Under the pieces are notes generated by a model. The model was not told where the DNA came from and did not search any database. It saw nothing but the letters and a program-made list of their open reading frames with translations. From positions 14,226 through 78,225 of the forward strand of contig CALLRP010000006.1 of assembly GCA_938014335.1 (NCBI GenBank): a stretch of 64,000 bases of DNA, in the 5' to 3' direction. Positions 1 through 64,000 of the stretch are shown one piece after another. Position numbers and translations under genes: made by a program. The first letter of the stretch is position 1; every line of letters starts with the position of its first letter. This DNA comes from an uncultured bacterium (GTDB lineage: Bacteria; Hydrogenedentota; Hydrogenedentia; Hydrogenedentales; Hydrogenedentaceae).

Positions 1-309
1 CAATCTCTCCGAGATTCTATTGAAAGAGGGGGAGGGTTAGAAGTTCCATTGCGAGCATCTGCCGATGTGATTCCTCCGGTTGTTGCAGATATGTTAATAA
101 CAGGGGAAGAGTCAGGAAGTATAGATAAAATAGCTGAACAAATCGCTGAAATATATGATAATGAGGTTCAAGTGGCTGTTAATACCTTAGGTGAAGCACT
201 ACAACCTATTTTTACAGTTATTGTAGGTATTATTGTTGTAACCTTATTTGTTTCTTTGTTCTATCCGATGATTAGCATGATAGAACAGATAACAAATGCC
301 AGCGTCTAA
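1..309 (+). CDS. Type II secretion / type IV pilus platform protein PilC/GspF, C-terminal fragment. The gene starts upstream of the window.
   Basis: The ORF runs off the 5' edge of the window. The translation ...ITGEESGSIDKIAEQIAEIYDNEVQVAVNTLGEALQPIFTVIVGIIVVTLFVSLFYPMI matches the conserved last cytoplasmic segment and final TM helix of the GspF/PilC family. Confidence 0.75.
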   Translation, partial: QSLRDSIERGGGLEVPLRASADVIPPVVADMLITGEESGSIDKIAEQIAEIYDNEVQVAVNTLGEALQPIFTVIVGIIVVTLFVSLFYPMISMIEQITNASV

Positions 310-331
310 CAAATTCATACATTACATGAAC

Positions 332-369
332 GAAACGGGGCAAACATAATAAAATGTTTGCCCCGTTTC
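332..369. terminator. GC-rich perfect hairpin between convergent genes, probably a bidirectional intrinsic terminator.
   Basis: gaaacggggcaaacat-aataaa-atgtttgccccgtttc forms a 16-bp perfect inverted repeat with a 6-nt loop. It lies 23 nt after the pilC stop and 21 nt after the stop of the minus-strand gene that ends at 390. Confidence 0.6.
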
Positions 370-389
370 TATTGGAAAGTTCACATAAT

Positions 390-1619
390 TTATTTGGTTT
401 CAAAAATATTCTGAATCGTTTGCAAATCCACTCCCAATACTTTTTCTGCGAGATAATTTAATTCTTTTTCACTTCCTACAAAGTGGAAAGTCCGATGCGT
501 ATGTTCAACATATTCTCCTTTCTTTAATTCCTCCGCAGGAGAAGAAGTTTCTAATTCATAGAAAGGACCCAGAGGTTTTTTCCCGGGACCTAACGGGCCA
601 TCGTTATAAGAATTAATTACATCACCGCCATACGGGTCTTTTTGCATTTCCCACATCGAATTAACATAGGGTTTAAGCATGGTAGGCTTACTGTATTCCA
701 CAATGGTCAATACTTTATTCTTTGCATCATAGCTTCCACATACAGATAATGCTCGTTTTGGGGAAACTCCTATTTTGCTGCGATATTGCCCATCTCCACG
801 GAAGAATACCGCATTTTCTTTTACAACCAGACGGTCTGGAGGAACCTTGCCGAAATAAGCATCATTTACTTTGGGACCTAAAACCTCTTCCGGACCGGGT
901 AGGAACGGAATGACAATAGTGGTTTCTGAAGAAGGGTTAAACATTCCTAATATCCAGATAGACAATAGCCCTTTTTCTTTACTCCAATCTTCTGCCCCAG
1001 TATTTGTTATTTTATTTTTTGATTCAGCTCCTATGTATTTAATATTGGAAGGAATGGTCACTCCTAAAGCACCTGCTATTTGTTCTTTGGATAAAATGCT
1101 GACCGTTCGTTCTATTAATATTTGGAAATCGGTTCCTGACCAGTTTTTTAATTTTGCCTCCTTTTTGAAAGATACTTGCCTTTCGTTTTGTGAAATAACT
1201 TCATACGGTTCTGTATCTATAACCGCGGGGGTTTGCCAGTGTTCCAAATCGAAAGGAGCATTGATGGGGAAGAAAATACCATACTGTCCCCCTTCAGGAC
1301 CAATCCAGAAACGATCTTCACCTCCGAACACATTAATATGGGGTTCAAATTTTTTTGAGGAAATTAATTCACGATTAATCCATCCAAAACTTAATCCTTC
1401 TGCTCCTTCTGCGGTACTTGTCATGATACGTCCCTGATACTCGGGGACAATTGCAATTTCGCCATCAGATTCTGCATCTTTCAATACAATAACAGTTACA
1501 TACTGTTTTAAAAATTCCACATCATCTTTGAAACGAGAATCTGAGTATGCGGTATTGTAAGAAGAACAGAGGACAAACATTAGTAAAGATAATCCAATAA
1601 TAAACATAACCTTTGTCAT
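390..1619 (-). CDS. Secreted hypothetical protein (409 aa), family not recognised.
   Basis: It has an N-terminal signal peptide, MTKVMFIIGLSLLMFVLCSSYNTAYS. It is a long uninterrupted ORF with normal codon usage. The opposite-strand ORFs inside it (722..913, 871..1437) look spurious. Confidence 0.6.
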   Translation of the reverse strand: MTKVMFIIGLSLLMFVLCSSYNTAYSDSRFKDDVEFLKQYVTVIVLKDAESDGEIAIVPEYQGRIMTSTAEGAEGLSFGWINRELISSKKFEPHINVFGGEDRFWIGPEGGQYGIFFPINAPFDLEHWQTPAVIDTEPYEVISQNERQVSFKKEAKLKNWSGTDFQILIERTVSILSKEQIAGALGVTIPSNIKYIGAESKNKITNTGAEDWSKEKGLLSIWILGMFNPSSETTIVIPFLPGPEEVLGPKVNDAYFGKVPPDRLVVKENAVFFRGDGQYRSKIGVSPKRALSVCGSYDAKNKVLTIVEYSKPTMLKPYVNSMWEMQKDPYGGDVINSYNDGPLGPGKKPLGPFYELETSSPAEELKKGEYVEHTHRTFHFVGSEKELNYLAEKVLGVDLQTIQNIFETK

Positions 1620-1759
1620 ACATTATCTCCTTTTAATTAATTATTTTTAAAGTAAATGTTAACTTATTTTTGTTTCGGAAAGTTAAACCAAAAGTATTAT
1701 AATATAACATCTAATAAGAAACTTATTAATTTTAATATATTTTAGGAAAAATTTTCGCT

Positions 1760-3892
1760 ATGAAGTTGCTTGCTTACAAAAAAACACGTGAGAAAAGAGT
1801 AAAAATCCTTTATATTCTTCCCTCTCATTATGATGATGACGGTTATCCGTATCGTTTCTGGAAAGGATTACTGCCATCAAACACACTCGTGTGTATGAGA
1901 GCATTAACAGAAAAGTTAATTAGAGATAATAAAATAGACCCTGCATTCGAGGTTCGAGTAGAGATAATAGATGAGTTTGTTCATGGAATCAATGTTGAAA
2001 AAATAGTTAAAGAGAGCAGGAAACAAAAAGAAAAATTAATTGTGGGGTTGGTGGGGGTGCAAACGAATATGTTTGCTCGGGCAACTGACATAGCCAGGAT
2101 GTTTCGTAAGCATGATATACCAGTAATGATGGGTGGATTCCATGTGAGTGGTGTTATAAAGTTATTCGGTCCACATACTTCGCACTTAAAATTCCTTATG
2201 GATAATGGTGTGAGTCTGGTTTGTGGAGAGGTGGAGGGGGAGGAAGTACTTGCTCGGATATTAAATGATGCTATTCATAATAATTTACAACCCTGTTACA
2301 TTATTCAAGAATCTCCTAATATTGATGAGGCTCCTATTCCTGAAGCAGATCCTGAATACTTAAAACATTTCATGCAACCCATGTGTACCATAGATACAAG
2401 TCGTGGATGTCCATTTAATTGCTCTTTTTGCACCATAATCAATGTCCAAGGGCGTAAAATAAGATGTCGTTCTGCGGAAAGAATTTTAGAGGTTATCGAG
2501 AGGAACTACGATAATGGGTTTTATAGTTATTTCTTTACTGATGATAATATGTCTCGTTCCCCTATTTGGAAAGAATTATTTACAGGGCTTATTGATTTGA
2601 AGCACCAAGGGAAGAAGATTCGATTCATGATGCAGATTGATACACAAGCATGGAAAATCCCTGATTTTGTTCGGATGGCTTCAGAAGCAGGATGTTATCT
2701 TGTATTTATTGGAATGGAAAGTATCAATCCGCAAAATCTAATTATGATGAAAAAGACACAAAATAAAACTTCTGAGTATGCTGAAATGGTGGAAGCATGG
2801 CATAAAGCGGGGGTTCTTGTTCATGTAGGGTATATTGTGGGGATGCCCTGTGATACCCCCAAAAGTATTATCTATGATGTTAAATTATTAAAAAGTGAAG
2901 TAAAAGTTGATGAGGCTTCCTTTTTTATCATGACCCCACTTCCGGGTTCAAGAGACCATAAAGAGCGTCTTGAAAAAGGAGAAAAAATATCAGAGGATTA
3001 TAATTATTATGATAGTTGCCACGAAACTTTCCTTCATCCTAATTTTAAATCTGGAGAATTAAAGAAATCCTGGCTAAAAGCATGGTCGCTGTTTTATTCT
3101 AAAGACAACATTATTGATATATTACTTCGTTGTCCACCCGAACAATATTGGAATGCTTTCTGGCTAACTTTATGGAACCGATATTCAACTTTATTGAGTA
3201 ATCATCCCATGAGTATGGGATTTTTGAGAAGAAAAAAACGCAAAGAACGTTGTCCAATGATGAGTGTTGAAAGTCGAGGAGAATTCCTAAGGAGAAGAAT
3301 TAAGGATTTTGCCAATCAAATCAGGGTAATTATACAGGTATTTTATGAATATCAAGAAATCTGGTTACTAACACGGAAACAATTAAAAGAAAAGAGAGAA
3401 TCCTTATCTTTTGCTTATTCATATCTTCAAGAAGTTCGTGTTCGATTGATACAAATGGTTCAATCTAACCAATACACTCAGTTTGTTTCCCAGGAGTATG
3501 ATCAACTTCTTCAAAAAGCAAACGAGTTAATCCTTCAACTGTCTCAAACTTCAGGACAGATAAATAAAAAAATCCAAAGGAAATTAGAACAACAATTAAG
3601 TGGATTTCGGGAACAGTTAAACAATTTAATACAAAAATCTTGTGCCCCTAATTTTGATAATTTAATTTGGCTGGATGCACTTGTGAAAAATAGAATCATC
3701 TCCAGCTATGAAGAGATAATGATAAAATCAGTTGCACATCGAAGAAAAATCAATCGCTGGTGGTTAGGAATAAAACATGATTTGTCTCATGGAACATTTC
3801 GACTACGAAACATGTTTTATATACCAGAAGTGTTATTATATGAAATTTCCACTGGATTAAGATTTGCTATTTCAGCAGTTCGGATGAAGTAA
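1760..3892 (+). CDS. B12-binding-domain radical SAM protein with a ~280-aa C-terminal helical extension (710 aa).
   Basis: The N-terminus has a Rossmann-like B12-binding region (VGLVGVQTNMFARATDIARMFRKHDIPVMMGGFHVSG). The radical-SAM cluster motif is CPFNCSFC. The basic, coiled-coil-like C-terminal tail resembles the DUF4070-type tails seen on B12-rSAMs. Upstream there is an AT-rich region with a TATAAT-like box near 1698..1703. Confidence 0.8.
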   Translation: MKLLAYKKTREKRVKILYILPSHYDDDGYPYRFWKGLLPSNTLVCMRALTEKLIRDNKIDPAFEVRVEIIDEFVHGINVEKIVKESRKQKEKLIVGLVGVQTNMFARATDIARMFRKHDIPVMMGGFHVSGVIKLFGPHTSHLKFLMDNGVSLVCGEVEGEEVLARILNDAIHNNLQPCYIIQESPNIDEAPIPEADPEYLKHFMQPMCTIDTSRGCPFNCSFCTIINVQGRKIRCRSAERILEVIERNYDNGFYSYFFTDDNMSRSPIWKELFTGLIDLKHQGKKIRFMMQIDTQAWKIPDFVRMASEAGCYLVFIGMESINPQNLIMMKKTQNKTSEYAEMVEAWHKAGVLVHVGYIVGMPCDTPKSIIYDVKLLKSEVKVDEASFFIMTPLPGSRDHKERLEKGEKISEDYNYYDSCHETFLHPNFKSGELKKSWLKAWSLFYSKDNIIDILLRCPPEQYWNAFWLTLWNRYSTLLSNHPMSMGFLRRKKRKERCPMMSVESRGEFLRRRIKDFANQIRVIIQVFYEYQEIWLLTRKQLKEKRESLSFAYSYLQEVRVRLIQMVQSNQYTQFVSQEYDQLLQKANELILQLSQTSGQINKKIQRKLEQQLSGFREQLNNLIQKSCAPNFDNLIWLDALVKNRIISSYEEIMIKSVAHRRKINRWWLGIKHDLSHGTFRLRNMFYIPEVLLYEISTGLRFAISAVRMK

Positions 3893-3895
3893 AAA

Positions 3896-4684
3896 ATGCC
3901 AGATATAGACATACAACATCGCAGGGTAGGGGTTATTATGCTTCATGGTTCCTGTTCCATGAGTTGTCTATTTTGTATTACAGAGAATAGCATTACAGAA
4001 ATGTCTCCAGAACAGGTAAAAACCATTTTAAAGCTTATGAAAGAGCAAGAAATGGAAAGTGTTGTTTTTGGAGGAGGCGAGCCACTACAATGGAATCATT
4101 CCTTATCGGATTCCATAAAATTAGCGAAATCTATGAGACTTCACACACAGGTAGGCACAAACGGTGTGGGATTAAATCCAGATGTAATTCAGAATTTAAA
4201 TGCAGACCGATATGTGCTTCCTATGGATTCTATCAATCCGCAAATTCATAATTATCTCAGAGGAGGATTCCGAAAACATTACGATATAATAAAAAAAAGA
4301 TTGAGATATTTAACAGAAATAGGGGTGCCTTTTACTATTTCCACAGTTGTTTGTAGGATTAATTTAGATATGTTAAATGAAATAACAGCTTTTCTATTAC
4401 ATTTGTGGGAAAAAGGAGCTCGAATCCATGCCTGGCATTTATATCGTTTTCTACCCATGGGTAGGGGTGGATTGAAAAACGCCAGCATGCTTCATATTAC
4501 CAAAGATGAATATTTTGAGAAAACGGAAGAGATAAAGCAACGTGGAATGCCTTTCCTCGTGTATCGTCGACCTAATATGCAGTTGTCAAAAGAAGTAGAT
4601 TTTTTTTGGGCGGAAGCAGGAGAAGTCAAAGTCGGCAGTCAGGTATGGGAAAAGAAGAATTCTACTTATTGTCTGTGTGAATAA
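3896..4684 (+). CDS. Small radical SAM enzyme of the PFL-activase/NrdG/QueE-like 'single-cluster' type (262 aa).
   Basis: A CSMSCLFC motif sits at residues 19-26 and a GGGEPLQW motif about 35 residues later. It starts 4 nt after the stop of the 710-aa rSAM, so it is probably in the same operon. Confidence 0.7.
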   Translation: MPDIDIQHRRVGVIMLHGSCSMSCLFCITENSITEMSPEQVKTILKLMKEQEMESVVFGGGEPLQWNHSLSDSIKLAKSMRLHTQVGTNGVGLNPDVIQNLNADRYVLPMDSINPQIHNYLRGGFRKHYDIIKKRLRYLTEIGVPFTISTVVCRINLDMLNEITAFLLHLWEKGARIHAWHLYRFLPMGRGGLKNASMLHITKDEYFEKTEEIKQRGMPFLVYRRPNMQLSKEVDFFWAEAGEVKVGSQVWEKKNSTYCLCE

Positions 4685-4692
4685 TGTATTCA

Positions 4693-6465
4693 CTATTTTT
4701 TAGGGGGAACAATGGAGATATGGAGTTCTTGAAGTTGTTTCGGTGTAACTTCACTGGGAGCGCCCATAAGTAGGTCACGTGCTTTCTGGTTTAGTGGAAA
4801 TGCGATGACTTCGCGGATATTAGGAGAATCCGTGAGCAACATTAGTATTCGGTCGAAGCCGGGAGCAATTCCTCCGTGAGGTGGGGCTCCGTAATGAAAG
4901 GCTTTCCACAAAGCAGGAAATTTATTTTTAACAACTTCAGGGGGATAGCCAACAATTTCAAAGGCTTTAAGCATGATTTCAGGCTTATGATTACGAATCG
5001 CTCCGGAGGAAAGTTCTACACCATTACATACAATATCATACTGATACGCCAGGATATCCAACGGGTCTTTGTTTAATAATGCATCCATTCCCCCCTGAGG
5101 CATCGAAAAAGGATTGTGTGAAAAATCGTAGTGTTTTTCTTCTTCATTCCACTCAAACATGGGGAAGTCAACAATCCAGCAAAAGGCGACCTGGTTGGGG
5201 TCTATCATGTTTAACTGACGGGCAAGGTAAGTCCGAACCTTGCCCATAAGAGTGTTGGTTTCATTCCTTGCACCGGCTCCGAAGAAAATTGCATCGCCTT
5301 CTTTCATCTGAAGTTTCTGAATGAGTGCTTGTTTTTCTTCCTCTTTCATAAATTTTGCTATAGGACCTTTAAAATCCCCTTCTTTCAATATGAGCCACGC
5401 TAATCCCTTAGCTCCTTCACTTTTTGCATATTCTTCTGCATCATCAAAAAATTTGCGGGGTTGCTGGTCTGCACCAGGGAGATGAATAACTTTAATAACT
5501 CCACCTGTTTTTATCTGTGCACTGAAAACTTTCAGTTCGGAGTTAGCAAATATATCAGTACAATCATGCATTTCAAGTCCATAGCGGAGGTCAGGCTTAT
5601 CGGTTCCGTATTTTTCCATAGCTTCCCGATAGGGGATGCGGGGAAATTTTTCCCAGATGATATTTTTAGTGGACAGTTCTTTGAATATACGAACCATCAA
5701 TAATTCGAGTTCATAAAATATATCTTCTTGTGTTACAAAGGACATTTCTATATCAATTTGATAAAATTCTCCGGGACTACGGTCTGCGCGTGAATCTTCA
5801 TCACGAAAACAGGGTGCTATCTGGAAGTACTTATCGAAGCCAGAAATCATCAGTAATTGTTTAAACTGTTGGGGAGCCTGGGGAAGAGCATAAAATTGCC
5901 CGGGATAGATTCGACTGGGAACCAGAAAATCACGAGCCCCTTCCGGCGAAGAACTTGTGAGTATGGGAGTATGAAATTCATTAAATCCACGAGAGATTAA
6001 ATGTTCTCGGACAAGTTTCGCTAATTTTGCTCGTAACATAATGTTTTTATGAAGCGTATTTCGCCTAAGGTCTAAAAATCGATATTCCAGTCTCAGTTCT
6101 TCGGGTGCTTCTATTTCTTTATTAACAGGAAAAGGTAATTGTTCACAGGCGGATTCGAGAAGAAAACTATTGGCGATCACTTCTATTTCACCCGTTTCAA
6201 TATTGGGATTAATCGTTTCGGGTGTTCGCGCAACAACTTCTCCCTCAATAGTTATTACACTTTCGTTTCGTACACTTTCTACTTCGGAGAAAAAAGGACG
6301 GTCAGGATTGACTACAATTTGTGTCATTCCGTAATGGTCGCGCAAATCTATGAAAATCACTCCACCGTGGTCTCGTTTTGTATGTACCCAGCCGGAAAGT
6401 TTGACAGTTTTACCTACATCAGGTTTTCTTAACTGATTGCAGTGATAGGTTCGGAAAGGGTGCAT
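4693..6465 (-). CDS. aspS: Aspartyl-tRNA synthetase, bacterial type (590 aa).
   Basis: The N-terminal OB-fold anticodon-binding region is HTKRDHGGVIFIDLRDHYG. Class II motifs are present: FYQIDIEMSF, and the motif-3 region GGIAPGFDRILMLL. Confidence 0.95.
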   Translation of the reverse strand: MHPFRTYHCNQLRKPDVGKTVKLSGWVHTKRDHGGVIFIDLRDHYGMTQIVVNPDRPFFSEVESVRNESVITIEGEVVARTPETINPNIETGEIEVIANSFLLESACEQLPFPVNKEIEAPEELRLEYRFLDLRRNTLHKNIMLRAKLAKLVREHLISRGFNEFHTPILTSSSPEGARDFLVPSRIYPGQFYALPQAPQQFKQLLMISGFDKYFQIAPCFRDEDSRADRSPGEFYQIDIEMSFVTQEDIFYELELLMVRIFKELSTKNIIWEKFPRIPYREAMEKYGTDKPDLRYGLEMHDCTDIFANSELKVFSAQIKTGGVIKVIHLPGADQQPRKFFDDAEEYAKSEGAKGLAWLILKEGDFKGPIAKFMKEEEKQALIQKLQMKEGDAIFFGAGARNETNTLMGKVRTYLARQLNMIDPNQVAFCWIVDFPMFEWNEEEKHYDFSHNPFSMPQGGMDALLNKDPLDILAYQYDIVCNGVELSSGAIRNHKPEIMLKAFEIVGYPPEVVKNKFPALWKAFHYGAPPHGGIAPGFDRILMLLTDSPNIREVIAFPLNQKARDLLMGAPSEVTPKQLQELHISIVPPKK

Positions 6466-6682
6466 TTACTTTTCTCCTATTATGGTATTTAGTAAGGCTA
6501 TATATTTTTGAATTAACAAATATTCGTGTATAAAGACAATATTTTAAAAAAAAAGGTAATTAAGAGTATAATATCCACTTAATCCCCCAAATAAGTATAT
6601 ATTAGCGTAATAGTTTAAATGAATTGAGGGAACTTTTTCAATGTAGAAACTCATATAATTATTAACTTTTTAGGAGTAAAAA

Positions 6683-7693
6683 ATGATAAGAGTAGGAATA
6701 GTTGGTGCCATAGGTTATGCGGGACGAGAGTTTATTCGTCTGATAATAGGACATCCACAGGCGCAGTTGGTTTGTGCTATAGAAATGGAGGCAGGTAAAA
6801 AACTACAGGATGTTCTTCCTAATCTCCGTAAGTTAGTTGATATTGAATTAGAAACATTTAACCCAGATGTAGTAGCCCAAAAATGTGATGTGGTGTTTTT
6901 TGCATTGCCTGCGGGCAAATCGATGCCATTAATAGCGGAGTTAGATAAGAAAGGTGTTGTAGTGATGGATTTGGGCTCTGATTTGCGAATTAAAGATGCA
7001 AATGCTTATGAAAAATTTTATAAAATACAATATACTCATCCCGAATTCGTGGCCCGTTCGGTTTATGGATTAGTGCCGTGGTATCGTGAACAAATTAAGA
7101 AGGCTGATTTTGTGGCCGTTCCGGGTTGTTTCCCTATCAGTGCTATTTTACCATTGCGTCCTTTGGTTGAGCATGCAAAACCGGATATACCCATAGTTAT
7201 TGATTCTGTTTCAGGGGTTTCTGGAGCAGGGCGTAGTTTGAACGAATTATTCCATTTCCCAAATATGAATGAAAACATGCGTGCATATCGTATTGGAAAT
7301 CATCAACATGTTCCCGAAATAGAACAAGAAATAGGTGGAAAATATCAGGTCCAGTTTACACCTCATGTGGCACCACTTACGCGTGGAATTCTTTCTACAA
7401 TTACACTAAGACCTACAAAAGGTGTAAATCCCGCAGATATATATAAATGCTATGAAAAGGAACCTTTTGTACGCGTTCTACCTGAAGGACAATTCCCAGA
7501 AATAAATTTTGTTCGTAATTCCAATTTCTGCGATATAGGTTGGACTTATGATAGACGGACAGGAAATATTGTAATTATTAGTGCTATTGATAATCTCGTT
7601 GGAGGTACCGCGGGCATGGGTGTTCAGTGTTTAAATGTCCGATTTGGATTTCCAGAAGACACAGGGCTTCGTTTCCCGGGAATGATGCCATAA
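6683..7693 (+). CDS. argC: N-acetyl-gamma-glutamyl-phosphate reductase.
   Basis: MIRVGIVGAIGYAGREFIRL is an NAD(P)-binding N-terminus. The length is 336 aa. An AGGAG RBS lies upstream. It is followed directly by argJ and argB. Confidence 0.93.
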   Translation: MIRVGIVGAIGYAGREFIRLIIGHPQAQLVCAIEMEAGKKLQDVLPNLRKLVDIELETFNPDVVAQKCDVVFFALPAGKSMPLIAELDKKGVVVMDLGSDLRIKDANAYEKFYKIQYTHPEFVARSVYGLVPWYREQIKKADFVAVPGCFPISAILPLRPLVEHAKPDIPIVIDSVSGVSGAGRSLNELFHFPNMNENMRAYRIGNHQHVPEIEQEIGGKYQVQFTPHVAPLTRGILSTITLRPTKGVNPADIYKCYEKEPFVRVLPEGQFPEINFVRNSNFCDIGWTYDRRTGNIVIISAIDNLVGGTAGMGVQCLNVRFGFPEDTGLRFPGMMP

Positions 7694-7726
7694 TAAATAA
7701 ATTAATAATAGATAAAGGAAATAAAA

Positions 7727-8938
7727 ATGAGTATAGTTCCTATTGATGGTGGAGTTTGTGCAAGTTTAGGTTTTGAATCCGCTTCTGCTTCCGCAGGGAT
7801 AAAGAATCCTGAAAATAAAAGATTGGATTGTGCTTTAGTGGTATCAAGAAATAAAGCAAATGTAGCAGGGACTTTTACCACAAATCGGGTGAAAGCAGCT
7901 CCTGTATGGTGGTGCCAGCAAATTTGTGAGAGAGGGGAAGCTCAGGCTGTATTTATAAATAGTGGTAATGCGAATGCATGCACGGGGGAGCAAGGGAAAA
8001 AGGATGTAGAACAGACTGCGGAAGAATTAGCATCATTATTGAAGATAGGAAAAGAATGTGTGTTGGTTATGAGTACCGGTGTAATTGGGGTTCCTTTACC
8101 AATGGATAGAATAAAAAAAGGAATACAGGAATGCTTAAAATCTTTGTCTTCTGAGAATCATTTAAACTCGGCGAGAGCCATTATGACCACAGATACAGTC
8201 CCGAAGGAATATGCTGTAGCAGTGCAATTATCCAACGGGATTGTTCGCATTGGTGGAATGGCAAAAGGAGCCGGTATGATTTGCCCTAATATGGCAACCA
8301 TGTTATGTGTTTTGACAACAGATGCTTGGATTGATAAAGGGCAACTTAAAAGACTGCTTTTAAATGCGGTTCAAAAATCATTTAATTGTATTGCCGTTGA
8401 TAATGATATGAGCACAAATGATTCGGTAATTTTAATGGCAAATGGAGCCTCAGAAATAACAATTCAACCTGGTTCTGAAGATGAAAAATTATTTTTTGAA
8501 GGATTACAACAGGTATGTATTCGATTGGCACGAAATATCGTTTCAGATGGCGAAGGTGCGACCAAATTAGTAGAAATTAGAATCACTGGGGCAGATACAG
8601 AAGATAATGCGAAGAAAATAGCAAAATCTATTGCAGTGTCCCAGTTATGCAAAACAGCATTTTTTGGGGGGGACCCAAATTGGGGTAGAATTTTGTGTGC
8701 TATAGGATACAGTGGAGTTCCTGTAGAGTCCGAAAGAATAAAACTTTGGATAGGGGATATACTCGTTTTTGAGGAAGGACTGCCTGCTCGATATGATGAA
8801 AAAGAAGTAGCAGAGGTAATGAGAAATAAAGAATTTACAATTCAAGCCTTTTTAGGTATGGGTTCAGAAGAAATATATTATTGGACTTCTGATTTAAGTT
8901 ATGATTATGTGAAAATAAATGCAGATTATAGAACGTAA
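7727..8938 (+). CDS. argJ: Bifunctional ornithine acetyltransferase / N-acetylglutamate synthase.
   Basis: The conserved self-cleavage region is ...GMICPNMATMLCVLTTDA (the ATML autoproteolysis site). It is 403 aa and has an RBS, AAGGAAA. Confidence 0.93.
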   Translation: MSIVPIDGGVCASLGFESASASAGIKNPENKRLDCALVVSRNKANVAGTFTTNRVKAAPVWWCQQICERGEAQAVFINSGNANACTGEQGKKDVEQTAEELASLLKIGKECVLVMSTGVIGVPLPMDRIKKGIQECLKSLSSENHLNSARAIMTTDTVPKEYAVAVQLSNGIVRIGGMAKGAGMICPNMATMLCVLTTDAWIDKGQLKRLLLNAVQKSFNCIAVDNDMSTNDSVILMANGASEITIQPGSEDEKLFFEGLQQVCIRLARNIVSDGEGATKLVEIRITGADTEDNAKKIAKSIAVSQLCKTAFFGGDPNWGRILCAIGYSGVPVESERIKLWIGDILVFEEGLPARYDEKEVAEVMRNKEFTIQAFLGMGSEEIYYWTSDLSYDYVKINADYRT

Positions 8939-8955
8939 TTTTGCAAGGAAGATTT

Positions 8956-9825
8956 ATGAATAAATTGATAGAAAAAGCCAATGTTCTGATTGAAGCATTG
9001 CCGTATATCCGTGAGTTCTGGGGTAAAACAGTGGTTATAAAATACGGGGGTGCGGCAATGATAGAGGAACGATTAAGACAAAGCACAGCAGAAGATATTG
9101 TATTGATGAAATATGTTGGAATGAATCCCATTGTTGTTCATGGAGGAGGGCCCTCCATAAATGAGATGTTAAAAAAATTAGGGATTACACCTCAGTTTAG
9201 CCCACAGGGACTTCGGATTACAGACGAAAAAACGATTTCTGTTGTAGAGATGGTTCTATCGGGTGTAGTAAACAAAGATATTGTCGCCTTAATAAATCGT
9301 GCTGGAGGCTCTGCGGTTGGTATTAGCGGTAAAGATGGTCGCTTACTTTATGCCGTCAAAAAATACGCAGAGGATGGGACAGATATTGGCCAGGTAGGAA
9401 GAATTACAAAGGTGGAAACAAAAGTGATTCAGGTTCTTTGTGAAGCGGGTTTTATACCTGTCGTTGCTCCGTTAGCAACGGACGAATTCGGTGGGGTATG
9501 GAATATAAATGCAGACACAGTAGCAGGAGATATTGCCTCTGCGATGAAAGCAGAAAAATTAGTATTTCTAACTGACACCCCCGGTTTATTGCGTGACCCT
9601 TCCAATCCTGAAACATTAATTCATCAACTGCCCTCGAATGAGATTCAGTATCTGAAAGATGAAAAAATAATAAGTGGAGGTATGATTCCTAAGATTGAAT
9701 CATGCTTAAAAGCATTGGACCATGGAGTCCGCAAAACCCACATTATTGATGGTCGTATTCCTCATAGTTTATTACTTGAAATCTTTACTCGTGAGGGACT
9801 GGGAACGCTTGTATATCTTTCTTAA
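8956..9825 (+). CDS. argB: Acetylglutamate kinase. The start is moved from the TTG at 8941 in the ORF track to the ATG at 8956.
   Basis: VVIKYGGAAM is the amino-acid-kinase family N-terminal motif. AGGAAG lies 5 nt upstream of ATG 8956. This gene completes the argCJB cluster. Confidence 0.9.
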   Translation: MNKLIEKANVLIEALPYIREFWGKTVVIKYGGAAMIEERLRQSTAEDIVLMKYVGMNPIVVHGGGPSINEMLKKLGITPQFSPQGLRITDEKTISVVEMVLSGVVNKDIVALINRAGGSAVGISGKDGRLLYAVKKYAEDGTDIGQVGRITKVETKVIQVLCEAGFIPVVAPLATDEFGGVWNINADTVAGDIASAMKAEKLVFLTDTPGLLRDPSNPETLIHQLPSNEIQYLKDEKIISGGMIPKIESCLKALDHGVRKTHIIDGRIPHSLLLEIFTREGLGTLVYLS

Positions 9826-9886
9826 TGAATTATCGTAATAAATAAAGATTATATAAATTTAATTCGTTTGAAAAGGAGATTATCTG

Positions 9887-10522
9887 ATGCCGATGGACCC
9901 CCTCGAGATTATGTTTAAAGGTGGAATTTTAATGTGGCCTATTATGCTCTGCTCTGTGATAGGCGTATGTATTATTATAGAGCGTTTTTGGTTTTTACGG
10001 AGGGCTGGGATTGATACAAGCGAGTTTATGGATACAATTCGCCAGGTCCTTCGACAAAATCGTATACAAGATGCAGTTGATATTTGTAATCGTGTGGATG
10101 CTCCCGTAGCACGGATATTAAAAGCAGGAATTCTAAAGTATAAAAAATCGAAGGAAGAAATTCGTGAATCTATAGAAGATGCCGGACAGATGGAAATCCC
10201 TCGTTTGGAGAGGTATTTGTCTGCATTAGCCACATGTGCTAGTATTGCCCCTTTATTAGGGCTTCTTGGGACTGTTCAGGGTATGATAAAATGTTTTGCG
10301 GCGATTCAAAATAAGAGAGGACAAGTTAATCCATCGGATCTCGCGGAAGGTATTTCCAACGCATTAATTACTACTGCTGCTGGACTAACTGTAGCTATAC
10401 CTCTTCTGGTGTTCTATAACTATTTTGTATCCAGAGTGGATAATATGATTGTAGAGATGGAAATAAGTTCTTCAGAATTAGTGGATTTACTTACACGACA
10501 TCAGGGAGACAAGGAGATTTAA
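9887..10522 (+). CDS. exbB: MotA/TolQ/ExbB proton-channel protein.
   Basis: It has three TM segments and the conserved C-terminal region GLLGTVQGMIKCFAAI...ALITTAAGLTVAIP. A GGAG RBS is present. Confidence 0.85.
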   Translation: MPMDPLEIMFKGGILMWPIMLCSVIGVCIIIERFWFLRRAGIDTSEFMDTIRQVLRQNRIQDAVDICNRVDAPVARILKAGILKYKKSKEEIRESIEDAGQMEIPRLERYLSALATCASIAPLLGLLGTVQGMIKCFAAIQNKRGQVNPSDLAEGISNALITTAAGLTVAIPLLVFYNYFVSRVDNMIVEMEISSSELVDLLTRHQGDKEI

Positions 10523-10523
10523 C

Positions 10524-10988
10524 ATGAAATTTAATCGGAAAAAGAATCATAGTAAGTTGGTTAAGGCAACCATAGATTTGACCCCTCTCATTGATGTTGT
10601 ATTCCAATTACTTCTCTTTTTCATGTTAACATCCACTTTTGTGGTTCAGGCATCAATTCCTGTTGAATTATCAAAAAGCGATTCTTCGGAGCAGTTAGAA
10701 CAAAAAGATGCAACCGTAACATTAGCCTATGGTGAAGGTGGACCCGATAATCAGGGTGAGATTTATTATACAGAAGATAATGAAGTCCCTATTAAAAGCT
10801 GGTACGAATTAACGAGGGCAATGGAAAGTTTTTATGAGAGAAGACCCGAAGGACTTTTACTAATTCGTCCTGATCGTCGGGTTCCTACAGAAAGATTAGT
10901 TAAAGTACTTGGAATTGCCAATTCTGTCGGAATTAAGCATTACGGAATTGCAGCAATTCCTTCAACTACTGAAGAAACAACTCAATAA
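10524..10988 (+). CDS. exbD: ExbD/TolR biopolymer transport protein.
   Basis: It has an N-terminal single TM segment (IDLTPLIDVVFQLLLFFMLT) and an ExbD-like periplasmic domain. Its start overlaps the exbB stop. Confidence 0.85.
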   Translation: MKFNRKKNHSKLVKATIDLTPLIDVVFQLLLFFMLTSTFVVQASIPVELSKSDSSEQLEQKDATVTLAYGEGGPDNQGEIYYTEDNEVPIKSWYELTRAMESFYERRPEGLLLIRPDRRVPTERLVKVLGIANSVGIKHYGIAAIPSTTEETTQ

Positions 10989-11004
10989 CAAACGGATTAA
11001 GAAA

Positions 11005-11988
11005 ATGAAAAGGCGCACGCGGAAATCCGTGCGCAAGCACGCCAAAAATTATGAGATGGAAAAAGATATTCAGGAGCCCCCTGATTTTTCTAAAATCTCG
11101 GAAGCTTTATCTTTGCCCCAAATGGGAGAAGAATCCTTTCAATATGCTATTTCTACAAGTCCCCAAGGGGATTTGCTAGTCCAATTAAAGAAGGACCGCA
11201 ATCGTTTTTTTAAAACAATCATTTTTGCTCTTCTTCTTCACCTTTCTGCAGTTACTCTTTTCAAAATTGTAGTTTATATTCCTCGTTCTGACCTCCAATA
11301 TCTCGATATTCGCGTTGTTCAAGCAGATATAGATGAAAGTTATAGGCCTACTTTAATCTCGCGATTAAGATTATCAGAAAATTTAGGAAGTGATGATGTC
11401 CTTAATATAAATGAATTAAAACAATCAAGCAGTTTTGAGCTCCCTAAAATCGAGTTTGAAGAATTAGAAAAGTTGAGACTTCGTAGAACATTGGTTGAAG
11501 AAGAAACGATTCCTACTCCTTTATCGGAAGAATACAAGGATAGTTGGGCACAGTTCGGTGCAGGTATTAATCGAATTAGAGAATCTATAAGCGCATTAAG
11601 TCCTTTTGCACCAGCAACAGGAATAAAAGAGAAACAGTCAAACGATAATTCGGGTGCTCCACTGATAAAACAAAACATTGGAAATGGTATAGAAATTATT
11701 TTCCGTTGGATAAATCCTCCGTATGACAGGACCGTTTTGTTTTTCCCAGGTCTATTAGAAATGTCAAGGAAGTCTATGGTAGATGAAGATAAAGATTATG
11801 ATTTTATGTTAACAGTATTATCTGATGGGACTGTTACAAGAGTAATAGACTTGAATATAATTGAGGATGAAATATCAAAGTATATAGAAGAAGAAATGAG
11901 TAAAATTCGATTTGAACCCTTGATCAATCCTGATATTGGGGAACAACAAGTAACAATTCGCTATCGCATATCAAAGGCTTTGTTATGA
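11005..11988 (+). CDS. TonB-family energy transducer-like protein. The start is reassigned to the ATG at 11005; the ORF-track start at 10909 overlaps exbD.
   Basis: It has a basic cytoplasmic N-terminus (MKRRTRKSVRKH) and a single TM segment (IIFALLLHLSAVTLFKIVVYI). The C-terminal domain ends in a ...SKIRFEPL motif, like the TonB C-terminal KWRFEP. Its position right after exbBD supports the call. Confidence 0.55.
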   Translation: MKRRTRKSVRKHAKNYEMEKDIQEPPDFSKISEALSLPQMGEESFQYAISTSPQGDLLVQLKKDRNRFFKTIIFALLLHLSAVTLFKIVVYIPRSDLQYLDIRVVQADIDESYRPTLISRLRLSENLGSDDVLNINELKQSSSFELPKIEFEELEKLRLRRTLVEEETIPTPLSEEYKDSWAQFGAGINRIRESISALSPFAPATGIKEKQSNDNSGAPLIKQNIGNGIEIIFRWINPPYDRTVLFFPGLLEMSRKSMVDEDKDYDFMLTVLSDGTVTRVIDLNIIEDEISKYIEEEMSKIRFEPLINPDIGEQQVTIRYRISKALL

Positions 11989-12326
11989 TCGAAATATCCA
12001 TAACAGAAGCATTCGTTATTTATTCGTTTATAATTGCGCTTTCTGGTATTATTCTGTGGGGATTATCTGAAGTGGGGACACGACGAATCTATACCGCATT
12101 TAAAAACCAAAATGTTTGGGAGTGTAAATATTGTGCTTTTGTATATCTTGACACAGAAGCAGAAGAAATATCTCAATGTCCTCGTTGTTATAGTTTTAAT
12201 ATTATTTCGACTGCTAATAATATTATGCAAGATGAAAGCAAAGAGGAAAATATAGAACCTCGTCGAAATCCCTCCCACAAAAAACACCCACATGCACGCC
12301 ATCGGGGTCCCCGGAAAAGAAGGTAA
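11985..12326 (+). CDS. Small membrane protein with a rubredoxin-like zinc ribbon (113 aa). Hypothetical.
   Basis: It has an N-terminal TM helix and a CKYC...CPRC four-cysteine ribbon. The C-terminal tail is basic. Its ATG overlaps the TGA of the upstream gene (ATGA coupling). Confidence 0.5.
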   Translation: MIEISITEAFVIYSFIIALSGIILWGLSEVGTRRIYTAFKNQNVWECKYCAFVYLDTEAEEISQCPRCYSFNIISTANNIMQDESKEENIEPRRNPSHKKHPHARHRGPRKRR

Positions 12327-12337
12327 AGGTTTTATTT

Positions 12338-13303
12338 TTATTTAGATGAGAAAAAATTAATTAGTTTTTGCAACAGTGAAAATTTCTTTTCGGGAGATAC
12401 AATTATCATTCTTTCGTGATGAAGCATGTCTTTATGCTCTAATTCCCCAATGATTCGAATGGCAACAGCAGTAATATTGTCAGGGGCTCCCTCTTCAATG
12501 GCCTTATCGACAAGGAAATTTAATCCCTCAGTCAGTTTTTGAGATGATAGTCCTTGTTGGATTTGTTCATCTGTTATCATATTACTCAAGCCATCTGAGC
12601 AGAGAAGAAGGGTATCACCTGTTTTTATTGAAAAAGCATATAAATCGGTCTCAACGATTTCTTTAATTCCTAAAGCTCTTGTTATAAGATTTTTTAACAT
12701 GTGGTTTCGAGCTTCTTCCTCATTAATTAAACCTTCTTTTAACTGCTCTGCCACAATTGAGTGGTCCTCGGTTACTTGTTTTACAGGATAATCATTTCTG
12801 TAAAGGTAAATGCGACTGTCTCCAACCTGAGCGACATATCCAACATCTCCATGAATAACTAATGCAGACAAAGTTGTCCCCATTCCAAAATAAGAGGGAT
12901 CATTTTCACTCAAATTAAAAATATCACTATTAATTTTTTGGATAGCATTTAGTAATATATCTGGAATATGGTTCCCTTCCGATTGAAAATAATAATCAGT
13001 TAGATATGATACAGCCATTTTACTAGCATGTTCTCCAGCTACAGCACCACCCATCCCATCCGCAACAGCAGTTAATATCCCTAATCGTTCCTGATAATTA
13101 TTATCTCTCGCCTTTGAGAAAAGACAATGATCCTCATTATTTGTTCTACGATTCCCAATATCGGAAATCATGCAGACTTCGATAATTTCATTTGTATAAT
13201 CATAGATATATCTTTTTTCACTTTGGGGACCAATTTCTTTCAGAATATTTGTCTGGGGTTCACACACAGGTTTTTCCTTGTTTCTTCTTCTTTTCATATC
13301 CAT
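12338..13303 (-). CDS. PP2C-family Ser/Thr protein phosphatase.
   Basis: Metal-binding motifs are present: ...AVADGMGGAVAGEHAS... and the C-terminal CSDGL. It is 321 aa. Confidence 0.85.
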   Translation of the reverse strand: MDMKRRRNKEKPVCEPQTNILKEIGPQSEKRYIYDYTNEIIEVCMISDIGNRRTNNEDHCLFSKARDNNYQERLGILTAVADGMGGAVAGEHASKMAVSYLTDYYFQSEGNHIPDILLNAIQKINSDIFNLSENDPSYFGMGTTLSALVIHGDVGYVAQVGDSRIYLYRNDYPVKQVTEDHSIVAEQLKEGLINEEEARNHMLKNLITRALGIKEIVETDLYAFSIKTGDTLLLCSDGLSNMITDEQIQQGLSSQKLTEGLNFLVDKAIEEGAPDNITAVAIRIIGELEHKDMLHHERMIIVSPEKKFSLLQKLINFFSSK

Positions 13304-13317
13304 ATTTTATCATGATT

Positions 13318-14307
13318 TTAACTATTCCGACTATTAAATTTTGTCCTATTTTCATCAGGGAAACCCGAAGTCCGTGCACAAATATATAAAGGTCGCTGCT
13401 TCACTTCATCATAAATTCGGGCAATATATTCACCTAAAAGAGCTATCCCTACTAAATTTATCCCCCCAAAAAAAGAAATGGAAATAAGTTGAGATGCCCA
13501 TGCTGTTACTGCAAGTCCCGTTATCCATTTATGATAAAGGGCAAATATAATTAATCCGAAACAGAGTAATAAACTCCCTATGCCGGCAAATCGGAAGAAA
13601 AATAAGGGTACATAGGAAAAGGAAAAAAACGCATTCATGGCAAGTGTCCATAAACCGCGGAATCCCACGCGAGGTTTTGAATCATAACGAGCTCTTCTTT
13701 CAACCACAACGCCTGTTTGTTTAAAACCGACCCATCCTCGAAGTCCTGGAATGTAACGGTTTCGTTCCGGGCATGATTTAATGGCTTCAATTACCTTTCG
13801 GTCAATCAAAGCAAAATTCCCAGCATCGAGTGGGAGTGATATTTGAGCACTAAATGATAATAGACGATAAAAAAACCATGAACAAAAACGAAAAAGAAAA
13901 CCTTCTTTTCGTTGAGCTCTGGTTGCGAAAATTACATCATATCCATTTTCCCATAGTTCCATAAATTTAGAAAAACATCGAGGGTCATCTTGACCATCGG
14001 AATCCATAATTATTGCACAATTTCCAGAAGCAAAATGTAAACCGGCAGTTATGGCAGATGCTTGGCCAAAATTTCTGGCTAAATGAACAGCGAAAATAAG
14101 ACCGGGGTATGTCTCTGTTAAATAATCCAAATGCTTTTCGGTCTCATCTGTACTCCCATCATTTACAAGGATTATTTCACTCCTTTTTGTTATGCCTAAT
14201 TCACTTAAAACTTCGATAATCTCCGATACAAAATCTTTAATATACGAACCTTCATTAAATACAGGGGCTATAATGGATAATTTGAAATTTAAAGGTCTGG
14301 TTTCCAT
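13318..14307 (-). CDS. GT2 polyprenyl-phosphate sugar synthase (GtrB/ArnC/DPM1-like) with a C-terminal membrane anchor.
   Basis: The GT-A signature is SIIAPVFNEG...VNDGSTDET with a DSDGQDD-type DxD motif. Two C-terminal TM helices follow. It is 329 aa. Confidence 0.85.
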   Translation of the reverse strand: METRPLNFKLSIIAPVFNEGSYIKDFVSEIIEVLSELGITKRSEIILVNDGSTDETEKHLDYLTETYPGLIFAVHLARNFGQASAITAGLHFASGNCAIIMDSDGQDDPRCFSKFMELWENGYDVIFATRAQRKEGFLFRFCSWFFYRLLSFSAQISLPLDAGNFALIDRKVIEAIKSCPERNRYIPGLRGWVGFKQTGVVVERRARYDSKPRVGFRGLWTLAMNAFFSFSYVPLFFFRFAGIGSLLLCFGLIIFALYHKWITGLAVTAWASQLISISFFGGINLVGIALLGEYIARIYDEVKQRPLYICARTSGFPDENRTKFNSRNS

Positions 14308-14309
14308 TT

Positions 14310-15161
14310 TTATGTAATAGATGGTGTATTCACAAATATTTTTATTATCATTTCGACAGGATTTATTCCTATTAGCAGCTGAATACCTATTATAATGGTT
14401 AATATCATGATAACAAAATTAAAGGTATGTTCTGAAATTTTATTATGAAGCCAAACCCCCAAAAAAGAGCCTATAGGAATAAAAGGAATTAAAAAAACAT
14501 CCAACTTAAGCACAGACCAATCTACTAATCCGACACCAATATAAAAAGGCAACTTTGTAATATTAATGAGTGTAAAAGTCCAAGCTACAGTTCCAACAAA
14601 CATGGTTTTGCCTAAATTTTTAGAAAAAAGGAACAAACTTACAATGGGACCTGCAGCATGAGCAAGGGTTGAGGTAATCCCTGCTAAAATACCTGCAACA
14701 ATTCCAACTCGCATACCAAAACTTTTGTTTTCCACCCATTTCATAGAAAACTCTTTGAGCCAGATATATAATGCAAAGATGATAGCAAAGACTCCAACAA
14801 ATTGCTTCAATGGTTTTTCGTATTCTTTGACTCCATTTTCTCCCATGTACCACCACATGAGTGAACCTATAAGAATTCCAATAATTGCAGGAATATAAAT
14901 TTCCATTATAGGTTTCCATATTTTATTTTTTCTATGAATATATACAGCATTCAAATCACATAAAATTAATATAGGAAGTAGCGTTGCTGCGACCTTATCC
15001 GGTGGCATAACTAACATCATGAGAGGTACAGAAATAATTCCCGCCCCCCCTGCAAAACCTGATTTGCTAATTCCTTGAATCAAAACACCGATTGCAACAA
15101 AAATCCAGAACAAAACCACAGGAATATCAGGAAGAGCATAAGAAGCCCCAATATTTGTCAT
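14310..15161 (-). CDS. TSUP (TauE/SafE) family anion-exporter membrane protein.
   Basis: It has about 8 TM segments with duplicated Gly-rich 4-TM halves (GAGGGI..., GIVAGILAG...). It starts 2 nt after the end of the GT2 gene. Confidence 0.7.
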   Translation of the reverse strand: MTNIGASYALPDIPVVLFWIFVAIGVLIQGISKSGFAGGAGIISVPLMMLVMPPDKVAATLLPILILCDLNAVYIHRKNKIWKPIMEIYIPAIIGILIGSLMWWYMGENGVKEYEKPLKQFVGVFAIIFALYIWLKEFSMKWVENKSFGMRVGIVAGILAGITSTLAHAAGPIVSLFLFSKNLGKTMFVGTVAWTFTLINITKLPFYIGVGLVDWSVLKLDVFLIPFIPIGSFLGVWLHNKISEHTFNFVIMILTIIIGIQLLIGINPVEMIIKIFVNTPSIT

Positions 15162-15366
15162 AGTTAGATATAAGTCCTATTAAAATTCAAGTTTTTAGTC
15201 TCAAATATGGTGACAAATAATTAATAATAAAGCATGATTATATAACATTCATGAAAATAAATTAACAAAATATGGTGAGTCGGATTCGAACATCAATTTG
15301 CTTATAGCATTATTTTTCAGTATTATGTTTTTAACATAATTATAGAATTTAATAAGGAGATGTTCT

Positions 15367-16899
15367 ATGCTTAACTTGGGTTATGTCTTGGAAGAAACCG
15401 CAAAAACATATCCAAATATTACAGCTATTATTTTAGATGCGATAAAAATGAGTTATGAACAATTGAATAAATACTCCAATAGAATAGCAAATATTTTGAA
15501 GAAAAAAGGGCTGAAAAAAGGAGATAAAGTTGCAGTAATGATTCCAAATGTTCCCTATTTTCCTATGGTATATTATGGAATTTTGAAAGCAGGAGGGGTA
15601 GTGGTTCCTGTAAATGTGTTATATCAAAAGATGGAAATCGAACATTATATCCGAGATTCCGAAGCCGTTGTTTTTTTTGTTTATCATGGTTGTTCTGAAG
15701 AGGCAGTTAAGGCTTTTCAATCCGTAGATTCATGCAAGCATCTTATCATAATACCTCCTATGGATAATCTGGGAGACTTAGAAGTGGGTGAGAATTTTAA
15801 TAAATTAGTTATGGAATCCAGCGATGAATTTGATGTGGTGCAAACCATGCCCGATGATACAGCCGTTATTTTATACACATCAGGCACAACAGGAGCACCT
15901 AAAGGGGCAGAATTAACACACTTCAATATGTTTTTCAATGCTTATTATGCATCTCATGAAATTGTCCGTGTAAAGCCGGGCATGGTCGCATTAGTAGTTT
16001 TACCTTTATTCCATTCTTTTGGGCAAACTTGTGTAATGAATGCTTGCATTATGCGAGGGGGAACAATGTCAATGTTACCCCGTTTTGAAACCCAAAAAGC
16101 AATGGAAGTTATATCACGAGATCGTGTTAATGTCCTTGCAATGGTTCCGACTATGTATGCATTTATTTTAAATGCTCCTAACTGGCCAGATTACGATTTT
16201 TCCTGTGTAACTCTGGCGGTATCTGGGGGCGCCGCTTTGCCCGCGGATATACATCAAAGATTTCAAGAGAGATATGGTATTACAATTCTTGAAGGCTACG
16301 GTCTATCCGAAACAAGTCCTGTTGCATCTTTTACGGTGTTAGGAGAAGAAGTTCGCATAGGTTCTATTGGTAAACCTATCTGGGGAGTAGATATGCGTAT
16401 TATGAGAGATGATGGAACATTTGCTGAACCAGATGAAATAGGAGAAATTGTAATCCGTGGACATAATGTTATGAAAGGATATTATAAACGTCCTGAAGCC
16501 ACTGCGGAAGTAATGCTTAATGATTGGTTCCATACAGGAGATATGGGACGAATAGATAAAGATGGATATTTCTATATAGTTGACCGCAAAAAAGAACTGA
16601 TTATTCGTGGAGGTATGAATATATATCCAAGAGAGATTGAAGAAGTTTTGTATACACATCCCAAAGTTTTGGAGGCGGCTGTAGTTGGCATACCGGATAA
16701 ATTGCGGGGAGAAGAAGTTCGTGTTTATGTAGCACCCAAAGAAGGCGAAGAAATTCATCCTGAAGAAATTATGCAGTTTTTACAAGAAAAAATCGCCAAG
16801 TTCAAATGGCCTAAAGATGTAGTTGTATTACCTCAATTACCTAAAGGTCCCACCGGTAAAATCTTAAAACGACAATTGAGAAGTATGCCCATCGTTTAA
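15367..16899 (+). CDS. AMP-forming long-chain-fatty-acid--CoA ligase.
   Basis: The AMP-binding motif is YTSGTTGAPKGAELTH, and the C-terminal region GDMGRIDKDGYFYIVDRKKELI is conserved. An RBS, AAGGAG, is present. Confidence 0.9.
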   Translation: MLNLGYVLEETAKTYPNITAIILDAIKMSYEQLNKYSNRIANILKKKGLKKGDKVAVMIPNVPYFPMVYYGILKAGGVVVPVNVLYQKMEIEHYIRDSEAVVFFVYHGCSEEAVKAFQSVDSCKHLIIIPPMDNLGDLEVGENFNKLVMESSDEFDVVQTMPDDTAVILYTSGTTGAPKGAELTHFNMFFNAYYASHEIVRVKPGMVALVVLPLFHSFGQTCVMNACIMRGGTMSMLPRFETQKAMEVISRDRVNVLAMVPTMYAFILNAPNWPDYDFSCVTLAVSGGAALPADIHQRFQERYGITILEGYGLSETSPVASFTVLGEEVRIGSIGKPIWGVDMRIMRDDGTFAEPDEIGEIVIRGHNVMKGYYKRPEATAEVMLNDWFHTGDMGRIDKDGYFYIVDRKKELIIRGGMNIYPREIEEVLYTHPKVLEAAVVGIPDKLRGEEVRVYVAPKEGEEIHPEEIMQFLQEKIAKFKWPKDVVVLPQLPKGPTGKILKRQLRSMPIV

Positions 16900-17181
16900 G
16901 AATTTAAAAAAAATTCTACAGAAATATTAATCGTATTATTTTTTGTTTCTATATGTTTATATATATAATTTTATCTTATATCTTCCATAAGTTTTTCTTA
17001 TATTTACTTTTATACAAATTTGCGAAAATTAATGATTATTTGTAATAAAAGCGTATTTTTCATAACTCATTAAATTTCAAACACATAAAAAGAATGAGTT
17101 ATCTTTTGTTGAATTAATGAAAAAAATGAATATAAATAAAATAATAATTTTATATGTAAATAAAAATATTCAATGAAAAGT

Positions 17182-17211
17182 ATAAATTATGTTGACAAAT
17201 AGTATCTATAT
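17182..17211 (+). promoter_or_regulatory. Putative sigma-70-type promoter (TTGACA, 18 nt, TATAAA) upstream of the small basic-protein gene.
   Basis: The elements read ttgaca-aatagtatctatatgtag-tataaa, about 95 nt upstream of ATG 17306. The 5'UTR contains an inverted repeat, aagttgt...acaactt. Confidence 0.4.
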
Positions 17212-17305
17212 GTAGTATAAATATTATTGGTATACCACAATATAAAAGTTGTGTATGCCCTGTGTATCTTACAACTTATGTAAACTAATAAAAAGGAGAA
17301 TGGAA

Positions 17306-17401
17306 ATGGCTACAGCAAAAAAGGCCGCTGCAAAGAAGGCTCCTGCGAAGAAAGCCGCCGCAAAGAAGGCTCCTGCAAAGAAAACAGCAGGCAAAAAGTA
17401 A
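17306..17401 (+). CDS. Small Ala/Lys-rich basic protein (31 aa; 33 aa if it starts at ATG 17300), histone H1/Hc1-like. It is below the ORF-track length cutoff and so is not in the track.
   Basis: The translation is MATAKKAAAKKAPAKKAAAKKAPAKKTAGKK. An AAGGAG RBS lies 7 nt upstream. A strong terminator follows immediately. It is an isolated transcription unit inside a 400-bp AT-rich intergenic region. Confidence 0.6.
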   Translation: MATAKKAAAKKAPAKKAAAKKAPAKKTAGKK

Positions 17402-17430
17402 AGTAGGACAATAATTGCCACTCTTTTCAA

Positions 17431-17467
17431 GTACAGGTCACATTTTTATGTGACCTGTACTTTTTTT
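17431..17467 (+). terminator. Rho-independent terminator.
   Basis: gtacaggtcacat-tttt-atgtgacctgtac forms a 13-bp perfect stem and is followed by TTTTTTT. Confidence 0.8.
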
Positions 17468-17565
17468 GTATGTAGTCATTTTTTGATTGAAATTTGAGTC
17501 AATAAAAAGTCTTTTCGTAAGATTAAGAGTATTTTCGATAATATTTAATAAAAAGGAAAATTTTA

Positions 17566-18428
17566 TGAAACATTCCCTTTGTCTTTTTATGTGTTTAATA
17601 ATTGCTTCTAATATTATTTTAATCTCTAAGCCAGGTTATGCCGAAGACACTATTAAAGTAATGACTTTTAATCTCCGATATGGAACTGCTATGGATGGTC
17701 CTAATCATTGGAATAAGAGAAAAGATATTCTTGTAGAAGTTATAAAGATGTATGACCCTGATTTATTAGGGACTCAAGAATGTCTTGATTTCCAAGCCCG
17801 ATATATAGCAGAACAAATCCCGTCTTATTCTTATGTGGGAAGAGGGAGAGAAAAAGATGGTTCCAGTGAACAGACCGCCGTATTTTATAAGAAAGATTTA
17901 TGGGAAGTTTTAGATACAAAATATTTCTGGATTTCAGAAACCCCCGAAGAACCGGGCTCCAAATCATGGGATACTGTTTGCACGAGAATTGTCACATGGT
18001 TGAAATTAAAATATAAACCATCAGGTAAAGAGGTTCTTTATATTAACACGCATTTAGACCATAAAGGTGAAATTGCCCGTCAAAAAGGGGCGGAGATGAT
18101 ATGTGAAAGAATTAAAAAAGATGGAGACAACGTACCTGTTATCATCACAGGCGATTTTAATGCTGTAGGTGAGAAATCAGAAGCATGGAAAATTTTTATA
18201 AATAATGGTTTTAATGATTCATGGTTAAAAGCAAATGAAAAAGTAGGTCCACTAACGACATGGTGTGGATTTAAAGACCCCGATATGAGTTCAGATACTC
18301 GTATAGATTGGATTTTATATCAAGGACCTTTACATCCGTTAAAATCGGAGACTATTATTTACAATAAAGAAGGAAAATATCCTTCTGACCATTTCCCCGT
18401 AATAACTGTTTTCAAATGGGGCTTATAG
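17566..18428 (+). CDS. Secreted endonuclease/exonuclease/phosphatase (EEP) family protein. The start is moved to the ATG at 17566.
   Basis: It has a signal peptide (MKHSLCLFMCLIIASNIILISKPGYA). EEP motifs are present: ...FNLRYG..., TGDFNA, and the C-terminal SDHFPV. An RBS, AAAGGAAA, lies before 17566. Confidence 0.8.
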
Positions 18429-18499
18429 TTGTTATATAATTACACATCTTTTCTACCCTTCTATATTTATACACTAAATTAAACTTTTAAAAATATTTT

Positions 18500-19297
18500 T
18501 TGGGAGAAAAAGTTGTGCCAATAGTTAAAGTAGTTACATTTGATTTATGGGATTGTCTTTTTATTGATGACAGCGATGAACCCAAACGAGCAAAGGCAGG
18601 ATTACCCAGTAAAAAAGTTGCACGACGAGAAATTCTTCATAAAGCATTATCAAAAATATCACCTATTGACCGTGCAATTGTTGATATTGCTTTTGATGTA
18701 GTTGATGCTGCCTTTCGGAAGGTATGGCATGACCAACTCATGACCTGGATAGTGGCAGAAAGGCTCTCTGTTTTATTAGAAGGGTTGGGTCGTTCCCTTC
18801 CAAAAGAAGTTTTTGATGAGATAGTCAAATCATACGAGGATATGGAAATTCAATATATGCCTGACCCTGTTCCTGGTGCGGTAGATGCATTAAAAGAATT
18901 GAGTAAACAATATAAGTTAGCCATTATTTCCGATGCTATTTTTACACCGGGAAGGAATTTGAGAATCCTATTAAAAGAAGCAGGAATGTATCCTTACTTT
19001 GATTACTTTGTTTTTTCAGATGAAATAGGAGTGTCCAAACCCCATCCTGCAGTTTTTGAATCAGTTGCCCGATATTTCAATATTGAACTCCAAAATATCG
19101 TCCATGTAGGAGATCGTCCACATAATGATATATTAGGTCCACAGGCTGTAGGGGCAAGAGCTGTACTTTTAACCACAGCAAAAGAAAGGCCGTTAGATGG
19201 GACCTGTCCAGATGCAATTTGCAAAAAATATGAAGATTTACCACGAATTATTCAAGAATTAGATACAGAAAATGAATCTGTGTTTTATAGTAAATAA
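18500..19297 (+). CDS. HAD-superfamily hydrolase.
   Basis: HAD motif I is VTFDLWDCLF (DxD). A later ...VGDRPHNDI... motif is also present. The start codon is uncertain (TTG/GTG region 18500-18517). Confidence 0.75.
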   Translation: MGEKVVPIVKVVTFDLWDCLFIDDSDEPKRAKAGLPSKKVARREILHKALSKISPIDRAIVDIAFDVVDAAFRKVWHDQLMTWIVAERLSVLLEGLGRSLPKEVFDEIVKSYEDMEIQYMPDPVPGAVDALKELSKQYKLAIISDAIFTPGRNLRILLKEAGMYPYFDYFVFSDEIGVSKPHPAVFESVARYFNIELQNIVHVGDRPHNDILGPQAVGARAVLLTTAKERPLDGTCPDAICKKYEDLPRIIQELDTENESVFYSK

Positions 19298-19331
19298 TTA
19301 CAAATAATCAAGTAGTAAAGGAGTATCATAT

Positions 19332-20192
19332 ATGAGTAAAGCCCCACGATTTCTCATAGTGGATGGTTATCCCCTCAAAAGTCGCGAACAGTTTAACCAA
19401 GTAGGGATGAAACTTGCGGGTGTTCTATATGCTGACTTACTGGTAAAATATTTGCCCGAAGCAGAGTATGATATTTGGTATAGCAGTGATGAGGGGGCTG
19501 TCCCTCCGACAGATGAACAACTAAGTCAATATACGGGCGTAATCTGGCCTGGGTGTAACTTAACAATATATCATGACGACCCACGTGTCCACGCTCATAT
19601 TCGTTTGTGCCAGCGCTGTTATGAAGCAGGTATTCCTCAGATTGGAAGTTGCTGGGGCATTCAATTAGCTAATTATTCTGCAGGGGGGAAAGTTGAACCT
19701 CATCCCAAAGGACGCGAGATGGGAATTGCTACAAAAATTAGATTGACAGAAGAAGGTAAAAAGCACCCCATGTTTAAGGAAAAACCTGAAGTATACTCCC
19801 ACTTTGTCAGTCATGATGACCAAGTAACAAAATTGGCAGATGGTGCTATTCTTTTAGCAGGAAATGATTGGAGTCCCGTTCAGGCATGTGAAGTTCACTA
19901 CAAAAAAGGAATTTTCTGGGCAACTCAATATCATCCTGAATATAATCTACACGAAGTCGCAAGGTTAATTATTGCACGCGAACCTAAACTTATCCAACAG
20001 GGAATGTTTCGCGACCACGAAGACCTGATGATATATGTAACACGACTCGAAATGGTTTACGAAAATCCTTCATTAAAATATATCCGCTGGCAGTATAAAA
20101 TTGACGATGATTTAATTGATGATAAAATCCGTGAATGCGAATTTATCAACTGGATAGAACATATCATCAAACCCCGCATTGCAGGAAAATAA
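19332..20192 (+). CDS. Class I glutamine amidotransferase-like protein.
   Basis: The nucleophile elbow is IGSCWGIQLA, and a downstream ...ATQYHPEY... His motif is present. It is 286 aa. Confidence 0.7.
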   Translation: MSKAPRFLIVDGYPLKSREQFNQVGMKLAGVLYADLLVKYLPEAEYDIWYSSDEGAVPPTDEQLSQYTGVIWPGCNLTIYHDDPRVHAHIRLCQRCYEAGIPQIGSCWGIQLANYSAGGKVEPHPKGREMGIATKIRLTEEGKKHPMFKEKPEVYSHFVSHDDQVTKLADGAILLAGNDWSPVQACEVHYKKGIFWATQYHPEYNLHEVARLIIAREPKLIQQGMFRDHEDLMIYVTRLEMVYENPSLKYIRWQYKIDDDLIDDKIRECEFINWIEHIIKPRIAGK

Positions 20193-20278
20193 TTTTTTAT
20201 ATCAGAACACAGGCCTTGATTGAAAAACACAAAGTAGAACCCCTTTCGGAAAGAACGAACAATAAATGACTTTATTAT

Positions 20279-22450
20279 CTAATAACCACGGGGAATATTA
20301 TTTAAATACTCGCTGTACCGGCAAAGGTGGACTATAGCTTTTGCCATCTGAGTAGGATTCTGGAAAACGTAAATATTTAATTCCTCAAGTTTTTCTAAAA
20401 CAGGATTGGTATTTTTCCCATGCGAAATGATTGTTGTATCCGAGGCGACAACAATAGGTTTCTGATAAGTATTCATTAATTTTGCAATTGTTTCCGCATC
20501 TTTTAGCTCAAATTGTGTTCCAATTTCTGATAATTTATCCAGACCTAAATTCTTTGCCCGTTCGGAATTTTGAAATCGCACATACGCACTTGCGATATAA
20601 CCTATTCCTAAAATGACGAGAATATCAATCTCATCATCCTGTATTAGGATCTCCATAGATTTTTTGAATAATTCCACATCTGTTCCTGCCACCATATCTA
20701 CGGGATTAGTTCGATTCCACCATTTAGGCATGATTTGGTCTAATTTCTGAAGTATGTTTTCAGATAAGGGAATCACATTCAATCCCGCCTTGCTACAGAC
20801 ATCAGCGGTAATAACCCCCCACCCTCCTCCTTGTGAAAGAATCCCCACATTTCGCCCCCTGGGAAGTGGGACATTAAAAAGTAAATGGGCTGTTTCTACC
20901 GCTTCATAAACATCCTCAGTCAAAATAGCACCCTGTTGAACACATACTCCTTGAAATAGGCGATAATCGGTTGCTAATGCCCCTGTATGTGAAGATGCAG
21001 CACGAGACCCTGCCTGAGTTTTGCCTCCTTTTAATAGGATAACAGGTTTTTTCTTCGTTACTTTTTTTAATTCATTGAAAAATAGACGTATATTTTTGGC
21101 ACTTTCAATATATGAAAAAACTACTTTTGTTTTGAGGTCGTTACCTAAAAAGTTTAGATAATGATAATTTTTTATCACTGCTTCATTTCCGGTGCTTATA
21201 AATCGTGATACTCCTAATTTATGTTGCATTGCCCAACTCATTACAGTGTTCCCAATATTCCCACTTTGAGAAAGTATTCCTAATCCACCGGCTTGAGGGT
21301 ATCTTCCTATCATAGAGCAATATAGTTTCATTGGGTCAGGACTTACTACACCGGCACAATTAGGACCAATTAAGTATAAATTATTTTCTTTTGCCATCTT
21401 TTCCAGTTCTTCCTGTGCAGATTGAGCTTCTTTATCTGCTAACTCTCCGAAACCTGCTGTAATGACTAAGACAACTTGAATTCCCTTTTCAATACACTCT
21501 CGAACGCAGGGCTGAACAGATTGTGGAGGGACAATAATAACCGCTAAGTCCACTTTTTCGGGTAAAGATGAAATAGAAGGATAGCAAGGAATATTTAGGA
21601 CTTCACTTCGTTTTGGGTTAACACCATATATTTTCCCTGTATATCCACCTTCTAAAGTATTGAATAGAACACGAAATCCCCATTTTAGTGACTTGTCTGT
21701 TATTCCCACAATGGCAATACTTTGGGGTTCAAATAATTTTAATAATTTATTGAAATCAATAGATGTATCTTCTGCTTCCAAGTTGTTTGTTGAATCGCTC
21801 CCTGTTATTGCAAGAGCATCTACTGCGATAGCTGTATTGTGATGTATTAAGATGGGATTTAATTCAAATTGTGTAATTTCTGTTTCATTCGATAAAAGAT
21901 TTTCAATAGATTTTATTACTTGAAAAAGTTTTTGTATATCAACAGGAGGGTCACCTCGAAAAGAATAAAAGATTTTATTGCAGCGTAGTTCGTTAATCAT
22001 TTCCTGCAAGTCAATTTCATTTATGGGTGCACAACGAAAGGATACATCTTCAAGAACTTCTACGAGAATACCTCCTATTCCAATATAGACACATATACCA
22101 TATTCGTTATGTTTCATTCCCCCCATGATGAGTTCTCGTTTCCCGTAAATATGTTTTTGTAATAAAAATCCCGATAATTTAAAGTTTTTTGAATTGTCCT
22201 GGATTTCATCAATTGCTTTTAATAAGTGTTCTTTCGATTTAATATCTGTCTTTACTAACCCAAAATCACTTTTGTGACCTATTCCTTCTACAATCCCTTT
22301 TAAGGTTATGGGGTAACCTAATGTTTTTGCAGAGGAAATAATTTCGTTAGTATCACTACACACATGAAAATCAGCCATTGGTATCTTATATTTTTCTAAC
22401 AAAGATAATGTCTGCACTTCAGATAATATTTGAGACAAATTCTCACTCAT
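20279..22450 (-). CDS. ADP-forming acetyl-CoA synthetase (NDP-forming acyl-CoA synthetase, fused alpha/beta domains).
   Basis: It has a CoA-binding Rossmann region (SIAIVGITDKSLKWGF), succinyl-CoA-synthetase-like ligase-CoA domains and a C-terminal ATP-grasp domain. It is 723 aa. Confidence 0.88.
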   Translation of the reverse strand: MSENLSQILSEVQTLSLLEKYKIPMADFHVCSDTNEIISSAKTLGYPITLKGIVEGIGHKSDFGLVKTDIKSKEHLLKAIDEIQDNSKNFKLSGFLLQKHIYGKRELIMGGMKHNEYGICVYIGIGGILVEVLEDVSFRCAPINEIDLQEMINELRCNKIFYSFRGDPPVDIQKLFQVIKSIENLLSNETEITQFELNPILIHHNTAIAVDALAITGSDSTNNLEAEDTSIDFNKLLKLFEPQSIAIVGITDKSLKWGFRVLFNTLEGGYTGKIYGVNPKRSEVLNIPCYPSISSLPEKVDLAVIIVPPQSVQPCVRECIEKGIQVVLVITAGFGELADKEAQSAQEELEKMAKENNLYLIGPNCAGVVSPDPMKLYCSMIGRYPQAGGLGILSQSGNIGNTVMSWAMQHKLGVSRFISTGNEAVIKNYHYLNFLGNDLKTKVVFSYIESAKNIRLFFNELKKVTKKKPVILLKGGKTQAGSRAASSHTGALATDYRLFQGVCVQQGAILTEDVYEAVETAHLLFNVPLPRGRNVGILSQGGGWGVITADVCSKAGLNVIPLSENILQKLDQIMPKWWNRTNPVDMVAGTDVELFKKSMEILIQDDEIDILVILGIGYIASAYVRFQNSERAKNLGLDKLSEIGTQFELKDAETIAKLMNTYQKPIVVASDTTIISHGKNTNPVLEKLEELNIYVFQNPTQMAKAIVHLCRYSEYLNNIPRGY

Positions 22451-22701
22451 TACAAAACTCCCACTACAATTTTTTCTAATTTGGTCTTTATGTTAACAAA
22501 TTTTTGTTAAGAAATTATATTTATTAAACATAAAAAGCACAGAAAACCTATAAAAACGCAAAAAATTTTTAATCACGAATGACACGAATGAGAATGAATA
22601 AAAAAACTTTTTTCTCATTCAAAAATGGGTATCGAAGAGCAGAAAAGTTCAGTATAGCAGAGCCATATTGTCTGTAGATATCTTGCAGAAAAACACTCAA
22701 A

Positions 22702-23007
22702 CTAATGTCTACTTCGTCGTTGACGCCTACGAATTTGCTGTTGTTTATTTTGATTTTGTCCTTTGTTTTCTTCTCCATCTCCTATCTTTTGATAAAATAA
22801 GGCTTCTTTATCGGAAAGTTTTTTGTTTTGTATCATGTTTTTAATCTTTTCAATGTCAGTTACTGTTCCCGTCGTTTTTATGTCTGTAGAAACTGAAGAT
22901 ATTTCTGTTTCTGGTTTTCCCGGTAAAGTCTGATAAATGAAAATAGCCACAAATATAATAGTGTAAAGTATTGAGACTGTTAAGAATATAGCATCATTTT
23001 TTTTCAT
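22702..23007 (-). CDS. Small membrane-anchored protein with an Arg-rich C-terminus (101 aa), last gene of the AmmeMemoRadiSam-associated operon.
   Basis: It has an N-terminal TM helix (IFLTVSILYTIIFVAIFIY) and the C-terminal sequence QQIRRRQRRSRH. Its start overlaps the stop of the upstream 1187-aa gene by 14 nt. Confidence 0.4.
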   Translation of the reverse strand: MKKNDAIFLTVSILYTIIFVAIFIYQTLPGKPETEISSVSTDIKTTGTVTDIEKIKNMIQNKKLSDKEALFYQKIGDGEENKGQNQNKQQQIRRRQRRSRH

Positions 23008-26000
23008 GTTTATAGCACCGATTACATTGAATACAATCTATTTCTTCTATTTTTGAAATTCCGAGGTCACAGTGGTTTGGAAAAGTTCTCTGCCAGAAGA
23101 AAGAAAATATTCGTAGTGATTGAATTAAACTTAAAAATGCCCCTGTGGGACACAGCACCCGGCACCAGAAGCGGTTATATAAAAGGCTTCCGAACAAAAC
23201 AAAAATTCCAAAAATAGTTACGGTATTCGACATATCCAGCGTGAAAAAAGTAAGTAGTGGGTCAATACTTGCCATATTTGTCTCACGCAAAAAGAAATAA
23301 ACTAAAAAGAAAATAAATGCAAATATATACTTAAACTGCCTTGTCGTGTACCACATCTGCTTCGAAGGGGTAATTTTATTATTTATCCAGTTAAACTTAC
23401 TCATTAATTCTGACATGGCACCAAAGGGGCATAAATAACCGCAATATATATTCCCATTTATAAGAACCAGCAGAGGAATCCCTATGGTAAGTATGCAAGA
23501 AATAGATAAAGTAAACCGGAATTTATCAATAGATATTAGTTGAATAATGGAATAAATCCCGTATTGGATATTTAACCAAAAACCCAATACCAACATAACA
23601 GCAATTAACCAGATGATTCGAAGTACATCGTTGTGAAAGAAACGAAACACAATAGATAGGAGAATAAATATGATGAAGATGTAAACAGAATAAGTGGTTT
23701 GTGTGTGGTTTGCATGTGCAAGTTGTTGTATCTCAGAATAGCCCGTGCTTTTATCTTGAATTAATTTAGCAAACTCTTTCCCAGCAAATTGCACAGCCCT
23801 TTTTACTGCATCCGCTGTTGTTGTGGCACCGCTAACGGTATCTATTTCTGCAATCGTTTCGGGTTGAAATATATTTTTCCCTTTATAAAGAAAAAAATAG
23901 TCTTCTACCCGTGACAAATAGTCGGGTGTTTCATTAGATTGAATAACCCTGATATTTTCTATTCTACCTTCTTTGGAAACTTTAACGGCTATATCTATTT
24001 CACCACCGTATCCGATAACCTTAAATAACGAGGCAGTGGAAAAAATATAAAAAGTGTTCTCATTTTGATTTTCATCTTTTTTTGTAAACGAATAAAATCG
24101 TATTTTACGATTATCGGGAAGAGTCAATATCTCAGGTTTAATTTCCTCCCTTTCTGCGAGTTGTTGAGCAATTTGTGTGAAAACATCTTCGGGGAGAGGT
24201 ATTGTAGAACGATAATATATTTCTGTAGAGATAAAGGTTAGTATAAGAATAGGAACCAATGTATATCCAAGTGTTCTACCCCAAAGTGATGAAACACAAA
24301 ACAAAGTTTTTTGGAGTAATGGAATAAATAAAAGGACAAGAATTAGATAGAAAAAAACAATTCCTGCTGAATATTGAAGTCCCCACAGAGGGAGCAATAA
24401 CAATGGAAATACAAAGGCACCTATACCGGCTCCCAAATGATCGCATCCCTCTAAATATACTGCTAAACGAGAGGTGGTTAATTCTTTATCAGAGATTTCG
24501 AGGAATACAGAAAGCAAGAAACCTAACACAAAACCCCATAGAAAGAAAATAGCAAGATATGTGTAAAAATGAATAGATGGTATTTGAAATATGATGATTG
24601 TAAAAAATGCACATGTACAAGACAGGCAAAAGGCAATGAAAAAAGGCAATCGGCTTTTTTTGTTTACATAAAAAAGATTAAAAAAAATGGGACTTATTGA
24701 AAGTCCCAGCATAAAAAGTGAGGATAAAAGCCCCAAATAAGTGGATAATGAGCCATAAGTATATTGAAATTGAATAAAGAGCAGAAGAGAAACTCCCATG
24801 CCCACAAGTCCAATGATAAAAATGGCAAAGCAAGTTTCAGCAATCGAATAAGTGTATTTTTGTATTCTTTTTCGGAGCGACCTCTTTTTATATATCCATC
24901 GAAATAGGATAAAACTCAATGGGAAGCATATAAAAAGAAAAAGAATTATTCTTTTAATGATTATAATTTTTTCTAATAATCCTGAATACCCATGTTTCCA
25001 GAGATAAAAGAGATTACTGTATAAAAATCCAAGATATTTATTTTCAGAATTGATGAGGTAATTGCTGTCGGTAACTTTTTTAATTTCTTCATACCGATTT
25101 TTTTGAAAAATGATTCTATCCGGTGGATACAAGTCTCTCACAAGATTGGGTCTAATTTCGGGCAATTGTTGTGCAATCGTAGTTAGTCGCTGTTCCAGAG
25201 TGGGGACATGCTCACTCAAAGGATGTGTTAAAGAACCCAATAACCATGTTTCCTCCCCGGGTTTCAGCACAGTAACTTTAAATACTTGATGAAAAGTGAA
25301 AAATATAGAGGCTCCAAGGGTTGCAATTTCCCCCCCTAAAAAATTTTCACCTCCTGACATACGAATACCCACTATTCCTCTATCCGCGAGGCAATTCTTC
25401 AACAAGTTAAAAAAACTATCGGTGAGATATTGATTTGAATTTATCGTTTGAGGGTCACCTGTATACACCAAAATAATATCGAATTTTTCATTTGTAGTTG
25501 TTAAAAATAATCGAGGTTCCGTTTGTGGAAATATCAATTTGTTTGAAGTATTTAAAGATTTTTCTTGTAGTAGCGGGATAATTTTTTGGGATAATTCAAA
25601 ATCAAAAGGTATCCACAAAATTTTCTCTATTTCCTTAATTTTTATGAGGTAGGGTAATATATAAATAAAAGGTTCACCAATTAATAGAAAATTTTTTGCA
25701 TCATTTTTTTGAGCAAGGAAGGTGGACAAGAAACGCAAACCATATTCCTGATTTGGGAAATTTAAGGCAGGTTTAAGATTTCTCAACAAAATAAACTGGG
25801 TATTATCAAATCCATATAAATATTCCCCCTTCTGGGTGATAATTTTACCACCTAAATTTTCACTTTTAGTAAGATTTTCCCAGTGTGTTTTATTTTCCCA
25901 TGATTCTAATGTAAATGCTAAAAACAGAAACAATGGCAAAAGAAAAACAACAATAACTTTTTTAAATAAAACATAGTGAGATAGGGAAAAAGAGGAAGTA

Positions 26001-26557
26001 ATTAAAAAAAAGGAAACGAGACAGAAAGGAATCCAGTGAGAAAGACCGAAATATATGCACAATGAGGTAATAAGTCCACCTAACACAGCCCCGAAAGCCT
26101 CATAAGCGTATATAGAGCGAACAATTGTAGAAGGGGTAGGAATATTTTGTGAGTTCGATGTTAAATTTTGCTCCCACCAAAGTGTGCAGTGGGTAAATAA
26201 GAAACCTGTAAGAAAACTTAATCCTGCAGTTGTCAAAGAAGAATACAATACGAGGGTAGGAATATCAAATATTTCATAAGAAGGAATACCAGAAATATAT
26301 CGAGCACTGCGGATAAAAAAATGTGCACATAACCAGGCAGGAATATAAATAAGAGATGTTATTGTTAAGTATTTAAACTGTTTATAAAAAAGACGCCCTA
26401 CAAGGGTTCCGGGGATAATCCAGATAAACCAGAAAAAATAAAGAATACCCAGGGCAAATTCATTTTCTTCAATACAATGAAGGAAATCACGCACAAGGAG
26501 GGCTTGTGCGGTAATCGAAAACGCTCCTAATGCAATGGGTAATAGAAACTTTTTCAC
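22994..26557 (-). CDS. 1187-aa polytopic membrane fusion protein: a spermidine-synthase-like domain with flanking TM bundles, fused to a NosR/NapH-like module (periplasmic FMN-binding domain plus a TM polyferredoxin with two CxxxCP motifs).
   Basis: The aminopropyltransferase-like region is ...DIILVYTGDPQTINSNQYLTDSFFNLLKNCLADRGIVGI. The FMN_bind-like motif is TVSGATTTADAVKRAVQFAG. NapH/NosR-type cluster motifs are CGYLCPFGAM and CRVLCPTGAF, and the C-terminal cysteine cluster is CDLGISKIEEIDCIQCNRC. Its start overlaps the stop of the MEMO-AMMECR1 gene (ATGA-type 4-nt overlap). Confidence 0.75.
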   Translation of the reverse strand: MKKFLLPIALGAFSITAQALLVRDFLHCIEENEFALGILYFFWFIWIIPGTLVGRLFYKQFKYLTITSLIYIPAWLCAHFFIRSARYISGIPSYEIFDIPTLVLYSSLTTAGLSFLTGFLFTHCTLWWEQNLTSNSQNIPTPSTIVRSIYAYEAFGAVLGGLITSLCIYFGLSHWIPFCLVSFFLITSSFSLSHYVLFKKVIVVFLLPLFLFLAFTLESWENKTHWENLTKSENLGGKIITQKGEYLYGFDNTQFILLRNLKPALNFPNQEYGLRFLSTFLAQKNDAKNFLLIGEPFIYILPYLIKIKEIEKILWIPFDFELSQKIIPLLQEKSLNTSNKLIFPQTEPRLFLTTTNEKFDIILVYTGDPQTINSNQYLTDSFFNLLKNCLADRGIVGIRMSGGENFLGGEIATLGASIFFTFHQVFKVTVLKPGEETWLLGSLTHPLSEHVPTLEQRLTTIAQQLPEIRPNLVRDLYPPDRIIFQKNRYEEIKKVTDSNYLINSENKYLGFLYSNLFYLWKHGYSGLLEKIIIIKRIILFLFICFPLSFILFRWIYKKRSLRKRIQKYTYSIAETCFAIFIIGLVGMGVSLLLFIQFQYTYGSLSTYLGLLSSLFMLGLSISPIFFNLFYVNKKSRLPFFIAFCLSCTCAFFTIIIFQIPSIHFYTYLAIFFLWGFVLGFLLSVFLEISDKELTTSRLAVYLEGCDHLGAGIGAFVFPLLLLPLWGLQYSAGIVFFYLILVLLFIPLLQKTLFCVSSLWGRTLGYTLVPILILTFISTEIYYRSTIPLPEDVFTQIAQQLAEREEIKPEILTLPDNRKIRFYSFTKKDENQNENTFYIFSTASLFKVIGYGGEIDIAVKVSKEGRIENIRVIQSNETPDYLSRVEDYFFLYKGKNIFQPETIAEIDTVSGATTTADAVKRAVQFAGKEFAKLIQDKSTGYSEIQQLAHANHTQTTYSVYIFIIFILLSIVFRFFHNDVLRIIWLIAVMLVLGFWLNIQYGIYSIIQLISIDKFRFTLSISCILTIGIPLLVLINGNIYCGYLCPFGAMSELMSKFNWINNKITPSKQMWYTTRQFKYIFAFIFFLVYFFLRETNMASIDPLLTFFTLDMSNTVTIFGIFVLFGSLLYNRFWCRVLCPTGAFLSLIQSLRIFSFFWQRTFPNHCDLGISKIEEIDCIQCNRCYKHEKK

Positions 26558-28119
26558 AATTGCTCTTCGTGGAACACTTCTGCTTCAAAAACTTCAAATT
26601 CTGCACCTTCTTTATAGCCATCCGGAGATAATCCTGCTTTCATTGAAAGGTGTTCTAATGTCTGTTGTAAATTCCAATTTTGTTCTGGGGCTACCTGTGG
26701 TAAAAACAAAGCTTGATAATATCCTTTTTTCATAATTATCCCGTGTTTACCCAATTCAATTTCATTATAATGGTTTATCTTTCGTGGATGTGTAAGGAGG
26801 GATATGTCAATCTTAATCTTAGGCAACTCATCTTTTGTGATAGGGTAGAATCGTGGGTCCTTAAATCCAGCATTATACGCATTTTGTAAAACGGATTTAT
26901 ACATTGGCTTTGTTGCGAAAATTTCACCAATACATCCCCGCAAATCGTCATTTATTTTTAAGGTAACAAATGCGGCGCGAGGTGTTTTCATCGTCTCTGT
27001 TATTGTAATAGGTATTTCATTATCCAAAGGTAATTTGTTATGTTCCAGCACATATTCAAGTGTCCATCGTGCTAATTTTAATAAATCCTTTTTCTCTTCA
27101 GGTGTTAATGTCGTTGAAATATTCATAGATTTCTTTTCTCCTTTCTGCCATATTCCCGTAAAGGCAATACTAAAATAACTTACCGAATTCCGATAATCAT
27201 TTACAATCTCGCCGGATTGTTTATATTCAATAAGTTTGGTTTGTGTATTTTCGGGTAATAAATACATTAAAACTCCAATACCATAAGGACCACAAATAGT
27301 AATCCCTGTTTTTTCAATATAATCATAAAATCCCTTTACATCTCGTTTTTCAATATATTGATAAGCGACCATATCCAATTTTTTAAGATTTTCGGGTATA
27401 TTTTCATTAAAAGGTGTGTAATTGTAATTCGGTCCATAATGAGTAAAATCACTACTGGCAATTACCAATGTCTTCTCATCAATGTAGTTTTTTAATATTC
27501 GAGCTACCCTTTCTGTGGTTTCGATATCCAATCTGCCACAAATTAGAGGAATTAATTTAAATTCTCCTTTAAAATATTGTAACAGTGGTAATTCTATTTC
27601 AACGCTATGTTCTCCTTGTTGTGCTAAAGGAACTTCCTTGAAATATGGATATTTTTTTAATTCTTGTATTGTTTCTGTATCAAGAGGTATCTCGCCCATA
27701 GGTGTTTCATAACAATCAACGGAAGGGAGACTTATGAGATTTTCCAAAGATGCTCTATGGCTTGTCCCTAAAATGATTATCCGAGAATATGTCCCTTTCT
27801 CTGTTGTTTTAATTCCTCTGCATGCAGTTAAACCTGAATACATATAACCCGCATGAGGTAAAATAAGTCCGATTACATGTTCAATAAGCTCCCCATCTGC
27901 TTTATTAAACATTTCTGAGATTTGTTGTTTTAATTTTTCTGGATTTGCATCATACCATTGACCTGCAATTAAAGATTGATAAACTTTTTTAGACTCCCTA
28001 TGATTTTCTTGACTTAAAGATAAATTATCCCCACATGCAAATGGAAGAGTGACGATAAACAATAGAAAAAGAGTAATATTTGAATAATTTCTCATCCAAT
28101 AACCCCTTCTTTTTTTCAT
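26554..28119 (-). CDS. Fused AmmeMemoRadiSam system protein B (MEMO1-like) and protein A (AMMECR1 domain), with a signal-peptide-like N-terminus.
   Basis: The MEMO1 motif is GLILPHAGYMYSG, with later His/Asp-containing segments. The C-terminal AMMECR1 motif is PRAAFVTLKINDDLRGCIGEIF. The N-terminus is MKKRRGYWMRNYSNITLFLLFIVTLPFACG. It lies directly downstream of the cognate radical SAM gene. Confidence 0.85.
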   Translation of the reverse strand: MKKRRGYWMRNYSNITLFLLFIVTLPFACGDNLSLSQENHRESKKVYQSLIAGQWYDANPEKLKQQISEMFNKADGELIEHVIGLILPHAGYMYSGLTACRGIKTTEKGTYSRIIILGTSHRASLENLISLPSVDCYETPMGEIPLDTETIQELKKYPYFKEVPLAQQGEHSVEIELPLLQYFKGEFKLIPLICGRLDIETTERVARILKNYIDEKTLVIASSDFTHYGPNYNYTPFNENIPENLKKLDMVAYQYIEKRDVKGFYDYIEKTGITICGPYGIGVLMYLLPENTQTKLIEYKQSGEIVNDYRNSVSYFSIAFTGIWQKGEKKSMNISTTLTPEEKKDLLKLARWTLEYVLEHNKLPLDNEIPITITETMKTPRAAFVTLKINDDLRGCIGEIFATKPMYKSVLQNAYNAGFKDPRFYPITKDELPKIKIDISLLTHPRKINHYNEIELGKHGIIMKKGYYQALFLPQVAPEQNWNLQQTLEHLSMKAGLSPDGYKEGAEFEVFEAEVFHEEQL

Positions 28120-28138
28120 AACATCATTATATTAAATT

Positions 28139-28324
28139 TTAACCTGCCCATGGAGAGGATTTCGTTTGAGAAAGGCCGAAATTGTTTTTGTTTTTTGGCA
28201 ATTTTTTTTTGTGTAATAACGGTATTGCATAAGTCTGCCGAACCAAGGATGGTTTTTTTATGCCATATTTGGCAACTACCACGGCCAGAATAGATGATAA
28301 AAATTTTCTCCGATTTATTGCCAT
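28139..28324 (-). CDS. Possible 61-aa ORF with a textbook twin-arginine (Tat) signal, lying between the AmmeMemoRadiSam rSAM and MEMO-AMMECR1 genes. It is a doubtful gene.
   Basis: The sequence MAINRRKFLSSILAVVVAKYG matches the S/T-RRxFLK consensus followed by a hydrophobic core. It overlaps the rSAM stop by 10 nt. It contains a homopolymer run (A9-10), so a frameshift artefact cannot be excluded. A competing ORF, 28116..28406, overlaps it in another frame. Confidence 0.3.
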   Translation of the reverse strand: MAINRRKFLSSILAVVVAKYGIKKPSLVRQTYAIPLLHKKKLPKNKNNFGLSQTKSSPWAG

Positions 28325-29292
28325 ATCCCGTATATCTCCTTGTTACATTTGGGACATTTTCCATTTGAAATATTGTTTTGGAGAATGTTATATCCATATC
28401 TTTCAATCAATAAAATTTTACAGAATGGACAGTAAGTATTTGAACTTTCACGGTGTATAATATTGCCAATATATACGAATTGCAATCCCTCATTTTGTGC
28501 AATTTGGCGAGCTTTCAGAAGCGTCTCTAAAGGAGTAGGGAAGAGGTGGGTCATTTTATAACGGGGATAAAACTGGGAAAAATGGAGTGGAGTATCCTTC
28601 CCCAAATTTTTCGCTATCCATGCAGATAATTGTTGTAAGTCTTCATCTTTATCATTCAAGGTGGGAATGACTAAATTCGTGACTTCAAGTTCAACGCCTG
28701 CATTTTTAGTCAGTTCTAAAGTTTTTAAAACAGGTTTTAACGAGCCATCACATACGGTTCTGTAAAATTCCTCTGAAAAACCTTTTAGGTCTATATTAGC
28801 GGAGTGAACAAAAGGTAGCAACCTTTTGTAGGGTTCTTCATTAATATATCCTGCGGTAACAAGAACATTTTTTAGTCCTTTTCCCGCGGATATTTTACAA
28901 CACTCATAAGTATACTCATAATAAGCCAATGGTTCGGTGTAGGTATAAGCGATAGAATGGCTCTTGTACTGAATTGCTAATGCTGTAATCTTTTCAGGGG
29001 CTATAAATTCAGTTTCATATTGATAAGGCTCCGCCTGTGATATTTCCCAATTCTGGCAATTTTTGCAGTGGAGATTACAGCCCACAGTAGCGAGGGATAA
29101 AATAGGTGTTCCAGGCAAAAAATGATAAAGCGGTTTTTTTTCAACGGGGTCAATATGAATAGAACAAGGATAACCATAAGTTACTGCATATAATTTTCCA
29201 TCTATATTAACCCGAATACGACACTCCCCTTTTTGTCCGTTCTCCAGCACACAATAACGGGGACAAAGTTCACATTTGACTAATGTAGTCAT
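28315..29292 (-). CDS. AmmeMemoRadiSam system radical SAM enzyme (PFL-activase-like).
   Basis: The N-terminal Cys pair is CELCPRYC...C. The radical-SAM motif is CNLHCKNCQNWEIS. It is 325 aa and has the conserved C-terminal CPFCKILL / CPKCNKEI zinc-ribbon-like cysteines. Confidence 0.85.
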   Translation of the reverse strand: MTTLVKCELCPRYCVLENGQKGECRIRVNIDGKLYAVTYGYPCSIHIDPVEKKPLYHFLPGTPILSLATVGCNLHCKNCQNWEISQAEPYQYETEFIAPEKITALAIQYKSHSIAYTYTEPLAYYEYTYECCKISAGKGLKNVLVTAGYINEEPYKRLLPFVHSANIDLKGFSEEFYRTVCDGSLKPVLKTLELTKNAGVELEVTNLVIPTLNDKDEDLQQLSAWIAKNLGKDTPLHFSQFYPRYKMTHLFPTPLETLLKARQIAQNEGLQFVYIGNIIHRESSNTYCPFCKILLIERYGYNILQNNISNGKCPKCNKEIYGIWQ

Positions 29293-29509
29293 TGGTATTC
29301 TACCATTGGTGTTTGTCTTTCAATAGTATTATAACGAGAAAAATACAAACAAAGGGAACTTTTTAATTAATTTTGGTGTTAATTAATGAAAATATAAAAA
29401 AATTAAAATATAAAACATTAAATATTAAAAATAATTTGATATATAAATAATTTTATGATAAAATTGTTTATAATTATTAAATAACGATACATTTATAAAG
29501 GGTTTATTG

Positions 29510-29980
29510 ATGAAAGATTACTCATCTGAAGCAAATGAAATTTTTAATACGATTCAGGTGATTCAACGCTGGATGCATGACCGTTTTCACTGCAATTTTG
29601 ATGAAGAGAGAAGGATGAAGATAGGACATGACCTCACAATGCCTCAATTTCATATGTTAGTCACAATTAAACAATTTGAGCCACTGAAATTGAAAGAATT
29701 AGCAGAATATCTTCATGTCTCTCCGCCTGCTGCAAGTTTAATGTTAGACCGCTTGGTTGAATTAGGTTTGGTAATTCGAGAACAATCTGCAGAAGACCGT
29801 CGAGAAATTCAGATACGACTAACTCCAGAGGCGAGTGAAACTTTAAAGTGGCATGAGAGGCAGATTTTATCGGGAATAAAAAAATTATTGCAAGGATTAG
29901 GAGATGAAACCGCCTCTCAATGGGTTGATGTGTACAAAAAGATAAGACAATATATAATTTCTGTTCAGAATAATAAATGA
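29510..29980 (+). CDS. MarR-family transcriptional regulator.
   Basis: The winged-HTH region is LTMPQFHMLVTIKQFEPLKLKELAEYLHVSPPAASLMLDRLVELGLVIREQSAEDRREIQIRLT. It is divergent from the AmmeMemoRadiSam operon and upstream of the RND efflux genes. Confidence 0.85.
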   Translation: MKDYSSEANEIFNTIQVIQRWMHDRFHCNFDEERRMKIGHDLTMPQFHMLVTIKQFEPLKLKELAEYLHVSPPAASLMLDRLVELGLVIREQSAEDRREIQIRLTPEASETLKWHERQILSGIKKLLQGLGDETASQWVDVYKKIRQYIISVQNNK

Positions 29981-29998
29981 ATTCAACGAGGAGGTTTT

Positions 29999-31348
29999 AT
30001 GAGTGATAATGAGATAAAGAGATATATAACAATTACAAAATTAGCATCTTTTTTTGTTGCTATTCTGGTTTTACTATCGGGAGTGATTCTTTTTATTTTC
30101 TTTTCATCGTTTCGAAAACCTCCAGCTCAAGCGGAACAAGAAGAAAGGCCTATACCTGTTGAAGTGATACAAGTCCAGCCCGAAGATATCCCGATTGTTT
30201 TAACTGGTTTTGGTGAAGTCCGAACATTGGCGACAGTCCCTATATCCTCAGAAATTTCAGGTCGTATAATTCGCATCCATCCAAGACTTGAGGCAGGGGA
30301 AGTGATTTCTGCGGGAGAAGTCCTTTTTGAAATTGACCCCAGCGATTATCAGGTGAAACTTCAATCTGCACAAGCAGGGTTAGAACAGGCAAAACATGTA
30401 TTAAAAAGGCTACAAGAACAATTTGCCTCTGACCAGGGAAGGCTTAAGACTTTAGAAAGGACAAAAGACCTTGCCTATTCAGAATTTCAACGAGTGAAAC
30501 AATTGTTTGAAAAAGAGAAGGTGGGAACACAATCTAATGTTGAACAAACAGAGCGAACATACAATCAAACATTAGATGCTTTTAATCAATTAGCCCAGTC
30601 AGTAGAATTATATCCGCTACGAATTAAAGAAGCAGAAGAATCTGTGAAGACAGCAGAAGCACAATTAGCACAAGCAGAAATTAATTTAACACGGACACAG
30701 GTAAAAGCACTTTTTCATGCGAGAATAAAATCGGTTAATTTGGAAGTAGGACAATATGTAAATCCCGGGATGGTCGTGATGACACTTTCCGATGATTCTA
30801 TTTTAGAAATATCCATTCCACTCGATGCTAAACAGGCAATACAATGGCTCCCATTTCAGAAAGATGATATGAATATTGATTCTGCATGGTTCCCTCCCTT
30901 AGAACCTAAAGAATGTGAAATTCTGTGGACTGAAGATAAAGAAAATCATAAGTGGAAGGGAGTACTTCATCGTATTGAAAGATATGACGAAAAAACAAGA
31001 ACAATCTATGCAGTTGTTCGAGTAGAAAAGGGAAATATTTATTCCCAGTCAGAAGACAAGATACCATTAGTTCAAGGTATGTTTTGTCAGGTAAAAATTC
31101 CAGGAAAAACACTAATAGGTATCTATCGTTTACCTGATACTGCAGTAAGTTTTGAAGGGACTGTTTATGTTGCAGAAGATAATCGTCTACGTTCCATTCA
31201 AGTAGAAAGGTTATATATTCAAGGTGATGAGGTTTTTGTTAGTGGGTTAAATCCAGGAACTATAGTTATTACGACACGGTTGATTAATCCAATGGGAAAT
31301 TCATTGTTGGAAATTAAAAAAAGGGGCGATAAGGAAACTGTTTTATGA
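29999..31348 (+). CDS. RND efflux periplasmic adaptor (membrane fusion protein, HlyD family).
   Basis: It has an N-terminal TM anchor, coiled-coil hairpin, lipoyl and beta-barrel segments. A GAGGAGG RBS is present. Confidence 0.88.
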   Translation: MSDNEIKRYITITKLASFFVAILVLLSGVILFIFFSSFRKPPAQAEQEERPIPVEVIQVQPEDIPIVLTGFGEVRTLATVPISSEISGRIIRIHPRLEAGEVISAGEVLFEIDPSDYQVKLQSAQAGLEQAKHVLKRLQEQFASDQGRLKTLERTKDLAYSEFQRVKQLFEKEKVGTQSNVEQTERTYNQTLDAFNQLAQSVELYPLRIKEAEESVKTAEAQLAQAEINLTRTQVKALFHARIKSVNLEVGQYVNPGMVVMTLSDDSILEISIPLDAKQAIQWLPFQKDDMNIDSAWFPPLEPKECEILWTEDKENHKWKGVLHRIERYDEKTRTIYAVVRVEKGNIYSQSEDKIPLVQGMFCQVKIPGKTLIGIYRLPDTAVSFEGTVYVAEDNRLRSIQVERLYIQGDEVFVSGLNPGTIVITTRLINPMGNSLLEIKKRGDKETVL

Positions 31349-34300
31349 ATCAGTTTTTAGGATATTTCGTGGGAAACCGTGTTTTTGCGAATATATTAAC
31401 GGCTGTCATACTTATTGCGGGACTCATTTCGCTAATGTTAATGCGAAGAGAACTCTTCCCTGAGTTTTCGTTAGATATGATAACTGTCCAAGTATTCTAT
31501 CCTGGTACTGACCCTGAAGAAGTAGAAGAAGGGATATGCCGAAAGATTGAAGAGGCTTTAGATACTGTTGAAGGGATAAAACGCTATACGACAGTCGCTT
31601 CTGAAAACATGGGAATGGCAAGTATTGAGGTAATGGATGGTTATGATTTGAATAAAGTCTATGACAAAGTTCGCAACGCTATAGATTCCATTTCTACATT
31701 TCCTAAAGATGCAGAAAAACCGATAACAAATGAGGTAACTATCCGTCGAGAAGTTATTCAAGTGGCATTATCCGGAAATTTGCCTGATAGAACTTTGAAA
31801 GAATGGGCAGAACAGGTAAAAGATGAATTACAAGCATTACCTGAGATATCACAAGTGTTTATTTTTGGTGCAAAACAATATGAGATAGGTATAGAAATTT
31901 CTGAAGAAAGACTCCAGAAATTAGGGTTAACTTTTTCTCAAGTAGCATCAGCAGTTCGTTCCGGAAATTTAAACATTTCGGGTGGACTTATTCGTTCCAA
32001 AGGAGCTGAAATACGAGTTAGAACTATAGGTAGGAAATACTATGCAGATGAATTAGCAAAGATAGTAGTCCTTGCAAAACCCACAGGTGAAGTAATTACA
32101 TTAGATCAGGTAGCAGAAATACGCGATGATTTTAATGAAGACCCATTAGAAGCAGATTACAATGGTGAAAAATCAGTTCTAATTGCATGTTTTAAGACTC
32201 AGGAAGAAGACGATATTGCAATATCTGATGCAGTTCATAAGTATGTAAAAGCGAAACAAAAGCAGTTGCCACCGGGAGTGAAAATTTCTTTGTGGAACGA
32301 TAGAGCTCGACTAATCCGTGCACGATTAAATCTGCTTGAAGTTAATGGGATTCAAGGATTGATCATCGTTATTACACTCTTATTATTGTTGATGAATGCT
32401 CGTTTATCATTTTTCGTTACTTTAGGTATTCCTATATCTTTTGCAGGTGCCCTATGTATTTTATATCTTAACGGAAACACATTAAATATGATGTCGTTAT
32501 TTGGGTTGATTATGGTGTTGGGAATGTTGGTTGATGACGCTATTGTAGTGGGCGAAGCCATATATTACCATCGCCAACGCGGTTTACCCCCTATGAAGGC
32601 AGCTTTAGCAGGAGTTGAAGAAGTGGGTCTCCCTGTAATTGGTGCTGTTACTACAACTATTGCCGCATTTCTACCTTTAATGTTTGTCAGTGGGATAATG
32701 GGAAAATTTATTCGTATTCTACCTATTGTTGTTATTTCTGCTTTATCTGTTTCTTTATATGAATCTCTCTTCCTTCTACCCGCACATCTTAATGACCTCC
32801 CCGATTTATCTCATACTATTTCAAATTCAGATAATCGAAGACATCCTCTGAAAAAATTAAGATGGTTTTTTAGTGATTTCCTTGATTCCTTCATAAACAA
32901 AGTATACCTTCCGTTCTTAAATAATATGTTGAAACATAGATATATTTCGTTAAGTGCATTTATTGCTGTATTATTAACAGTCTTTGGACTTGTCCGTGGA
33001 CAGATTATTAAATTTGAGGTCTTCTCTGAAGTAGATGGGGATTATCTAATGGCACAGGTAGAATTCCCAGCGGGGACACCCTTTCATGTCACAAAAGAGG
33101 CAGTAAAGAAAATGGAAGAGGCACTTACAAGATTGACAGAAAAAACGACTACTATGAGTGGTGAACCTATGGTTCAAAATGTGTATAGCGTTGTTGGACA
33201 GAGTAGCAGTGGTTTTTCTGCTCAAGGAGGTAGTAATGTTGGTGAAATAAGAGTAGAATTATTACCCACAGAGCGGAGGGGAATTCATGCCAAAAAGATA
33301 AGTTCCATGTGGGCAAAAGAAACAGGCGAAATTCCAGGAGCATTAAGACAGAAATATGATATCAGTGGAGGAGGTCCCCGAGGAACAGGCATTGAACTTT
33401 GGTTGAGGAGTGAAAACCTCAACGATGTGGTTCAGGCAAGTCAAGAAATAAAGGAAAAACTTCGGACCTATGACGGCGTATACCAGATTGAAGATGATTA
33501 TAGACCTGCAAAGATTGAAGCACGGTTTTACTTAAAGCCCGAAGCTCAAACATTGGGGATTACTCTTGATTCTTTAGGTAGACAATTAGCAAGTGGTTTT
33601 TTCGGCGAAGAGGCAGTCCGAATTCAAAGAGGTAGAGATGATATTCGTATCCGAGTTCGTTATCCGCGTGAAGAACGTAGTTATCTTTCTATACTAAATC
33701 AAGTTCGTATTCGAACAAATCAGGGGTATGAAGTTCCTTTATTTGCAGTAGCAGATGTAGATTATTCCCCGGGTTTCGCATCTATAACCCGCGTAGATGG
33801 TATGAGAAGAGTAGTTGTAACCGCAGATATTGATTCCTCAAAAGCCAATTCACAGGAGATTATTGGAGATTTAACAAATACATTCTTGCCTTCTCTTCAA
33901 AAGAAATATCCGGGATTAATCTGGTCATTTGAAGGACCTCAACAGAGTAGTAGAGATGCTCTTAATTCATTAAAAGTGGGTTTCCCAATTGCACTATTAG
34001 TGATATTTTTAATCATATCATCCATTTTTCATTCCTATTCCCAACCTATATTGATTATGCTTACAATACCTTTTGGTGTAGTAGGAGCCTTAATAGGACA
34101 TTTAATCTTTGGTCAAATTGTAACGCTTATGAGTTTATTTGGTATTGTAGCACTTGCTGGGGTTGTTGTTAATGATGCCATTGTGTTTATAGATTGTTTC
34201 AATGCTAACCTCGGAGCGGGTAGTGATTTTATTTCTGCTATTATTCAAGCAGGGAAGAGAAGATTCCGTGCTATATTTTTAACTTCAACTACCACTTTTG

Positions 34301-34557
34301 GCGGTTTGATTGGGTTACTTTTTACACGTGATATGCAAGCACAGTTTTTAAAACCGATGGCTATTTCTTTAGCAATAGGCTTGATATTTTCCACAACAGT
34401 AACTCTATTATTTATACCCACCATTATTGGAGTATTAAATGATATTCGTAGAGTATTGTATATAATACGGAAACGAAGAATTCCCAAACCTGAAGAGGTA
34501 GAGCCTGTATTTGCAATGTTAGAACAAAAACGACAATTAGAAAACGGTTCTTTATAA
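31345..34557 (+). CDS. RND efflux permease (AcrB/HAE1-like, 1070 aa).
   Basis: It has a 12-TM topology with two large periplasmic loops. The conserved TM4 region is ...GLIMVLGMLVDDAIVVGEAI. It overlaps the MFP gene with ATGA coupling. Confidence 0.93.
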   Translation: MNQFLGYFVGNRVFANILTAVILIAGLISLMLMRRELFPEFSLDMITVQVFYPGTDPEEVEEGICRKIEEALDTVEGIKRYTTVASENMGMASIEVMDGYDLNKVYDKVRNAIDSISTFPKDAEKPITNEVTIRREVIQVALSGNLPDRTLKEWAEQVKDELQALPEISQVFIFGAKQYEIGIEISEERLQKLGLTFSQVASAVRSGNLNISGGLIRSKGAEIRVRTIGRKYYADELAKIVVLAKPTGEVITLDQVAEIRDDFNEDPLEADYNGEKSVLIACFKTQEEDDIAISDAVHKYVKAKQKQLPPGVKISLWNDRARLIRARLNLLEVNGIQGLIIVITLLLLLMNARLSFFVTLGIPISFAGALCILYLNGNTLNMMSLFGLIMVLGMLVDDAIVVGEAIYYHRQRGLPPMKAALAGVEEVGLPVIGAVTTTIAAFLPLMFVSGIMGKFIRILPIVVISALSVSLYESLFLLPAHLNDLPDLSHTISNSDNRRHPLKKLRWFFSDFLDSFINKVYLPFLNNMLKHRYISLSAFIAVLLTVFGLVRGQIIKFEVFSEVDGDYLMAQVEFPAGTPFHVTKEAVKKMEEALTRLTEKTTTMSGEPMVQNVYSVVGQSSSGFSAQGGSNVGEIRVELLPTERRGIHAKKISSMWAKETGEIPGALRQKYDISGGGPRGTGIELWLRSENLNDVVQASQEIKEKLRTYDGVYQIEDDYRPAKIEARFYLKPEAQTLGITLDSLGRQLASGFFGEEAVRIQRGRDDIRIRVRYPREERSYLSILNQVRIRTNQGYEVPLFAVADVDYSPGFASITRVDGMRRVVVTADIDSSKANSQEIIGDLTNTFLPSLQKKYPGLIWSFEGPQQSSRDALNSLKVGFPIALLVIFLIISSIFHSYSQPILIMLTIPFGVVGALIGHLIFGQIVTLMSLFGIVALAGVVVNDAIVFIDCFNANLGAGSDFISAIIQAGKRRFRAIFLTSTTTFGGLIGLLFTRDMQAQFLKPMAISLAIGLIFSTTVTLLFIPTIIGVLNDIRRVLYIIRKRRIPKPEEVEPVFAMLEQKRQLENGSL

Positions 34558-34585
34558 CATATAGATTTTGGAGGAAAAGTGAAAA

Positions 34586-35185
34586 ATGTTTGAACCTTTT
34601 TTAATTCGATGGCGAAGTTTCTATCATGGATTGAAATTTGCTCAAAAAGGCAAAAAATGTCGTATCCAAGGTAAGCATTTTACAATCGAGGGACATGTAG
34701 AATGCGGGGATTATTGTAGATTCCGTGATTATATAATACTCCGTACACATAAAAATGGAAAAATTATAATGGGGACGCACTCTGTTTTAAGTTATTATAC
34801 AATTTTAGAATCTACTACATTAATCCAGATTGGAAGTAACACTGCTGTGGCAGAGTTTACGGTAATTCGTGACACACATCATGTGTTTTGGGGAACCAAA
34901 GAACATTTTGCCCTAACTCCACATATTGCGAAACCGATCATAATAGGAGATAATGTCCTTATTGGTAGTCGCTGTTATATCCATCCGGGTGTAGAAATTG
35001 GAGATGGTGCGATAATCGGTGTAGGAAGTGTTCTTACTGAAGATACAAAAGTAGGACCTTTGGAGATCTGGGCAGGAGTCCCTGCAAGAAAAGTAGGACA
35101 TCGATTAGAAAATGTCCCACCTAAAAAATTACAACAAACAGAGGAGTTAATAAAACAATATGGAATACGCAAATTCCGATATTAA
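34586..35185 (+). CDS. Hexapeptide-repeat (LbH) acyl/acetyltransferase embedded in the efflux operon.
   Basis: Left-handed beta-helix repeats are present: IGDNVLIGSRCYIHPGVEIGDGAIIGVGSVLT. A GGAGG RBS is present. Confidence 0.8.
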   Translation: MFEPFLIRWRSFYHGLKFAQKGKKCRIQGKHFTIEGHVECGDYCRFRDYIILRTHKNGKIIMGTHSVLSYYTILESTTLIQIGSNTAVAEFTVIRDTHHVFWGTKEHFALTPHIAKPIIIGDNVLIGSRCYIHPGVEIGDGAIIGVGSVLTEDTKVGPLEIWAGVPARKVGHRLENVPPKKLQQTEELIKQYGIRKFRY

Positions 35186-36707
35186 ATATAATATTTGTAT
35201 TATGTGGGCTTTTGTAATATGCGGTTTGATAGTTTTCTCTGCTCATCCACAAGATAATGATTCAGATTCGTTTCCTTTAAAATTAGAAAATACAGAGTTT
35301 ACCCATCAACTCCCTGAATATTTAGATTTACAAACTGCGCAAAAAATAGCATTGGAACAAAATCCATCATTAAAGGCGGTAACAGAACGAATAGAACAAG
35401 CCCGACAGAGAGTAAAACAAGCATTAGCACAATACTATCCGCAAATTATTGCTAATTATACTGCTTCACATACAGAGCTATCCGATTCGGCTATTCGTCG
35501 TTCACAAAATGCGGTATGGCAGCAAAGTTCCAATGCGATTTCTCAGTCTGTATTTAGGGGAACGGGAGGAACAAGTACAGACATATTATCTTCTATTCCA
35601 TGGGAAAATGTTTTAAGTTCCTGGATTTCTGCCTACCAGGCAAGCAATAGTATTCCAGAATCTCAAAACAATTATGCTCTTAATTTTATCATTCGTTATA
35701 CCTTATTTGATGGTTTTGCCCGTAAATATTCTATTGCCCTCGTTAAATTGGGCGAACAAGCAACACAAGAATCCCGACAGGAAGCCATTCGGATGTTATT
35801 ATCTGCTGTTGCGAATAGTTTTTATGCAGTTCAGTTGGCGGAAGAGAATTTACGCATAGCAGAAGCGGATAAATCTTTCAACGAAAGATTGCTGTATGAG
35901 GCACGAGTAAAACAAGAATTAGGGGCAGGCTCATTAAGTGATGTATTAAACTTTGAAGTGCGGTTAAGAACTGCTGAATCGCTGATAATTAATGCTCGAC
36001 AAAATCGTGAAATTGCCCGTATCTCGTTAGCCGGAGTAATGGGATTAAATGCAGGAGTACTCCCTGATTATGTTAAATTAACACCCCTTCAAACAGAAGA
36101 AGAAGGTGATTTGCATGGTCCGGATGTTGATAATTTGTTAGCTTATGCTCTTCAGAATAGACCTGATTTGAGAATTTTAACTTTAGTTGTTCAGCAGTCC
36201 AAAGCACAGGTGGGACAAAGTCGTTCAACTCTATACCCAGAGGTAGGGGTATCTTTATCTCGTTCTGCAACAAGGACAATAGATAGTGAATTCAATGCAG
36301 ATGATTTTGCAACTACTGTGAGTGTAGATATCTCTTACCACCTTTTTTCAGGAGGTAGAAATCGAGCATTGCGAGCGGAGGCGAGAGCTAAACTTAGAGA
36401 AGCAGAACAAAACTATTATGAAGGAAGAATTAATGTAATAACAAATGTGCAAAGTGCTATTCAGGATTTGAAATCTGCTCAAGAACAATTAAGACTTCAA
36501 AGGGAAACCGCTGAATATGTAAAGAAAAACAGAGATTTGGTTGAGCAGGAATATAAAGCCGGTCAAACTTCTTTAGTTCGGTTGAATGAAGCTCAAAGGG
36601 ATTTGATTGAAGCGGAGGGAAGACTGGCTTCTGCACGCGTTGCTTTACTTCGTGCCTGGTATCAATTAAAGACCGTTACTGCACAGTCTCTTGAAGAAAT
36701 AAAATAA
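35160..36707 (+). CDS. TolC-family outer-membrane efflux channel.
   Basis: It has two structural repeats with coiled-coil and beta-strand segments, a signal peptide and the typical ...LDLQTAQKIALEQNPSLKA... opening. An alternative start lies at 35202. Confidence 0.85.
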   Translation: MEYANSDIKYNICIMWAFVICGLIVFSAHPQDNDSDSFPLKLENTEFTHQLPEYLDLQTAQKIALEQNPSLKAVTERIEQARQRVKQALAQYYPQIIANYTASHTELSDSAIRRSQNAVWQQSSNAISQSVFRGTGGTSTDILSSIPWENVLSSWISAYQASNSIPESQNNYALNFIIRYTLFDGFARKYSIALVKLGEQATQESRQEAIRMLLSAVANSFYAVQLAEENLRIAEADKSFNERLLYEARVKQELGAGSLSDVLNFEVRLRTAESLIINARQNREIARISLAGVMGLNAGVLPDYVKLTPLQTEEEGDLHGPDVDNLLAYALQNRPDLRILTLVVQQSKAQVGQSRSTLYPEVGVSLSRSATRTIDSEFNADDFATTVSVDISYHLFSGGRNRALRAEARAKLREAEQNYYEGRINVITNVQSAIQDLKSAQEQLRLQRETAEYVKKNRDLVEQEYKAGQTSLVRLNEAQRDLIEAEGRLASARVALLRAWYQLKTVTAQSLEEIK

Positions 36708-36902
36708 AAAATTATTTATTTCAGCTGTTTATTTCAGCTTTTTGAGGAGAGGATTTTAATACTTTTTATTTATTAACAGAGACAAAATTTTCTATTTTAT
36801 TTACACATCTTGTTTGAATTAAAATTCTGTATATGTCTAAGTGATAAATATTATATTTATAAATTACTTTTTAGTAAATAACATCTAATTGGAGTGTATA
36901 TT

Positions 36903-38231
36903 ATGAATAAACCGAATTCTTATTCTCGAAGGGCATTTGTAAAAAATGTTCTTATGGGAACTGCAGGAATGGCTATTGCCCCTACAATTATTCCTTCTTA
37001 TGTCTGGGGTGCGGAACCTTCTACTTTGCCAAATGAAAGAATTACAGTTGCTTGTATTGGTGTAGGAGGTCAGGGCAAGTATGATATGAAAGCTTTTTTG
37101 AGCCTGCCTGAGGTTCAAGTTGTCGCTGTTTGCGATGTAGATGATACCCATGCACGGGAAGCCCAAAAAATTGTAAATGATTTCTATGCTCAAAAAAAAG
37201 ATATACCTTCCTATAAGGGTTGTGATACATATCATGATTTTCGAGATGTAATTGCCCGTAAGGATGTTGATGCAGTGATGATAGCGACACCTGACCATTG
37301 GCACCCGATCATATCTGTTATGTCTGCAAAAGAGGGAAAAGATATTTATTGTGAAAAACCATTGTCGAACTCTATTCCAGAGGGTAAAGCCGTAGTAGAG
37401 GCTATTCGTAAATATCGTAGAGTGTTCCAGACGGGGAGTCATGAGCGTTCTCGTGATAATGCAAGATATGCGTGTGAGTTAGTGCGGAATGGAAGAATAG
37501 GAAAATTACATACTATACGGGTAAATATGCCTGTGGACAACCATACTCCTATTCCTCCTCAACCCGAAATGCCTGTTCCCCCCGGGTTTGACTATGATTT
37601 CTGGTTGGGTCCTGCTCCCAAAGAACCCTATACAGAAAAAAGATGTCATTTCTGGTTCCGTTATATACTGGATTACAGTGGTGGGGAAATGACTGACCGT
37701 GGAGCTCACATTATTGATTTAGGACAATTAGGTAATGGAACGGATAATACTTTCCCCATCTCCGTAGAGGGAAAAGGTTTTTTCCCGAAGGAAGGTTTAT
37801 TTAATACTGCAATGAGTTATGAATTCCGCTTTGAATACGCAAATGGGGTGGAATTATTAGGGAAAAGTATAGGACCACGCGGGATTAAATTTGAAGGAGA
37901 TAAAGGATGGATTTTTATTTACATCCATGGAGGAGACCTACGAGCGAGTCCTTCTTCTTTACTTCAGGAAACCATAGGACCAAATGAAATTCATTTGGGA
38001 CGGAGTAAAGGACATCACAAAAACTTTATTGAGTGTGTGAAATCCCGCAAAGACCCAATGGCTCCTGTTGAGGTAGGTTATCACACTGCAACAATGTGCC
38101 ACATGGCTAATATTTCTATGAGACTTGGAAGAAAACTAAATTGGGACCCCGAAAAAGAAATGTTTATCAATGATGATGAAGCCAACCGTATGATGCAACC
38201 TTCAATGAGAGCCCCCTGGACATTAGGCTAA
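36903..38231 (+). CDS. Tat-exported Gfo/Idh/MocA-family NAD(P)-dependent oxidoreductase.
   Basis: The Tat signal is SRRAFVKNVLMGTAGMAIAP. The Rossmann motif is VACIGVGGQGKYDM, and a GFO_IDH_MocA C-terminal domain follows. Confidence 0.85.
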   Translation: MNKPNSYSRRAFVKNVLMGTAGMAIAPTIIPSYVWGAEPSTLPNERITVACIGVGGQGKYDMKAFLSLPEVQVVAVCDVDDTHAREAQKIVNDFYAQKKDIPSYKGCDTYHDFRDVIARKDVDAVMIATPDHWHPIISVMSAKEGKDIYCEKPLSNSIPEGKAVVEAIRKYRRVFQTGSHERSRDNARYACELVRNGRIGKLHTIRVNMPVDNHTPIPPQPEMPVPPGFDYDFWLGPAPKEPYTEKRCHFWFRYILDYSGGEMTDRGAHIIDLGQLGNGTDNTFPISVEGKGFFPKEGLFNTAMSYEFRFEYANGVELLGKSIGPRGIKFEGDKGWIFIYIHGGDLRASPSSLLQETIGPNEIHLGRSKGHHKNFIECVKSRKDPMAPVEVGYHTATMCHMANISMRLGRKLNWDPEKEMFINDDEANRMMQPSMRAPWTLG

Positions 38232-38249
38232 ACAAAAAGGAGATGAAAC

Positions 38250-40790
38250 ATGAAAAATTATTTTTTTACAAATATATTCCTTCCATTAATTGTTTTGACA
38301 ACAGTAGTCTTTGCTCAAGAAGTTACAGATATAGAAAGGGCTCTGGATTACCTAAAAACTTACAAGTTTGGAATGAACCGTGAACCTTTGGAACCTATTT
38401 TAGAAGCAATAACAACAACGCAAAACAATCCCGCCAAACAGGAAAAATTGTCAAAACAACTTATTGGAATTTTGCCTCAATGTTCAATAGATGGTAAAAG
38501 GTTTATTGCTCGCCAATTAGTTGTAATTGCAACTCCCTCTGTTATTTCAGGAATTGAGCCTTTATTAAAGGATAAGGAAACAATAGATTTGGGTTGTCGT
38601 ATTTTGGAACAAATTCCTGAAAAAGAGGCGACGCAAGCACTTCTGAATGCTTTGAAACGAGACGGAATAACAGAAGATGATAAAATTAGTTTTATTAATT
38701 CATTAGGAAGAAGAAAAGATAACTTAGCGATAGGTGAATTATCAAAATATCTTGATGATTCCTCATCGAAAGTTCAGAATTCGGCAATAATTGCTTTGGG
38801 TTCTATTGGGGGAAAAGAAGCGGGCAATATTCTGTGGAACTGGGCAAAAAATAAATCCATGACTGACAATTCTGAAGTCCAATCGGCATTGCTAAAAATA
38901 GCAAGCCGATTAGTTGAAGACTCACAGGGGAAAGATACTGCATTGGAGATTTACTCTTCTTTATTCAGTGATGATAAAACAACATCTATAAATAAAGGAT
39001 ATGCTCTAAGAGGATTGGTTCAGTTAAAAGGGAAAGATGCTCTCAATGAAGTCTGGCAGAGCGTTTATAGTGAAGATACAATACTTTCTTCCACAGGGAT
39101 AGACCTATTAAAGGACCCAACCTTTTCAGAGGATTTAATTTTGGAGAAATGTGTAAATTCCTTGAAAATAGCCAGTCCGAGAATTCAATTAGGGTTATTA
39201 GAAGTAATTGCTTCCCGTAAAATGAAAGAGGCTGTTTTGCAGGTATTAGCACTTGTAGAAAAATCAGAAGGTGAAGTAAAAACATCTGCTATTCAGTGTT
39301 TAGGGCAGATGGGAGATAATAGGGCTATAGAACCATTGATAAACATCGTATTAAATAACTCTCGTGAAATTAGGGAAATAGCAAAAGATGCATTAATTAA
39401 ATTAGATAGTCCAGACGGGAATAAGTACTTAATGGAGAAAATTCAAAAAGGAAGTCCCGAGGTAAAGAAATTGGCAGTTGAATTAATTACAGAACGCAGA
39501 GCTATTGAAGCAAAAGGAATTATGAAAGATGCTATAGCAAAGAATGACAAAGATATAATAGAGGGTGCACTCAATTATCTTGCTGTTTTGGGAAATGAAG
39601 AGGATTTACCTTTCCTATTTGATAAACTTATGTCTAATGCTGAAAATGGTTCTATATACATTCCGGCTATCTCTTTGATTATGGATAGGACAGGTGATGA
39701 AGGTCGTAAAGTAATGTTAATAACAGAACAGTGGCAATTATGTAAAAATGATGTACAGAAGAAATTGATAATTACATTACTGGGAAATGTTAAAAGTCCA
39801 GAAGCATGTGCAATGCTTGAAATTCTGTTGGCAAGCGAGCCGAACTTGAAAACCAGTATTTTGCAAGTTATGGGGCAATGTGATGATGCAAACACTTTGC
39901 AAAAGATAGTAAATGGAATTGCGCAGGAAACAGATGAAGAAGTTAAGAATGTGGGTATTTTAAGTTCCTTAAATATACTGAGAACGCTTAATTTAACGGA
40001 TAAACAAAAATATGATTATTATGTAAGCCTTTGGAAGATGGCAGGCAACAAACCTAATCTCCAAAAAAATATATTGGGGGGTCTTGCGAAATTAAGTCTG
40101 TTAGAAGTATTAGATTTCATAAATGGAGTGAATATCAATGACGCAATAAAAGCGGATTGGGCAAATGCTAGATTTAGTATTGCTCGAAATATTAGTTTTT
40201 CATATCCTTCAAAAACTATACCTATTTTGGAAGAAACACTTCCCAATTTGAAGGATAATCAGGCGAAAGAGGTAGGGAACTTACTAAATGGTCTTAAAAA
40301 TAAAGGTGATTTTCTATGTTCCTGGAGTGTAAGTGGACCCTACCGTATTGAAGATTATAGTGCAAGAAGGTTGTTTGACGAGGTATCTTTACCACCAGAG
40401 ACAGATGTGAATTCTGTCCAGGACTGGCGCATTTTACCTATGAAAGTGCGCGAAGATGGCTTGATTTATGCCGATTTAGCCGATTTTTTGGGAGGAGAGG
40501 TAGAATGTGTAGCCTATGTGCTATGTAAACTGAAACTTCCTGAACCTTCTAATGCAAAACTTTTATTGGGAAGTAATGATGGAGTTAAAGTGTGGCTGAA
40601 TGGCAAATTGATACACTCATATCCCGAAGGAAGGACGATGACACCTGATCAAGATCAAATTCCTGTTACATTACAAAATGAAAATGTATTACTTATGGCT
40701 GTATATAATCAAGGTGCAGCATGGGAATTTACTGTTAAACTTCAAGGAGTTCCAGTAGATAAAATATCCGTAGAACCCTATTTACCATGA
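38250..40790 (+). CDS. Exported HEAT/armadillo-repeat protein with a C-terminal beta-sandwich (PA14/lectin-like) domain (846 aa).
   Basis: It has a signal peptide (MKNYFFTNIFLPLIVLTTVVFAQE) and repeated ~30-aa helical HEAT-like units. The C-terminal motif ...LLGSNDGVKVWLNGKLIHS... is typical of sugar-binding beta-sandwich domains. Confidence 0.65.
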   Translation: MKNYFFTNIFLPLIVLTTVVFAQEVTDIERALDYLKTYKFGMNREPLEPILEAITTTQNNPAKQEKLSKQLIGILPQCSIDGKRFIARQLVVIATPSVISGIEPLLKDKETIDLGCRILEQIPEKEATQALLNALKRDGITEDDKISFINSLGRRKDNLAIGELSKYLDDSSSKVQNSAIIALGSIGGKEAGNILWNWAKNKSMTDNSEVQSALLKIASRLVEDSQGKDTALEIYSSLFSDDKTTSINKGYALRGLVQLKGKDALNEVWQSVYSEDTILSSTGIDLLKDPTFSEDLILEKCVNSLKIASPRIQLGLLEVIASRKMKEAVLQVLALVEKSEGEVKTSAIQCLGQMGDNRAIEPLINIVLNNSREIREIAKDALIKLDSPDGNKYLMEKIQKGSPEVKKLAVELITERRAIEAKGIMKDAIAKNDKDIIEGALNYLAVLGNEEDLPFLFDKLMSNAENGSIYIPAISLIMDRTGDEGRKVMLITEQWQLCKNDVQKKLIITLLGNVKSPEACAMLEILLASEPNLKTSILQVMGQCDDANTLQKIVNGIAQETDEEVKNVGILSSLNILRTLNLTDKQKYDYYVSLWKMAGNKPNLQKNILGGLAKLSLLEVLDFINGVNINDAIKADWANARFSIARNISFSYPSKTIPILEETLPNLKDNQAKEVGNLLNGLKNKGDFLCSWSVSGPYRIEDYSARRLFDEVSLPPETDVNSVQDWRILPMKVREDGLIYADLADFLGGEVECVAYVLCKLKLPEPSNAKLLLGSNDGVKVWLNGKLIHSYPEGRTMTPDQDQIPVTLQNENVLLMAVYNQGAAWEFTVKLQGVPVDKISVEPYLP

Positions 40791-40869
40791 GTTAAAAGGC
40801 AAGACTTTTATAGTAAAATAAGTATCAAGGAGTGTTGTATATATACAGTTCAAAAGGAGTTGATGCGTT

Positions 40870-42510
40870 GTGCCTTTATTGATTGTTGAACAACAAGGAG
40901 TTTCTACTCAGACTATTCCTATTGGAGACAAAGAAATAATATTAGGACGTTCTACGGATTGTGATGTGATGTTGACCGCAGATGAAATTTCTCGTCATCA
41001 TGCGAAGATTTTTATTAAAGATGGGACCTATATGATTGCAGACTTAAAAAGTTTGAATGGTACCTATGTTAACCGCCAAAGGATTGTAGAACATAAACTT
41101 AAACATTTAGATGAGATATGGTTGGGGAGTAAATGTAGGATTATATTCAGAGAGGATGTCTCTCAAAAGGAACCGGGCACAATACGTGAAAAGGATAAGC
41201 ATGAGAGTAAATATCATAGTCATATGGAGCAAATTCGTGAAGAAATAGAGGAGGTCAGAAACACCTTATTTAAAATATCGAAAGAACAAGTGGGTATATC
41301 TCAACAGAAGACGATAGAAGAATCCGCTCCCTCACTTGATATTAGAAAATTAAGTCGTGCTTATCGTCGTTTAGATGCTTTGTATAAAGCAACACAAATT
41401 ATGGGTTCTACTAATAATTTGGATTCAAAACTTCTACAATTATTAGACTTGGTTATTGAAATTCTTGGAGCAGAACGAGGCTTTATTCTTCTTAAAGATG
41501 AAGATAGAAATACTTTGATTACAAAAGTTGCACGGGCGATGAGTTCCGAGTTAGAAGCATCCTCCCCAAGCATGGGAATTGCCAGTCGGTCAGCTATTGA
41601 TGGTGAACCTGTACTTATGATGGACCGTTCTGCGAATGCGGAGTTTGGTAATAGAGAAAGTGTTATCGCCCGAAAAATAACAAGTGCCATGTGTGTTCCA
41701 CTGCGAATTGAAGATAGAATATTAGGTTCGATTTATATTGACACGATCAAGAAAAAAGCCTTTTTTGATGAAGAAGATTTAGAACTATTTTGCTCTATGG
41801 GCAATCAGATTGCACTTGCAATAGAAAATGCCCGCCTAAACCAAAAAATGATAGAGGAAGAGCGCAAAAAGGATAACTTCAGAAGATTTCTTGCTGATGT
41901 TGTGGTAGAAAGGATTATGAGTGAAGGTTCTGCTTTAAAGTTAGGGGGAGAAAAGAAAAGAGTAACCACAATGTTTTGTGACATTCGAGGGTCGTCTCAA
42001 TTAGCCGAAAAACTTTCTCCTCAAGAATTGTTACATCTATTAAACGAACATTTTACTGCAATGACAGAAATTATCTTTACATGGAATGGGACATTGGATA
42101 AATATATAGGTGATGAAATTATGGCGGTATTCGGTGCCCCTATTCCTACGGGTGATGATGCGTATGCAGCGGTATGTTCTGCATTAGATATATTAAAAAA
42201 GAATGAAGAATTAAATGTGTTAAGAATTTCTGAAGGAAAACCTGCCTTCCAGTTGGGGATTGGAATTGAAACAGGTGATGTAATAGCAGGTTTTATCGGC
42301 TCACCAAAAAGAATGGAATATACCGTCGTAGGGGATAGAGTAAATTCGGCAAAGAGATTATGTGACATGGCGAATCCGGGGACAATTGTTGTTGGCAGTG
42401 AAACCTGGGGAGAGTTAAAAGGAAGAGTTAGAGGATCACCTATAGGAACATTCAAAGTGAAGAATAAAGAGCAATTTATTGTCGCTTATGAAGTGAAAGG
42501 GCTGATATGA
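40870..42510 (+). CDS. FHA-domain / GAF-domain / class III adenylate-guanylate cyclase signalling protein (GTG start).
   Basis: The FHA domain is ILGRSTDCDVML...ISRHHAKIFIKDGTYMIADLKSLNGTYVN. The GAF region is ...ERGFILLKDEDRN.... The cyclase region is TTMFCDIRGSSQLAEKLSPQELLHLLNEHF...YIGDEIMAVFGAP. Confidence 0.85.
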   Translation: MPLLIVEQQGVSTQTIPIGDKEIILGRSTDCDVMLTADEISRHHAKIFIKDGTYMIADLKSLNGTYVNRQRIVEHKLKHLDEIWLGSKCRIIFREDVSQKEPGTIREKDKHESKYHSHMEQIREEIEEVRNTLFKISKEQVGISQQKTIEESAPSLDIRKLSRAYRRLDALYKATQIMGSTNNLDSKLLQLLDLVIEILGAERGFILLKDEDRNTLITKVARAMSSELEASSPSMGIASRSAIDGEPVLMMDRSANAEFGNRESVIARKITSAMCVPLRIEDRILGSIYIDTIKKKAFFDEEDLELFCSMGNQIALAIENARLNQKMIEEERKKDNFRRFLADVVVERIMSEGSALKLGGEKKRVTTMFCDIRGSSQLAEKLSPQELLHLLNEHFTAMTEIIFTWNGTLDKYIGDEIMAVFGAPIPTGDDAYAAVCSALDILKKNEELNVLRISEGKPAFQLGIGIETGDVIAGFIGSPKRMEYTVVGDRVNSAKRLCDMANPGTIVVGSETWGELKGRVRGSPIGTFKVKNKEQFIVAYEVKGLI

Positions 42511-42528
42511 GTTTGGTCTAATAATACT

Positions 42529-43131
42529 TTACGGTGAATGCTGTGTCAAAAGGAACTTCCAAATAACAAATGATAAACATAAAACCCCTGTAAACACTAT
42601 GATGATATGAAAAATCCATTGTTTTATAAAAGTATTTTTATTTGTGTCGGGATTTAATTCAACTCCAATTGGACTATACAATAATTCGGGAGGGCGATTT
42701 TGACTATATACAGATTGAGCCATTTCTATCGCCTTTAATGCCTGTTTATAAATAGTTTCTTTAATTACCTTTTTCCCTTGAGGACTATCCCAAAAAATAT
42801 ACCCTGCTTTTTTCCAGCCTTCTTCAAGTCTTTTTTTGCGTAATACGGGAGCTTCGTATGAAAGTTCTAAACGATGTCCAAGTTCCCTGCGATGAATTTG
42901 GGGTGTTTCCCATGGAGTGTCTATAACAATTTCAACAGACTTACTTTTTAATTCTGGGAGAGAAGCATTATCCACCCACTGCCCTTGTAGAATAAGTCCA
43001 CCATAAAACTCATTTTGTTCTCTTTGAATTTTAATTAAGAATGTTGGGATATTTTCTGGAATTTCACCATAAAAGGATTGTGCTCCATAAGATAAACAAC
43101 AGAGTATAATGTAAATAGATGTCTGTAACAT
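42529..43131 (-). CDS. Hypothetical exported protein with a C-terminal TM anchor (200 aa).
   Basis: It has a signal peptide (MLQTSIYIILCCLSYGAQS) and a C-terminal hydrophobic helix (IFHIIIVFTGVLCLSFVIWKFLL). Confidence 0.5.
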   Translation of the reverse strand: MLQTSIYIILCCLSYGAQSFYGEIPENIPTFLIKIQREQNEFYGGLILQGQWVDNASLPELKSKSVEIVIDTPWETPQIHRRELGHRLELSYEAPVLRKKRLEEGWKKAGYIFWDSPQGKKVIKETIYKQALKAIEMAQSVYSQNRPPELLYSPIGVELNPDTNKNTFIKQWIFHIIIVFTGVLCLSFVIWKFLLTQHSP

Positions 43132-43243
43132 AATCTTTTATAAACAATTTTTAATTTTTTTCGTTATATGATATAACGATTGTAAGATATTTAACCTTCA
43201 ATTACATAATTATAAACAATTGTTACTATTTTGGGGTGAATTT

Positions 43244-44260
43244 ATGAAAAGGAAAAAATTGAGTTTTATTGCTATCTGGCTTCTTGTTTTAGTTGCTGGT
43301 TTTTCTTGTAAATCTACAAACAAAGAAGAAAAAAATAATATTCAGACCGAAATCACAAAAGAAGAAAGTATTTTCGACCTTGTCAGAGAGTCAGCTTTAT
43401 TAAATGTGATCGTGAGAAAGTTAGGTCATGAGTTCCCTGTATCTATTTCAGTAGTCAACGGTGCTGAAATACGATGGGTTCAAATTGATAAACCCGAAAA
43501 AGATGTCTCCGATTTAATTCGGCAAATATCTGAAAATACCAATATGGCTTTACAAGAAATAAACGATTATTATTTTTTATATCCGTTAGAACAATCTATA
43601 TATGAAAATCTAACGAAACTTTCACTAACAGAACTACCACAAAAATATTCTAATATAAAAATAACTGCAGGATTTGGTGCAGGGACAAAACTATTTAATG
43701 TCTTTAATAGCCTTAATTTTACTTATGGTTGTAATATTGTTGCAGATAACAGCCTTGCAGAATTACCTATTGGTGAACTGGTAGTTTTTCAAAAGCCTTT
43801 AAGTGTGGCATTAGAAATGATATTAAAAAGTGCCCGTATAGTTCCTCAAAGTATTCGTTGGTGCGCAAAAGATGATTTTATATTTTTTTATACTCCATTA
43901 AATATGAGAGTAGATCAACTTACTGGATGTAAGGTTTTTGATAACGAAGGGAAACAATCTATATTGGACAAAGAAGTAATCATTTCTCTACCAAAATCTG
44001 TTCCATTAAATAAAAAAGGTTCTCTTCCTTTTTATGATGGGGCAATGCCATTATCTAAAATTGCTCCTGTTCTTGCAAATCAAACAGGTCTTACAATAGA
44101 AATGATGGTCGGGACTGAAAACCTACCTATAAATCCATGTTATTTGAATAAAATAAAACTTAAATTAGCCCTTGATTTGTTAACTTTTCAGTGGTTAGAT
44201 ACATCGTATACATATTCTATTGAGAATGAAAAAATCGTTTTTATTAAATTGGGTAACTAA
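43244..44260 (+). CDS. Hypothetical lipoprotein-like protein.
   Basis: The N-terminus is MKRKKLSFIAIWLLVLVAGFSCKST, with a lipobox-like ...GFSC. No catalytic motif was recognised. Confidence 0.5.
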   Translation: MKRKKLSFIAIWLLVLVAGFSCKSTNKEEKNNIQTEITKEESIFDLVRESALLNVIVRKLGHEFPVSISVVNGAEIRWVQIDKPEKDVSDLIRQISENTNMALQEINDYYFLYPLEQSIYENLTKLSLTELPQKYSNIKITAGFGAGTKLFNVFNSLNFTYGCNIVADNSLAELPIGELVVFQKPLSVALEMILKSARIVPQSIRWCAKDDFIFFYTPLNMRVDQLTGCKVFDNEGKQSILDKEVIISLPKSVPLNKKGSLPFYDGAMPLSKIAPVLANQTGLTIEMMVGTENLPINPCYLNKIKLKLALDLLTFQWLDTSYTYSIENEKIVFIKLGN

Positions 44261-45254
44261 CTGGCAAAACAAATCATTGATGAATCTACACTATTTTATA
44301 ACTCAAAATAAAAGACAGATGTCCTATACTCAAAAAATATCTTTTTTTATATGGGTATCATTTATTGCTCATTTATGTGTATTGAGTATTTTTACAAAAA
44401 TCCCAACTTATAAAGGAATAATCTCCTCCATTCCGAAAGCAAAAACGATAAATATAGAATTTGTAAAACAAGAACCACAAAAATCTACAAAAAAGTTAGT
44501 AGAGGTAGTGGAACCTACAGATGAAATCCCTTCAAAAACAGAAAATATTGGAGAATTTAATTCTATATCTTCTGGTCCTATTAAAAAAGATGGAGATACT
44601 CACGGACCTCCTTTGATAGAAAATGAAAAAATTGAGACATTAGGTTCAGAGCATCAAAAAATACAGATTGCTAATGTTATACCGACTCCTGAAAAACAAT
44701 CGAAAACAAAATCTGTAGATTCTATTAGGAAGAGGAAAGAATCCTCCCATATAGATGTAATCCAAAAAGGACAGTTAAAAACAACACCCCCAAAACAAGA
44801 AGAGCCTCCAAAAGAGAGAGATACACTTATAAATAAAGAAAGCCCAGAAAAAATTGTAGCGCCCGAATATTTACCAAATACATTTACTAAACCGCAGGGG
44901 AAAATATATAATCAGGTTAAAAAGGAAGGAATACTTGGATTTGAGGCACTTCAAGACCAGTTAGCACCTTATTTGAAAGAAATCCAACGAAAAGTAGAAA
45001 AATACTGGATACATTATTTGTTAACACGATATTCTGGGACAAAACCTACAGAGGTTCTCATTGATTGTGAGATAAGTTCTGAAGGTAATATTGTTAAATT
45101 AGATATAATAGGGAACCCTGAAGACCCCCTGTTTGCAGGTATTTGTAAACAAGCCTTACAAAAATCTGCACCTTTTTCACCTTTTCCATTTCAGGTTCCC
45201 GATATATATCAAAATAAAAATCTACAAATACGGTGGACATTTAGTTTCATGTAA
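44220..45254 (+). CDS. TonB-family energy transducer-like protein. The start is uncertain; candidate ATGs lie at 44220, 44280 and 44319.
   Basis: It has a TM helix (ISFFIWVSFIAHLCVLSIFT) and a Lys/Pro/Glu-rich linker (...KTTPPKQEEPPKERD...). The C-terminal domain (...IIGNPEDPLFAGICKQALQKSAPFSPFP) resembles the TonB C-terminal fold. It is followed by exbB. Confidence 0.55.
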   Translation: MRMKKSFLLNWVTNWQNKSLMNLHYFITQNKRQMSYTQKISFFIWVSFIAHLCVLSIFTKIPTYKGIISSIPKAKTINIEFVKQEPQKSTKKLVEVVEPTDEIPSKTENIGEFNSISSGPIKKDGDTHGPPLIENEKIETLGSEHQKIQIANVIPTPEKQSKTKSVDSIRKRKESSHIDVIQKGQLKTTPPKQEEPPKERDTLINKESPEKIVAPEYLPNTFTKPQGKIYNQVKKEGILGFEALQDQLAPYLKEIQRKVEKYWIHYLLTRYSGTKPTEVLIDCEISSEGNIVKLDIIGNPEDPLFAGICKQALQKSAPFSPFPFQVPDIYQNKNLQIRWTFSFM

Positions 45255-45274
45255 AGATAAAAGGAGTTTTTAAT

Positions 45275-45889
45275 ATGAACTGGATAAATATGCTTTATCA
45301 AGGGGGATGGGTTATGTTCCCTTTAGGTATATGTTCTGTGATTGCATTGGCAATTATATTAGAGCGTTTGTTTGCACTGAGGATAACGAGAAATGTTCCA
45401 GAAAATCTTGTTCAATTACTTTCTCATCCTAATATGTTAAAAGAACTGGAAACTATTCGTTCTATCGCACACCGTAATAATTCCCTCCTTGGGACACTTG
45501 TTCTTGAAATTATCAATCTTCGTAATGAACCCAAAGAGGTTTTAGTAGAACATATAAATACATTAGGGAGAACACAGTTATCTTATTTGGAACGAGGACT
45601 CACAGTATTGCAAATTATAGCAGTTATAAGTCCATTATTAGGGTTACTGGGAACTGTTTTAGGAATGGTAGATATATTTAATGTAATTACTATAGGAGGT
45701 ATAGGTAATGCGCAAATGCTGGCACAAGGTATTTCAAAAGCATTAATAACCACAGTAGTCGGCTTAATTGTTGCTATCCCTTCATTAGTCGCTTATCATT
45801 TATATTGGAGAAGAGTGGAAGAAATAGGAATAAAAATTCAAGAACTTATTATGCCCTTTTTAATGAAGGTTAAAAGTATCGAAAAATAA
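45275..45889 (+). CDS. exbB: MotA/TolQ/ExbB proton-channel protein (second copy).
   Basis: The sequence ...GLLGTVLGMVDIFNVI...ALITTVVGLIVAIPSLVAY is paralogous to the 9887 gene. An AAGGAG RBS is present. Confidence 0.85.
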   Translation: MNWINMLYQGGWVMFPLGICSVIALAIILERLFALRITRNVPENLVQLLSHPNMLKELETIRSIAHRNNSLLGTLVLEIINLRNEPKEVLVEHINTLGRTQLSYLERGLTVLQIIAVISPLLGLLGTVLGMVDIFNVITIGGIGNAQMLAQGISKALITTVVGLIVAIPSLVAYHLYWRRVEEIGIKIQELIMPFLMKVKSIEK

Positions 45890-45976
45890 TTTTCTTTTGT
45901 TTCATTTTACTTCTTTCCTATTAAACCATAAATTTTTGTATAATAATTATGAAAATAAGATATGGAGGCATTTTTC

Positions 45977-46129
45977 ATGAAAGAATTATTAAAGGAGTTT
46001 TGGGATTTCCTGAAAGTGAGAAAAAAGTATTGGCTGGCTCCTATTATTATTACGCTTTTATTATTGGCTGCTTTATTTATCTTTGCAGGAAATGCTGGCG
46101 TAATTTCCCCCTTTATCTATGCTTTATAA
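45977..46129 (+). CDS. 50-aa single-TM peptide resembling the DUF5989 family. I found it in a different frame from the ORF-track call 45949..46185.
   Basis: The translation is MKELLKEFWDFLKVRKKYWLAPIIITLLLLAALFIFAGNAGVISPFIYAL. A GGAGG RBS lies 8 nt upstream. It matches my memory of a conserved small-protein family (MxxLLKEFWxFLxVRKKWWLLPIIxxLLLLGAL...) that is often encoded near carbamoyltransferase / SxtJ-like genes. Confidence 0.6.
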   Translation: MKELLKEFWDFLKVRKKYWLAPIIITLLLLAALFIFAGNAGVISPFIYAL

Positions 46130-46204
46130 GACAACCCTTATGTGGGTTGCGCACTCTTTTTAGATTATTCATCATTTCTCCATAAAATACATAAGGAAAA
46201 ATGT

Positions 46205-49200
46205 GTGAAGGGAAGACAAGTTAGGTGTGCTTTATTCTTTATTCTTCTCATTGCTATTATTTTAAGAGTATGGTATCTTTATGAAGTATATAAATATGCC
46301 CCTGATTATTCAGCACTCCAGCAGGACCCGGAAGTTCAAGATTATTTTGCTCGTGCCATTGTAACAGGTGATTGGAGTGTCCCTGAAGGGGTTACCGACC
46401 CCGAGATGCGAACAACCCCTTTTTTCCGTCCACCAGGGCATGGTTATTTTTTAAGTTTTCTGTATCGATTCATTTCGGACAGTTATCTAACACCACGAAT
46501 TGTTAATTCTATCGCTGGCATTTTAACCGTTCTATTAGCATTTTATCTGGGTCGGGCGATTTTCAATGAATATGTGGGATTAATATTCAGTTTTTTAGTG
46601 GCTACCTACAGTGTATTTATATATTGGGAGGGGGAAGTAAATGATCCATCTCTATTTGTCTTTTTTGTTGTTCTCATGTTTTATATTTTGTATCGTTGGA
46701 GTATATACAAAAAATGGTATGAGTGTATTCTTTTGGGCTTGGTAATAGGTGCTTATGCAACTATGAGACCAAACATACTTTCATTTGGTCCTTTTATAGC
46801 CTTATGGATGGCATGGATTGTATTTAAAGAAAAGAAATATTTTGCGTTTATTCCTTCCTGGATTGTTCTCCTTGTTTTTACCTTTGTTCCCATTATACCA
46901 ATCACAGTGAGAAATTATATTGCTTCAGGGGAATGGGTATTCATCTCGACTTATTTTGGTGAAAATTTATTTATAGGGAACAATCCGGAAGCCGATGGAA
47001 CAACCCCATGGAACCAATACTTACAGAAATTAGAAGGAACAGGCAACTGGACTGCTCGCGATTATGTGAATGTGGTAAAAGGGTTGGGTAAAGAATTAGG
47101 AATAAAAGACCTGAAACATGCAGATGCATCAAAAATATTTGCAGAAAAAGCACTGGAATATATCAAAACACATCCTAAAGAAACACTTATACAAGTTTTG
47201 AAAAAAGCAGTTCTTCTTTGGTGTCCTATTGAAATTACATGCAACAAAGTGGTGTATTATGAATTAAAACATTACTCTCCGTTAAAATATCTTCCTACTT
47301 TTCCATGGGCGGGTGGCCTTTTCATTACAGGGACAATTTTGCTTGTTTCTAATATAAAATCTATCTGGAAAAAGAAAAAAATTGTTCCGTTTCTTTTCTC
47401 CTCAAATGGGACATATTCTACAGAGTTATTATTATTAATATACTTGTTTATTGCTACCTATTTAGGTAGTTTTCTCATTTTCTTTGTGAATGGAAGGGCA
47501 CGAGTCCCTGTTATTCCTTTATTTTTTTTAATAGGAGCCAATTTCCTTTATTTTTTGTGGCTATGTATTAAAAACAAAAATCATGTATCTTTAGTAAACT
47601 GGTTATCAGTTCTTTTTATTAGTTTTATTGTAATATCTGTGAAATGGATTCCTTTTGAGCCTGATTTAGCTCGATGGCATTATCAACGAGCAGATTCTTA
47701 TTTAAGAAGAGGAGAAATCCAAAAGGCATTAGAAGAAGCACAAACATTGGTTTATATGCCACAAAGTTTACCTTATATGCATCATCGTTTGGGAAAAGAC
47801 CTATTTAAAGCAGGTTACTTTGTAGAAGCTAAAGAGCAGTTTGAAAAAGGTATTCGATTAGACCCTACTTATCAAGATATGTTTTATTATCTCGGTAAAA
47901 CCTATCTTGTAATGAAAGATGAGACAAAGGCAGAAGAATATTTTAGAAAAGCACTTGAATTAAATCCAAATGATGCCCGTTCTCACAATGAAATTGGGGA
48001 AATTCTTGAGCATCAGGGAAATTGGAAAGAGGCTCTTACTCATTACGAAAAAGCTTTACAAATAGTCCCAGATTTTACTTATGTTTTAGATAAATACGGT
48101 AGAATATTATCTTCACAAGGACGCTCTGAAGATGCGTTGGCTTTTTATAGAAAGGCTTTAGAGACAGACCCTTCCTATCAGGATGTATATTACCTTATTG
48201 GAAGAGAGTTAAGAAGTTTAGGGCGAATTGAAGAGGCGCAAGATACACTCCAAAAAGCGGTAGAATTAAATCCAAAGGATGCAAGGGCACTGTGTGAATT
48301 AGGAAATATTTGTGCAGATGAGGGGGATTGGGATAGTGCAGAGGCGTATTATCGCAAAGCTGTCTCTGCGGTACCTGATTTTGCTTATGCTTATGAACGA
48401 TTAGGAAGAATCTTATTTGCAAAAGATAATTTGAAAGAATCTGAAAAGAATTTAAAAAAAGCGATTGAGTTGAATCCTGAATATCAGGATGGTATTTATC
48501 TTTTAGGTTGTGTTCTGAAAAAGGAAGGACGATTGGAAGAGGCAGAAACATATTTTCGGAGGGCATTAGAATTAAATGTTCGCGATGCACGAGCTTGGAA
48601 TGAATTAGGCGAGATTATGGAAACGAAAAAAGATTATGAGCAAGCACTTAACTGTTATGAAAAAGCATTGGAGGCATATCCTCAATTTGCTTATGTTATT
48701 GCAAAAATGGGTGCAATTTATGCTAACAGGGGAGAATATGAAAAATCGTTGGAAAAACTCAAATTAGCTTTGAACATTGACCCCAATTTCCAGAATGTCT
48801 GTTATATGACAGGGCAGGTACTATCCCGAATGGGACAAAAAGAGGAAGCGAAAGTATACTTTAATAAAGCCATAGAGATGAACCCCGAAGATGCAAGAGC
48901 TCATAGGGAATTAGCCTTGTTAATACAAGAAGATAATCCTGAAAAGGCAATAGAGCATTTCAAAAAGGCATTGGAAATCGTGCCCGATTTCACATTGATA
49001 TTGAATAATTGGGGTAGTCTTCTGGTTAAACAAAATCGTTGGGATGAAGCAGAAAATAAATTTTATGAGGCGTTGAAAATAAGACCCCATGATGAATTAG
49101 CGTACTACAATCTGGCACAGTTAGCAGAGAAAAAAGGGAATACAGAACAGGCGATTGAACTGTATAAAAAGGCAATGGTGAACAGTCCTGATAATTCGTA

Positions 49201-49975
49201 TATTCCGTATGATTTAGGTGTTTTATACGACCGTATGGGTAAAACACAAGAAGCAGAAGCAATGTATTACAAAGCACTAGAAGTAGATGATAAAAATCCA
49301 TTGGCATATAACAATTTAGGTTATCATGCCTTTCTATCAGGAGAAATAGATAAAGCGATAGAACTCTACCAAAAATCCTTATCTATCAAACCTGATTTAA
49401 TAAATGCTCTTTACAATCTTGCAGATGCATTTTTTTCAAAAGAGGAGTTAGAAAAAGTTATTCCTTATTTTGAGAAAGCATTAGAGATTCAACCTAAAGA
49501 CCATAATCTCCATAACGCCTTAGGTTTTTATGCCCTTCAAGTAGGCAAATTCGATTTAGCAGAGAAACACTTAAAGGAAGCAGTAAATTTACAACATGAA
49601 TTCCCACTTGCATGGAAAAATTTAGGGGATTTATATAAAGTTCAAAAAAGATATAGTGAAGCAGAACAAGCGTACAAAAAGGCAATAGAAATTTATCCCA
49701 GTGACGGAGAAGGTTGGGCAAGATATGCTATATTAAAGAAGGAAAAGGGTGATTATCAGGAATCTTTAGAATTATTTCAAGAAGCTTTAAAAAGATTGAA
49801 AGAAAGAGAAAGTCCACCAGAGCTAATTACAGAAGTTTTATTTGAAATAGGAGAAATATACCTTAAATGGGGTGATCAGGAAAATGTGAAGAAAATAATT
49901 ACAGAAATTACAAGATTGAACCCTGAAAATGATGAGATAAAACAAAGAATGAAACAAAAGGGATTCCCTGAATAA
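46205..49975 (+). CDS. Giant membrane protein: an N-terminal GT-C glycosyltransferase (PMT/ArnT/GT39-83-like, TMTC-like architecture) fused to about 25 TPR repeats. The start is reassigned to the GTG at 46205 (AAGGAA RBS).
   Basis: The first 480 residues are polytopic TM with an early extracytoplasmic acidic loop (...VPEGVTDPEMRTTPFFRPPGHGY...). The remaining ~790 residues are tandem 34-aa TPRs (e.g. AKEQFEKGIRLDPTYQDMFYYLGKTYLVMKDETKAEEYFRKALELNPNDARSH...). Confidence 0.8.
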   Translation: MKGRQVRCALFFILLIAIILRVWYLYEVYKYAPDYSALQQDPEVQDYFARAIVTGDWSVPEGVTDPEMRTTPFFRPPGHGYFLSFLYRFISDSYLTPRIVNSIAGILTVLLAFYLGRAIFNEYVGLIFSFLVATYSVFIYWEGEVNDPSLFVFFVVLMFYILYRWSIYKKWYECILLGLVIGAYATMRPNILSFGPFIALWMAWIVFKEKKYFAFIPSWIVLLVFTFVPIIPITVRNYIASGEWVFISTYFGENLFIGNNPEADGTTPWNQYLQKLEGTGNWTARDYVNVVKGLGKELGIKDLKHADASKIFAEKALEYIKTHPKETLIQVLKKAVLLWCPIEITCNKVVYYELKHYSPLKYLPTFPWAGGLFITGTILLVSNIKSIWKKKKIVPFLFSSNGTYSTELLLLIYLFIATYLGSFLIFFVNGRARVPVIPLFFLIGANFLYFLWLCIKNKNHVSLVNWLSVLFISFIVISVKWIPFEPDLARWHYQRADSYLRRGEIQKALEEAQTLVYMPQSLPYMHHRLGKDLFKAGYFVEAKEQFEKGIRLDPTYQDMFYYLGKTYLVMKDETKAEEYFRKALELNPNDARSHNEIGEILEHQGNWKEALTHYEKALQIVPDFTYVLDKYGRILSSQGRSEDALAFYRKALETDPSYQDVYYLIGRELRSLGRIEEAQDTLQKAVELNPKDARALCELGNICADEGDWDSAEAYYRKAVSAVPDFAYAYERLGRILFAKDNLKESEKNLKKAIELNPEYQDGIYLLGCVLKKEGRLEEAETYFRRALELNVRDARAWNELGEIMETKKDYEQALNCYEKALEAYPQFAYVIAKMGAIYANRGEYEKSLEKLKLALNIDPNFQNVCYMTGQVLSRMGQKEEAKVYFNKAIEMNPEDARAHRELALLIQEDNPEKAIEHFKKALEIVPDFTLILNNWGSLLVKQNRWDEAENKFYEALKIRPHDELAYYNLAQLAEKKGNTEQAIELYKKAMVNSPDNSYIPYDLGVLYDRMGKTQEAEAMYYKALEVDDKNPLAYNNLGYHAFLSGEIDKAIELYQKSLSIKPDLINALYNLADAFFSKEELEKVIPYFEKALEIQPKDHNLHNALGFYALQVGKFDLAEKHLKEAVNLQHEFPLAWKNLGDLYKVQKRYSEAEQAYKKAIEIYPSDGEGWARYAILKKEKGDYQESLELFQEALKRLKERESPPELITEVLFEIGEIYLKWGDQENVKKIITEITRLNPENDEIKQRMKQKGFPE

Positions 49976-49985
49976 CCTAAATTTA

Positions 49986-51182
49986 CTATTCAACGAGCTT
50001 ATTTAGATGATTACATACATATTTAACAGTATCTTCGGAAATTCCATCATAGAAAGGTAGGGCAAGCAATCGTGGATAAACATTATTTGCATTGGGACAG
50101 TTTGAATTTTCTATAAATACGGATACATTATCAATTACTTCTTCCCTCAATGCCGTATCAATTCCTCTAAAAAGAAGAGAACGACACATGTTTCGAGAAT
50201 CCATAGGGAGAATAACTACAAACATGTAATAAGATGGAGTACAATCGGGATGTACATAGGGAATATCAATTCTATCTGATAGAAATTTTCGATATAAACC
50301 GGCTATTTCATTCCGGTGCTCTACTCGTGAAGTAAGAAAGGGTAACTTTTCGATACCAATACTTGCTTGAAGAGGAGTAAACCGAATATTTTCAGGTGGA
50401 ACACTCTGAATCTTACGATATATAAACTCAAGTGATTTAAAAAAGAAAGGGAACAATCTAAAGAAAAGTATAGGATACATTAATCGTGAATTATAAAGAG
50501 TTTGTTCTAATTTTATCGATTTCGCTTTTTTAGTTATCTCCTTTGTGGTTAAAATTAATTTTTGGTTGTATTCCCCTACAAAATCAATAAGGGATGAATC
50601 CTTACTTACCAACATCCCCCCGCCATAAGTATTAATGGGTTTGGATATATCAAAACTAAAGAACCCCGCATATCCGAATGTCCCAGCATGCTGATTATTA
50701 ATTTTAGCCCCACATGCATGAGCGGTGTCTTCTATTACGGGAATATTATGTTCTTGTCCTATTTTACATAATTCTTCGATGTAGCAAGGATTTCCAAAAG
50801 TATGTAACGCGATAATGGCTTTGGTCTTTGAAGTTATAGAGTCTTGAACCAATTCAGGGTCAATATTTAATGTTTTGGGATTTATATCCACACAGATAGG
50901 TTTTAATCCCAATGACTGGATGATATTTACAAGTGCCTTTAATGTGAACGAAGGAATGATTACCTCATCATTCTTATGAAGCTTTAAATGTTGCAAAATG
51001 AGTTTGAGAGCCATCCGCCCCGATGGGAGAGCCACTGTGTATGGAGAGCCCAAAAAATCGCCAAACTCCCTTTCCCATCGAGAAACAATCCTATCATTGG
51101 ATAGTAAATCCAGAGAGGGATTTAGAACTTCTTTATATTCAGCAGGTAAAATATGTATCCATCTTCGTGGTATCATATACAC
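49986..51182 (-). CDS. DegT/DnrJ/EryC1/StrS-family PLP-dependent sugar aminotransferase.
   Basis: The conserved core is ...AIIALHTFGNPCYIEELCKIGQEHNIPVIEDTAHACGAKINNQHAGTFGYAGFFSFDISKPINTYGGGMLV (with the PLP-lysine region). It is 398 aa. Confidence 0.88.
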   Translation of the reverse strand: MYMIPRRWIHILPAEYKEVLNPSLDLLSNDRIVSRWEREFGDFLGSPYTVALPSGRMALKLILQHLKLHKNDEVIIPSFTLKALVNIIQSLGLKPICVDINPKTLNIDPELVQDSITSKTKAIIALHTFGNPCYIEELCKIGQEHNIPVIEDTAHACGAKINNQHAGTFGYAGFFSFDISKPINTYGGGMLVSKDSSLIDFVGEYNQKLILTTKEITKKAKSIKLEQTLYNSRLMYPILFFRLFPFFFKSLEFIYRKIQSVPPENIRFTPLQASIGIEKLPFLTSRVEHRNEIAGLYRKFLSDRIDIPYVHPDCTPSYYMFVVILPMDSRNMCRSLLFRGIDTALREEVIDNVSVFIENSNCPNANNVYPRLLALPFYDGISEDTVKYVCNHLNKLVE

Positions 51183-51205
51183 TCCAACTCTTAAAAGATA
51201 TAGTA

Positions 51206-52138
51206 ATGATTAATTTTATAAAAAGCAAAGACAAAATATTAAATGTTCTTCATATATCTGGTTTTGTCATTTTGATATTATTAACCTGTTTTGGAGTATA
51301 TCAGATACGAGAAGAAAATTTTGAAAATATAAAACATGTAATTGTAAATAGATGGGAACTATTCTTTTTAGCGTGTGTATTACGATTATTTGACTGGATT
51401 TTAGACTACTATTTGTGGCGATGTATGTTTAAAAATTTTTCTATCTCTTTCCCTTTTATAAAATCTATTTGGGTCTATCTCACTCAGGGTGCTGGAATTG
51501 TATTGCCGGCACAATTAGGCAGAGCATTAAGAGGATATATAATCACAAAAACAGTGAGCACACCCATCTCAAAAGCCATGACTGCGGAATTTTTGTTTTT
51601 ATTATGTGTTTTGGAAGGAGCATTTTTAGTTTTAATACTCTCATTAGCTATTTATACCAACACATTTGTATTGCCAATAATCCTTTCATTACTTTCATTA
51701 TTACTCTTCCCCTTTTTATTAAAATTCTTTAAACCTTTTCTGGCAAAGTTAAAAATAGGATTAACGGACAATGTAATTCGTCCTCCTTTTTTGATTTTAT
51801 TCTGCATAGGCTGTTCTATTGGGTGGGCAGTTAATGGCTTAATATTTTATCTTTTATTGGGAGGGAAAGAATCGGGACTATATTTAAGTCAAGTTGAAAT
51901 GATTGTTTTAGGAAACTTATTTTTAGCAATATGTAGTGGGATTCCTGGCGGAGTGGGAATTGTAGAAGCAACTATGAGTGTTTCATTACATTGGCTTCAG
52001 GTTCAATTACCCGAAATAATCCTTGTTATAGGGTTGTTCCGTATAATAACATTCTGGATTTGGATACCTTTAGGTTGGCTGGGTTTATTCCGTTTAAAAT
52101 TATATAAAAGTGTGGATTTAAAAGTAGATGTAGAATGA
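51206..52138 (+). CDS. Polytopic membrane protein of the flippase-like / lysylphosphatidylglycerol-synthase-TM (UPF0104-like) type. The start is reassigned to the ATG at 51206.
   Basis: It has about 8 TM helices and no soluble domain. It is first in the operon and is coupled to the next gene by an ATGA overlap. Confidence 0.55.
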   Translation: MINFIKSKDKILNVLHISGFVILILLTCFGVYQIREENFENIKHVIVNRWELFFLACVLRLFDWILDYYLWRCMFKNFSISFPFIKSIWVYLTQGAGIVLPAQLGRALRGYIITKTVSTPISKAMTAEFLFLLCVLEGAFLVLILSLAIYTNTFVLPIILSLLSLLLFPFLLKFFKPFLAKLKIGLTDNVIRPPFLILFCIGCSIGWAVNGLIFYLLLGGKESGLYLSQVEMIVLGNLFLAICSGIPGGVGIVEATMSVSLHWLQVQLPEIILVIGLFRIITFWIWIPLGWLGLFRLKLYKSVDLKVDVE

Positions 52139-53130
52139 AACAGAAAATAAAAAGTATTCCAATACTGTTGAAATCATGGGTAAAAACAAAAATTTTAGGA
52201 ATAAATGCGCCTTTATTTGTTGAGTGGAACCTAACTTTCCGATGCCCATATCAGTGCCTTTATTGTGGCTCTCGGGAAGTGACTGTTAATGAGTTAGATA
52301 CAAATGAAATATTGGAGCGGTTGAATATTTTACAAAAAATAGGTGTTAGATGGATTACCTTTGGTGGGGGAGAACCTTTAATTAAAAAAGACATAATAAA
52401 AATTCTTGAACATGCGAAATCGTTAGGGCTGAATGTTTTTTTAAGTTCCACAGGTGTCAATATAGAAAAGTACAATGGAATTGAAAAGTATGTTGACCAT
52501 ATAAATCTGAGTTTTGATGGGCCACAAGAAATACATGATAAAATTAGGGGTGAGAGGACTTATAATCGGTTATTTCAAGTAGTTGATTTTTGCAAGTCGA
52601 AGAATATTTCGGTGTCCTTTTTATGTGTTATATCCAAGTTAAATATTAATAAATTAGACTATGTTTTAGATAAGGCTAAAGAAGAAAATATAAAGGTAAT
52701 GTTTCAGCCAGCAACTTTACATTTAGATTCCTCTTTAACTCCAAATCCAATTGCTCCTGATAAAGACACATATGATAATGCGCTACAATATATTATGAAC
52801 AAGAAAAAACAAGGCTACCCTGTTCGTAATTCATTTGCAGGGTTAGAATATCTTAGGAACTGGCCGAACCCGTCAAGAATATGGTGTTCTGCTGGAAGAT
52901 TAACATGTACTATTGAACCGGATGGTACAATACTTTCCTGTCATTTATTTGAAACTCGTGAACTATATAAAAAGAAAGAAAACAAAGGAGATAATGAAGA
53001 ATTTGAAAAGATAATAAATCAGTTAAAAGTACCAAAAGGTTGCTCTACTTGCTGGTGTGCCCCTGTTGTTGAACTTGCTTTAATATGGAATTTAAATCCT
53101 TCTGCTATATGGAATGCACTCGGGATATAA
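52135..53130 (+). CDS. Radical SAM / SPASM-domain protein.
   Basis: The cluster motif is CPYQCLYC, with GGGEPLI after it. C-terminal auxiliary-cluster cysteines are present: CSAGRLTCTIEPDGTILSCH...GCSTCWCAP. Confidence 0.8.
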   Translation: MKQKIKSIPILLKSWVKTKILGINAPLFVEWNLTFRCPYQCLYCGSREVTVNELDTNEILERLNILQKIGVRWITFGGGEPLIKKDIIKILEHAKSLGLNVFLSSTGVNIEKYNGIEKYVDHINLSFDGPQEIHDKIRGERTYNRLFQVVDFCKSKNISVSFLCVISKLNINKLDYVLDKAKEENIKVMFQPATLHLDSSLTPNPIAPDKDTYDNALQYIMNKKKQGYPVRNSFAGLEYLRNWPNPSRIWCSAGRLTCTIEPDGTILSCHLFETRELYKKKENKGDNEEFEKIINQLKVPKGCSTCWCAPVVELALIWNLNPSAIWNALGI

Positions 53131-53158
53131 AATGGTTTCTTTTTAGGATTAATTATTA

Positions 53159-54910
53159 ATGATAATATTAGGAATTAGTGAAGACTTTTTTGATGCAGGG
53201 GTTACCCTTTGTGATGATGAGTGGATATTATTCATGTCGAACGAGGAGCGATATACCCGCCAAAAAAATGAAGGTGGATTTCCACATTTATCATTAGAAA
53301 ATGCATTAAAACAAACAGGAATAACATGGAAAGATATACAGGCAGTATGTGTTTCTGGTTTTGTAACACCCTTCCCTTTTTTCCGATTATTTCCTAATTT
53401 ACAGAAAAAAGCATTTTGTTCAAAGAGAAAGAAAAATCAGAGTGACAAAAAATCGAACTACTGGGATAACATTACAGAATGGGCAGTCTCATATAATCCC
53501 ATAAGTTATATGAATCCTTCAGAGACGATGAAAAAAAGTTTATCTGTTATTTTAAGAAAAATAATACGAAAAAGATTACCCTTTCTTAATTCTGATGTTC
53601 CTATTCATTTCATCGAACACCATGAAGCCCATGCATGGGGAAGTTATTTCTGTTCTGGTTTTGATGAGGCACTTATTGTTACTGCAGATGGAATGGGGGA
53701 TGGCTTATCGTTGACTATTTCGAAAGGAGAAGGGAACTCGATAACCCGATTATGGAAATCCTCTGCTAAGAGTTCTTTTGGATTATTTTTTGAGAATCTG
53801 GCGGAAGTGTTAGGATTTGTCCCTTGTAGAGATGAAGGGAAACTTACAGGTTTATCAGCTCATGGAGATGCAAATAGAATTCAGTATGAAAATCCATTTT
53901 CATGGAATAATGATGTCCTCTTATACAAAGGACCCTACGGCAAAAAATTAAGAGAATGGCTTCTACAGTTATTACATGAATATTCGCGAGAAGACCTTTG
54001 TGCCTGGTCACAAAATATTTTAGAACAAATGCTATGTTCTTTAATTGAATATTGGTTAGATAGAACAGGGCTTAAAAAAATTGCTGTGGCTGGGGGAGTT
54101 TTTGCGAATGTGCTGTTAAACCAGAAAATACACGAATTGGAAAAGGTCGAAGAACTCTTTGTGTATCCGAATATGGGTGATGGAGGGTTGAGTTTAGGGG
54201 CTATCAGTGCACAACTCCGTTTTTATCCAAAACCTCTTCCGCATGCTTTCTGGGGGGATGGTTTTAGTAAAAAAGAAATAACGGGTGCAATTTCTAAATA
54301 TAAACTTCCATTTAAAGAATTCGATGAACAGGAAATACCCCAACTTGTTGCAAAGTGTTTGTATAACAAGAGAATTATTGCAAGATTTCATGGTAAAATG
54401 GAATGGGGACCTCGTGCTTTGGGAAATCGTTCTATTTTGTGTGATTCTACCATGAAAGATGTAACAGAAAAATTGAATAATATGTTAAAACGAAGTGATT
54501 TCATGCCGTTTGCACCTGCTTTATTAGATGAGGATGCAGGGCAATTTTTGATAGGATATGAAAAGGCAAGGCATGCAGGTGAATTTATGACATGCTGTTT
54601 TCAGAGTACTCCTAAAATGAAAGACCAACACGGTGCAGTTGTTCATATTGATGGAACAACACGAGCCCAACTTGTAAAAAAAGAGAATAACCCAACCTTT
54701 TATGAAATTTTAAAGGAATATAAAAAACTTTCAGGAACAAGTGTGGTTTTAAATACAAGTTTTAATATGCATGAATCGCCAATAATACGAACTCCTGAAG
54801 AAGCCTTACAAACATTTAAAGAGACTGATGTAGATTTTCTATTTTTAGAAAACTTTGTTATAGCAAAAACTCCGGATTTATGGAATGACTTTAGACAAAA
54901 TAGCAAATAA
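53159..54910 (+). CDS. NodU/CmcH-family carbamoyltransferase.
   Basis: The N-terminus, MIILGISEDFFDAGVTLCDD, is a Kae1/HypF-like ASKHA fold. A middle ...HHEAHAWGSYF... His motif and a C-terminal carbamoyl-phosphate-binding domain are present. It is 583 aa. Confidence 0.88.
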   Translation: MIILGISEDFFDAGVTLCDDEWILFMSNEERYTRQKNEGGFPHLSLENALKQTGITWKDIQAVCVSGFVTPFPFFRLFPNLQKKAFCSKRKKNQSDKKSNYWDNITEWAVSYNPISYMNPSETMKKSLSVILRKIIRKRLPFLNSDVPIHFIEHHEAHAWGSYFCSGFDEALIVTADGMGDGLSLTISKGEGNSITRLWKSSAKSSFGLFFENLAEVLGFVPCRDEGKLTGLSAHGDANRIQYENPFSWNNDVLLYKGPYGKKLREWLLQLLHEYSREDLCAWSQNILEQMLCSLIEYWLDRTGLKKIAVAGGVFANVLLNQKIHELEKVEELFVYPNMGDGGLSLGAISAQLRFYPKPLPHAFWGDGFSKKEITGAISKYKLPFKEFDEQEIPQLVAKCLYNKRIIARFHGKMEWGPRALGNRSILCDSTMKDVTEKLNNMLKRSDFMPFAPALLDEDAGQFLIGYEKARHAGEFMTCCFQSTPKMKDQHGAVVHIDGTTRAQLVKKENNPTFYEILKEYKKLSGTSVVLNTSFNMHESPIIRTPEEALQTFKETDVDFLFLENFVIAKTPDLWNDFRQNSK

Positions 54911-55559
54911 TAAAAATGAAAGATTAAAAATTGCCATTATTGATTATTCCGCAGGGAATATCCATTCTGTATATCGTGCTTTTTCGAAGACAGGTGTCAT
55001 GATTGAGGTTATAAATAAGGAAACGGAGTTAGACCTATTTGATGCGGTTGTTTTGCCAGGGGTAGGTGCCTGTGCCAGTGCTATGGACTTTTTATCAAAG
55101 GTAGGACTTATAAAGAGATTAAACCACTATGTTTTAGAATTGAAAAAGCCTATTTTAGGGATTTGTTTAGGTTTTCAAATAATGGCAGAATTTAGTGAGG
55201 AAGGCGAAGCAAAAGGATTAGGTTGGATACCGGGACATGTCCGTTATATACGGAATGTTGTTCAAAATTTCATTCGCGTTCCACATATTGGCTGGAATGA
55301 TGTGAAAACTTACAAAGGAAGTTTATCTCTTCTGTCAGGGATGATAGATAATCCTAATTTTTATTTTGCTCATTCATACTTTATCCCAGCCAATAAAATC
55401 GAAGGAAACATTGGAATAACCGAATATGGAACGCCCTTTATTTCTTTATATCAAAATAAAAATATTTACGGCACTCAATTTCATCCCGAAAAAAGTTATA
55501 TTGGTGGTGCTATCTTAATCCAAAATTTTTTAAATGAGGTATGTAATGCTAAAAGTTAG
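54885..55559 (+). CDS. HisH-like glutamine amidotransferase subunit. In this context it is a WbuY-type partner of the sugar amidotransferase, not a histidine-biosynthesis gene.
   Basis: The triad signature is GICLGFQIM...HSYF..FHPEKS. It lies between the carbamoyltransferase and the HisF-like/WbuX genes. No other his genes are present in the window. Confidence 0.8.
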   Translation: MTLDKIANNKNERLKIAIIDYSAGNIHSVYRAFSKTGVMIEVINKETELDLFDAVVLPGVGACASAMDFLSKVGLIKRLNHYVLELKKPILGICLGFQIMAEFSEEGEAKGLGWIPGHVRYIRNVVQNFIRVPHIGWNDVKTYKGSLSLLSGMIDNPNFYFAHSYFIPANKIEGNIGITEYGTPFISLYQNKNIYGTQFHPEKSYIGGAILIQNFLNEVCNAKS

Positions 55560-56364
55560 AGTAATACCGGTATTATTACTAAGACATTGGGGTCTGGAGA
55601 AGACCATCCAATTTACAAATCCTAAATATGTGGGGTGTCCAATTAATGCGGCTCGAGTTTTTAACCAGCATAATGTGGATGAACTTATATTGCTTGACAT
55701 AGTCGCGACACTTGAAAATCGTCCTCCGGAAATTGATGTTGTGAGGCAAATATCCGCAGAGACTTCAATGCCCTTCACAGTAGGAGGAGGAATTCGGGAT
55801 GTAGGCATTATACGAGAGTTATTAAAAGCGGGGGCAGATAAAGTAGTTTTAAATACCTCCGTTGTTGAAGTCCCCGGTTTGTTGGAAAAATCCGCAGAAC
55901 AATTTGGGCGACAATGTATTGTAGTATCCATAGATGTGAAAAAAGTTAATGGGACTTATGAGGTATTTACGCATGGAGGGAGGAAACCCGCAGGATTAAA
56001 CCCTGTAGAGTTGGCAATGAAGGCAGAGAAAGAAGGAGCCGGGGAAATATTAATTACAAGTATAGATAGAGATGGAACGCTCGAAGGTTATGACTTAGAT
56101 TTAATAAAAATGATTACAGAATCAGTTCAGATTCCTGTTATTGCTTGTGGTGGGGCTGGTTCTGTAAAAAATTTAGCAGATGCATACTATAAATCAGGGG
56201 CTTCTGCTGTAGCGTGTGGTGCATTTTTTCTCTTTTATGGTACTCGAAGGACAGTACTAATAACTTACCCATCCGAAGAACAATTGTTAGAGTATTTTGA
56301 GCCTCAACATGTTCGAAAAAGAGATCCCAAGAAACCTATTGATTTAGAATTAGCACGGTTATAA
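55546..56364 (+). CDS. HisF-like cyclase/ammonia-channel subunit (WbuZ-type). The start is moved to the ATG at 55546 (GAGG RBS).
   Basis: TIM-barrel HisF motifs are present: ...RVIPVLLL..., DELILLDI, GGGIRD and ITSIDRDGTLEGYDL. Confidence 0.8.
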   Translation: MLKVRVIPVLLLRHWGLEKTIQFTNPKYVGCPINAARVFNQHNVDELILLDIVATLENRPPEIDVVRQISAETSMPFTVGGGIRDVGIIRELLKAGADKVVLNTSVVEVPGLLEKSAEQFGRQCIVVSIDVKKVNGTYEVFTHGGRKPAGLNPVELAMKAEKEGAGEILITSIDRDGTLEGYDLDLIKMITESVQIPVIACGGAGSVKNLADAYYKSGASAVACGAFFLFYGTRRTVLITYPSEEQLLEYFEPQHVRKRDPKKPIDLELARL

Positions 56365-56381
56365 CGGATATAGGTGGTGTT

Positions 56382-57533
56382 ATGATTCAGCAAAATGAAG
56401 AAAAAGTTTTATGTAAACGGTGTGTGATGGATACTTCTATTCCAGGCGTTCGTTTAGACAAACAGGGAATATGTAACTTTTGCCACATGCATAATAATTT
56501 AGATAAACGATTCCCTGTGGGAGAAGAAGGAGCAAAAATATTACAAAAGATTGCTAATAAAATAAGAAAAGATGGCAAAGGGAAAAGATACGATTGTGTC
56601 GTTGGAGTAAGTGGGGGAAGAGATACATCTTATTGTTTATATTATGTGAAAGAAGTTATGAATCTACGTCCTCTGGCTGTTCATTTTGACAACGGTTGGG
56701 ATTCCGAAATTGCAAAGAGTAATCTTGCTAAATTATGTGATAAATTAGATGTAGAATTGCACACGATAATTATGGACTGGCCTGAATCCCGCGAACTAAC
56801 AAATGCAACTATTAGAGCATGTGTACCTTATATAGACTTAACGGACGATATCGGAATTGCGAGTAGTTTATACCGAACCGCTGTCGAAGAAAATGTCCGC
56901 TATATCATTCTAAGTCATTCTTTTCGTGAAGAAGGGATAACCCCACTGAAATGGAATTACATAGATGGAAAATATACCCGTGCTATTGTAGACCAGTTTT
57001 GTACAATTCCATTAATACATTTTGAGAATGTAGAACTCTGGGATATGATTTACTGGATATTGTGGAGGGGAATTCGTGTAATTAATATAACAAATTATTA
57101 TGACGATACAGGGGAAAAAATAGAGACATTTCTTAAAGAAAAGTTTGATTGGCAGGATACAGGACAACACCATTTGGATAATGAATTATTTACATTAGTT
57201 TATTATTATGCAAGAAGAAAATTTGGTTTCGATTGGCGCGTAGTTGAATTATCCGCAAAAGTTAGAACCGGTGTAATTTCTCGAGAGTCTGCTTTGAAAG
57301 CGTTACAAGAAATTCCTTTTTTTGAGGATGAAGAAAGGATAGAACATTGTTTAAGAAAACAAGGTATAAGTCGAGAAGAATTTGAGATGATAGTTAAATC
57401 ACCCAATAAATATTTTACAGATTATCCGTCTTACTATCCCTTGCTACGAAAGTTTAAATGGTTTATATGGATTTTATGTAAACTTCATGCTATACCAGCA
57501 CATACTTATGAAAAATATTTTCATGCTATCTGA
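56382..57533 (+). CDS. PP-loop N-acetyl-sugar amidotransferase (WbuX/WbpG/PseA-like) that forms an acetamidino group.
   Basis: N-terminal Cys pairs form a zinc ribbon (CKRCVMD...CNFCHMH). The PP-loop is VVGVSGGRDTSY. It is 383 aa. Confidence 0.82.
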   Translation: MIQQNEEKVLCKRCVMDTSIPGVRLDKQGICNFCHMHNNLDKRFPVGEEGAKILQKIANKIRKDGKGKRYDCVVGVSGGRDTSYCLYYVKEVMNLRPLAVHFDNGWDSEIAKSNLAKLCDKLDVELHTIIMDWPESRELTNATIRACVPYIDLTDDIGIASSLYRTAVEENVRYIILSHSFREEGITPLKWNYIDGKYTRAIVDQFCTIPLIHFENVELWDMIYWILWRGIRVINITNYYDDTGEKIETFLKEKFDWQDTGQHHLDNELFTLVYYYARRKFGFDWRVVELSAKVRTGVISRESALKALQEIPFFEDEERIEHCLRKQGISREEFEMIVKSPNKYFTDYPSYYPLLRKFKWFIWILCKLHAIPAHTYEKYFHAI

Positions 57534-57583
57534 AATTAAACTTAAATCGGTATATAATTTTATTTTAATTAGGTATACGGTAA

Positions 57584-59023
57584 ATGAAGAAAAAAAGATT
57601 ATTTTTAGTTAATCTGGGTTTGAGAAGACCACTATATCCATTAGCCACTCCTCCGATGGGGCTTTTGTATCTTTCGGCGTATCTACGCCGTGAATTGAAA
57701 GACATTGAAATAGGTATAATAAACCAGAGGTTGGAAAATTGTAATATTGAAGAATTATGTGAAAGAATCAAGACTTTTGAACCCGACATTATTGGTATAT
57801 CTACTTTTACCACTTTTGCTTATTTACTTCCTTTGTTAGTCCCAATGCTTCGAAGTGCTTGTCCCAAAGCATGGATTATTGTTGGAGGACCCCATGCTTC
57901 AGCTGTGCGTAAAGGTGTATTTGATGATGTAGATATAGATATTTTAGTGCCAGGTGAGGGCGAAATTGCTTTAAAACAAATAATAGAAAGTTTTCCAGAA
58001 AGGGAATCGTTACAAAATATAAACGGGATTTACTGGAAAGATAAATCAGGAGAGGTAATTCAGAACCCAGGATTATTGCCTATGATTGAGAATTTAGATG
58101 AATTGCCTTTTCCCGCTTATGATTTAATTGATTTGCCCCGTTATTGGAAACATCAGTCTATTGCCCCTATAGTAAGAAGGAAATATGCCTCACTTGTAAG
58201 TAGTCGGGGGTGTCCTTATCAATGTATGTGGTGTCATTCTATTTTTGGAAGACGAATCCGAATGCATTCTGCTGAACGAGTTGTAGATGAAATCGAATAT
58301 TTGGGAAAAGAATACAATATCACCGATTTTGAGTTTTTAGATGATAACTTTAATTTTAACTCGAAGCGAGTAATAGAGATTGCAGAACTTATTCATAAAC
58401 GAGGCTTAAAAACAGAAATTGCTTTTCCCACCGCAATTCGAGGAGATTTAGCAACTCAGGAAGTTATAGATGCGATGCATTCTATAGGTACATATCTTTG
58501 TGGCTACTCATTAGAGACAGGGTCTCCTCGGCTACAAAAATTTACCTGTAAAAGACTGGATATTCCCAAATTTTTAAATGCGGTAGAAATGACAGCCAAA
58601 AAGAACATCTACATTACAGGTTTCTGTATGATGGGATTTCCTACTGAGACCGAAGAAGAACTACAACAAACTATAGATGTAGCATGTAAATCTCGTTTTC
58701 ATACCGCTAGTTTCTTTACAGTAACCCCATTCCCCGGAACCCCTCTCTTTGAATGGGTAAAAGAAAATCGTCCTGAAAAATTATCACAATTGAATTATAA
58801 CAACATGGATTTCTCAGCAATGAATGTAAATTTAACAGACTTGCCTGACGAAGTCCTTTTTGCCTATCAGCGTAAAGCTATGAAAAAGTTTTATACCGAC
58901 CCCATTCGTATTTATCGACTATTGAGAAGTTATCCCAAACCCCTGCTATTGCCCTATTATCTCCCCATCTTTATCCATCGAGCCACCAAAGGACTATGGA
59001 AATCTCAAACAATTAATTGTTAA
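57584..59023 (+). CDS. B12-binding-domain radical SAM protein (class-B-like).
   Basis: The N-terminal B12-binding fold is ...DIIGISTF...AWIIVGGPHAS. The radical-SAM motif is SSRGCPYQCMWC. It is 479 aa, and its stop overlaps the start of the downstream GT-C gene. Confidence 0.85.
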   Translation: MKKKRLFLVNLGLRRPLYPLATPPMGLLYLSAYLRRELKDIEIGIINQRLENCNIEELCERIKTFEPDIIGISTFTTFAYLLPLLVPMLRSACPKAWIIVGGPHASAVRKGVFDDVDIDILVPGEGEIALKQIIESFPERESLQNINGIYWKDKSGEVIQNPGLLPMIENLDELPFPAYDLIDLPRYWKHQSIAPIVRRKYASLVSSRGCPYQCMWCHSIFGRRIRMHSAERVVDEIEYLGKEYNITDFEFLDDNFNFNSKRVIEIAELIHKRGLKTEIAFPTAIRGDLATQEVIDAMHSIGTYLCGYSLETGSPRLQKFTCKRLDIPKFLNAVEMTAKKNIYITGFCMMGFPTETEEELQQTIDVACKSRFHTASFFTVTPFPGTPLFEWVKENRPEKLSQLNYNNMDFSAMNVNLTDLPDEVLFAYQRKAMKKFYTDPIRIYRLLRSYPKPLLLPYYLPIFIHRATKGLWKSQTINC

Positions 59024-61272
59024 ACTGTGAATGGTATCCTTATAAGATTATAATTCTTAAACAGGGCTTTTTGGTGGGAAACAATAAAGAAAAAAAATAT
59101 AATATTCAAGTCTTATTGAGTTGTTTCCTTATCATTTTATTAGCTTTCATCATCCGAATTTACAAAATTTCCGATGAATCGATATGGTGGGATGAGTATT
59201 CCAGTCTGGCTCACATAAATGCAGACTCTTTATCAGAGTTCCTTTTTTTAAATCCTCTTTATGACCCCGCCACCATGCCAGCCTATTATATTATAGAATA
59301 CCTTTTCTGGCACTATATATCTCCTTCTGTTTTAGGTTTGCGGTTCTTTTCTGTCTTATTGAGTATAATGACCATCCCTATTTTATTTCTCATCGGTAGA
59401 AAATTAGGTTCCTATAAAATAGGATTAATAGCGGGTCTATTTTTCGCTCTCTCACCGATACATCGTTTTTTTGGACAGGGGATACGAATGTATGTTTTAT
59501 TAACTTTACTTTTTACTTTGTCAGTATATTATTTACTTTCATATCTCGAAGAGAACAAAAAGAAAAACGGGATTATTCTGACTATAGTAAACTTTATCCT
59601 TTTGTGGACTCATCCCTTTGCAATTCTGATTATTGGTATAGAAATGTTTTGTTTTCTCATTGCTCATAAAGTAAGAGGATATAAAAAATATATCTTGTTT
59701 TTTTCTCAAACAATTATAAGTATCCCTCCTTTATTTTATATGTTGAATATAAAATATTATTCAACAGAGAAATCTTTCTGGTTCAAAATACCAAGTCTAT
59801 ATGAGTTTATTGGGGATTTATTTGCTGATGATGCGGTAGGTTTGACATATCAGGTACGAATTATTAATGAAATTATCCCTGATTATTTGAGAACAATACA
59901 TCCTTTTATGGACTTATCTTTATTAGTCATAAATGTTGGAATAATTCTATTTAGTTTAGGGTATGTTTTGAAAAACCTAAAAGATGAAAACGAATTAAAG
60001 GGCAAAATCACTTTTCTTATTTTGATGTTTTTAATCCCACCTATGTTTTTATATGTCATTTCAATTCTATGGAGGCCTTGTATATTCCCAAGATACACAC
60101 TTTATAGTAGTCTCGCTATATATTTGCTTTATGGATGTTTTATACATATAATAAATAATAAATATCTAAAAAAATCAATATTATTTTTGTTAATAGCTAT
60201 TTTTGGTTATCAGTTATTTATTACAATTCCGTTACCTCAACGTACAAATTGGCAAGAAACTTCTCGTTTTATTGAACAATCCTTTCCACCAGAGGGAGAG
60301 AAATCCCCCGTGTTTGTATATCAAGCCATTAATAAAGATGTTTTTTCTTTTAATTTAAAAGATAAAACAATCCCTGTTTCCTTTGTAGAAAAAGTTGATA
60401 CTCTTATCCCTATTTTTCAAGAACTGTTTCAAAAGGATACCAATTGTTTTTGTTCTGAAGTATGGTTTGTGCATGTTTCTTTCTATTTTGCTGAATACGG
60501 CTCTCCGGAGTTAGAACGATTGTTGGACGAGAATAAAATGGCTTATAAATATTACGACTTCTACGGAATAGAACCTATTCGATTATACAGAATTACACCT
60601 ATGGAAGGTGTTGCATATCCTAATTTGAATCTGAAAGCCTTATCTGATGAGATGTTGAAATTTACAATTTCGGATTTAGCCCTTTCTTATGTTGAGACTG
60701 GGTATAAAGAATGTGCGATATATTTACTTGAAAAATTAATGAATGACCCTCTCCAAAGATTACAGTATAAAAATTTATATAATGCACAAAAAAATGATAA
60801 GAATGTCTACAATCTTGCAAATGCCTTACGGTATTACCAGATAAGCCAGAGAAGTATAGACCCAAAGTATAAGGAATACTTCTTAAATAAGGCTATTGAA
60901 CGGGATGCAGATTTGAAACTGGCTTATTTATGTTTTGACGCGATTATGACTTCAATAGAAGGAGATATCAATACCACTCATGAAAAACTTTACCGTATTA
61001 TTGACATGGCTCCTGACCTTGCTCTTCCAAGAATTGCTCTGGGAGTGATTGCCTTATCGCAGAACAGGGAAGAAGATGCCAAAAAATGGCTTTATTCCGC
61101 TATAGAGTGTGAAAAGGGACATTACAAAAGTTGGGAAAATCTATTAAATTTCATTTTTATAGAGAAAAATTACTCCAAGGCATTGGAAGAATATCATGCC
61201 CTTCAAGATAAAGGTATATTTGTAGAAACTTATTTTGAAGAATACTTAACCGAAAAGATACAAAATAAATAA
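59017..61272 (+). CDS. GT-C glycosyltransferase (PMT/ArnT, GT39/83-like) with a C-terminal TPR-like helical domain (751 aa).
   Basis: TM1 is followed by the ...ISDESIWWDEYSS acidic DE motif typical of ArnT/PMT first-loop catalytic residues. It has about 11 TM helices and then helical-repeat sequence. Confidence 0.8.
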   Translation: MLNCEWYPYKIIILKQGFLVGNNKEKKYNIQVLLSCFLIILLAFIIRIYKISDESIWWDEYSSLAHINADSLSEFLFLNPLYDPATMPAYYIIEYLFWHYISPSVLGLRFFSVLLSIMTIPILFLIGRKLGSYKIGLIAGLFFALSPIHRFFGQGIRMYVLLTLLFTLSVYYLLSYLEENKKKNGIILTIVNFILLWTHPFAILIIGIEMFCFLIAHKVRGYKKYILFFSQTIISIPPLFYMLNIKYYSTEKSFWFKIPSLYEFIGDLFADDAVGLTYQVRIINEIIPDYLRTIHPFMDLSLLVINVGIILFSLGYVLKNLKDENELKGKITFLILMFLIPPMFLYVISILWRPCIFPRYTLYSSLAIYLLYGCFIHIINNKYLKKSILFLLIAIFGYQLFITIPLPQRTNWQETSRFIEQSFPPEGEKSPVFVYQAINKDVFSFNLKDKTIPVSFVEKVDTLIPIFQELFQKDTNCFCSEVWFVHVSFYFAEYGSPELERLLDENKMAYKYYDFYGIEPIRLYRITPMEGVAYPNLNLKALSDEMLKFTISDLALSYVETGYKECAIYLLEKLMNDPLQRLQYKNLYNAQKNDKNVYNLANALRYYQISQRSIDPKYKEYFLNKAIERDADLKLAYLCFDAIMTSIEGDINTTHEKLYRIIDMAPDLALPRIALGVIALSQNREEDAKKWLYSAIECEKGHYKSWENLLNFIFIEKNYSKALEEYHALQDKGIFVETYFEEYLTEKIQNK

Positions 61273-61277
61273 TTCAA

Positions 61278-62384
61278 TCATTTAGTTTGCCAACCTAAAT
61301 ATTTATCCAAAAAACGATAGGCTTCTTCTCGTATTTCAGGAGGGAAATCGTGCCCGCAGTCAGGATGGACTACTTTTAAATTTTCTTCAGTTTTATAAAG
61401 TGCATAGACCTTCTTTGCGGATTGCACACAATCATCCACACCTGTTACCTCAAAATTATCATCATGTAGGGGAGCATTAATAAAAACCGGACGAGGTGCG
61501 AGAGTTCCCAGAATTTCAGTAAAATCAAAAGGGAGTAAATCGGGATTGCATTTATATATTTCTTTTATCCTCGGCATGTATCCCTTATGAGACCAGCCGT
61601 TTAGGTCACCGTTATAGTACTTTTTCATACTCGTGAATCCACAACTGGTTACCATAACTTTAATTCGTTCATCGAAAGCCCCTAAAAAGAGTGCGTTATG
61701 TCCCCCCAAGGAATGACCAATTGCTCCAATTTTTGTTGAGTCGACTTCATCCAGGGTTTCAAGGAGGTCAATACAACGTCGGTGATTTCCAATACCCTTG
61801 GCTGTGGCACTTGCATATCCCATAGCATAAACATCAATTTTATAATCACCAAACCCTGGGTAATCCGGAACAATAACAATATATCCCCTTTCCGCCAGTT
61901 CCTTAGCAATATGTCGGTTTTTTGCATCGCCGATGCCCACAGGGCTGGCTTTGCCTATGTCGATAGTTTGGTGTAAGCAAACAATTGCAGGCCTTTTCTC
62001 TTTAATATCTTTGGGTATCAAAAGGTAGGCAGGTAATCGGTCGTTTTGCTCTGCAACAAACGATAATTTTTTCCGCCAGTAGGTGCCCATATCTTCTATG
62101 GATTCCACTTTTGTGTCCAGTGCAGGTAATTGAGAGCGGTTAGGTAAAGGTCCCATAACGAGAAGCATGTTTTGCAATATGTGATTTTTTCGAATACTCC
62201 ATTCGCTTATATTTGTTATTTCACGAATCTCCTCATTGCTACCCAGATAGTAGAGTAAATTAAATTTATCCTTATAAAAAGGTGGTTCCCCTGATACAAC
62301 TATCGGACATAAACCCCAGAAAAGCGTTAGTACAGAAAGCATTCGCAACATACAATTACCCTTTTTAGTTAAACTGTATTGCAT
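61278..62384 (-). CDS. Secreted alpha/beta-hydrolase (esterase/dienelactone-hydrolase-like).
   Basis: It has a signal peptide. The nucleophile elbow is GAIGHSLGGHNA, and a downstream ...HPDCGHDFP His motif is present. Confidence 0.75.
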   Translation of the reverse strand: MQYSLTKKGNCMLRMLSVLTLFWGLCPIVVSGEPPFYKDKFNLLYYLGSNEEIREITNISEWSIRKNHILQNMLLVMGPLPNRSQLPALDTKVESIEDMGTYWRKKLSFVAEQNDRLPAYLLIPKDIKEKRPAIVCLHQTIDIGKASPVGIGDAKNRHIAKELAERGYIVIVPDYPGFGDYKIDVYAMGYASATAKGIGNHRRCIDLLETLDEVDSTKIGAIGHSLGGHNALFLGAFDERIKVMVTSCGFTSMKKYYNGDLNGWSHKGYMPRIKEIYKCNPDLLPFDFTEILGTLAPRPVFINAPLHDDNFEVTGVDDCVQSAKKVYALYKTEENLKVVHPDCGHDFPPEIREEAYRFLDKYLGWQTK

Positions 62385-63840
62385 AAAGGTCAGCGTCTTT
62401 CATTTGAATGGATAGGCGTATTGGAATCCCTTGAAGTTGTGATAAATTATCGATACCTTTCCATGATGCTTTGAAATGAATTCGATTTCCTTTTAATAAA
62501 GTAAAATTCTTAAATTCATATCCCGGCAAAGGATTTCCGTCTTTATCTTGAATTTCGATGAGAATGTATCCGGTAGCCGATGTGGCAAAATTCAGGAACA
62601 GGTTATTACCGGTAAAAGTAATAGGAATCGTTGTCAATGAACCTTCATCATATCCAGCCGAAATACAGGAAAATCCGTCAATTCGAAGCAGGTACCGCTG
62701 AATATGAGCTGTATCTTGTGCGTAGTTTTTATGAACATAAAAAGCCATTTGATATTCATTAATAGGAACAATTCCACGGGCGGGATAATTTGTACGAGAG
62801 ACCCAGTTTTCGGGAGGATATTCCGGTTTAAGAAAAGCGTTCAAGAAAAATCGATTATATATGTTATTCGCTCGACTGCTCATAAATATGATATCTGAAC
62901 AATCATGACTATAATTTAGCTCGACCCCGATGGATTTGATTTCCTCATCCGATAAAACCTTGCATCCGGGCACAAAACGAGCACATATAGAGATATAAAT
63001 ATGAGGAGCATTGAAATAAGGAATGGTTTGATTTGTATAAATGTGTTCCCAGGGGGCGTTTCCTTTATCCATAACAACAGGTTTTTCCCAGTTAAAGAAA
63101 TCATTGCTCGTGGTTCGGCTTACCCAACGATATTCTCTATTAGGACCATTCCATGTTCGAAAGTACAGGACATATTTTTGCTCATAAGTAGACCAGAAAG
63201 CAGCATTGAGAGAGTCAAAAGCAAAATCCTCCCAGGACTCCCCTTTAAGAATAGGTTTATCTGAAAGTCTGCGCCAGTGAATACCATCGGGCGAAGCAAA
63301 TGGAAACAAACCACTATCAAATGTGCCTGCCACCGCTTTGTATCGTTCCTCGGGGGACACATCCGGTTTCTCATCTAAAAAAGGGGCAAAATTATGCGAA
63401 AATGGGGGGGCATTTGCAAGGATGATATTATTATCACGAGCCCCATTAACTTCAAAAAGCCCCAAGGAAGGTTTTACGAAATGAATGCCATCCTTACTCT
63501 CGGCGTAGCAGGTGGATTCTGAGGTTGAACCATCCGCTTTTGAAACGGGTAACCCCCTATAATAAAGTCGGTACATGTCCTTATCATGAATCAAAGTTAT
63601 ATACCCACTAAATTTTCCTTCCCAGGGTTTGTCAAAATATAAAACTTTTTCTGCAGGAATGGGTTCACATAGCCTGAATGTCAGGTTTTCCATATGACTT
63701 ATTAATTTATTATCAACAAAAATTTCCTTTCGATTTGCTAAGTGATAGAATTCCTCGCCCTCGATAGATTGAGAAATAAAAAGAGAAAAGAGGATACATA
63801 TTAGGATTAAGATACGGCTATTATGTTGGTTCATAGACAC
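62365..63840 (-). CDS. Secreted hypothetical protein, possibly a beta-propeller glycoside-hydrolase-like fold (491 aa).
   Basis: It has a signal peptide (MSMNQHNSRILILICILFSLFISQS). Repeated ...SKDGIHF / SPDGIHW... segments suggest a propeller fold. The family is not recognised. Confidence 0.4.
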   Translation of the reverse strand: MSMNQHNSRILILICILFSLFISQSIEGEEFYHLANRKEIFVDNKLISHMENLTFRLCEPIPAEKVLYFDKPWEGKFSGYITLIHDKDMYRLYYRGLPVSKADGSTSESTCYAESKDGIHFVKPSLGLFEVNGARDNNIILANAPPFSHNFAPFLDEKPDVSPEERYKAVAGTFDSGLFPFASPDGIHWRRLSDKPILKGESWEDFAFDSLNAAFWSTYEQKYVLYFRTWNGPNREYRWVSRTTSNDFFNWEKPVVMDKGNAPWEHIYTNQTIPYFNAPHIYISICARFVPGCKVLSDEEIKSIGVELNYSHDCSDIIFMSSRANNIYNRFFLNAFLKPEYPPENWVSRTNYPARGIVPINEYQMAFYVHKNYAQDTAHIQRYLLRIDGFSCISAGYDEGSLTTIPITFTGNNLFLNFATSATGYILIEIQDKDGNPLPGYEFKNFTLLKGNRIHFKASWKGIDNLSQLQGIPIRLSIQMKDADLYAIQFN

Positions 63841-64000
63841 ATCTCCTTAATTTGTAGCATTTAGATTTTTATAATTTGTCCATTTTCTTAAGCTTAGTTT
63901 AAACCAATAATTAAATGCCCTTATTTGATTTTTCAAATGATGAGGACGGCGTATCGTTCTCACGATCGTTCTTGCAAAATAACGAGGTCTAAGATAATAT

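Follow-up and report, generated by a model that had tools for sequence, protein, structure and literature searches.

The locus considered here raises two questions: whether a 31-codon open reading frame in an AT-rich island of a Candidatus Hydrogenedens (Hydrogenedentota) genome is a gene, and what its product, a 31-residue Lys/Ala polycation, might do. The window, meaning the whole 64-kb stretch of DNA that was analysed, holds this frame in a 665 bp non-coding island (16900-17564) with a GC content of 0.25 overall, 0.20 once the frame is subtracted and 0.50 within the frame; both the solitary position in such an island and the translation into MATAKKAAAKKAPAKKAAAKKAPAKKTAGKK are as the original prediction described them, the latter exactly. 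Neighbouring genes encode an acyl-CoA ligase, a secreted EEP phosphoesterase, a HAD hydrolase and an amidotransferase. The frame had also been regarded as unannotated and too short for ORF calling, which does not hold generally, exactly this 31 aa peptide being called as a gene on an ENA metagenome contig. A literature search on Hydrogenedens/NKB19 found nothing concerning it.

Architecture and conservation of the cassette

The whole cassette (Table 1) recurs at the same locus in seven further Hydrogenedens genomes or contigs. At loci L003, L004, L006, L007, L008 and L009, across which the acyl-CoA ligase is 84-95% identical, it lies between the ligase gene and the secreted EEP-family gene, and it is present also in L141 and L203. 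The ORF is 70-95% identical to its orthologues, against 33-67% for the adjoining spacer. Loss or drift of the frame in close relatives had been proposed as a check on the prediction; the Hydrogenedens orthologues retain the ORF, with both its length and its Lys residues conserved.

Table 1. Features of the cassette and its upstream flank, in window coordinates
Feature	Position	Strand	Remarks
A/T-rich block TTGAATTAATGAAAAAAATGAAYATAA... directly upstream of -35	17110..17190	+	Conserved in window, L203, L003, L004, L006 and L009; possibly a UP element or operator (candidate)
-35 hexamer TTGACA	17192..17197	+	TGTTGAC invariant in 7/7 aligned loci
-10 element TATAAA(T)	17216..17222 (TATAAA 17216-17221)	+	18 nt past -35; conserved sequence
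5'-terminal stem-loop of predicted mRNA (GGTATACCACAA...TTGTGTATGCC)	17229..17259	+	Begins 7-8 nt past -10
Rest of 5' UTR	17260..17292	+	Conserved CTGTG right after hairpin; AAACTAATAAAA before Shine-Dalgarno
Shine-Dalgarno AAGGAG	17293..17298	+	7 nt before ATG; AAAAAGGAGAA invariant in all orthologues
CDS	17306..17401	+	31 codons + TAA, giving MATAKKAAAKKAPAKKAAAKKAPAKKTAGKK; six xxxKK pentads
Non-conserved spacer, stop codon to terminator	17402..17428	+	27 nt; 33-67% identity to orthologues
Intrinsic terminator	17429..17469	+	Perfect 15-bp stem, 4-nt loop, T run; stem-loop 17429-17462

The expression signals were largely as predicted. The TTGACA-18-TATAAA promoter is conserved and unique, in that the motif TTGACA-N16-19-TATAAW occurs once in the 64-kb window; an automated promoter scan overlooked it solely because a T was required at position 6 of the -10 element. 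Around that element, GTATAAAT is kept in five loci and GTATATAT is found in L007 and L008. Taken alone the promoter motif is not significant (0.36 occurrences expected, with at least one in 30 of 100 shuffles). The ribosome binding site had rightly been placed at a suitable spacing; the arrangement AAGGAG-N7-ATG occurs six times in the window against an expectation of 0.69; of the five other sites, no fewer than four match the starts of long ORFs. The case for more than chance is made by the conservation of the cassette and not by signals in a single sequence.

The predicted leader and 3' end both carry conserved RNA structures. The 5'-terminal stem-loop folds in 7/7 orthologues (-11 to -18 kcal/mol, z of -2.8 to -6.0), with pair 6 switching between A-U and G-C pairing and, in L007 and L008, a rebuilt inner stem; its first base, 17229, lies at or beside the predicted transcription start. 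A joint MAFFT/RNAalifold alignment of the leaders misplaced L007 and L008 and so understated this hairpin, which separate folding revealed clearly. It is mutually exclusive with the inverted repeat aagttgt/acaactt that was originally picked out in the leader. That repeat does exist, with 12-nt arms that are 83% complementary and a 3' arm at 17271-17277 within the 5' UTR, but it is not conserved, being broken in L004, L006, L007 and L008. Downstream of the stop codon, the predicted hairpin and its run of seven T are present, although the stem is 15 bp rather than 13 bp long; it includes six GC pairs, and compensatory double changes affect 6 of 13 consensus pairs across seven species. L007, L008 and L009 have only a weak T run. 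Consensus folding of the whole transcript also suggested a 5-bp long-range pairing between CCUGU in the leader and the 3' end of the ORF, which was rejected, being a weak pairing that hinges too much on how the sequences are aligned.

Evidence of selection on the encoded peptide

The coding sequence is built from a 15-nt tandem unit with a higher-order period of 30 nt (10 aa), each pentad of the peptide placing Lys-Lys after three small residues (Ala/Pro/Thr/Gly), such that six pentads make up the whole of it. Across the orthologues, which are 30-32 aa long and share an invariant start ATG and Shine-Dalgarno sequence, Lys is invariant at 12/12 positions, with swaps between AAA and AAG but never a change to Arg. 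Variable sites number 6, 3 and 15 at codon positions 1, 2 and 3, respectively, and the ratio of extra synonymous codon types to extra amino-acid types is 18:10 in the sense frame, by far the highest synonymous share, against 12:13 in the antisense frame that shares its wobble positions and 3-5:21-23 in the remaining four. The window version carries a C-terminal change that preserves frame and length, and it lacks the Cys found near the C-terminus in every relative examined.

Codon choice within the gene is skewed. AAG accounts for 8 of the 12 Lys codons (67%), against 19% genome-wide, where AAA makes up 81% (p = 4.5e-4), and AAA-AAA encodes 1/40 of the Lys-Lys pairs in the orthologues, as opposed to 64/121 genome-wide. 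Ribosomes can slide on poly(A) tracts, and the preference for AAG fits an avoidance of such tracts in an mRNA that is translated. Both the reality and the conservation of the gene are established, and a chance ORF in a repeat was rejected in view of that conservation and of the coding-type pattern of substitution. The latter pattern, together with the preference among codons, points to selection acting on the peptide that is translated. Conservation, the distribution of changes over codon positions, codon preference and covariation in the RNA structures all speak for a genuine, independently transcribed and almost certainly translated short gene.

These data bear directly on two readings in which the peptide would not be the functional product. 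One is a non-coding small RNA, or else coding on the opposite strand by a hydrophobic FFAGAFF... ORF (17269..17430, minus strand). It would accommodate a short transcript bounded by two conserved hairpins and an antisense frame that is open in all orthologues, with a ratio of 12:13 that comes with the shared wobble; but that frame has neither a Shine-Dalgarno sequence nor a conserved start codon, its start falling in the non-conserved spacer, whereas promoter, ribosome binding site, invariant ATG and terminator polarity all belong to the plus strand, and it is in the sense frame that the synonymous ratio is best and Lys is never replaced, even by Arg. Nor did any Rfam 15 family reach its gathering score in the window (the best sub-threshold match scored 23.4 bits against 58.7), and a known sRNA or riboswitch was likewise rejected. 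We regard this reading as very improbable.

The other is that the frame is a regulatory leader peptide, in which the terminator, and hence read-through into the EEP gene, would depend on the progress of ribosomes over 12 Lys and 13 Ala codons. Attenuator leaders are typically biased towards few amino acids, as this frame is to an extreme degree with two, and the order of elements is that of an attenuator: a short ORF, then a terminator, then a gene on the same strand that begins 96 nt beyond it. However, consensus folding found no conserved antiterminator or alternative pairing 3' of the stop codon, where the terminator hairpin alone is conserved and no segment is less so than the 27-nt spacer; the secreted phosphoesterase downstream has no link to the supply of Lys or Ala; the sequence and length of the peptide are themselves conserved; and the cassette owns a dedicated near-consensus promoter. 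The same type of gene also occurs in other lineages as isolated monocistronic units. Attenuation would be a highly unlikely explanation.

Relationship to known lysine-rich proteins

The original prediction likened the peptide to the C-terminal tails of eukaryotic histone H1, chlamydial Hc1/Hc2 and Bordetella BpH1. The pure Ala/Lys/Pro composition behind this comparison was upheld, but every curated family threshold was missed: Hc2 (Pfam PF07382, the best Pfam match of the peptide, 16.7 bits against a cut-off of 40; NCBIfam NF038052, 15.5 against 135), the Burkholderia/Bordetella H1-like family (NF038053, 18.1 against 80) and the Rv3852 family (NF050153, 19.3 against 100, the match spanning the repeat region only). 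Membership of Hc2, BpH1-type or Rv3852 families is unsupported; the likeness is compositional, and homology is not demonstrable. There was no Pfam hit to eukaryotic linker histone H1, and no globular winged-helix domain is possible, since 31 aa cannot hold one. Among 1.84 billion representatives, phmmer found 24 matches, all of them long AKKA-repeat proteins and hence uninformative on short homologues, and a padded 50 aa query returned three proteins only, matched through non-repeat words. Such searches are powerless at this length and complexity, so homology to any characterised protein is not claimable.

Similarities of construction are nonetheless evident. Hc2 is made up of pentamers, each combining two basic residues with three drawn mainly from Ala/Val/Thr/Pro (PMC2848022). 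The peptide shares this succession of Lys-rich pentamers spacing positive charge evenly, in its case as six xxxKK units, and both genes are formed of short tandem repeats that readily undergo in-frame indels. By contrast, Hc2 is 165-237 aa long, with 36 aa higher-order repeats and conserved non-repeat flanks, against 31 aa, a 10 aa period and no flanks in the peptide, and there is no indication of a developmental cycle in Hydrogenedens. The betaproteobacterial H1-like proteins (Bordetella BpH1 and the Burkholderia type) have the same pentad composition, yet are typically 130-200 aa long.

PAKKA, AKKA or KPAA low-complexity polycation repeats like those of the peptide also form the tails of HU/Hlp, Ku, HbhA, AlgP/PhaF and the C-terminal domain of eukaryotic H1, which bind DNA non-specifically, bridge or condense it, or bind polyphosphate granules (PMC3553676, PMC10665949, PMC9239181). 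In those proteins the repeat is appended to a folded domain giving specificity or dimerisation, whereas here it stands alone. Repeated origins are assumed for tails of this kind (PMC3553676), and the similarity consequently implies no homology. The AKKA-rich C-terminal domain of HbhA is both necessary and sufficient for DNA binding (PMC10665949). Closer still are the synthetic Ku-derived peptides (AAKKA)4 and (PAKKA)4, which condense plasmid DNA, reverse its charge and shield it from DNase; the four-repeat forms displace dyes from DNA at about 15 uM, that with Pro being disordered, and three-repeat forms bind about 10-fold more weakly (PMC10739243). These too are free peptides with nearly the same sequence logic, but they were designed, as 15-20-mers, and have been assayed in vitro and on mammalian cells, while the natural peptide has six repeats in which AAAKK and APAKK alternate.

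A precedent for a basic DNA-binding protein of such small size is provided by ScvA and Hq1 of Coxiella burnetii. ScvA is about 30 aa long and rich in Arg and Gln. Unlike the peptide, it has no pentad repeat, and it belongs to an obligate intracellular pathogen, in which it is specific to one stage. Both Coxiella proteins are very small, basic and DNA-binding, and accumulate in the condensed-nucleoid cell (PMC4766238). The Hydrogenedens peptide reduces a familiar kind of bacterial protein to its minimum and is not a new system.

Predicted function and wider occurrence

The peptide has a net charge of about +12 and a pI of 11, with a mass of 2.93 kDa for the 30 residues expected once Met has been removed before Ala. 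Its AF2 model has no secondary structure or folded element (pLDDT 68), suggesting that it is intrinsically disordered. On balance we lean towards a free-standing 'H1 tail', an abundant disordered polycation made from a stable mRNA that would neutralise and compact DNA and/or RNA. A monocistronic transcript of ~240 nt (roughly 17229-17469) would arise from the near-consensus, sigma-70-type promoter and be protected from both ends, by the putatively stabilising 5' stem-loop and by the terminator hairpin. The strong AAGGAG site would then drive translation of the 31-residue peptide, probably to a high level, and the product would act as a sequence-independent polycation, neutralising and compacting cytoplasmic polyanions, chiefly chromosomal DNA and/or RNA. 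Judged purely by composition, DNA or RNA is most likely the ligand that it coats by charge. The 'abundant nucleoid-associated or RNA-binding peptide' of the original prediction may reasonably be derived from the expression signals together with the published behaviour of AAKKA and PAKKA peptides.

The same translated polycation might instead serve another partner, namely polyphosphate granules, as AlgP does, or the ribosome or its rRNA, as do bS22, bL37 and bTHX, and not be a chromatin protein. The KPAA-repeat tail of AlgP localises to polyphosphate granules, whose spacing depends on it (PMC9239181), and AKKA repeats are present in RplV, a ribosomal protein of mycobacteria (PMC10665949). The strength of the expression signals would agree with a product made in ribosomal stoichiometry, and a short AKKA gene of another lineage (L106) lies directly behind the end of an L27-like gene. 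Known tiny ribosomal proteins, however, are rich in Arg and Lys and are not built of pentad repeats. No ribosomal-protein model in NCBIfam, those for bS22, bL37, bTHX and Sra included, matched the peptide at E <= 1, and the locus is devoid of ribosomal or polyphosphate-metabolism neighbours. Such a role is rather unlikely.

Export as a cationic antimicrobial or cell-penetrating peptide directed against neighbouring cells would likewise draw on the short length and strong charge, and synthetic PAKKA/AAKKA peptides do enter eukaryotic cells; the Ku-derived peptide containing Pro was, however, non-toxic (PMC10739243). The 31 aa product carries neither a signal sequence nor a leader peptide, and genes for an exporter, immunity or maturation are absent next to it. 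With a helical hydrophobic moment of 0.09, against 0.35-0.46 for melittin and magainin, it is not amphipathic. There is little to recommend this explanation, which we consider most improbable.

If the 'H1 tail' is expressed as its signals suggest, the Lys/Ala pentad array would be a functional unit without a folded partner domain, and a minimal natural model for charge-driven compaction of DNA and RNA or for condensate formation. Practical importance is modest, for known AKKA/PAKKA tails allow the biochemical behaviour to be predicted and the bacterium is uncultured. Genes of this type nevertheless fall into a blind spot, lying below ORF-length cut-offs, being masked as low complexity and yielding products that are shredded by trypsin, so that they are probably more abundant and more widespread in uncultured phyla than is recognised. 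The boldest extension, which we hold to be distinctly unlikely, would make the peptide a 'bacterial protamine', smaller than any other dedicated nucleoid- or RNA-condensing protein so far known, produced in bulk as the main macromolecular counter-ion and perhaps coacervating DNA, RNA or polyphosphate in Hydrogenedens, and at the same time the extreme of a largely overlooked, phylum-spanning class of monocistronic 20-100 aa AKKA micro-proteins with a MATAKKAAAKKA start, invisible to homology searches and to tryptic proteomics.

The distribution of the gene counts against the favoured 'H1 tail' reading. At loci L010 and L013, where ligase identity is at most 71%, it is missing, and a strict, Lys-only scan of 80 ligase loci limited its occurrence at this position to the low-GC Hydrogenedens clade; a relaxed six-frame scan of the same 80 loci that allowed Arg was drowned by noise from high-GC sequence. 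Being confined to this clade at the locus, it is not an indispensable chromatin component across the phylum, unless it is encoded elsewhere in those genomes. Many metagenomic H1-like proteins resemble it in having the identical MATAKKAAAKKA start, which is no independent evidence of common descent because it was imposed by the search pattern, and in being monocistronic with a strong Shine-Dalgarno sequence. The H1-like type also has a short form of 39 aa (P0003/L204).

A short repeat gene and its signals

The ORF, which translates into the predicted Ala/Lys/Pro peptide, consists of tandem 15 nt units with a higher-order period of 30 nt. It lies in a non-coding island, originally put at 660 bp, which extends for 665 bp from the stop codon of the upstream acyl-CoA ligase gene (16899) to the ATG of the next gene and is AT-rich as described, with a GC content outside the ORF of 0.20 vs 0.355 for the whole window. 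The gene had been considered unannotated; this is not general, as a gene call for an ENA contig gives exactly the same 31 aa product.

The anticipated ribosome binding site is appropriately spaced, and the AAGGAG-N7-ATG arrangement occurs six times in the window against an expected 0.69, with four or more of the remaining five instances being the starts of long ORFs, among them that of the neighbouring ligase. A second in-frame ATG at 17300 is 1 nt from the Shine-Dalgarno (SD) sequence and missing from four related loci (L006, L007, L008 and L009), indicating that 17306 is the conserved start. The proposed promoter is also present, and is the only match to TTGACA-N16-19-TATAAW in the 64 kb, but as 30 of 100 shuffled sequences also contain one, the uniqueness of the motif alone is not significant. 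A generic promoter scan misses it through requiring T as the last base of the -10. The predicted hairpin and T run after the stop codon were found, although the stem is 15 bp rather than 13 bp in length.

Features of the peptide gene and its surroundings (window coordinates)
Feature	Position	Strand	Description
Upstream motif (D2)	16960-17003		CTTAT-N8-ATAAGTT-N4-CTTAT; inverted repeat plus third direct copy
Island inverted repeat (I7)	17062-17102		ATAACTCATT / AATGAGTTAT; perfect 10 bp, gap 21 nt
-35	17192-17197	+	TTGACA, then 18 nt
-10	17216-17221	+	TATAAA
Conserved 5' hairpin	17229-17259	+	GGTATACCACAA...TTGTGTATGCC
Leader inverted repeat (I10)	17247-17253 / 17271-17277		aagttgt / acaactt
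SD	17293-17298	+	AAGGAG, 7 nt to ATG
Peptide ORF	17306..17401	+	ATG GCT ACA GCA AAA AAG ... AAA AAG TAA; MATAKKAAAKKAPAKKAAAKKAPAKKTAGKK
Terminator	17429-17462	+	Perfect 15 bp stem, 4 nt loop, seven T
Antisense ORF	17269-17430	-	53 aa, MKRVAIIVLLYFLPAVFFAGAFFAAAFF... (FFAGAFF...)
Downstream EEP-family gene	17565-18428		PF03372; hydrophobic N-terminal segment MKHSLCLFMCLIIASNIILISKPGYA

Conservation and evidence for translation

Using the ligase as a query, 80 loci were retrieved from species-representative genomes, the closest being that of Candidatus Hydrogenedens terephthalaticus, whose ligase is 95% identical; a number of Hydrogenedens/Hydrogenedentota MAGs come next. The same small ORF separates the ligase from the same EEP-family (endonuclease/exonuclease/phosphatase) gene in every long-enough locus where the ligase is 84-95% identical (L003, L004, L006, L007, L008 and L009), and two further copies were found in a metagenome contig (L141) and a Logan assembly (L203). 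The original prediction had named loss of the ORF, with drift of the sequence, in close relatives as evidence against it; it is instead retained in each of these. The variants encoded include MATAKKAAAKKAPAKKAAAKKAPAKKAGCKK, MAATKKAAAKKAPVKKAVVKKAPAKKAGCK, MAATKKAAAKKAPAKKAAAKKAPAKKAGCK, MAATKKAAAKKATAKKAPAKKAATKKGCAKK, MAATKKAAAKKATAKKATAKKAAAKKGCAKK and one ending ...APAKKKAGCKK. Among relatives with ligase identity of 71% or less, which are high-GC and have different downstream genes, the small ORF was not found at this place.

Several independent lines of comparative evidence indicate that the ORF is a translated gene. All 12 lysine positions are invariant among orthologues, with changes between AAA and AAG only and none to arginine, and over the 26 gap-free codons there are 6, 3 and 15 variable sites at the first, second and third positions respectively. 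The ratio of extra synonymous codon types to extra amino acid types is 18:10 in the sense frame, compared to 3-5:21-23 in four other frames and 12:13 in the antisense frame sharing the wobble positions. Peptide length is constrained to 30-32 aa; the window's C-terminus reads T-A-G-K-K rather than the A-G-C-K-K found elsewhere, through an insertion of ACA and loss of TGC that keep both frame and length. Identity to orthologues is 70-95% in the ORF and 33-67% in the spacer between stop codon and terminator. Whereas AAA accounts for 81% (1044/1294) of lysine codons in the window's long ORFs, in the peptide gene 8 of the 12 are AAG (binomial p = 4.5e-4), and AAA-AAA constitutes 64 of 121 Lys-Lys pairs genome-wide vs 1 of 40 in seven orthologues. 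Ribosome sliding and polymerase slippage occur on poly(A), and on this basis the avoidance of long A runs would be expected of a message needing accurate reading.

All relatives examined (L003, L004, L006-L009, L141 and L203/P0001) have a cysteine close to the C-terminus (AGCKK, GCAKK or AGCK) that is missing from the window's version, which has TAGKK at 17384-17395 (compared with 8029-8040 of L003). The antisense ORF, which mirrors the AKK repeat as a hydrophobic sequence, was rejected as a gene: its frame, the one sharing the wobble positions, is open in all orthologues because the repeat forces this, its start falls in the least conserved segment, and neither a conserved start codon nor an SD was found across orthologues. 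Such by-products could mislead ORF finders.

RNA structures of the predicted transcript

The terminator hairpin is conserved, with compensatory double changes in 6 of 13 pairs. L007, L008 and L009 have a weak T run, so that in these the hairpin may be more a 3' stabiliser than an efficient terminator. The possibility that the peptide ORF is a regulatory leader, attenuating expression of the downstream gene, is disfavoured: consensus folding of the whole cassette found no conserved pairing alternative to the terminator that could act as an antiterminator, the stop-to-terminator spacer is variable, the peptide sequence is itself conserved and the predicted secreted phosphoesterase downstream has no connection with the supply of Lys or Ala.

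The leader inverted repeat originally described exists, but is broken in L004, L006, L007 and L008. A distinct 5' hairpin is the conserved one, folding in 7/7 orthologues (-11 to -18 kcal/mol, z -2.8 to -6.0), with G-C replacing A-U at pair 6 and a rebuilt inner stem in L007/L008; the two structures are mutually exclusive, as both use GTTGTG. The hairpin starts 7-8 nt past the -10, at or within ~2 nt of the inferred transcription start, and stem-loops at the extreme 5' end are classical mRNA stabilisers, as in ompA. Directly 3' of it (17260-17264), all orthologues retain CCCTG(T/G)G. In the RNAalifold model its CCUGU pairs with GCAGG near the 3' end of the ORF, a 5 bp long-range helix too weak to claim. 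Rfam matches at threshold were absent from the window, and a sensitive search confined to the island gave none either.

A minimal polycationic repeat peptide

The peptide comprises six pentads, each of three small residues followed by Lys-Lys, and has a pI of 11.0, a charge of approximately +11.5 at pH 7 and a mass of 3064.8 Da, or 2933.6 Da following the Met removal predicted by Ala at position 2. Its AF2 model has no secondary structure (pLDDT 68). The hydrophobic moment of 0.09, vs 0.35-0.46 for melittin and magainin, indicates that this is not a membrane-active amphipathic peptide; were it helical, the lysines would be spread evenly round the helix.

Hc2 consists of consecutive pentamers of two basic residues and three that are mainly Ala, but also Val, Thr and Pro (PMC2848022), a composition the peptide's pentads match exactly, although the likeness is compositional. 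The original interpretation is partly supported: the gene is real and its composition resembles that of an H1 tail, but the peptide falls below the thresholds of the named families, as models for Pfam HC2 (16.7 bits vs a cut-off of 40), NCBIfam Hc2 (15.5 vs 135), Burkholderia-type H1-like proteins (18.1 vs 80) and Rv3852 (19.3 vs 100) all gave sub-threshold matches to the repeat region. Searching 1.84 billion cluster representatives (E <= 1e-3) returned 24 proteins, every one a long AKKA-repeat protein, so at such length and complexity homology is beyond sequence testing.

A degenerate DNA scan of metagenomes with M-A-[AT]-[AT]-K-K-A-A-A-K-K-A identified at least 120 loci (L083-L202). Among the matches listed, 116/120 start MATAKK, and the N-terminus MATAKKAAAKKA recurs in 116/120; this shared N-terminus is imposed by the search pattern and so does not demonstrate common descent. 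Repeats of this type are considered to have multiple origins (PMC3553676). The majority of those listed are 130-200 aa AKKA proteins, the pure repeat forms carrying the upstream sequence cttgatcaaggagaa, or fusions of an AKKA tail with a SWIB-like domain, many having the tail ahead of a conserved ...RTPNAAFMKALTPS...PRTEVTKKVWEYIKKH... domain taken to be SWIB/MDM2-like. Also listed, on unrelated GC backgrounds, are scattered genes of 20-97 aa that stand alone, are monocistronic and end in a terminator. The Hydrogenedens gene is the short extreme of this widespread compositional class and a minimal stand-alone form of already known bacterial polycationic repeat proteins, the minimal form being what is new; it may be useful as a natural minimal model, and exemplifies a gene class overlooked by standard pipelines. 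Very short stand-alone AKKA genes of other lineages, each with its own terminator-like hairpin, occur at L105 (- strand, ORF start 1493 in reversed coordinates), L106, L096, L198 and L116; one encodes the 20 aa MAATKKAAAKKATKKTAKKK (GC 0.44) and others 51-63 aa, with the L106 copy coming immediately after what looks like the end of a gene for ribosomal protein L27.

Synthetic peptides of four AAKKA or PAKKA repeats displace dye from DNA at ~15 uM and convert plasmid DNA into condensed, charge-reversed particles protected from DNase, the Pro-containing peptide being disordered and three repeats around ten-fold weaker (PMC10739243). HbhA binds DNA through its AKKA-rich C-terminal domain, which is both required and sufficient for this (PMC10665949), PAKKA tails mediate DNA bridging by Hlp and Ku (PMC3553676) and the KPAA tail of AlgP associates with polyP granules (PMC9239181). 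By analogy, the natural peptide of six pentads, alternately AAAKK and APAKK, should bind polyanions electrostatically, without sequence preference. The near-consensus promoter, A/T-rich upstream block, 5'-terminal hairpin, strong SD and 3' hairpin would favour abundant synthesis; from these signals and the published peptide behaviour we infer a function, most economically that of an abundant cytoplasmic polycation that would neutralise and compact nucleic acids. In vivo the relevant polyanion may be DNA, RNA/ribosome or polyP, the alternatives to this reading being rather unlikely even when taken jointly.

Approximately 200 nt upstream of the promoter, the TTAT / ATAAGTT / TTAT elements of the upstream motif are invariant in seven Hydrogenedens loci amid drifting flanks (alignment A4), and could serve as the operator through which a regulator controls the peptide gene or the ligase. 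The island inverted repeat has decayed in L203, the closest relative, and is therefore probably without function. Two mutually independent assemblies, L001/L002 (the ENA contig) and L005, break at the peptide locus, one 52 nt past the stop codon within the terminator hairpin and the other 230 nt past the ligase stop, which could reflect the internal repeat, strain variation or extra cassette copies elsewhere in the genome. The N-terminal segment of the downstream EEP-family product is signal-peptide-like; the protein is probably a nuclease or phosphatase that is secreted, and its gene's adjacency to the polycation gene is kept across the clade.

Follow-up and report, generated by a model that had tools for sequence, protein, structure and literature searches.

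The radical SAM enzyme (rSAM) of an AmmeMemoRadiSam system encoded by an uncultured bacterium of the Hydrogenedentaceae belongs to a clade that has lost two N-terminal elements, both of which, as inferred from sequence comparison and structure prediction, reappear as separate genes encoding a Tat mini-protein and a single-pass "tail" protein. With moderate confidence, and well ahead of the alternatives, we favour the reading that the locus encodes an extracytoplasmic AmmeMemoRadiSam machine, whose rSAM would cross the membrane by Tat hitch-hiking and dock on a membrane protein giving it electrons and possibly AdoMet; sequence is the only basis for inferring the export, the docking and the electron transfer. 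If this is true, a normally cytoplasmic radical-SAM system has been relocated to the outer face of the cell membrane, and what is new with respect to known AmmeMemoRadiSam systems is the export together with a giant electron-passing partner, undescribed in the accessible literature searched.

The window analysed is a stretch of 64,000 nucleotides (contig CALLRP010000006.1, positions 14,226 to 78,225). The initial annotation had placed five overlapping or adjacent minus-strand genes at positions 22702-29292 of the window and had recognised in them the AmmeMemoRadiSam trio, a Tat mini-ORF and a large protein with a NosR/NapH-like C-terminal half and a spermidine-synthase-like (SpeE-like) N-terminal half. 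All the genes were confirmed at these coordinates, and the domain calls held by HMM, profile and structure comparison. The points that go beyond it are that the TM bundles of the large protein form an MFS fold, that the fifth gene carries an rSAM N-strand, and that sister rSAMs bear Tat signals in cis. The five genes, which overlap their neighbours or leave 19 nt between them, are the following:

28315-29292, minus strand: AmmeMemoRadiSam radical SAM enzyme (rSAM), 325 aa; TIGR04337
28139-28324, minus strand: Tat mini-protein, 61 aa; ATG ORF
26554-28119, minus strand: Memo-AMMECR1 fusion, 521 aa; TIGR04336 and TIGR04335
22994-26557, minus strand: giant membrane protein, 1187 aa; PF04205, PF12801 twice
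22702-23007, minus strand: single-pass "tail" protein, 101 aa; TM

This order is kept in 21 of the 22 informative loci, i.e., those with enough upstream sequence present, and loci showing it come from Hydrogenedentota, Planctomycetota, Kiritimatiellae, Thermodesulfobacteriota, Nitrospirales and one "delta" MAG (at least five phyla). The genes flanking the module are wholly dissimilar between loci, and the five-gene arrangement is not attributable to chance. In Thermodesulfovibrionales the giant protein is split into a 684-aa MFS/SpeE-like protein and a 405-aa NosR-like protein, at loci where genes for the tail, for the rSAM, for a Tat peptide of 39 aa and for a Memo-AMMECR1 lipoprotein are also present. 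Because the two halves are encoded there as separate genes, the giant ORF is no chimera; the fused form of ~1.2 kaa has at least 150 cluster representatives (50% identity clusters), and the concern raised in the initial annotation over an assembly or frameshift artefact is ruled out. The linkage between AmmeMemoRadiSam and a NosR-like module that it had pointed out holds across phyla, fused and unfused. That this linkage was undescribed is consistent with the accessible literature searched, in which we found no description of it (Burroughs et al., 2019, JBC, was outside the scope) and no account of an exported, membrane-docked radical-SAM enzyme of any family.

The rSAM scores 377.6 bits against TIGR04337 (cutoff 220) with a match running from model position 12 on, its CxxxCxxC motif reads CNLHCKNC, and its cross-phylum identity is 53-64%. 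It has no signal peptide and, since its start lies only 6 residues ahead of the first Cys, it also lacks the N-terminal "EA.[FY]Y" strand of the family, a motif missing in all the rSAMs of the window clade. Of the 120 relatives nearest to the window rSAM, none has an RR.FL Tat signal in cis. In a sister TIGR04337 clade, 98 of the 120 nearest relatives of one rSAM (L088) carry a canonical SRR.FL Tat signal in cis, and therefore the rSAM itself is implied to be exported. The N-strand of an in-cis rSAM is ordered in an AF2 model (pLDDT 94) and forms strands beside the first-Cys strand. Every locus whose rSAM is devoid of the cis elements has both the mini-protein and the tail, which are missing from the 3 in-cis loci.

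The mini-protein (MAINRRKFLSS...PWAG) is composed of a twin-arginine signal (NRRKFLSS) and an h-region, followed by a basic tail and a PWAG-COOH end. Its ORF shares 10 nt with the stop end of the rSAM gene, and an AGGAG lies 10 nt upstream of it; a 96-aa TTG ORF in another frame, proposed by the ORF lister, was rejected as the tiny gene. In all 21 related loci, as in 3 loci of Thermodesulfovibrio, a homologue occupies the place between the genes for the rSAM and for Memo-AMMECR1. The 21 aligned homologues share an invariant RR.F and an invariant W-x-G end, together with a near-invariant YPG, while those of Thermodesulfovibrio retain just RR.F and a Trp close to the C-terminus; the mini-protein has no match among the Pfam and NCBIfam families. 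The pairing resembles the Tat hitch-hiking of hydrogenase HybO/HybC and of DmsAB (Rodrigue et al., 1999, as cited in PMC10924467), in that a signal-less Fe-S protein is encoded beside a partner bearing the twin arginine, and the signal is present on one partner only (RRKFL plus h-region on the mini-protein, none on the rSAM). It differs in that the carrier would be a mini-protein of 40-65 aa with nearly no mature domain, and in that the passenger would be a radical SAM enzyme, for which there is no experimental evidence, the inference being drawn from sequence alone. The mature part of the mini-protein (15-35 aa) is unusually small for a hitch-hiking carrier.

The second element is found in the tail protein, which has an N-in TM anchor followed by a periplasmic segment:

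aa 64-75, nt 22783-22818, minus strand: copy of the rSAM N-strand in the tail protein, LSDKEALFYQKI

On the evidence of sequence comparison and structure prediction, this motif is a copy of the canonical TIGR04337 N-terminal strand ("EA.FY"); aligned with the N-terminus of the rSAMs bearing Tat in cis, it gives an hhalign probability of 94% (E 8.5e-8). The Thermodesulfovibrio equivalents bear RRFYYERV. In many homologues the tail is joined to the C-terminus of the giant protein and in L006/7 to ApbE; since the motif lies downstream of the TM after the Cys4 tail of the giant protein, and is fused to ApbE in L006, it is placed on the FMN/ApbE side and not in the cytoplasm.

The Memo-AMMECR1 fusion comprises three parts:

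aa ~17-29, minus strand: N-terminal signal or anchor, LFLLFIVTLPFAC
aa 51-318, nt 27166-27969, minus strand: Memo domain, PF01875
aa 347-516, nt 26572-27081, minus strand: AMMECR1 domain, PF01871

The protein matches TIGR04336 (228.9 bits, cutoff 26) and TIGR04335 (166.5 bits, cutoff 99), and in Pfam PF01875 (206 bits) and PF01871 (171 bits); its solved homologues are MEMO1 and MM0484/PH0010. All of the motifs HAGYMYSG, ICG, LRGCIG and DPRF are kept. A hydrophobic N-terminal signal or anchor is present in 24 of 24 such fusions, with lipoboxes in several and RR in several N-termini. The fusion is thus exported or anchored at the periplasmic face, as inferred from sequence and structure prediction, and the membrane or periplasmic site of action suggested in the initial annotation is borne out by these signals, as well as by the outward orientation predicted for the FMN and SpeE-like domains of the giant protein. 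The association of Memo, AMMECR1 and radical SAM proteins, and the Memo-AMMECR1 fusion, have been noted previously (Balaji and Aravind, 2007, PMC2034487), and the canonical system has been regarded as a cytoplasmic one, for which a role in RNA-base modification was proposed (PMC2034487). The present genes agree with AmmeMemoRadiSam in that they are adjacent, exceed the curated cutoffs of all three models (TIGR04335/04336/04337) and keep the catalytic motifs (CxxxCxxC, the Memo His/Cys, the AMMECR1 RGCIG and DPRF), but they differ in the export signal or anchor on Memo-AMMECR1, in the truncated rSAM with two extra genes providing Tat signal and first strand, and in the 1187-aa MFS/SpeE-like/NosR-like protein as an obligatory fourth partner.

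A first alternative is that the rSAM is cytoplasmic and that the Tat mini-protein is its substrate, a RiPP-like peptide or the precursor of a peptide-derived cofactor. The rSAM would modify YPG or W-x-G-COOH, Tat would export the peptide, periplasmic Memo-AMMECR1 would use or process it, and the NosR-like module would give electrons. In favour of this reading are the translational coupling of the peptide and rSAM genes, the conserved YPG and C-terminal Trp and Gly, and the fold of the rSAM, nearest to PFL activase, whose target is a peptide loop; moreover, NapH/MauN-type proteins accompany periplasmic peptide-quinone cofactor systems. Against it, the sister clade puts the Tat signal on the rSAM without such a peptide, the Thermodesulfovibrio peptides extend only ~15 residues past the h-region and have neither YPG nor terminal Gly, and a family-model search found no SPASM or RiPP-recognition domain in the rSAM (only a 19-bit partial match to the sactipeptide maturase core). 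The periplasmic copy of the rSAM N-strand would also be left unexplained, and we consider this alternative unlikely.

The giant protein, to which the tail is so often joined, is an evolutionary fusion of two proteins with 20 TM overall, according to sequence comparison and structure prediction:

aa 1-229, nt 25871-26557, minus strand: MFS N-domain TM1-6 and outward-leading TM7, predicted
aa 230-527, nt 24977-25870, minus strand: spermidine-synthase-fold domain, predicted periplasmic, with degenerate GGGDG (IGEPFI)
aa 528-784, nt 24206-24976, minus strand: TM8 (back inward), MFS C-domain TM9-14 and outward TM15; PRK03612 TM-region match at aa 576-772
aa 785-950, nt 23708-24205, minus strand: FMN_bind domain, periplasmic; Pfam aa 849-925
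aa 951-1187, nt 22994-23707, minus strand: NapH/NosR-like 5-TM module and cytoplasmic Cys tail; PF12801 twice

The second half of the fusion is a transmembrane electron conduit of the flavinylated NapH/NosR-like kind, in which clusters of Cys face the cytoplasm and a covalent-FMN domain faces the periplasm, as inferred from sequence and structure prediction, and from the motif alone as regards flavinylation. HMM searches supported the AmmeMemoRadiSam trio and the FMN_bind (PF04205, 55.5 bits) and Fer4_5 (PF12801, twice, 47.2 bits) assignments of the initial annotation, while support for NosR/NapH was weak. The FMN_bind region matches RnfG (7e-11) and contains an ApbE flavinylation motif, D906-x3-S-G-A-T912, and 16 homologues show no variation at D906, G910, A911 and T912 of this motif, nor in the two CX3CP motifs (C1039/C1043 and C1132/C1136); the cytoplasmic tail reads C-x11-C-x2-C-x2-C, and an ApbE gene adjoins or is fused in the relatives L006/7, L018 and L030. 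The protein fulfils the operational definition of a flavinylated NapH-like extracytosolic system (a PF12801 TM protein with or beside an FMN_bind domain or ApbE; Meheust et al., 2021, PMC8238504), having PF12801 and PF04205 in one chain; such ApbE-flavinylated proteins are extracytosolic electron conduits (Meheust et al., 2021, PMC8238504). It shares with NosR and flavinylated NapH-like systems the periplasmic FMN_bind domain with a putatively flavinylatable Thr, the following TMs with two CX3CP and the cytoplasmic Cys cluster, but neither the full-length NosR model NF046105 (47.6 bits versus a cutoff of 1000, model positions 412-626 only) nor the NapH/MauN model TIGR02163 (38.5 bits versus 213, a partial match) is satisfied. 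Further differences are a single Cys4 motif instead of two C-terminal ferredoxin-type 4Fe-4S motifs, the fusion of the module behind an MFS/SpeE-like protein, and the partner, here a radical SAM system: no nos, nap or pce partner genes are present at the locus, where AmmeMemoRadiSam neighbours replace the nosZ context.

A second alternative makes the cytoplasmic rSAM an activase of Memo-AMMECR1 (e.g., of the conserved AMMECR1 Cys), acting before or during export in the manner of PFL activase (PFL-AE). The Fe-S face that the NapH-like module turns to the cytoplasm might be the docking site and electron donor of the rSAM, and the mini-protein and tail would be structural subunits of the membrane complex. 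PFL-AE is indeed both the nearest solved fold for a clade relative of the rSAM (TM 0.79, ~256 residues) and the best secondary NCBIfam match of the rSAM; the RR in several Memo-AMMECR1 N-termini is compatible with folded export, and an rSAM could make use of the cytoplasmic Cys4 and CX3CP clusters. The likeness is limited by the score of the PFLA model, only 51 bits versus a cutoff of 232, by the absence of a glycyl-radical enzyme partner at this locus, and by the extra N-terminal Cys4 motif and C-terminal CxxC...CxxC motif of the rSAM. The cis Tat signals on the sister rSAMs and the position of the tail motif on the FMN/ApbE side both speak against this alternative, to which we give little credence.

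The first half of the fusion is predicted by modelling to be an MFS-fold transporter interrupted, between TM7 and TM8, by a SpeE-fold domain that lies on the periplasmic side. The TM bundles meet the test for a 12-TM MFS fold, and bundles 1 and 2 form a weak collinear internal repeat (hhalign E 0.0075). As AF2 gives TM13 and TM14 as one long helix, the parity of the TMs is deduced from hydropathy, from the MFS fold and from the positive-inside rule; the topology so obtained places the FMN and SpeE-like domains outward. Spermine_synth (PF01564) remains under its cutoff on the single sequence (17.9 versus 22.9 bits), but the family profile matches Thermus SpeE (E 2e-12), the AF2 model superposes ~275 residues on spermidine synthases (TM 0.65-0.71), and the SpeE fold, an N-terminal beta domain plus a Rossmann domain, is confirmed. 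The aminopropyltransferase test is not met (TIGR00417, 24.4 bits versus 249.6). The GGGDG Asp is missing (IGEPFI / xGxG) and the beta2 acidic position is not conserved; because the dcAdoMet-binding residues of true SpeE are lost, nucleotide binding by this domain is uncertain. NF037959 ("Fused MFS/spermidine synthase") and the membrane SpeE PRK03612 likewise combine a TM region of MFS type with a domain of spermidine-synthase fold, and neither is known to have a tested function. The giant protein differs from both in that every score is under cutoff (no NF037959 hit at E<=0.01), in the position of the SpeE-like domain between the MFS halves via two extra helices, and in the degenerate dcAdoMet-binding residues. 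The separate MFS/SpeE-like homologues P0020 and L037 reach 27 and 33.8 bits with NF037959 (cutoff 40) and 116-152 bits with PRK03612.

In the extracytoplasmic reading that we prefer, the mini-protein would carry the folded, cluster-loaded rSAM across the membrane via Tat, and the rSAM would dock by strand complementation on the tail segment, beside the FMN domain, which may act as a tethered flavodoxin giving the electron for reductive AdoMet cleavage. More speculatively, the MFS and SpeE-like half would export or present AdoMet, or remove its products, and rSAM, Memo and AMMECR1 would modify an envelope or membrane substrate whose identity is not known. To our knowledge, no radical SAM enzyme acts outside the cytoplasm, nor is AdoMet known from the periplasm. 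A donor at the menaquinol level is too weak to reduce an rSAM cluster unless the membrane potential helps. No NosR-like gene was found near the rSAM in the sister-clade loci examined, so not every exported rSAM has such an electron conduit; a SpeE-like TM partner accompanies Tat-targeted rSAMs in both clades.

According to a third alternative, the giant protein would be a generic housekeeping polyamine/MFS exporter plus a respiratory NapH-like unit, sharing an operon with AmmeMemoRadiSam and nothing of its mechanism. Flavinylated NapH-like modules are in fact used modularly with many partners (PMC8238504), MFS/spermidine synthase fusions occur in other contexts (e.g., P0022, annotated "Fused MFS/spermidine synthase", in a polysaccharide locus), and one homologue of the giant protein (L011) is encoded alone, without AmmeMemoRadiSam genes inside 8 kb. 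This alternative appears very improbable in view of the gene order and overlaps kept in nearly all informative loci despite their wholly different flanks, and of the rSAM-derived motif in a tail that is fused to the giant protein. Furthermore, the sister clade independently links a SpeE-like TM protein to a Tat-bearing rSAM and an exported AMMECR1.

The initial annotation had recognised an AmmeMemoRadiSam trio in the window and this claim held: the radical SAM enzyme (rSAM), the Memo domain and the AMMECR1 domain matched their models with 377.6 bits (TIGR04337, cutoff 220), 228.9 bits (TIGR04336) and 166.5 bits (TIGR04335), respectively, and the trio is a bona fide member of this system. The genes of the five-gene cassette are the following:

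28315-29292, minus strand: rSAM, 325 aa, TIGR04337, with the cluster motif CNLHCKNC
28139-28324, minus strand: Tat mini-protein, 61 aa, MAINRRKFLSSILAVVVA...SSPWAG; its ATG overlaps the stop codon region of the rSAM gene, with AGGAG upstream
26554-28119, minus strand: Memo-AMMECR1 fusion, 521 aa, TIGR04336 and TIGR04335, with intact active-site motifs
22994-26557, minus strand: giant protein, 1187 aa; its GTG start overlaps the preceding stop; FMN_bind 55.5 bits and two Fer4_5 motifs
22702-23007, minus strand: tail protein, 101 aa, single-pass membrane protein

A 96-aa ORF with a TTG start (28116-28406) was rejected as the tiny gene, since it lies in another frame and, unlike the 61-aa ORF, has no conserved counterpart. 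The GC content is ~35%, and scans for promoters and terminators were uninformative, with counts not above those of shuffled sequence.

The same gene order surrounds homologues of the giant protein sharing only 27-31% identity, where the flanking genes are wholly different. A scan of one genome per species revealed ~25 more homologues of the fused protein, either whole or truncated at the end of a contig; the ORFs of these loci were assigned by profile searches, and only loci with enough upstream sequence were counted as informative. The cassette order is complete in 21 of the 22 informative loci, so that the linkage first seen in the window does recur in other genomes; the hosts are Hydrogenedentota, Planctomycetota (Pirellulales, Sedimentisphaerales, Phycisphaerae), Kiritimatiellae, Thermodesulfobacteriota, Nitrospirales and one 'delta' MAG. 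The sole exception is a Lentisphaerae locus (L011) with a homologue of 1352 aa (7863-11921) to which the tail motif is fused, and no rSAM or Memo-AMMECR1 gene was found across ~8 kb upstream of it; its partners could be located elsewhere in the same genome, perhaps as the type with the Tat signal in cis. In another locus (L025:6342-7986) the Memo-AMMECR1 gene consists of two overlapping ORFs, possibly because of a frameshift or an assembly error.

The concern that the 1187-aa ORF might be a chimera produced by assembly or frameshift can be excluded. In fact, an alignment of 16 sequences is continuous, an exhaustive profile search recovered at least 150 cluster representatives (50% identity) of the full-length fusion, and in Thermodesulfovibrionales the gene is naturally split, as in the locus L037, where a gene for the 684-aa N-terminal half is followed by a 405-aa NosR-like gene. 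Since the split form exists and the full-length fusion recurs, the giant ORF is an evolutionary fusion. Two further loci (L033 and L034) contain an rSAM, a 40-aa Tat peptide, a lipoprotein Memo-AMMECR1 and a 406-aa NosR-like gene; as fused and separate forms are both seen, the association is independent of the fusion state. The alternative that the genes are merely co-located, against which both the conservation and the gene fusions argue, is very improbable, and the cassette almost certainly represents one functional unit. This family is abundant in uncultured anaerobes, with relatives of the rSAM numbering in the thousands. Across phyla the identity amounts to 53-64% for the rSAM versus 40-51% for Memo-AMMECR1 and 27-31% for the giant protein; the higher value suggests that the rSAM is under strong constraint, such as contacts with several proteins would impose.

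Two MacB/FtsX-type permease genes (404 and 410 aa) lie between the tail gene and the rSAM gene in L037 (7355-16008) and might represent a further envelope-related partner. In two Elusimicrobia/Endomicrobia loci (L038:7863-14819 and L043:2958-9227) a 444-453-aa FMN_bind/NapH-like gene is found 4-6 kb from a canonical signal-less TIGR04337 rSAM; this was not counted as a linkage, because yebC and ruvCAB intervene.

The anatomy of the giant protein was read from an AF2 model built with 16 homologues (pLDDT 78, pTM 0.76) together with hydropathy. The predicted layout comprises seven helices (aa 1-229), a beta/Rossmann domain (230-527), eight helices (528-784), an FMN_bind domain (about 800-935), five helices with two invariant CX3CP motifs and a C-x11-C-x2-C-x2-C end. 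The two helix bundles show a weak collinear alignment to each other and a common E..(D)..G...G motif. The initial annotation had assigned a spermidine-synthase-like N-terminal half and a NosR/NirI-like C-terminal half. The former assignment held for the fold: the top 50 PDB matches in Foldseek are all spermidine or thermospermine synthases (~275 residues, TM 0.6-0.71), and the family profile matches Thermus SpeE (E 2e-12) as well as RnfG (7e-11). The binding motifs are degenerate: compared with true aminopropyltransferases, the Asp of GGGDG and the acidic residue of beta2 have been lost, with a family-specific SGGEN.LGGE motif retained, and the matches to SpeE models are weak; the domain has the SpeE-like fold, but cannot be shown to be a spermidine synthase. 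The N-terminal half resembles the uncharacterised 'fused MFS/spermidine synthase' proteins, scoring under the cutoff of that family. The latter assignment held as a layout (FMN_bind and Fer4_5 twice), matches to NosR, NapH and RnfG being only partial. This module is a member of the flavinylated NapH-like class, most partners of which have not been identified (PMC8238504), and differs from NosR and NapH in score, Fe-S content and gene context.

Since the halves of MFS proteins begin and finish in the cytoplasm, TM7 is predicted to exit, leaving the SpeE-fold domain in the periplasm, TM8 to re-enter and TM15 to exit towards the FMN domain, also periplasmic. The positive-inside rule agrees with this topology, as exemplified by the KKRSLRKRIQK loop past TM8, which would be inside. 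The CX3CP motifs and the Cys4 tail are thereby placed in the cytoplasm, matching the description of NapH and NosR (PMC8238504), as is also generally understood for these proteins. The FMN domain carries the invariant D...SGAT motif recognised by the flavin transferase ApbE. An ApbE gene lies immediately downstream of the giant gene in L018 (~11947-12516) and L030 (~11950-12477) and near the cassette in L031 and L035, while in L006/L007 ApbE is fused to the tail protein (L006:13069-14244); no ApbE gene was found in the 64-kb window.

Action at the membrane or periplasmic face, as the initial annotation had suggested, is supported by the outward-facing partners. All Memo-AMMECR1 fusions (24/24) have a hydrophobic N-terminal segment ahead of the Memo domain, several with lipoboxes and others resembling signal anchors. 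An extracytoplasmic position is likely for Memo-AMMECR1, the FMN domain and the SpeE-like domain. In the mini-protein family (24 loci) a twin-arginine motif close to the consensus, (S/T)RR.F(L/I), is followed by an h-region of moderate hydrophobicity and then by a short basic tail; among 21 aligned homologues YPG is conserved in the tail and the W-x-G C-terminus is invariant, while the Thermodesulfovibrio versions (39-41 aa) have retained only the signal and one Trp. Neither the mini-protein nor the tail protein matched any Pfam or NCBIfam family. This negative result has no weight, because even a genuine in-cis signal reaches only 21 bits with Pfam TAT_signal. The mini-protein C-terminus, PG.W[AS]G (window 28139-28150; also L008, L025 and L029), resembles that of the rSAM, (I)(P/Y/H)G(V/I)W(Q/A) (window 28315-28335), which in the sister-clade locus L088 reads IPGVWAG; mimicry, duplication of the rSAM 3' end and chance are each conceivable.

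Tat-fused rSAMs were found only in a sister clade, through the gene context of P0020, a 778-aa protein with the MFS and SpeE-like layout of the giant-protein N-terminal half, encoded between a lipoprotein AMMECR1 (TIGR04335) and a TIGR04337 rSAM. This rSAM has its own N-terminal Tat signal, LSRRGFLRAAGLAGAALAAPPAAAS. Among its 120 nearest relatives (Lentisphaerae, Kiritimatiellae, Verrucomicrobia) RR.FL precedes the first Cys motif in 98, and the remainder appear to be truncated gene calls; the same signal occurs in none of the 120 nearest relatives of the window rSAM. In two further sister loci the Tat-rSAM is again accompanied by a 789-824-aa MFS/SpeE-like protein; one of the loci also encodes an exported AMMECR1 and a squalene-hopene-cyclase-like protein, and neither contains a mini-protein, tail or NosR-like gene. 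More broadly, the sister system (L088:5953-11336, L090:9001-16018, L091:9001-16140; Lentisphaerae, Kiritimatiellae, Verrucomicrobia) consists of a Tat-in-cis TIGR04337 rSAM, a 778-824-aa MFS/SpeE-like protein, an exported AMMECR1 without Memo and a secreted squalene-hopene-cyclase-C-like protein, with an additional Pyr_redox_2 flavoprotein in L090; no NosR-like gene was found near these three loci.

In the in-cis rSAMs the Tat signal is directly followed by (L)HEA(R/L)(F/Y)YE.L....V.C.LCP, which corresponds to the N-terminal segment of the TIGR04337 model and is also present in canonical signal-less rSAMs (MKEAKYY... in L038 and L043). The rSAMs of the window clade and of Thermodesulfovibrio start ~4 residues ahead of the first Cys and lack this segment. 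Past their TM helix, the tail proteins carry LSD(K/R/H)EA.(F/Y)Y..L (RRFYYERV in Thermodesulfovibrio), and this applies to the free form as well as to the fusions with the giant protein or with ApbE; an example pair is REALHYERLE in the tail of L004 and HEALHYERLK in the rSAM P0164. Profile-profile comparison of the two motifs gave a probability of 94% (E 8.5e-8, 14 columns). The fifth gene is fused to the giant-protein C-terminus in many homologues and to ApbE in L006/L007. In the AF2 model of a sister rSAM starting at this motif, the first ten residues (pLDDT 94) are ordered and form short strands beside the first-Cys strand, so the segment is predicted to be integral to the rSAM fold. The tail motif is placed on the FMN/ApbE side, namely in the periplasm, because its TM helix follows the cytoplasmic Cys4 tail and because the ApbE fusion occurs. 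By sequence and structure prediction, the fifth gene supplies a segment that belongs to the rSAM.

These observations bear on two rival readings. In one, the rSAM would stay in the cytoplasm and have the mini-protein as its RiPP-like substrate; in the other, it would act there as an activase of Memo-AMMECR1, as its PFL-AE-like fold (TM 0.79) might indicate. Against both stand the in-cis Tat clade, which has no such peptide, the minimal Thermodesulfovibrio mini-proteins and the periplasmic copy of the rSAM N-strand; both are considered unlikely.

The reading preferred here is that an ancestral polypeptide (Tat signal, N-strand and rSAM core) would have been split into three genes in the window clade. 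The mini-protein would bind the folded, cluster-loaded rSAM and take it as a passenger through Tat, hitch-hiker export having a precedent (PMC10924467). The membrane-anchored strand would then complete the rSAM fold and tether the enzyme beside the covalent-FMN domain; the NapH/NosR-like conduit would pass electrons from a cytoplasmic or quinol donor to the FMN, which would play the role of flavodoxin for cytoplasmic rSAMs; and Memo-AMMECR1, anchored alongside, would perform the remaining chemistry, of unknown kind. Export of the rSAM is inferred, with the balance tilting modestly in its favour, and a similarly slight preference is given to the inference that electrons reach the rSAM or Memo via the FMN domain. 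The MFS/SpeE-fold half, the only partner common to both exported clades, may handle AdoMet: as an exported rSAM requires AdoMet, the simplest conjecture is export or presentation of AdoMet by this half, or removal of 5'-deoxyadenosine and methionine. This possibility fits the DHA1-like fold matches and the AdoMet-derivative-binding ancestry of SpeE, and is weakened by the degenerate binding motifs; alternatively, AdoMet would be carried across bound to the rSAM and then regenerated. The substrate is unknown, an isoprenoid or envelope lipid being tentatively hinted at by the location at the membrane and by the cyclase-like protein encoded nearby in the sister clade; the abstract of Burroughs et al., 2019 would reportedly agree with this. 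Taken as a whole, the bolder reading of a first radical SAM system working in the periplasm, with a Tat signal provided in trans by a 40-65-aa mini-protein, strand docking, FMN reduction, AdoMet via MFS/SpeE and an envelope substrate, perhaps an isoprenoid lipid, is inferred and as a joint claim falls a little short of being probable. On this reading, everything needed to sustain radical chemistry beyond the cytoplasm would be provided by one module, working together with Memo and AMMECR1.

Memo and AMMECR1 are conserved from archaea through humans, with cancer-cell migration tied to MEMO1 and a contiguous-gene syndrome to AMMECR1; to our knowledge, no biochemical function has been established for either, and they are approached mainly through the three-gene system of prokaryotes. 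The cassette adds new constraints, namely that the chemistry can proceed on the outward side of the membrane, depends on an electron supply of its own and is tied to an MFS/SpeE-fold protein; jointly they speak against a role confined to RNA-base modification and in favour of a substrate in the envelope or membrane. If export of the rSAM is true, the assumption of cytoplasm-only radical SAM chemistry would be broken and a supply of AdoMet or electrons to the periplasm implied; the in-trans Tat signal and beta-strand would represent an unusual three-gene split of a protein for targeting and docking. In the literature searched, which did not include Burroughs et al., 2019 (JBC 294:10211), nothing was found on the cassette linkage, on Tat targeting of AmmeMemoRadiSam enzymes or on any radical SAM enzyme located in the periplasm; AmmeMemoRadiSam was mentioned only in passing, and searches for Memo, AMMECR1 and isoprenoid or for periplasmic, exported or secreted radical SAM gave no match. 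That paper reportedly extends the gene contexts of Memo and perhaps mentions secreted versions. The cassette combines known kinds of components, and the possibility is substantial that it is categorically new as radical SAM chemistry outside the cytoplasm.

Among the surrounding genes, an ADP-forming acyl-CoA synthetase of 723 aa (20279-22450, minus strand; ATP-grasp_5, CoA_binding and Succ_CoA_lig domains), considered as an ADP-forming acetyl-CoA synthetase, lies 251 nt downstream of the cassette and is conserved only in Hydrogenedentota relatives. Upstream, a divergent MarR regulator precedes an RND efflux set (29507-36707, plus strand) with an HlyD-like adaptor, a 1070-aa pump, a hexapeptide acyltransferase and an OEP outer-membrane factor. 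Both were rejected as parts of the cassette, as synteny is seen only in the 70%-identical relative L001, and the MarR/RND set is likely unrelated to it. Further along the plus strand (46142-49975), a 1277-aa protein is made up of TPR repeats over almost its whole length.

Follow-up and report, generated by a model that had tools for sequence, protein, structure and literature searches.

Gene content and reading frame at the locus

The window analyzed here is a 64,000-nucleotide stretch of DNA from an uncultured bacterium, in which one gene (hereafter the target) joins a GT-C-type membrane domain to a long array of tetratricopeptide repeats (TPRs). The host belongs to the genus-level group Candidatus Hydrogenedens and is probably a diderm, with the enzyme predicted to reside in the inner membrane. 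The outer membrane is implied because genes for a TolC-type OEP, an RND pump, a TonB-like protein, and ExbB are present in the window. The genes discussed below are as follows.

13318..14307, - strand: GT2 glycosyltransferase with two C-terminal transmembrane (TM) helices, polyprenyl-phosphate sugar synthase type (domain scans)
45977..46129, + strand: DUF5989 membrane protein, 50 aa, with its own GGAGG site (Pfam DUF5989, 71 bits vs. a cutoff of 27)
46205..49975, + strand: complete GT-C/TPR gene (target), 1256 aa plus stop (ORF, ribosome-binding site, and orthologue lengths)
59074..61272, + strand: second, distantly related GT-C protein, 732 aa, closing the sugar-tailoring operon

Upstream of the target are genes that encode a lipoprotein, the TonB-like protein, ExbB, and the DUF5989 protein, and a DegT aminotransferase gene lies downstream. 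The DUF5989 gene is located 75 nt upstream and is possibly co-transcribed with the target; at locus L009, a small ORF occupies the equivalent position. No pilin or other candidate substrate gene adjoins the target among these neighbours. The adjacent operon had been described as a sugar-tailoring operon, which is confirmed by its gene content: it serves the tailoring of an acetamidino, carbamoylated amino sugar, and its last gene encodes another GT-C protein. This last gene, first placed at 59017..61272, had been regarded as a shorter copy of the architecture, a description that holds only loosely. It does encode a GT-C protein that closes the operon, but the relationship is distant. Its PMT_2 score (25.0) is just below the threshold (26.1), and a non-TPR region of about 180 aa is followed by only three to four degenerate TPRs. 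A start at 59074 is likelier than one at 59017, and the resulting 732 aa are identical to the public protein P0043.

The target lies within one unbroken ORF that spans 46142 to 49975 and remains open throughout. The original prediction assigned 1277 aa to 46205..49975; the gene is intact, but these coordinates give 1256 aa, and 1277 aa is the product of the longest ORF only, from GTG 46142. The start at GTG 46205 is favored because of four results: an AAGGA ribosome-binding site is located 8 nt upstream; AlphaFold leaves residues 1–22 of the 1277-aa form disordered; in three of the five related genomes, orthologues read from the equivalent start have 1256–1257 aa (in the other two, the orthologue was measured only as open frames, of 1266 and 1245 aa); and four public orthologue copies are 1256 aa. 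Residues D41 and R431 in the 1256-aa form correspond to D62 and R452 in the 1277-aa form. The name given to the orthologue by NCBI is only "tetratricopeptide repeat protein."

That a GT-C domain and a long C-terminal TPR array are fused in a single gene is borne out by the ORF, the AlphaFold model, and the orthologues, and the halves are joined in a single gene in all genomes that yielded an orthologue. The idea that two genes were joined by an assembly or frame error can be practically dismissed, given the open frame, the ORFs of similar length in five independent assemblies, the four public copies of identical length, the high-confidence continuity between the last TM helix and the first TPR in the AlphaFold model, and the same fusion in 140 of the 149 nearest cluster representatives.

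Fold, conserved residues, and repeat structure

The features within the target gene, all on the + strand, are as follows; loops and their sides of the membrane are those of the predicted topology.

46205..47665, +: GT-C membrane domain, aa 1–487 of the 1256-aa form (Pfam PMT_2, AlphaFold, Foldseek)
46292..46486, +: EL1, first periplasmic loop, two short helices (invariant Asp and near-invariant R-P-P-G motif)
46325..46327, +: codon of the invariant Asp D41 (D62 in 1277-aa numbering; two homologue alignments)
46928..47299, +: EL4, large periplasmic TM7–TM8 loop, 124 aa (AlphaFold secondary structure, invariant columns, Pfam)
47495..47497, +: codon of the invariant Arg R431 (R452), in the short loop before TM10 (EL5; two alignments and motif comparison)
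47669..49909, +: 22 TPR units in a 34-residue register, with one 33-residue unit (Pfam/NCBIfam, tiling, AlphaFold, TPR HMM)
47873..49093, +: 3-TPR (102-aa) super-repeat in four tandem copies (junction signatures at every third unit)

When scanned alone, the N-terminal half matches Pfam PMT_2 (PF13231) with 38.0 bits, above the cutoff of 26.1, which places the domain in the PMT_2/ArnT-PMT sequence neighbourhood as originally proposed. All 15 homologues scanned also exceed the PMT_2 threshold. In the Pfam scan of the target, PMT_2 is the sole significant N-terminal match, with neither PF02366 (PMT) nor MIR found. The same half has no NCBIfam match at E <= 10, and a profile search of PDB sequences returned only short, non-significant matches of terminal TPR positions to designed TPR proteins. 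The AlphaFold model of aa 1–524 has a pLDDT of 90.1 and a pTM of 0.91. Its top 42 Foldseek matches in the PDB are all GT-C-fold membrane proteins, nearly all of them glycosyltransferases, with a probability of 0.96–1.0 for the first 34. These matches include AglB (E 2e-5), STT3, PglB, Pmt4, ALG9, Pmt1/2, EmbA/B, and ArnT. TM-scores to the query are mostly 0.41–0.48 within the top 21 and 0.24–0.36 for many lower matches, including Pmt1/2, EmbA, and ArnT. Foldseek recovers the GT-C fold in this domain, and the first outer loop has an acidic residue that the alignments show to be invariant.

[quoted passage not shown] Short loops in this model carry nine K+R on the cytoplasmic side vs. four on the periplasmic side, and the N-terminus is short and basic. 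The model places EL1, EL4, and the TPRs together on one side of the membrane. The expectation that the acidic EL1 is periplasmic and that the TPRs lie outside the cytoplasm agrees with this predicted topology.

Several residues of the membrane domain (1277-aa numbering) are conserved across homologues down to 20% identity. D62, N211, R257-N258, K355, and R452 are invariant, and R96, E163, E165, and R209 are near-invariant. D62 stands 10 residues past TM1 and is invariant in two alignments, of 33 and 15 homologues. EL4 follows the invariant R-N that closes TM7 and contains an invariant G, G-N, and K. Matched by loop position, these conserved residues correspond to those listed as catalytic or ligand-binding in ArnT, PglB, STT3, PMT, and TMTC (PMC7801869). 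By this correspondence, we infer that D41 is the equivalent of the catalytic Asp and that the basic residue of EL1 binds phosphate, as in ArnT, PMT, and TMTC. The near-invariant R96 and the invariant R452 are in the loops expected for donor-phosphate binding, as judged by loop rather than in space, and the motif containing the latter (GRARVP) was compared with the TMTC motif AERV and the PglB R375 position. R431 is accordingly named here as a candidate donor-phosphate ligand. Taken together, the invariant and near-invariant hallmark residues suggest that the GT-C domain is catalytically competent.

The TPR array is uninterrupted, as first described, but its reported extent (about 790 residues and 25 repeats) is revised by tiling to about 750 residues and 22 repeats. 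Between aa 510 and 1256 (1277-aa numbering), the units keep strictly to a 34-residue register with just one departure, a 1-residue deletion. Pfam recognizes 16 TPR_1 stretches in this half, a home-made TPR HMM finds 20 units, and in the AlphaFold model helical hairpins extend to residue 900. Structurally, the closest match is the TPR domain of human OGT (PDB 1w3b; E 3.3e-18, 27% identity), a superhelix that binds substrate, with a TM-score to the target of 0.80. Within the array, the junction signatures Y-Q-D, D-A-R, and F-A/T-Y return at every third unit and define the super-repeat. Its copies share 32–45% protein identity and about 52% DNA identity, and no DNA-level tandem repeat was detected in this stretch; therefore, the duplication is old. 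At canonical position 6, Asn recurs in units 14–20, and the first twelve units instead cycle through hydrophobic, Glu, and Lys/Arg residues. Conservation is 0.88 at concave helix-A positions, 0.72 at outer positions, and 0.92 in the core, although part of the helix-A value could stem from packing instead of ligand binding. The retention of 22 units in five orthologues, the conserved concave positions, and the OGT-like match suggest that the array is functional and not filler. The 22 TPRs should form a right-handed superhelix with a length of roughly 200 Angstrom, an estimate based on the approximately eight repeats and 72 Angstrom per turn of consensus TPR crystals.

Distribution and comparison with characterized enzymes

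Five Hydrogenedens-type genomes have 1:1 orthologues of similar length in the same gene order. All 22 TPR units are kept one-to-one, with 64–83% identity in the TPRs vs. 66–87% in the catalytic domain. Each genome also has three to five paralogous GT-C-TPR proteins besides the target, each of which probably has its own client or sugar. A profile search retrieved 58,803 cluster representatives, and TPRs are present in 140 of the 149 closest ones. The GT-C-TPR architecture is common in bacteria, and the target is an unusually long example of an already known design; in itself, it is an expected type of gene.

The architecture had been equated with that of eukaryotic TMTC1–4. TMTCs have about 8–12 TPRs, roughly half as many as the 22 in the target, and they reside in the ER, whereas the site of the target is the bacterial periplasm. 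TMTC1–4 are protein O-mannosyltransferases of cadherins that have 11 TM helices, the N-terminus in, and TPRs outside the cytoplasm (PMC7801869). The predicted topology of the target shares the 11-TM GT-C domain, cytoplasmic N-terminus, and non-cytoplasmic TPRs with these enzymes. In both, EL1 has an Asp and a "YRP"-type basic motif, EL2 is acidic, EL3 is basic, and EL5 contains an Arg. The layout and topology are therefore alike, but membership in the TMTC family (CAZy GT105) was rejected. DUF1736 (PF08409), found in EL4 (the TM7–TM8 loop) of TMTCs, has no match in the target at E <= 10 and none in 15 homologues at E <= 0.1. The DD motif in EL1 is strictly conserved in TMTCs (PMC7801869), whereas only its first Asp is conserved here; the position after it holds Pro, Leu, Ala, or Met, depending on the homologue. 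Moreover, the target domain scores as PMT_2.

Another eukaryotic enzyme, TMEM260, is a protein O-mannosyltransferase of plexin/MET IPT domains, and distant bacterial homologues have been reported (PMC10214176). Its 11-TM GT-C module likewise precedes a C-terminal domain that is lumenal and partly TPR, and its catalytic Asp is in the first lumenal loop, like the EL1 Asp of the target. However, its TPR-like region is much shorter and its sequence family is a different one; Pfam scans of the target and its homologues found no TMEM260-type family.

Contrary to the suggestion that bacterial TMTC-like enzymes are functionally uncharacterized, one enzyme of this build has been studied. TfpW of Pseudomonas aeruginosa is a pilin D-arabinofuranosyl transferase with 11 TM helices and, at its C-terminus, a TPR domain in the periplasm, and its glycosylation of pilin was shown genetically and by reconstitution (bioRxiv 10.1101/2020.04.19.049825). 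By description, TfpW resembles the target in having an acidic motif in the first periplasmic loop (essential in TfpW), and the OGT TPR domain is the best structural template for the TPR domains of both, although the catalytic domain of OGT is a soluble GT-B, unlike the membrane GT-C of the target. The differences are that TfpW has 646 aa and a short TPR domain, uses D-Araf as the donor, and is encoded by the gene immediately following that of its substrate (pilA), whereas the target has 22 TPRs and no adjoining pilin gene. TfpW is the only characterized bacterial GT-C+TPR example found in the literature search.

ArnT (GT83) and PMT (GT39) share a Pfam clan and PMT_2-level similarity with the target, and both are among its structural matches. 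Their donors are polyprenyl-phosphate monosaccharides. ArnT acts on lipid A and combines 13 TM helices with a small periplasmic alpha/beta domain; identity as ArnT was rejected on the basis of the missing NCBIfam match, the 11 predicted TM helices, and the C-terminal TPRs. PMTs have a MIR domain in a lumenal loop, and PMT identity was rejected given that only PMT_2, and neither PF02366 nor MIR, was matched in the target.

Proposed function and alternative explanations

On balance, the evidence leans toward a periplasm-facing GT-C glycosyltransferase that would use a polyprenyl-phosphate sugar donor and whose TPR superhelix would choose the acceptor, most likely a protein. In this proposal, the active site of the 11-helix domain would face the periplasm. 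Five loops would form it: EL1 with the invariant Asp, EL2 with Glu-Gly-Glu, EL3 with Arg-Pro-Asn, the long EL4, and EL5 with the invariant Arg. The final TM helix is predicted to leave toward the periplasm and run directly into the TPRs. From family knowledge, the donor would be made on the cytoplasmic face by a GtrB/ArnC-type GT2 and then flipped. By analogy with proposals for TMTC1–4, TMEM260, and TfpW, the superhelix may hold the acceptor in its concave groove and feed it to the active site. The acceptor would most likely be an exported protein or a stretch of extended polypeptide, with the sugar probably O-linked. All three characterized GT-C+TPR families act on proteins.

The GT2 at 13318..14307 had been proposed as the supplier of the donor. 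It matches PgfS/ArnC-type models below their cutoffs and is located between PP2C phosphatase and TauE exporter genes. As the nearest GtrB-type GT2 in the window, at 32 kb from the target, it counts as a point against the proposed function. A functional link between these two genes is not supported, and the GT2 is a possible, unlinked donor supplier. Donor coupling in the family is supported by a related genome, in which the gene for an 881-aa paralogue runs 4 nt into the next gene, a GT2 with a GT2_TM_C tail.

An active enzyme with a glycan or glycolipid acceptor (LPS/lipid A, capsule/exopolysaccharide, or another envelope polymer) is a less probable alternative that nevertheless deserves serious weight. 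The TPRs would then be a periplasm-spanning scaffold that docks partners or guides the polymer to the outer membrane, like BcsC, PgaA, AlgK, and PelB. ArnT acts on lipid A and Emb and Aft act on glycans, and TPR arrays such as those of BcsC and PgaA are associated with polysaccharide export rather than protein recognition; both points speak against a protein acceptor. The PMT_2 score, the naming of homologues as "ArnT family," the presence of ArnT and Emb among the structural matches, and sub-threshold matches of the TPR region to the BcsC and PgaA NCBIfam models point the same way, as does the position beside an operon for a heavily tailored amino sugar that itself ends in a GT-C gene. Furthermore, relatives have clusters of four or five PMT_2 genes, which resemble the GT-C enzymes acting in series in the synthesis of mycobacterial arabinan and mannan. 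However, all characterized GT-C enzymes that end in a TPR domain glycosylate protein, and known polysaccharide-export TPRs are on outer-membrane porins or lipoproteins rather than on the synthase. Protein glycosyltransferases also outrank ArnT and Emb among the structural matches, which is weak evidence.

It is very unlikely that the GT-C domain is inactive and serves only as a membrane anchor, with the protein acting purely as a periplasmic TPR scaffold or chaperone, e.g., for the TonB-like/ExbB system. The target does share its strand with the TonB-like, ExbB, and DUF5989 genes that precede it at gaps of just 75–88 nt, this order is kept in related genomes, and the NCBI label of the orthologue refers to the TPRs alone. 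Nevertheless, such synteny is among closely related genomes only and has little weight. Invariant or nearly invariant hallmark positions down to 20% identity are unexpected for a pseudo-enzyme, and conservation is slightly higher in the catalytic domain than in the TPRs.

If the favored reading of a protein-glycosylating enzyme is correct, extensive periplasmic protein glycosylation would be indicated for an uncultured phylum, and the target would provide a bacterial model for TPR-based client choice by TMTC-type enzymes. A more speculative extension, which we regard as a long shot, is that the superhelix crosses the periplasm, such that an inner-membrane-anchored "reach" glycosyltransferase would thread or pass on envelope proteins on their way to the outer membrane or cell surface and glycosylate them in transit. 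The target and its paralogues would then constitute a general, client-partitioned protein O-glycosylation system in Hydrogenedentota, in which the 3-TPR super-repeat might act as a periodic binding code for a repetitive client. Such a system would be a bacterial counterpart of the division of labour among TMTC1–4.

GT-C+TPR fusions are very abundant in environmental bacteria, with tens of thousands of cluster representatives retrieved by one profile, and public annotation often hides the enzyme, as in the orthologue named for its TPRs alone. The target offers a high-confidence model, invariant residues to mutate, orthologues to compare, and an extreme TPR length.

Reading frame and membrane domain

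A single open frame spans 46142-49975 (+), with 1277 codons counted from a GTG, and a merge of two genes as the source of the fusion was rejected. An in-frame GTG at 46205 yields a 1256-aa product and is favored as the start because an AAGGA site lies 8 nt 5' of it, residues 1-22 of the 1277-aa form are the sole disordered N-terminal stretch in the AlphaFold model, orthologues in three of five related genomes have 1256-1257 aa from the equivalent start codon, and the public database copies have 1256 aa. The other two related genomes have open frames of 1266 and 1245 aa (frames only, without a called start). The original prediction was correct in its coordinates (46205..49975), and its length of 1277 aa is 21 residues too long. 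Residue numbers here follow the 1277-aa form; subtracting 21 gives the 1256-aa numbering. A promoter and terminator scan found sites no more numerous than in shuffled sequence.

The whole protein matched 57 Pfam families, of which the top 25 are all TPR or related helical-repeat families. When residues 1-520 were scanned alone, PMT_2 (PF13231) was matched with 38 bits (threshold 26.1), as it was by 15/15 aligned homologues. Because TPR matches outscore PMT_2, the glycosyltransferase domain is hidden in the annotation of the 1256-aa orthologue MGC8737941.1 (public protein P0255), which NCBI names only "tetratricopeptide repeat protein." The N-terminal half had no match in NCBIfam, and searches against PDB chains with the single sequence and with a 15-sequence profile found no GT-C protein. 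Since these sequence methods gave no link to a solved structure, AlphaFold modelling was used. A 900-residue model (mean pLDDT 91.9) retrieved TPR proteins only in Foldseek because the repeats dominate the score, and the membrane domain was therefore modelled alone (pLDDT 90.1, pTM 0.91). The first 42 PDB matches of the latter model are GT-C-fold membrane proteins, nearly all glycosyltransferases. These include archaeal AglB (E 2e-5), ArnT (E 8.6e-3), human and yeast STT3, PglB, Pmt4, Pmt1/Pmt2, ALG9, ALG3, ALG12, EmbA, EmbB, EmbC, AftB, and PimE. Most alignments cover about 500-600 columns at 9-16% identity, and those with Pmt1/2, one Pmt4 entry, ALG12, and PimE are shorter (about 260-350 columns). 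The TM-score to the query is mostly 0.41-0.48 in the top 21 matches; many of those ranked below, among them Pmt1/2, EmbA, and ArnT, have 0.24-0.36. The GT-C glycosyltransferase membrane domain proposed earlier is thus present in the model, and the fold was found by structure comparison only.

Residue conservation was examined in an alignment of 33 homologues and in a separate 15-sequence set reaching 21% identity. Invariant in both are D62, P98, G126, N211, W222, R257-N258, V266, G273, G279-N280, K355, and R452. R96, P97, E163-G164-E165, and R209-P210 are kept in at least 90% of the 33 sequences; among these, only E163 and R209 remain at that level in the divergent set. Eisenhaber et al. (PMC7801869) listed extracytoplasmic loop (EL) positions common to ArnT, PglB, STT3, PMT, and TMTC, and the protein has a conserved residue in every loop on that list. 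Judged by loop position, the equivalent residues are inferred to be as follows.

Shared loop positions and their putative counterparts
Asp in EL1, directly after TM1: D62
Basic residue beginning the second EL1 helix (TMTC "SHKSYRP," ArnT K85): R96 in "F-F-R-P-P-G"
Acidic residue in EL2 before TM4 (ArnT D158): E163/E165
Basic residue in EL3 (ArnT K203): R209 in "R-P-N"
Arg in EL5 before TM10 (TMTC "AERV," PglB R375): R452 in "G-R-A-R-V-P"

In the AlphaFold model, the 11 TM helices are arranged as TM1, EL1 (65 residues, including two short helices), a group of six TM helices that ends in R257-N258, EL4 (124 residues), and a final group of four. The N-terminus is basic, and the short loops contain nine Lys and Arg residues on the proposed cytoplasmic side vs. 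four on the opposite side. In this predicted topology, EL1, EL4, and the TPRs are all on one side of the membrane, which would be the periplasm. The host is diderm: genes for an RND pump with a TolC-type outer-membrane factor, for a TonB-like protein, and for ExbB are present in the window.

Organization of the TPR array

Residues 510-1256 tile into 22 units of 34 residues, except that the unit beginning at 918 is one residue short. The tiled array covers about 750 residues, in place of the 25 repeats over about 790 residues claimed at first. In the 900-residue AlphaFold model, the first unit forms a clear hairpin of helices; the last unit, beyond the modelled part, is a divergent cap. Pfam recognized 16 TPR_1 stretches, and 20 units were recovered with an HMM trained on the units of the protein itself. 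Units 3-14 (47873..49093) consist of four copies of a three-TPR, 102-residue super-repeat whose junctions are marked by Y-Q-D, D-A-R, and F-A/T-Y. Identity between the copies is 32-45% for the protein and about 52% for the DNA. Tandem Repeats Finder detected no tandem repeat in the DNA of the TPR region, indicating that the duplication is ancient and ruling out a recent expansion.

In structure, the modelled TPRs are matched best by the substrate-binding superhelix of human OGT (1w3b; E 3.3e-18, 27% identity). Canonical position 6, on the concave face, is occupied in turn by hydrophobic, Glu, and Lys/Arg residues in the first twelve units; in units 14-20 it is mostly Asn or Asp, as in OGT and consensus TPRs. 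The pattern of the super-repeat region is kept in all orthologues. Mean conservation across the orthologues is 0.88 for helix-A concave positions, 0.72 for helix-B/outer positions, and 0.92 for the structural core. This pattern is consistent with a TPR groove under selection, and packing may contribute as well.

Orthologues, paralogues, and frequency of the architecture

Candidatus Hydrogenedentes metagenome-assembled genomes (MAGs) supply the nearest proteins, which carry the names "glycosyltransferase family 39," "ArnT family," or "tetratricopeptide repeat protein." Five true orthologues emerged when one genome per GTDB species was scanned, namely those of Ca. Hydrogenedens terephthalaticus (87% identity), isolate KM4344-31 (84%), and three further MAGs (66-86%). 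Two orthologue genomes, those with loci L007 (78%) and L008 (66%), carry the label "uncultured Nitrospirales bacterium" and may be misclassified bins, given that the closest relatives are all Hydrogenedens. The orthologues are 64-83% identical in the TPR region vs. 66-87% in the catalytic domain, and no TPR unit has been gained or lost. The four orthologue loci other than L008, compared up to the locus or contig end, share the order cyclase, lipoprotein, TonB-like protein, ExbB, DUF5989, GT-C-TPR gene, convergent DegT aminotransferase, and tailoring operon.

The 881-aa Hydrogenedentes proteins that dominated the first search were rejected as orthologues; a single contig of KM4344-31 has both types, which makes them paralogues. 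The cluster at 7790..13791 of locus L001 (GCA_036769585.1) has two PMT_2-TPR genes in tandem, the second being the 881-aa paralogue, which is overlapped by 4 nt by a GT2 gene with a GT2_TM_C tail. Genes for a B12-radical-SAM protein, an unknown protein, and a hydrolase come after the GT2 gene. Since the genes abutting this cluster mirror those at 56382..63840, the right end of the window, a further PMT_2-TPR paralogue may be located just beyond that end. Five adjacent PMT_2 genes, four of them with TPRs, are present at 7662..20986 of another Hydrogenedentes contig (L004).

When a membrane-domain profile was searched against 1.84 billion cluster representatives, 58,803 proteins matched at E <= 1e-3 and 7,679 at E <= 1e-30. 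Recognizable TPRs are found C-terminal to the GT-C domain in 140 of the 149 best representatives, so the fusion is ordinary. These 149 have a median length of 748 aa and a median of four detected TPR units, and only three have at least 1000 aa (1256 aa for the cluster of the protein studied here, 1396 aa and 1111 aa for the others). In length it falls at the extreme, as an unusually long example of a GT-C-TPR kind that is known, very common, and for the most part unstudied.

Proposed function and genomic setting

By architecture, the closest characterized bacterial enzyme is TfpW of Pseudomonas aeruginosa. TfpW has 11 TM helices, an essential acidic motif in periplasmic loop 1, and a periplasmic TPR domain modelled on OGT, and is necessary and sufficient for polymerizing D-arabinofuranose and attaching it to pilin (bioRxiv 10.1101/2020.04.19.049825). 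The same layout is found in the eukaryotic protein O-mannosyltransferases TMTC1-4 (PMC7801869) and TMEM260 (PMC10214176). However, the TMTC family has DUF1736, which is absent from the protein and its aligned homologues, only the first Asp of the TMTC DD motif is kept, and the domain belongs to PMT_2. TMTC membership was rejected on these grounds; from the TMTC-like claim, what survives is that the protein may work like TMTC or TfpW. Membership in the PMTs was rejected because their MIR domain is absent, and in ArnT because the 13-TM-plus-alpha/beta layout is missing. Overall, the observation behind the original prediction was confirmed, and its length, repeat count, and description of the second gene were revised.

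The protein is very probably a periplasm-facing GT-C transferase that would use a polyprenyl-phosphate sugar as its donor, with the long conserved TPR superhelix picking the acceptor. A protein acceptor, as for TfpW and the TMTCs, is given about even chances or slightly better. A glycan or lipid acceptor, for which the TPRs would serve as a scaffold, appears less probable, though a real possibility. Sugar-related genes elsewhere in the window are as follows.

13318..14307 (-): GT2 with a DxD-containing domain and two C-terminal TM helices
49986..61272: operon for a heavily tailored sugar, with a GT-C protein as its last gene
59074..61272: the GT-C protein at the end of that operon

Full-length alignments of the GT2 with the PgfS and ArnC models score under their cutoffs. 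Together with the domain layout, they identify the GT2, by architecture, as a putative GtrB/ArnC-type polyprenyl-phosphate sugar synthase. The gene of this candidate donor supplier sits 32 kb from the GT-C-TPR gene, with a PP2C phosphatase gene on one side and a TauE exporter gene on the other.

The predicted sugar-tailoring operon is real, with two products above NCBIfam cutoffs.

Other products of the tailoring operon
AglZ/HisF2 acetamidino-modification protein (322 bits, cutoff 310)
WbuX amidotransferase (225 bits, cutoff 203)
HisH, completing an acetamidino-forming trio with AglZ/HisF2 and WbuX
NodU-like carbamoyltransferase
Two radical-SAM enzymes, one SPASM-type and one B12-dependent methyltransferase-type
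Flippase-like LPG_synthase_TM membrane protein
LegC/PseC-like aminotransferase, divergently transcribed

The longest ORFs of the aminotransferase, 49986..51182 (-), and the LPG_synthase_TM gene, 51023..52138 (+), overlap by 160 nt. The LPG_synthase_TM protein has 310-317 aa in the orthologous loci, so its true start is probably some 60 codons later than listed in the window.

For the last gene, ORF 59017..61272, the likelier start is 59074, giving a 732-aa product identical to public protein P0043. Its PMT_2 score of 25.0 is just below the threshold, and homologues at about 30% identity are annotated with PMT_2 and TPR. The membrane domain is followed by a non-TPR region of about 180 residues and then by three to four degenerate TPRs that align weakly with units of the longer protein (E 1.8e-5). 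It is a distant GT-C cousin and not the shorter copy of the architecture originally described.

Upstream of the GT-C-TPR gene are the following genes.

43220..45889, same strand: lipoprotein-like, TonB-like, and exbB genes
45977..46129 (+): DUF5989 protein of 50 aa (single TM, 71 bits) with its own GGAGG site, between exbB and the GT-C-TPR gene

The TonB-like protein has a weak TonB_2 match (E 0.0025) and a long Pro/Lys/Glu-rich linker. No ExbD gene was seen, and the slot after exbB is occupied by DUF5989. Locus L009 of a related genome has a small ORF at the position equivalent to the DUF5989 gene. A literature search on DUF5989 found no publication. DUF5989 genes often occur with carbamoyltransferase and SxtJ genes, and a carbamoyltransferase gene lies 7 kb downstream in the window.

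Elsewhere in the window, a Memo-AMMECR1 fusion protein (26554..29292, -) adjoins a radical-SAM gene; together they make up the known AmmeMemoRadiSam trio, two of its parts being fused. Upstream of it on that strand, 22994..26557 (-) encodes a 1187-aa protein with FMN_bind and Fer4_5 domains.
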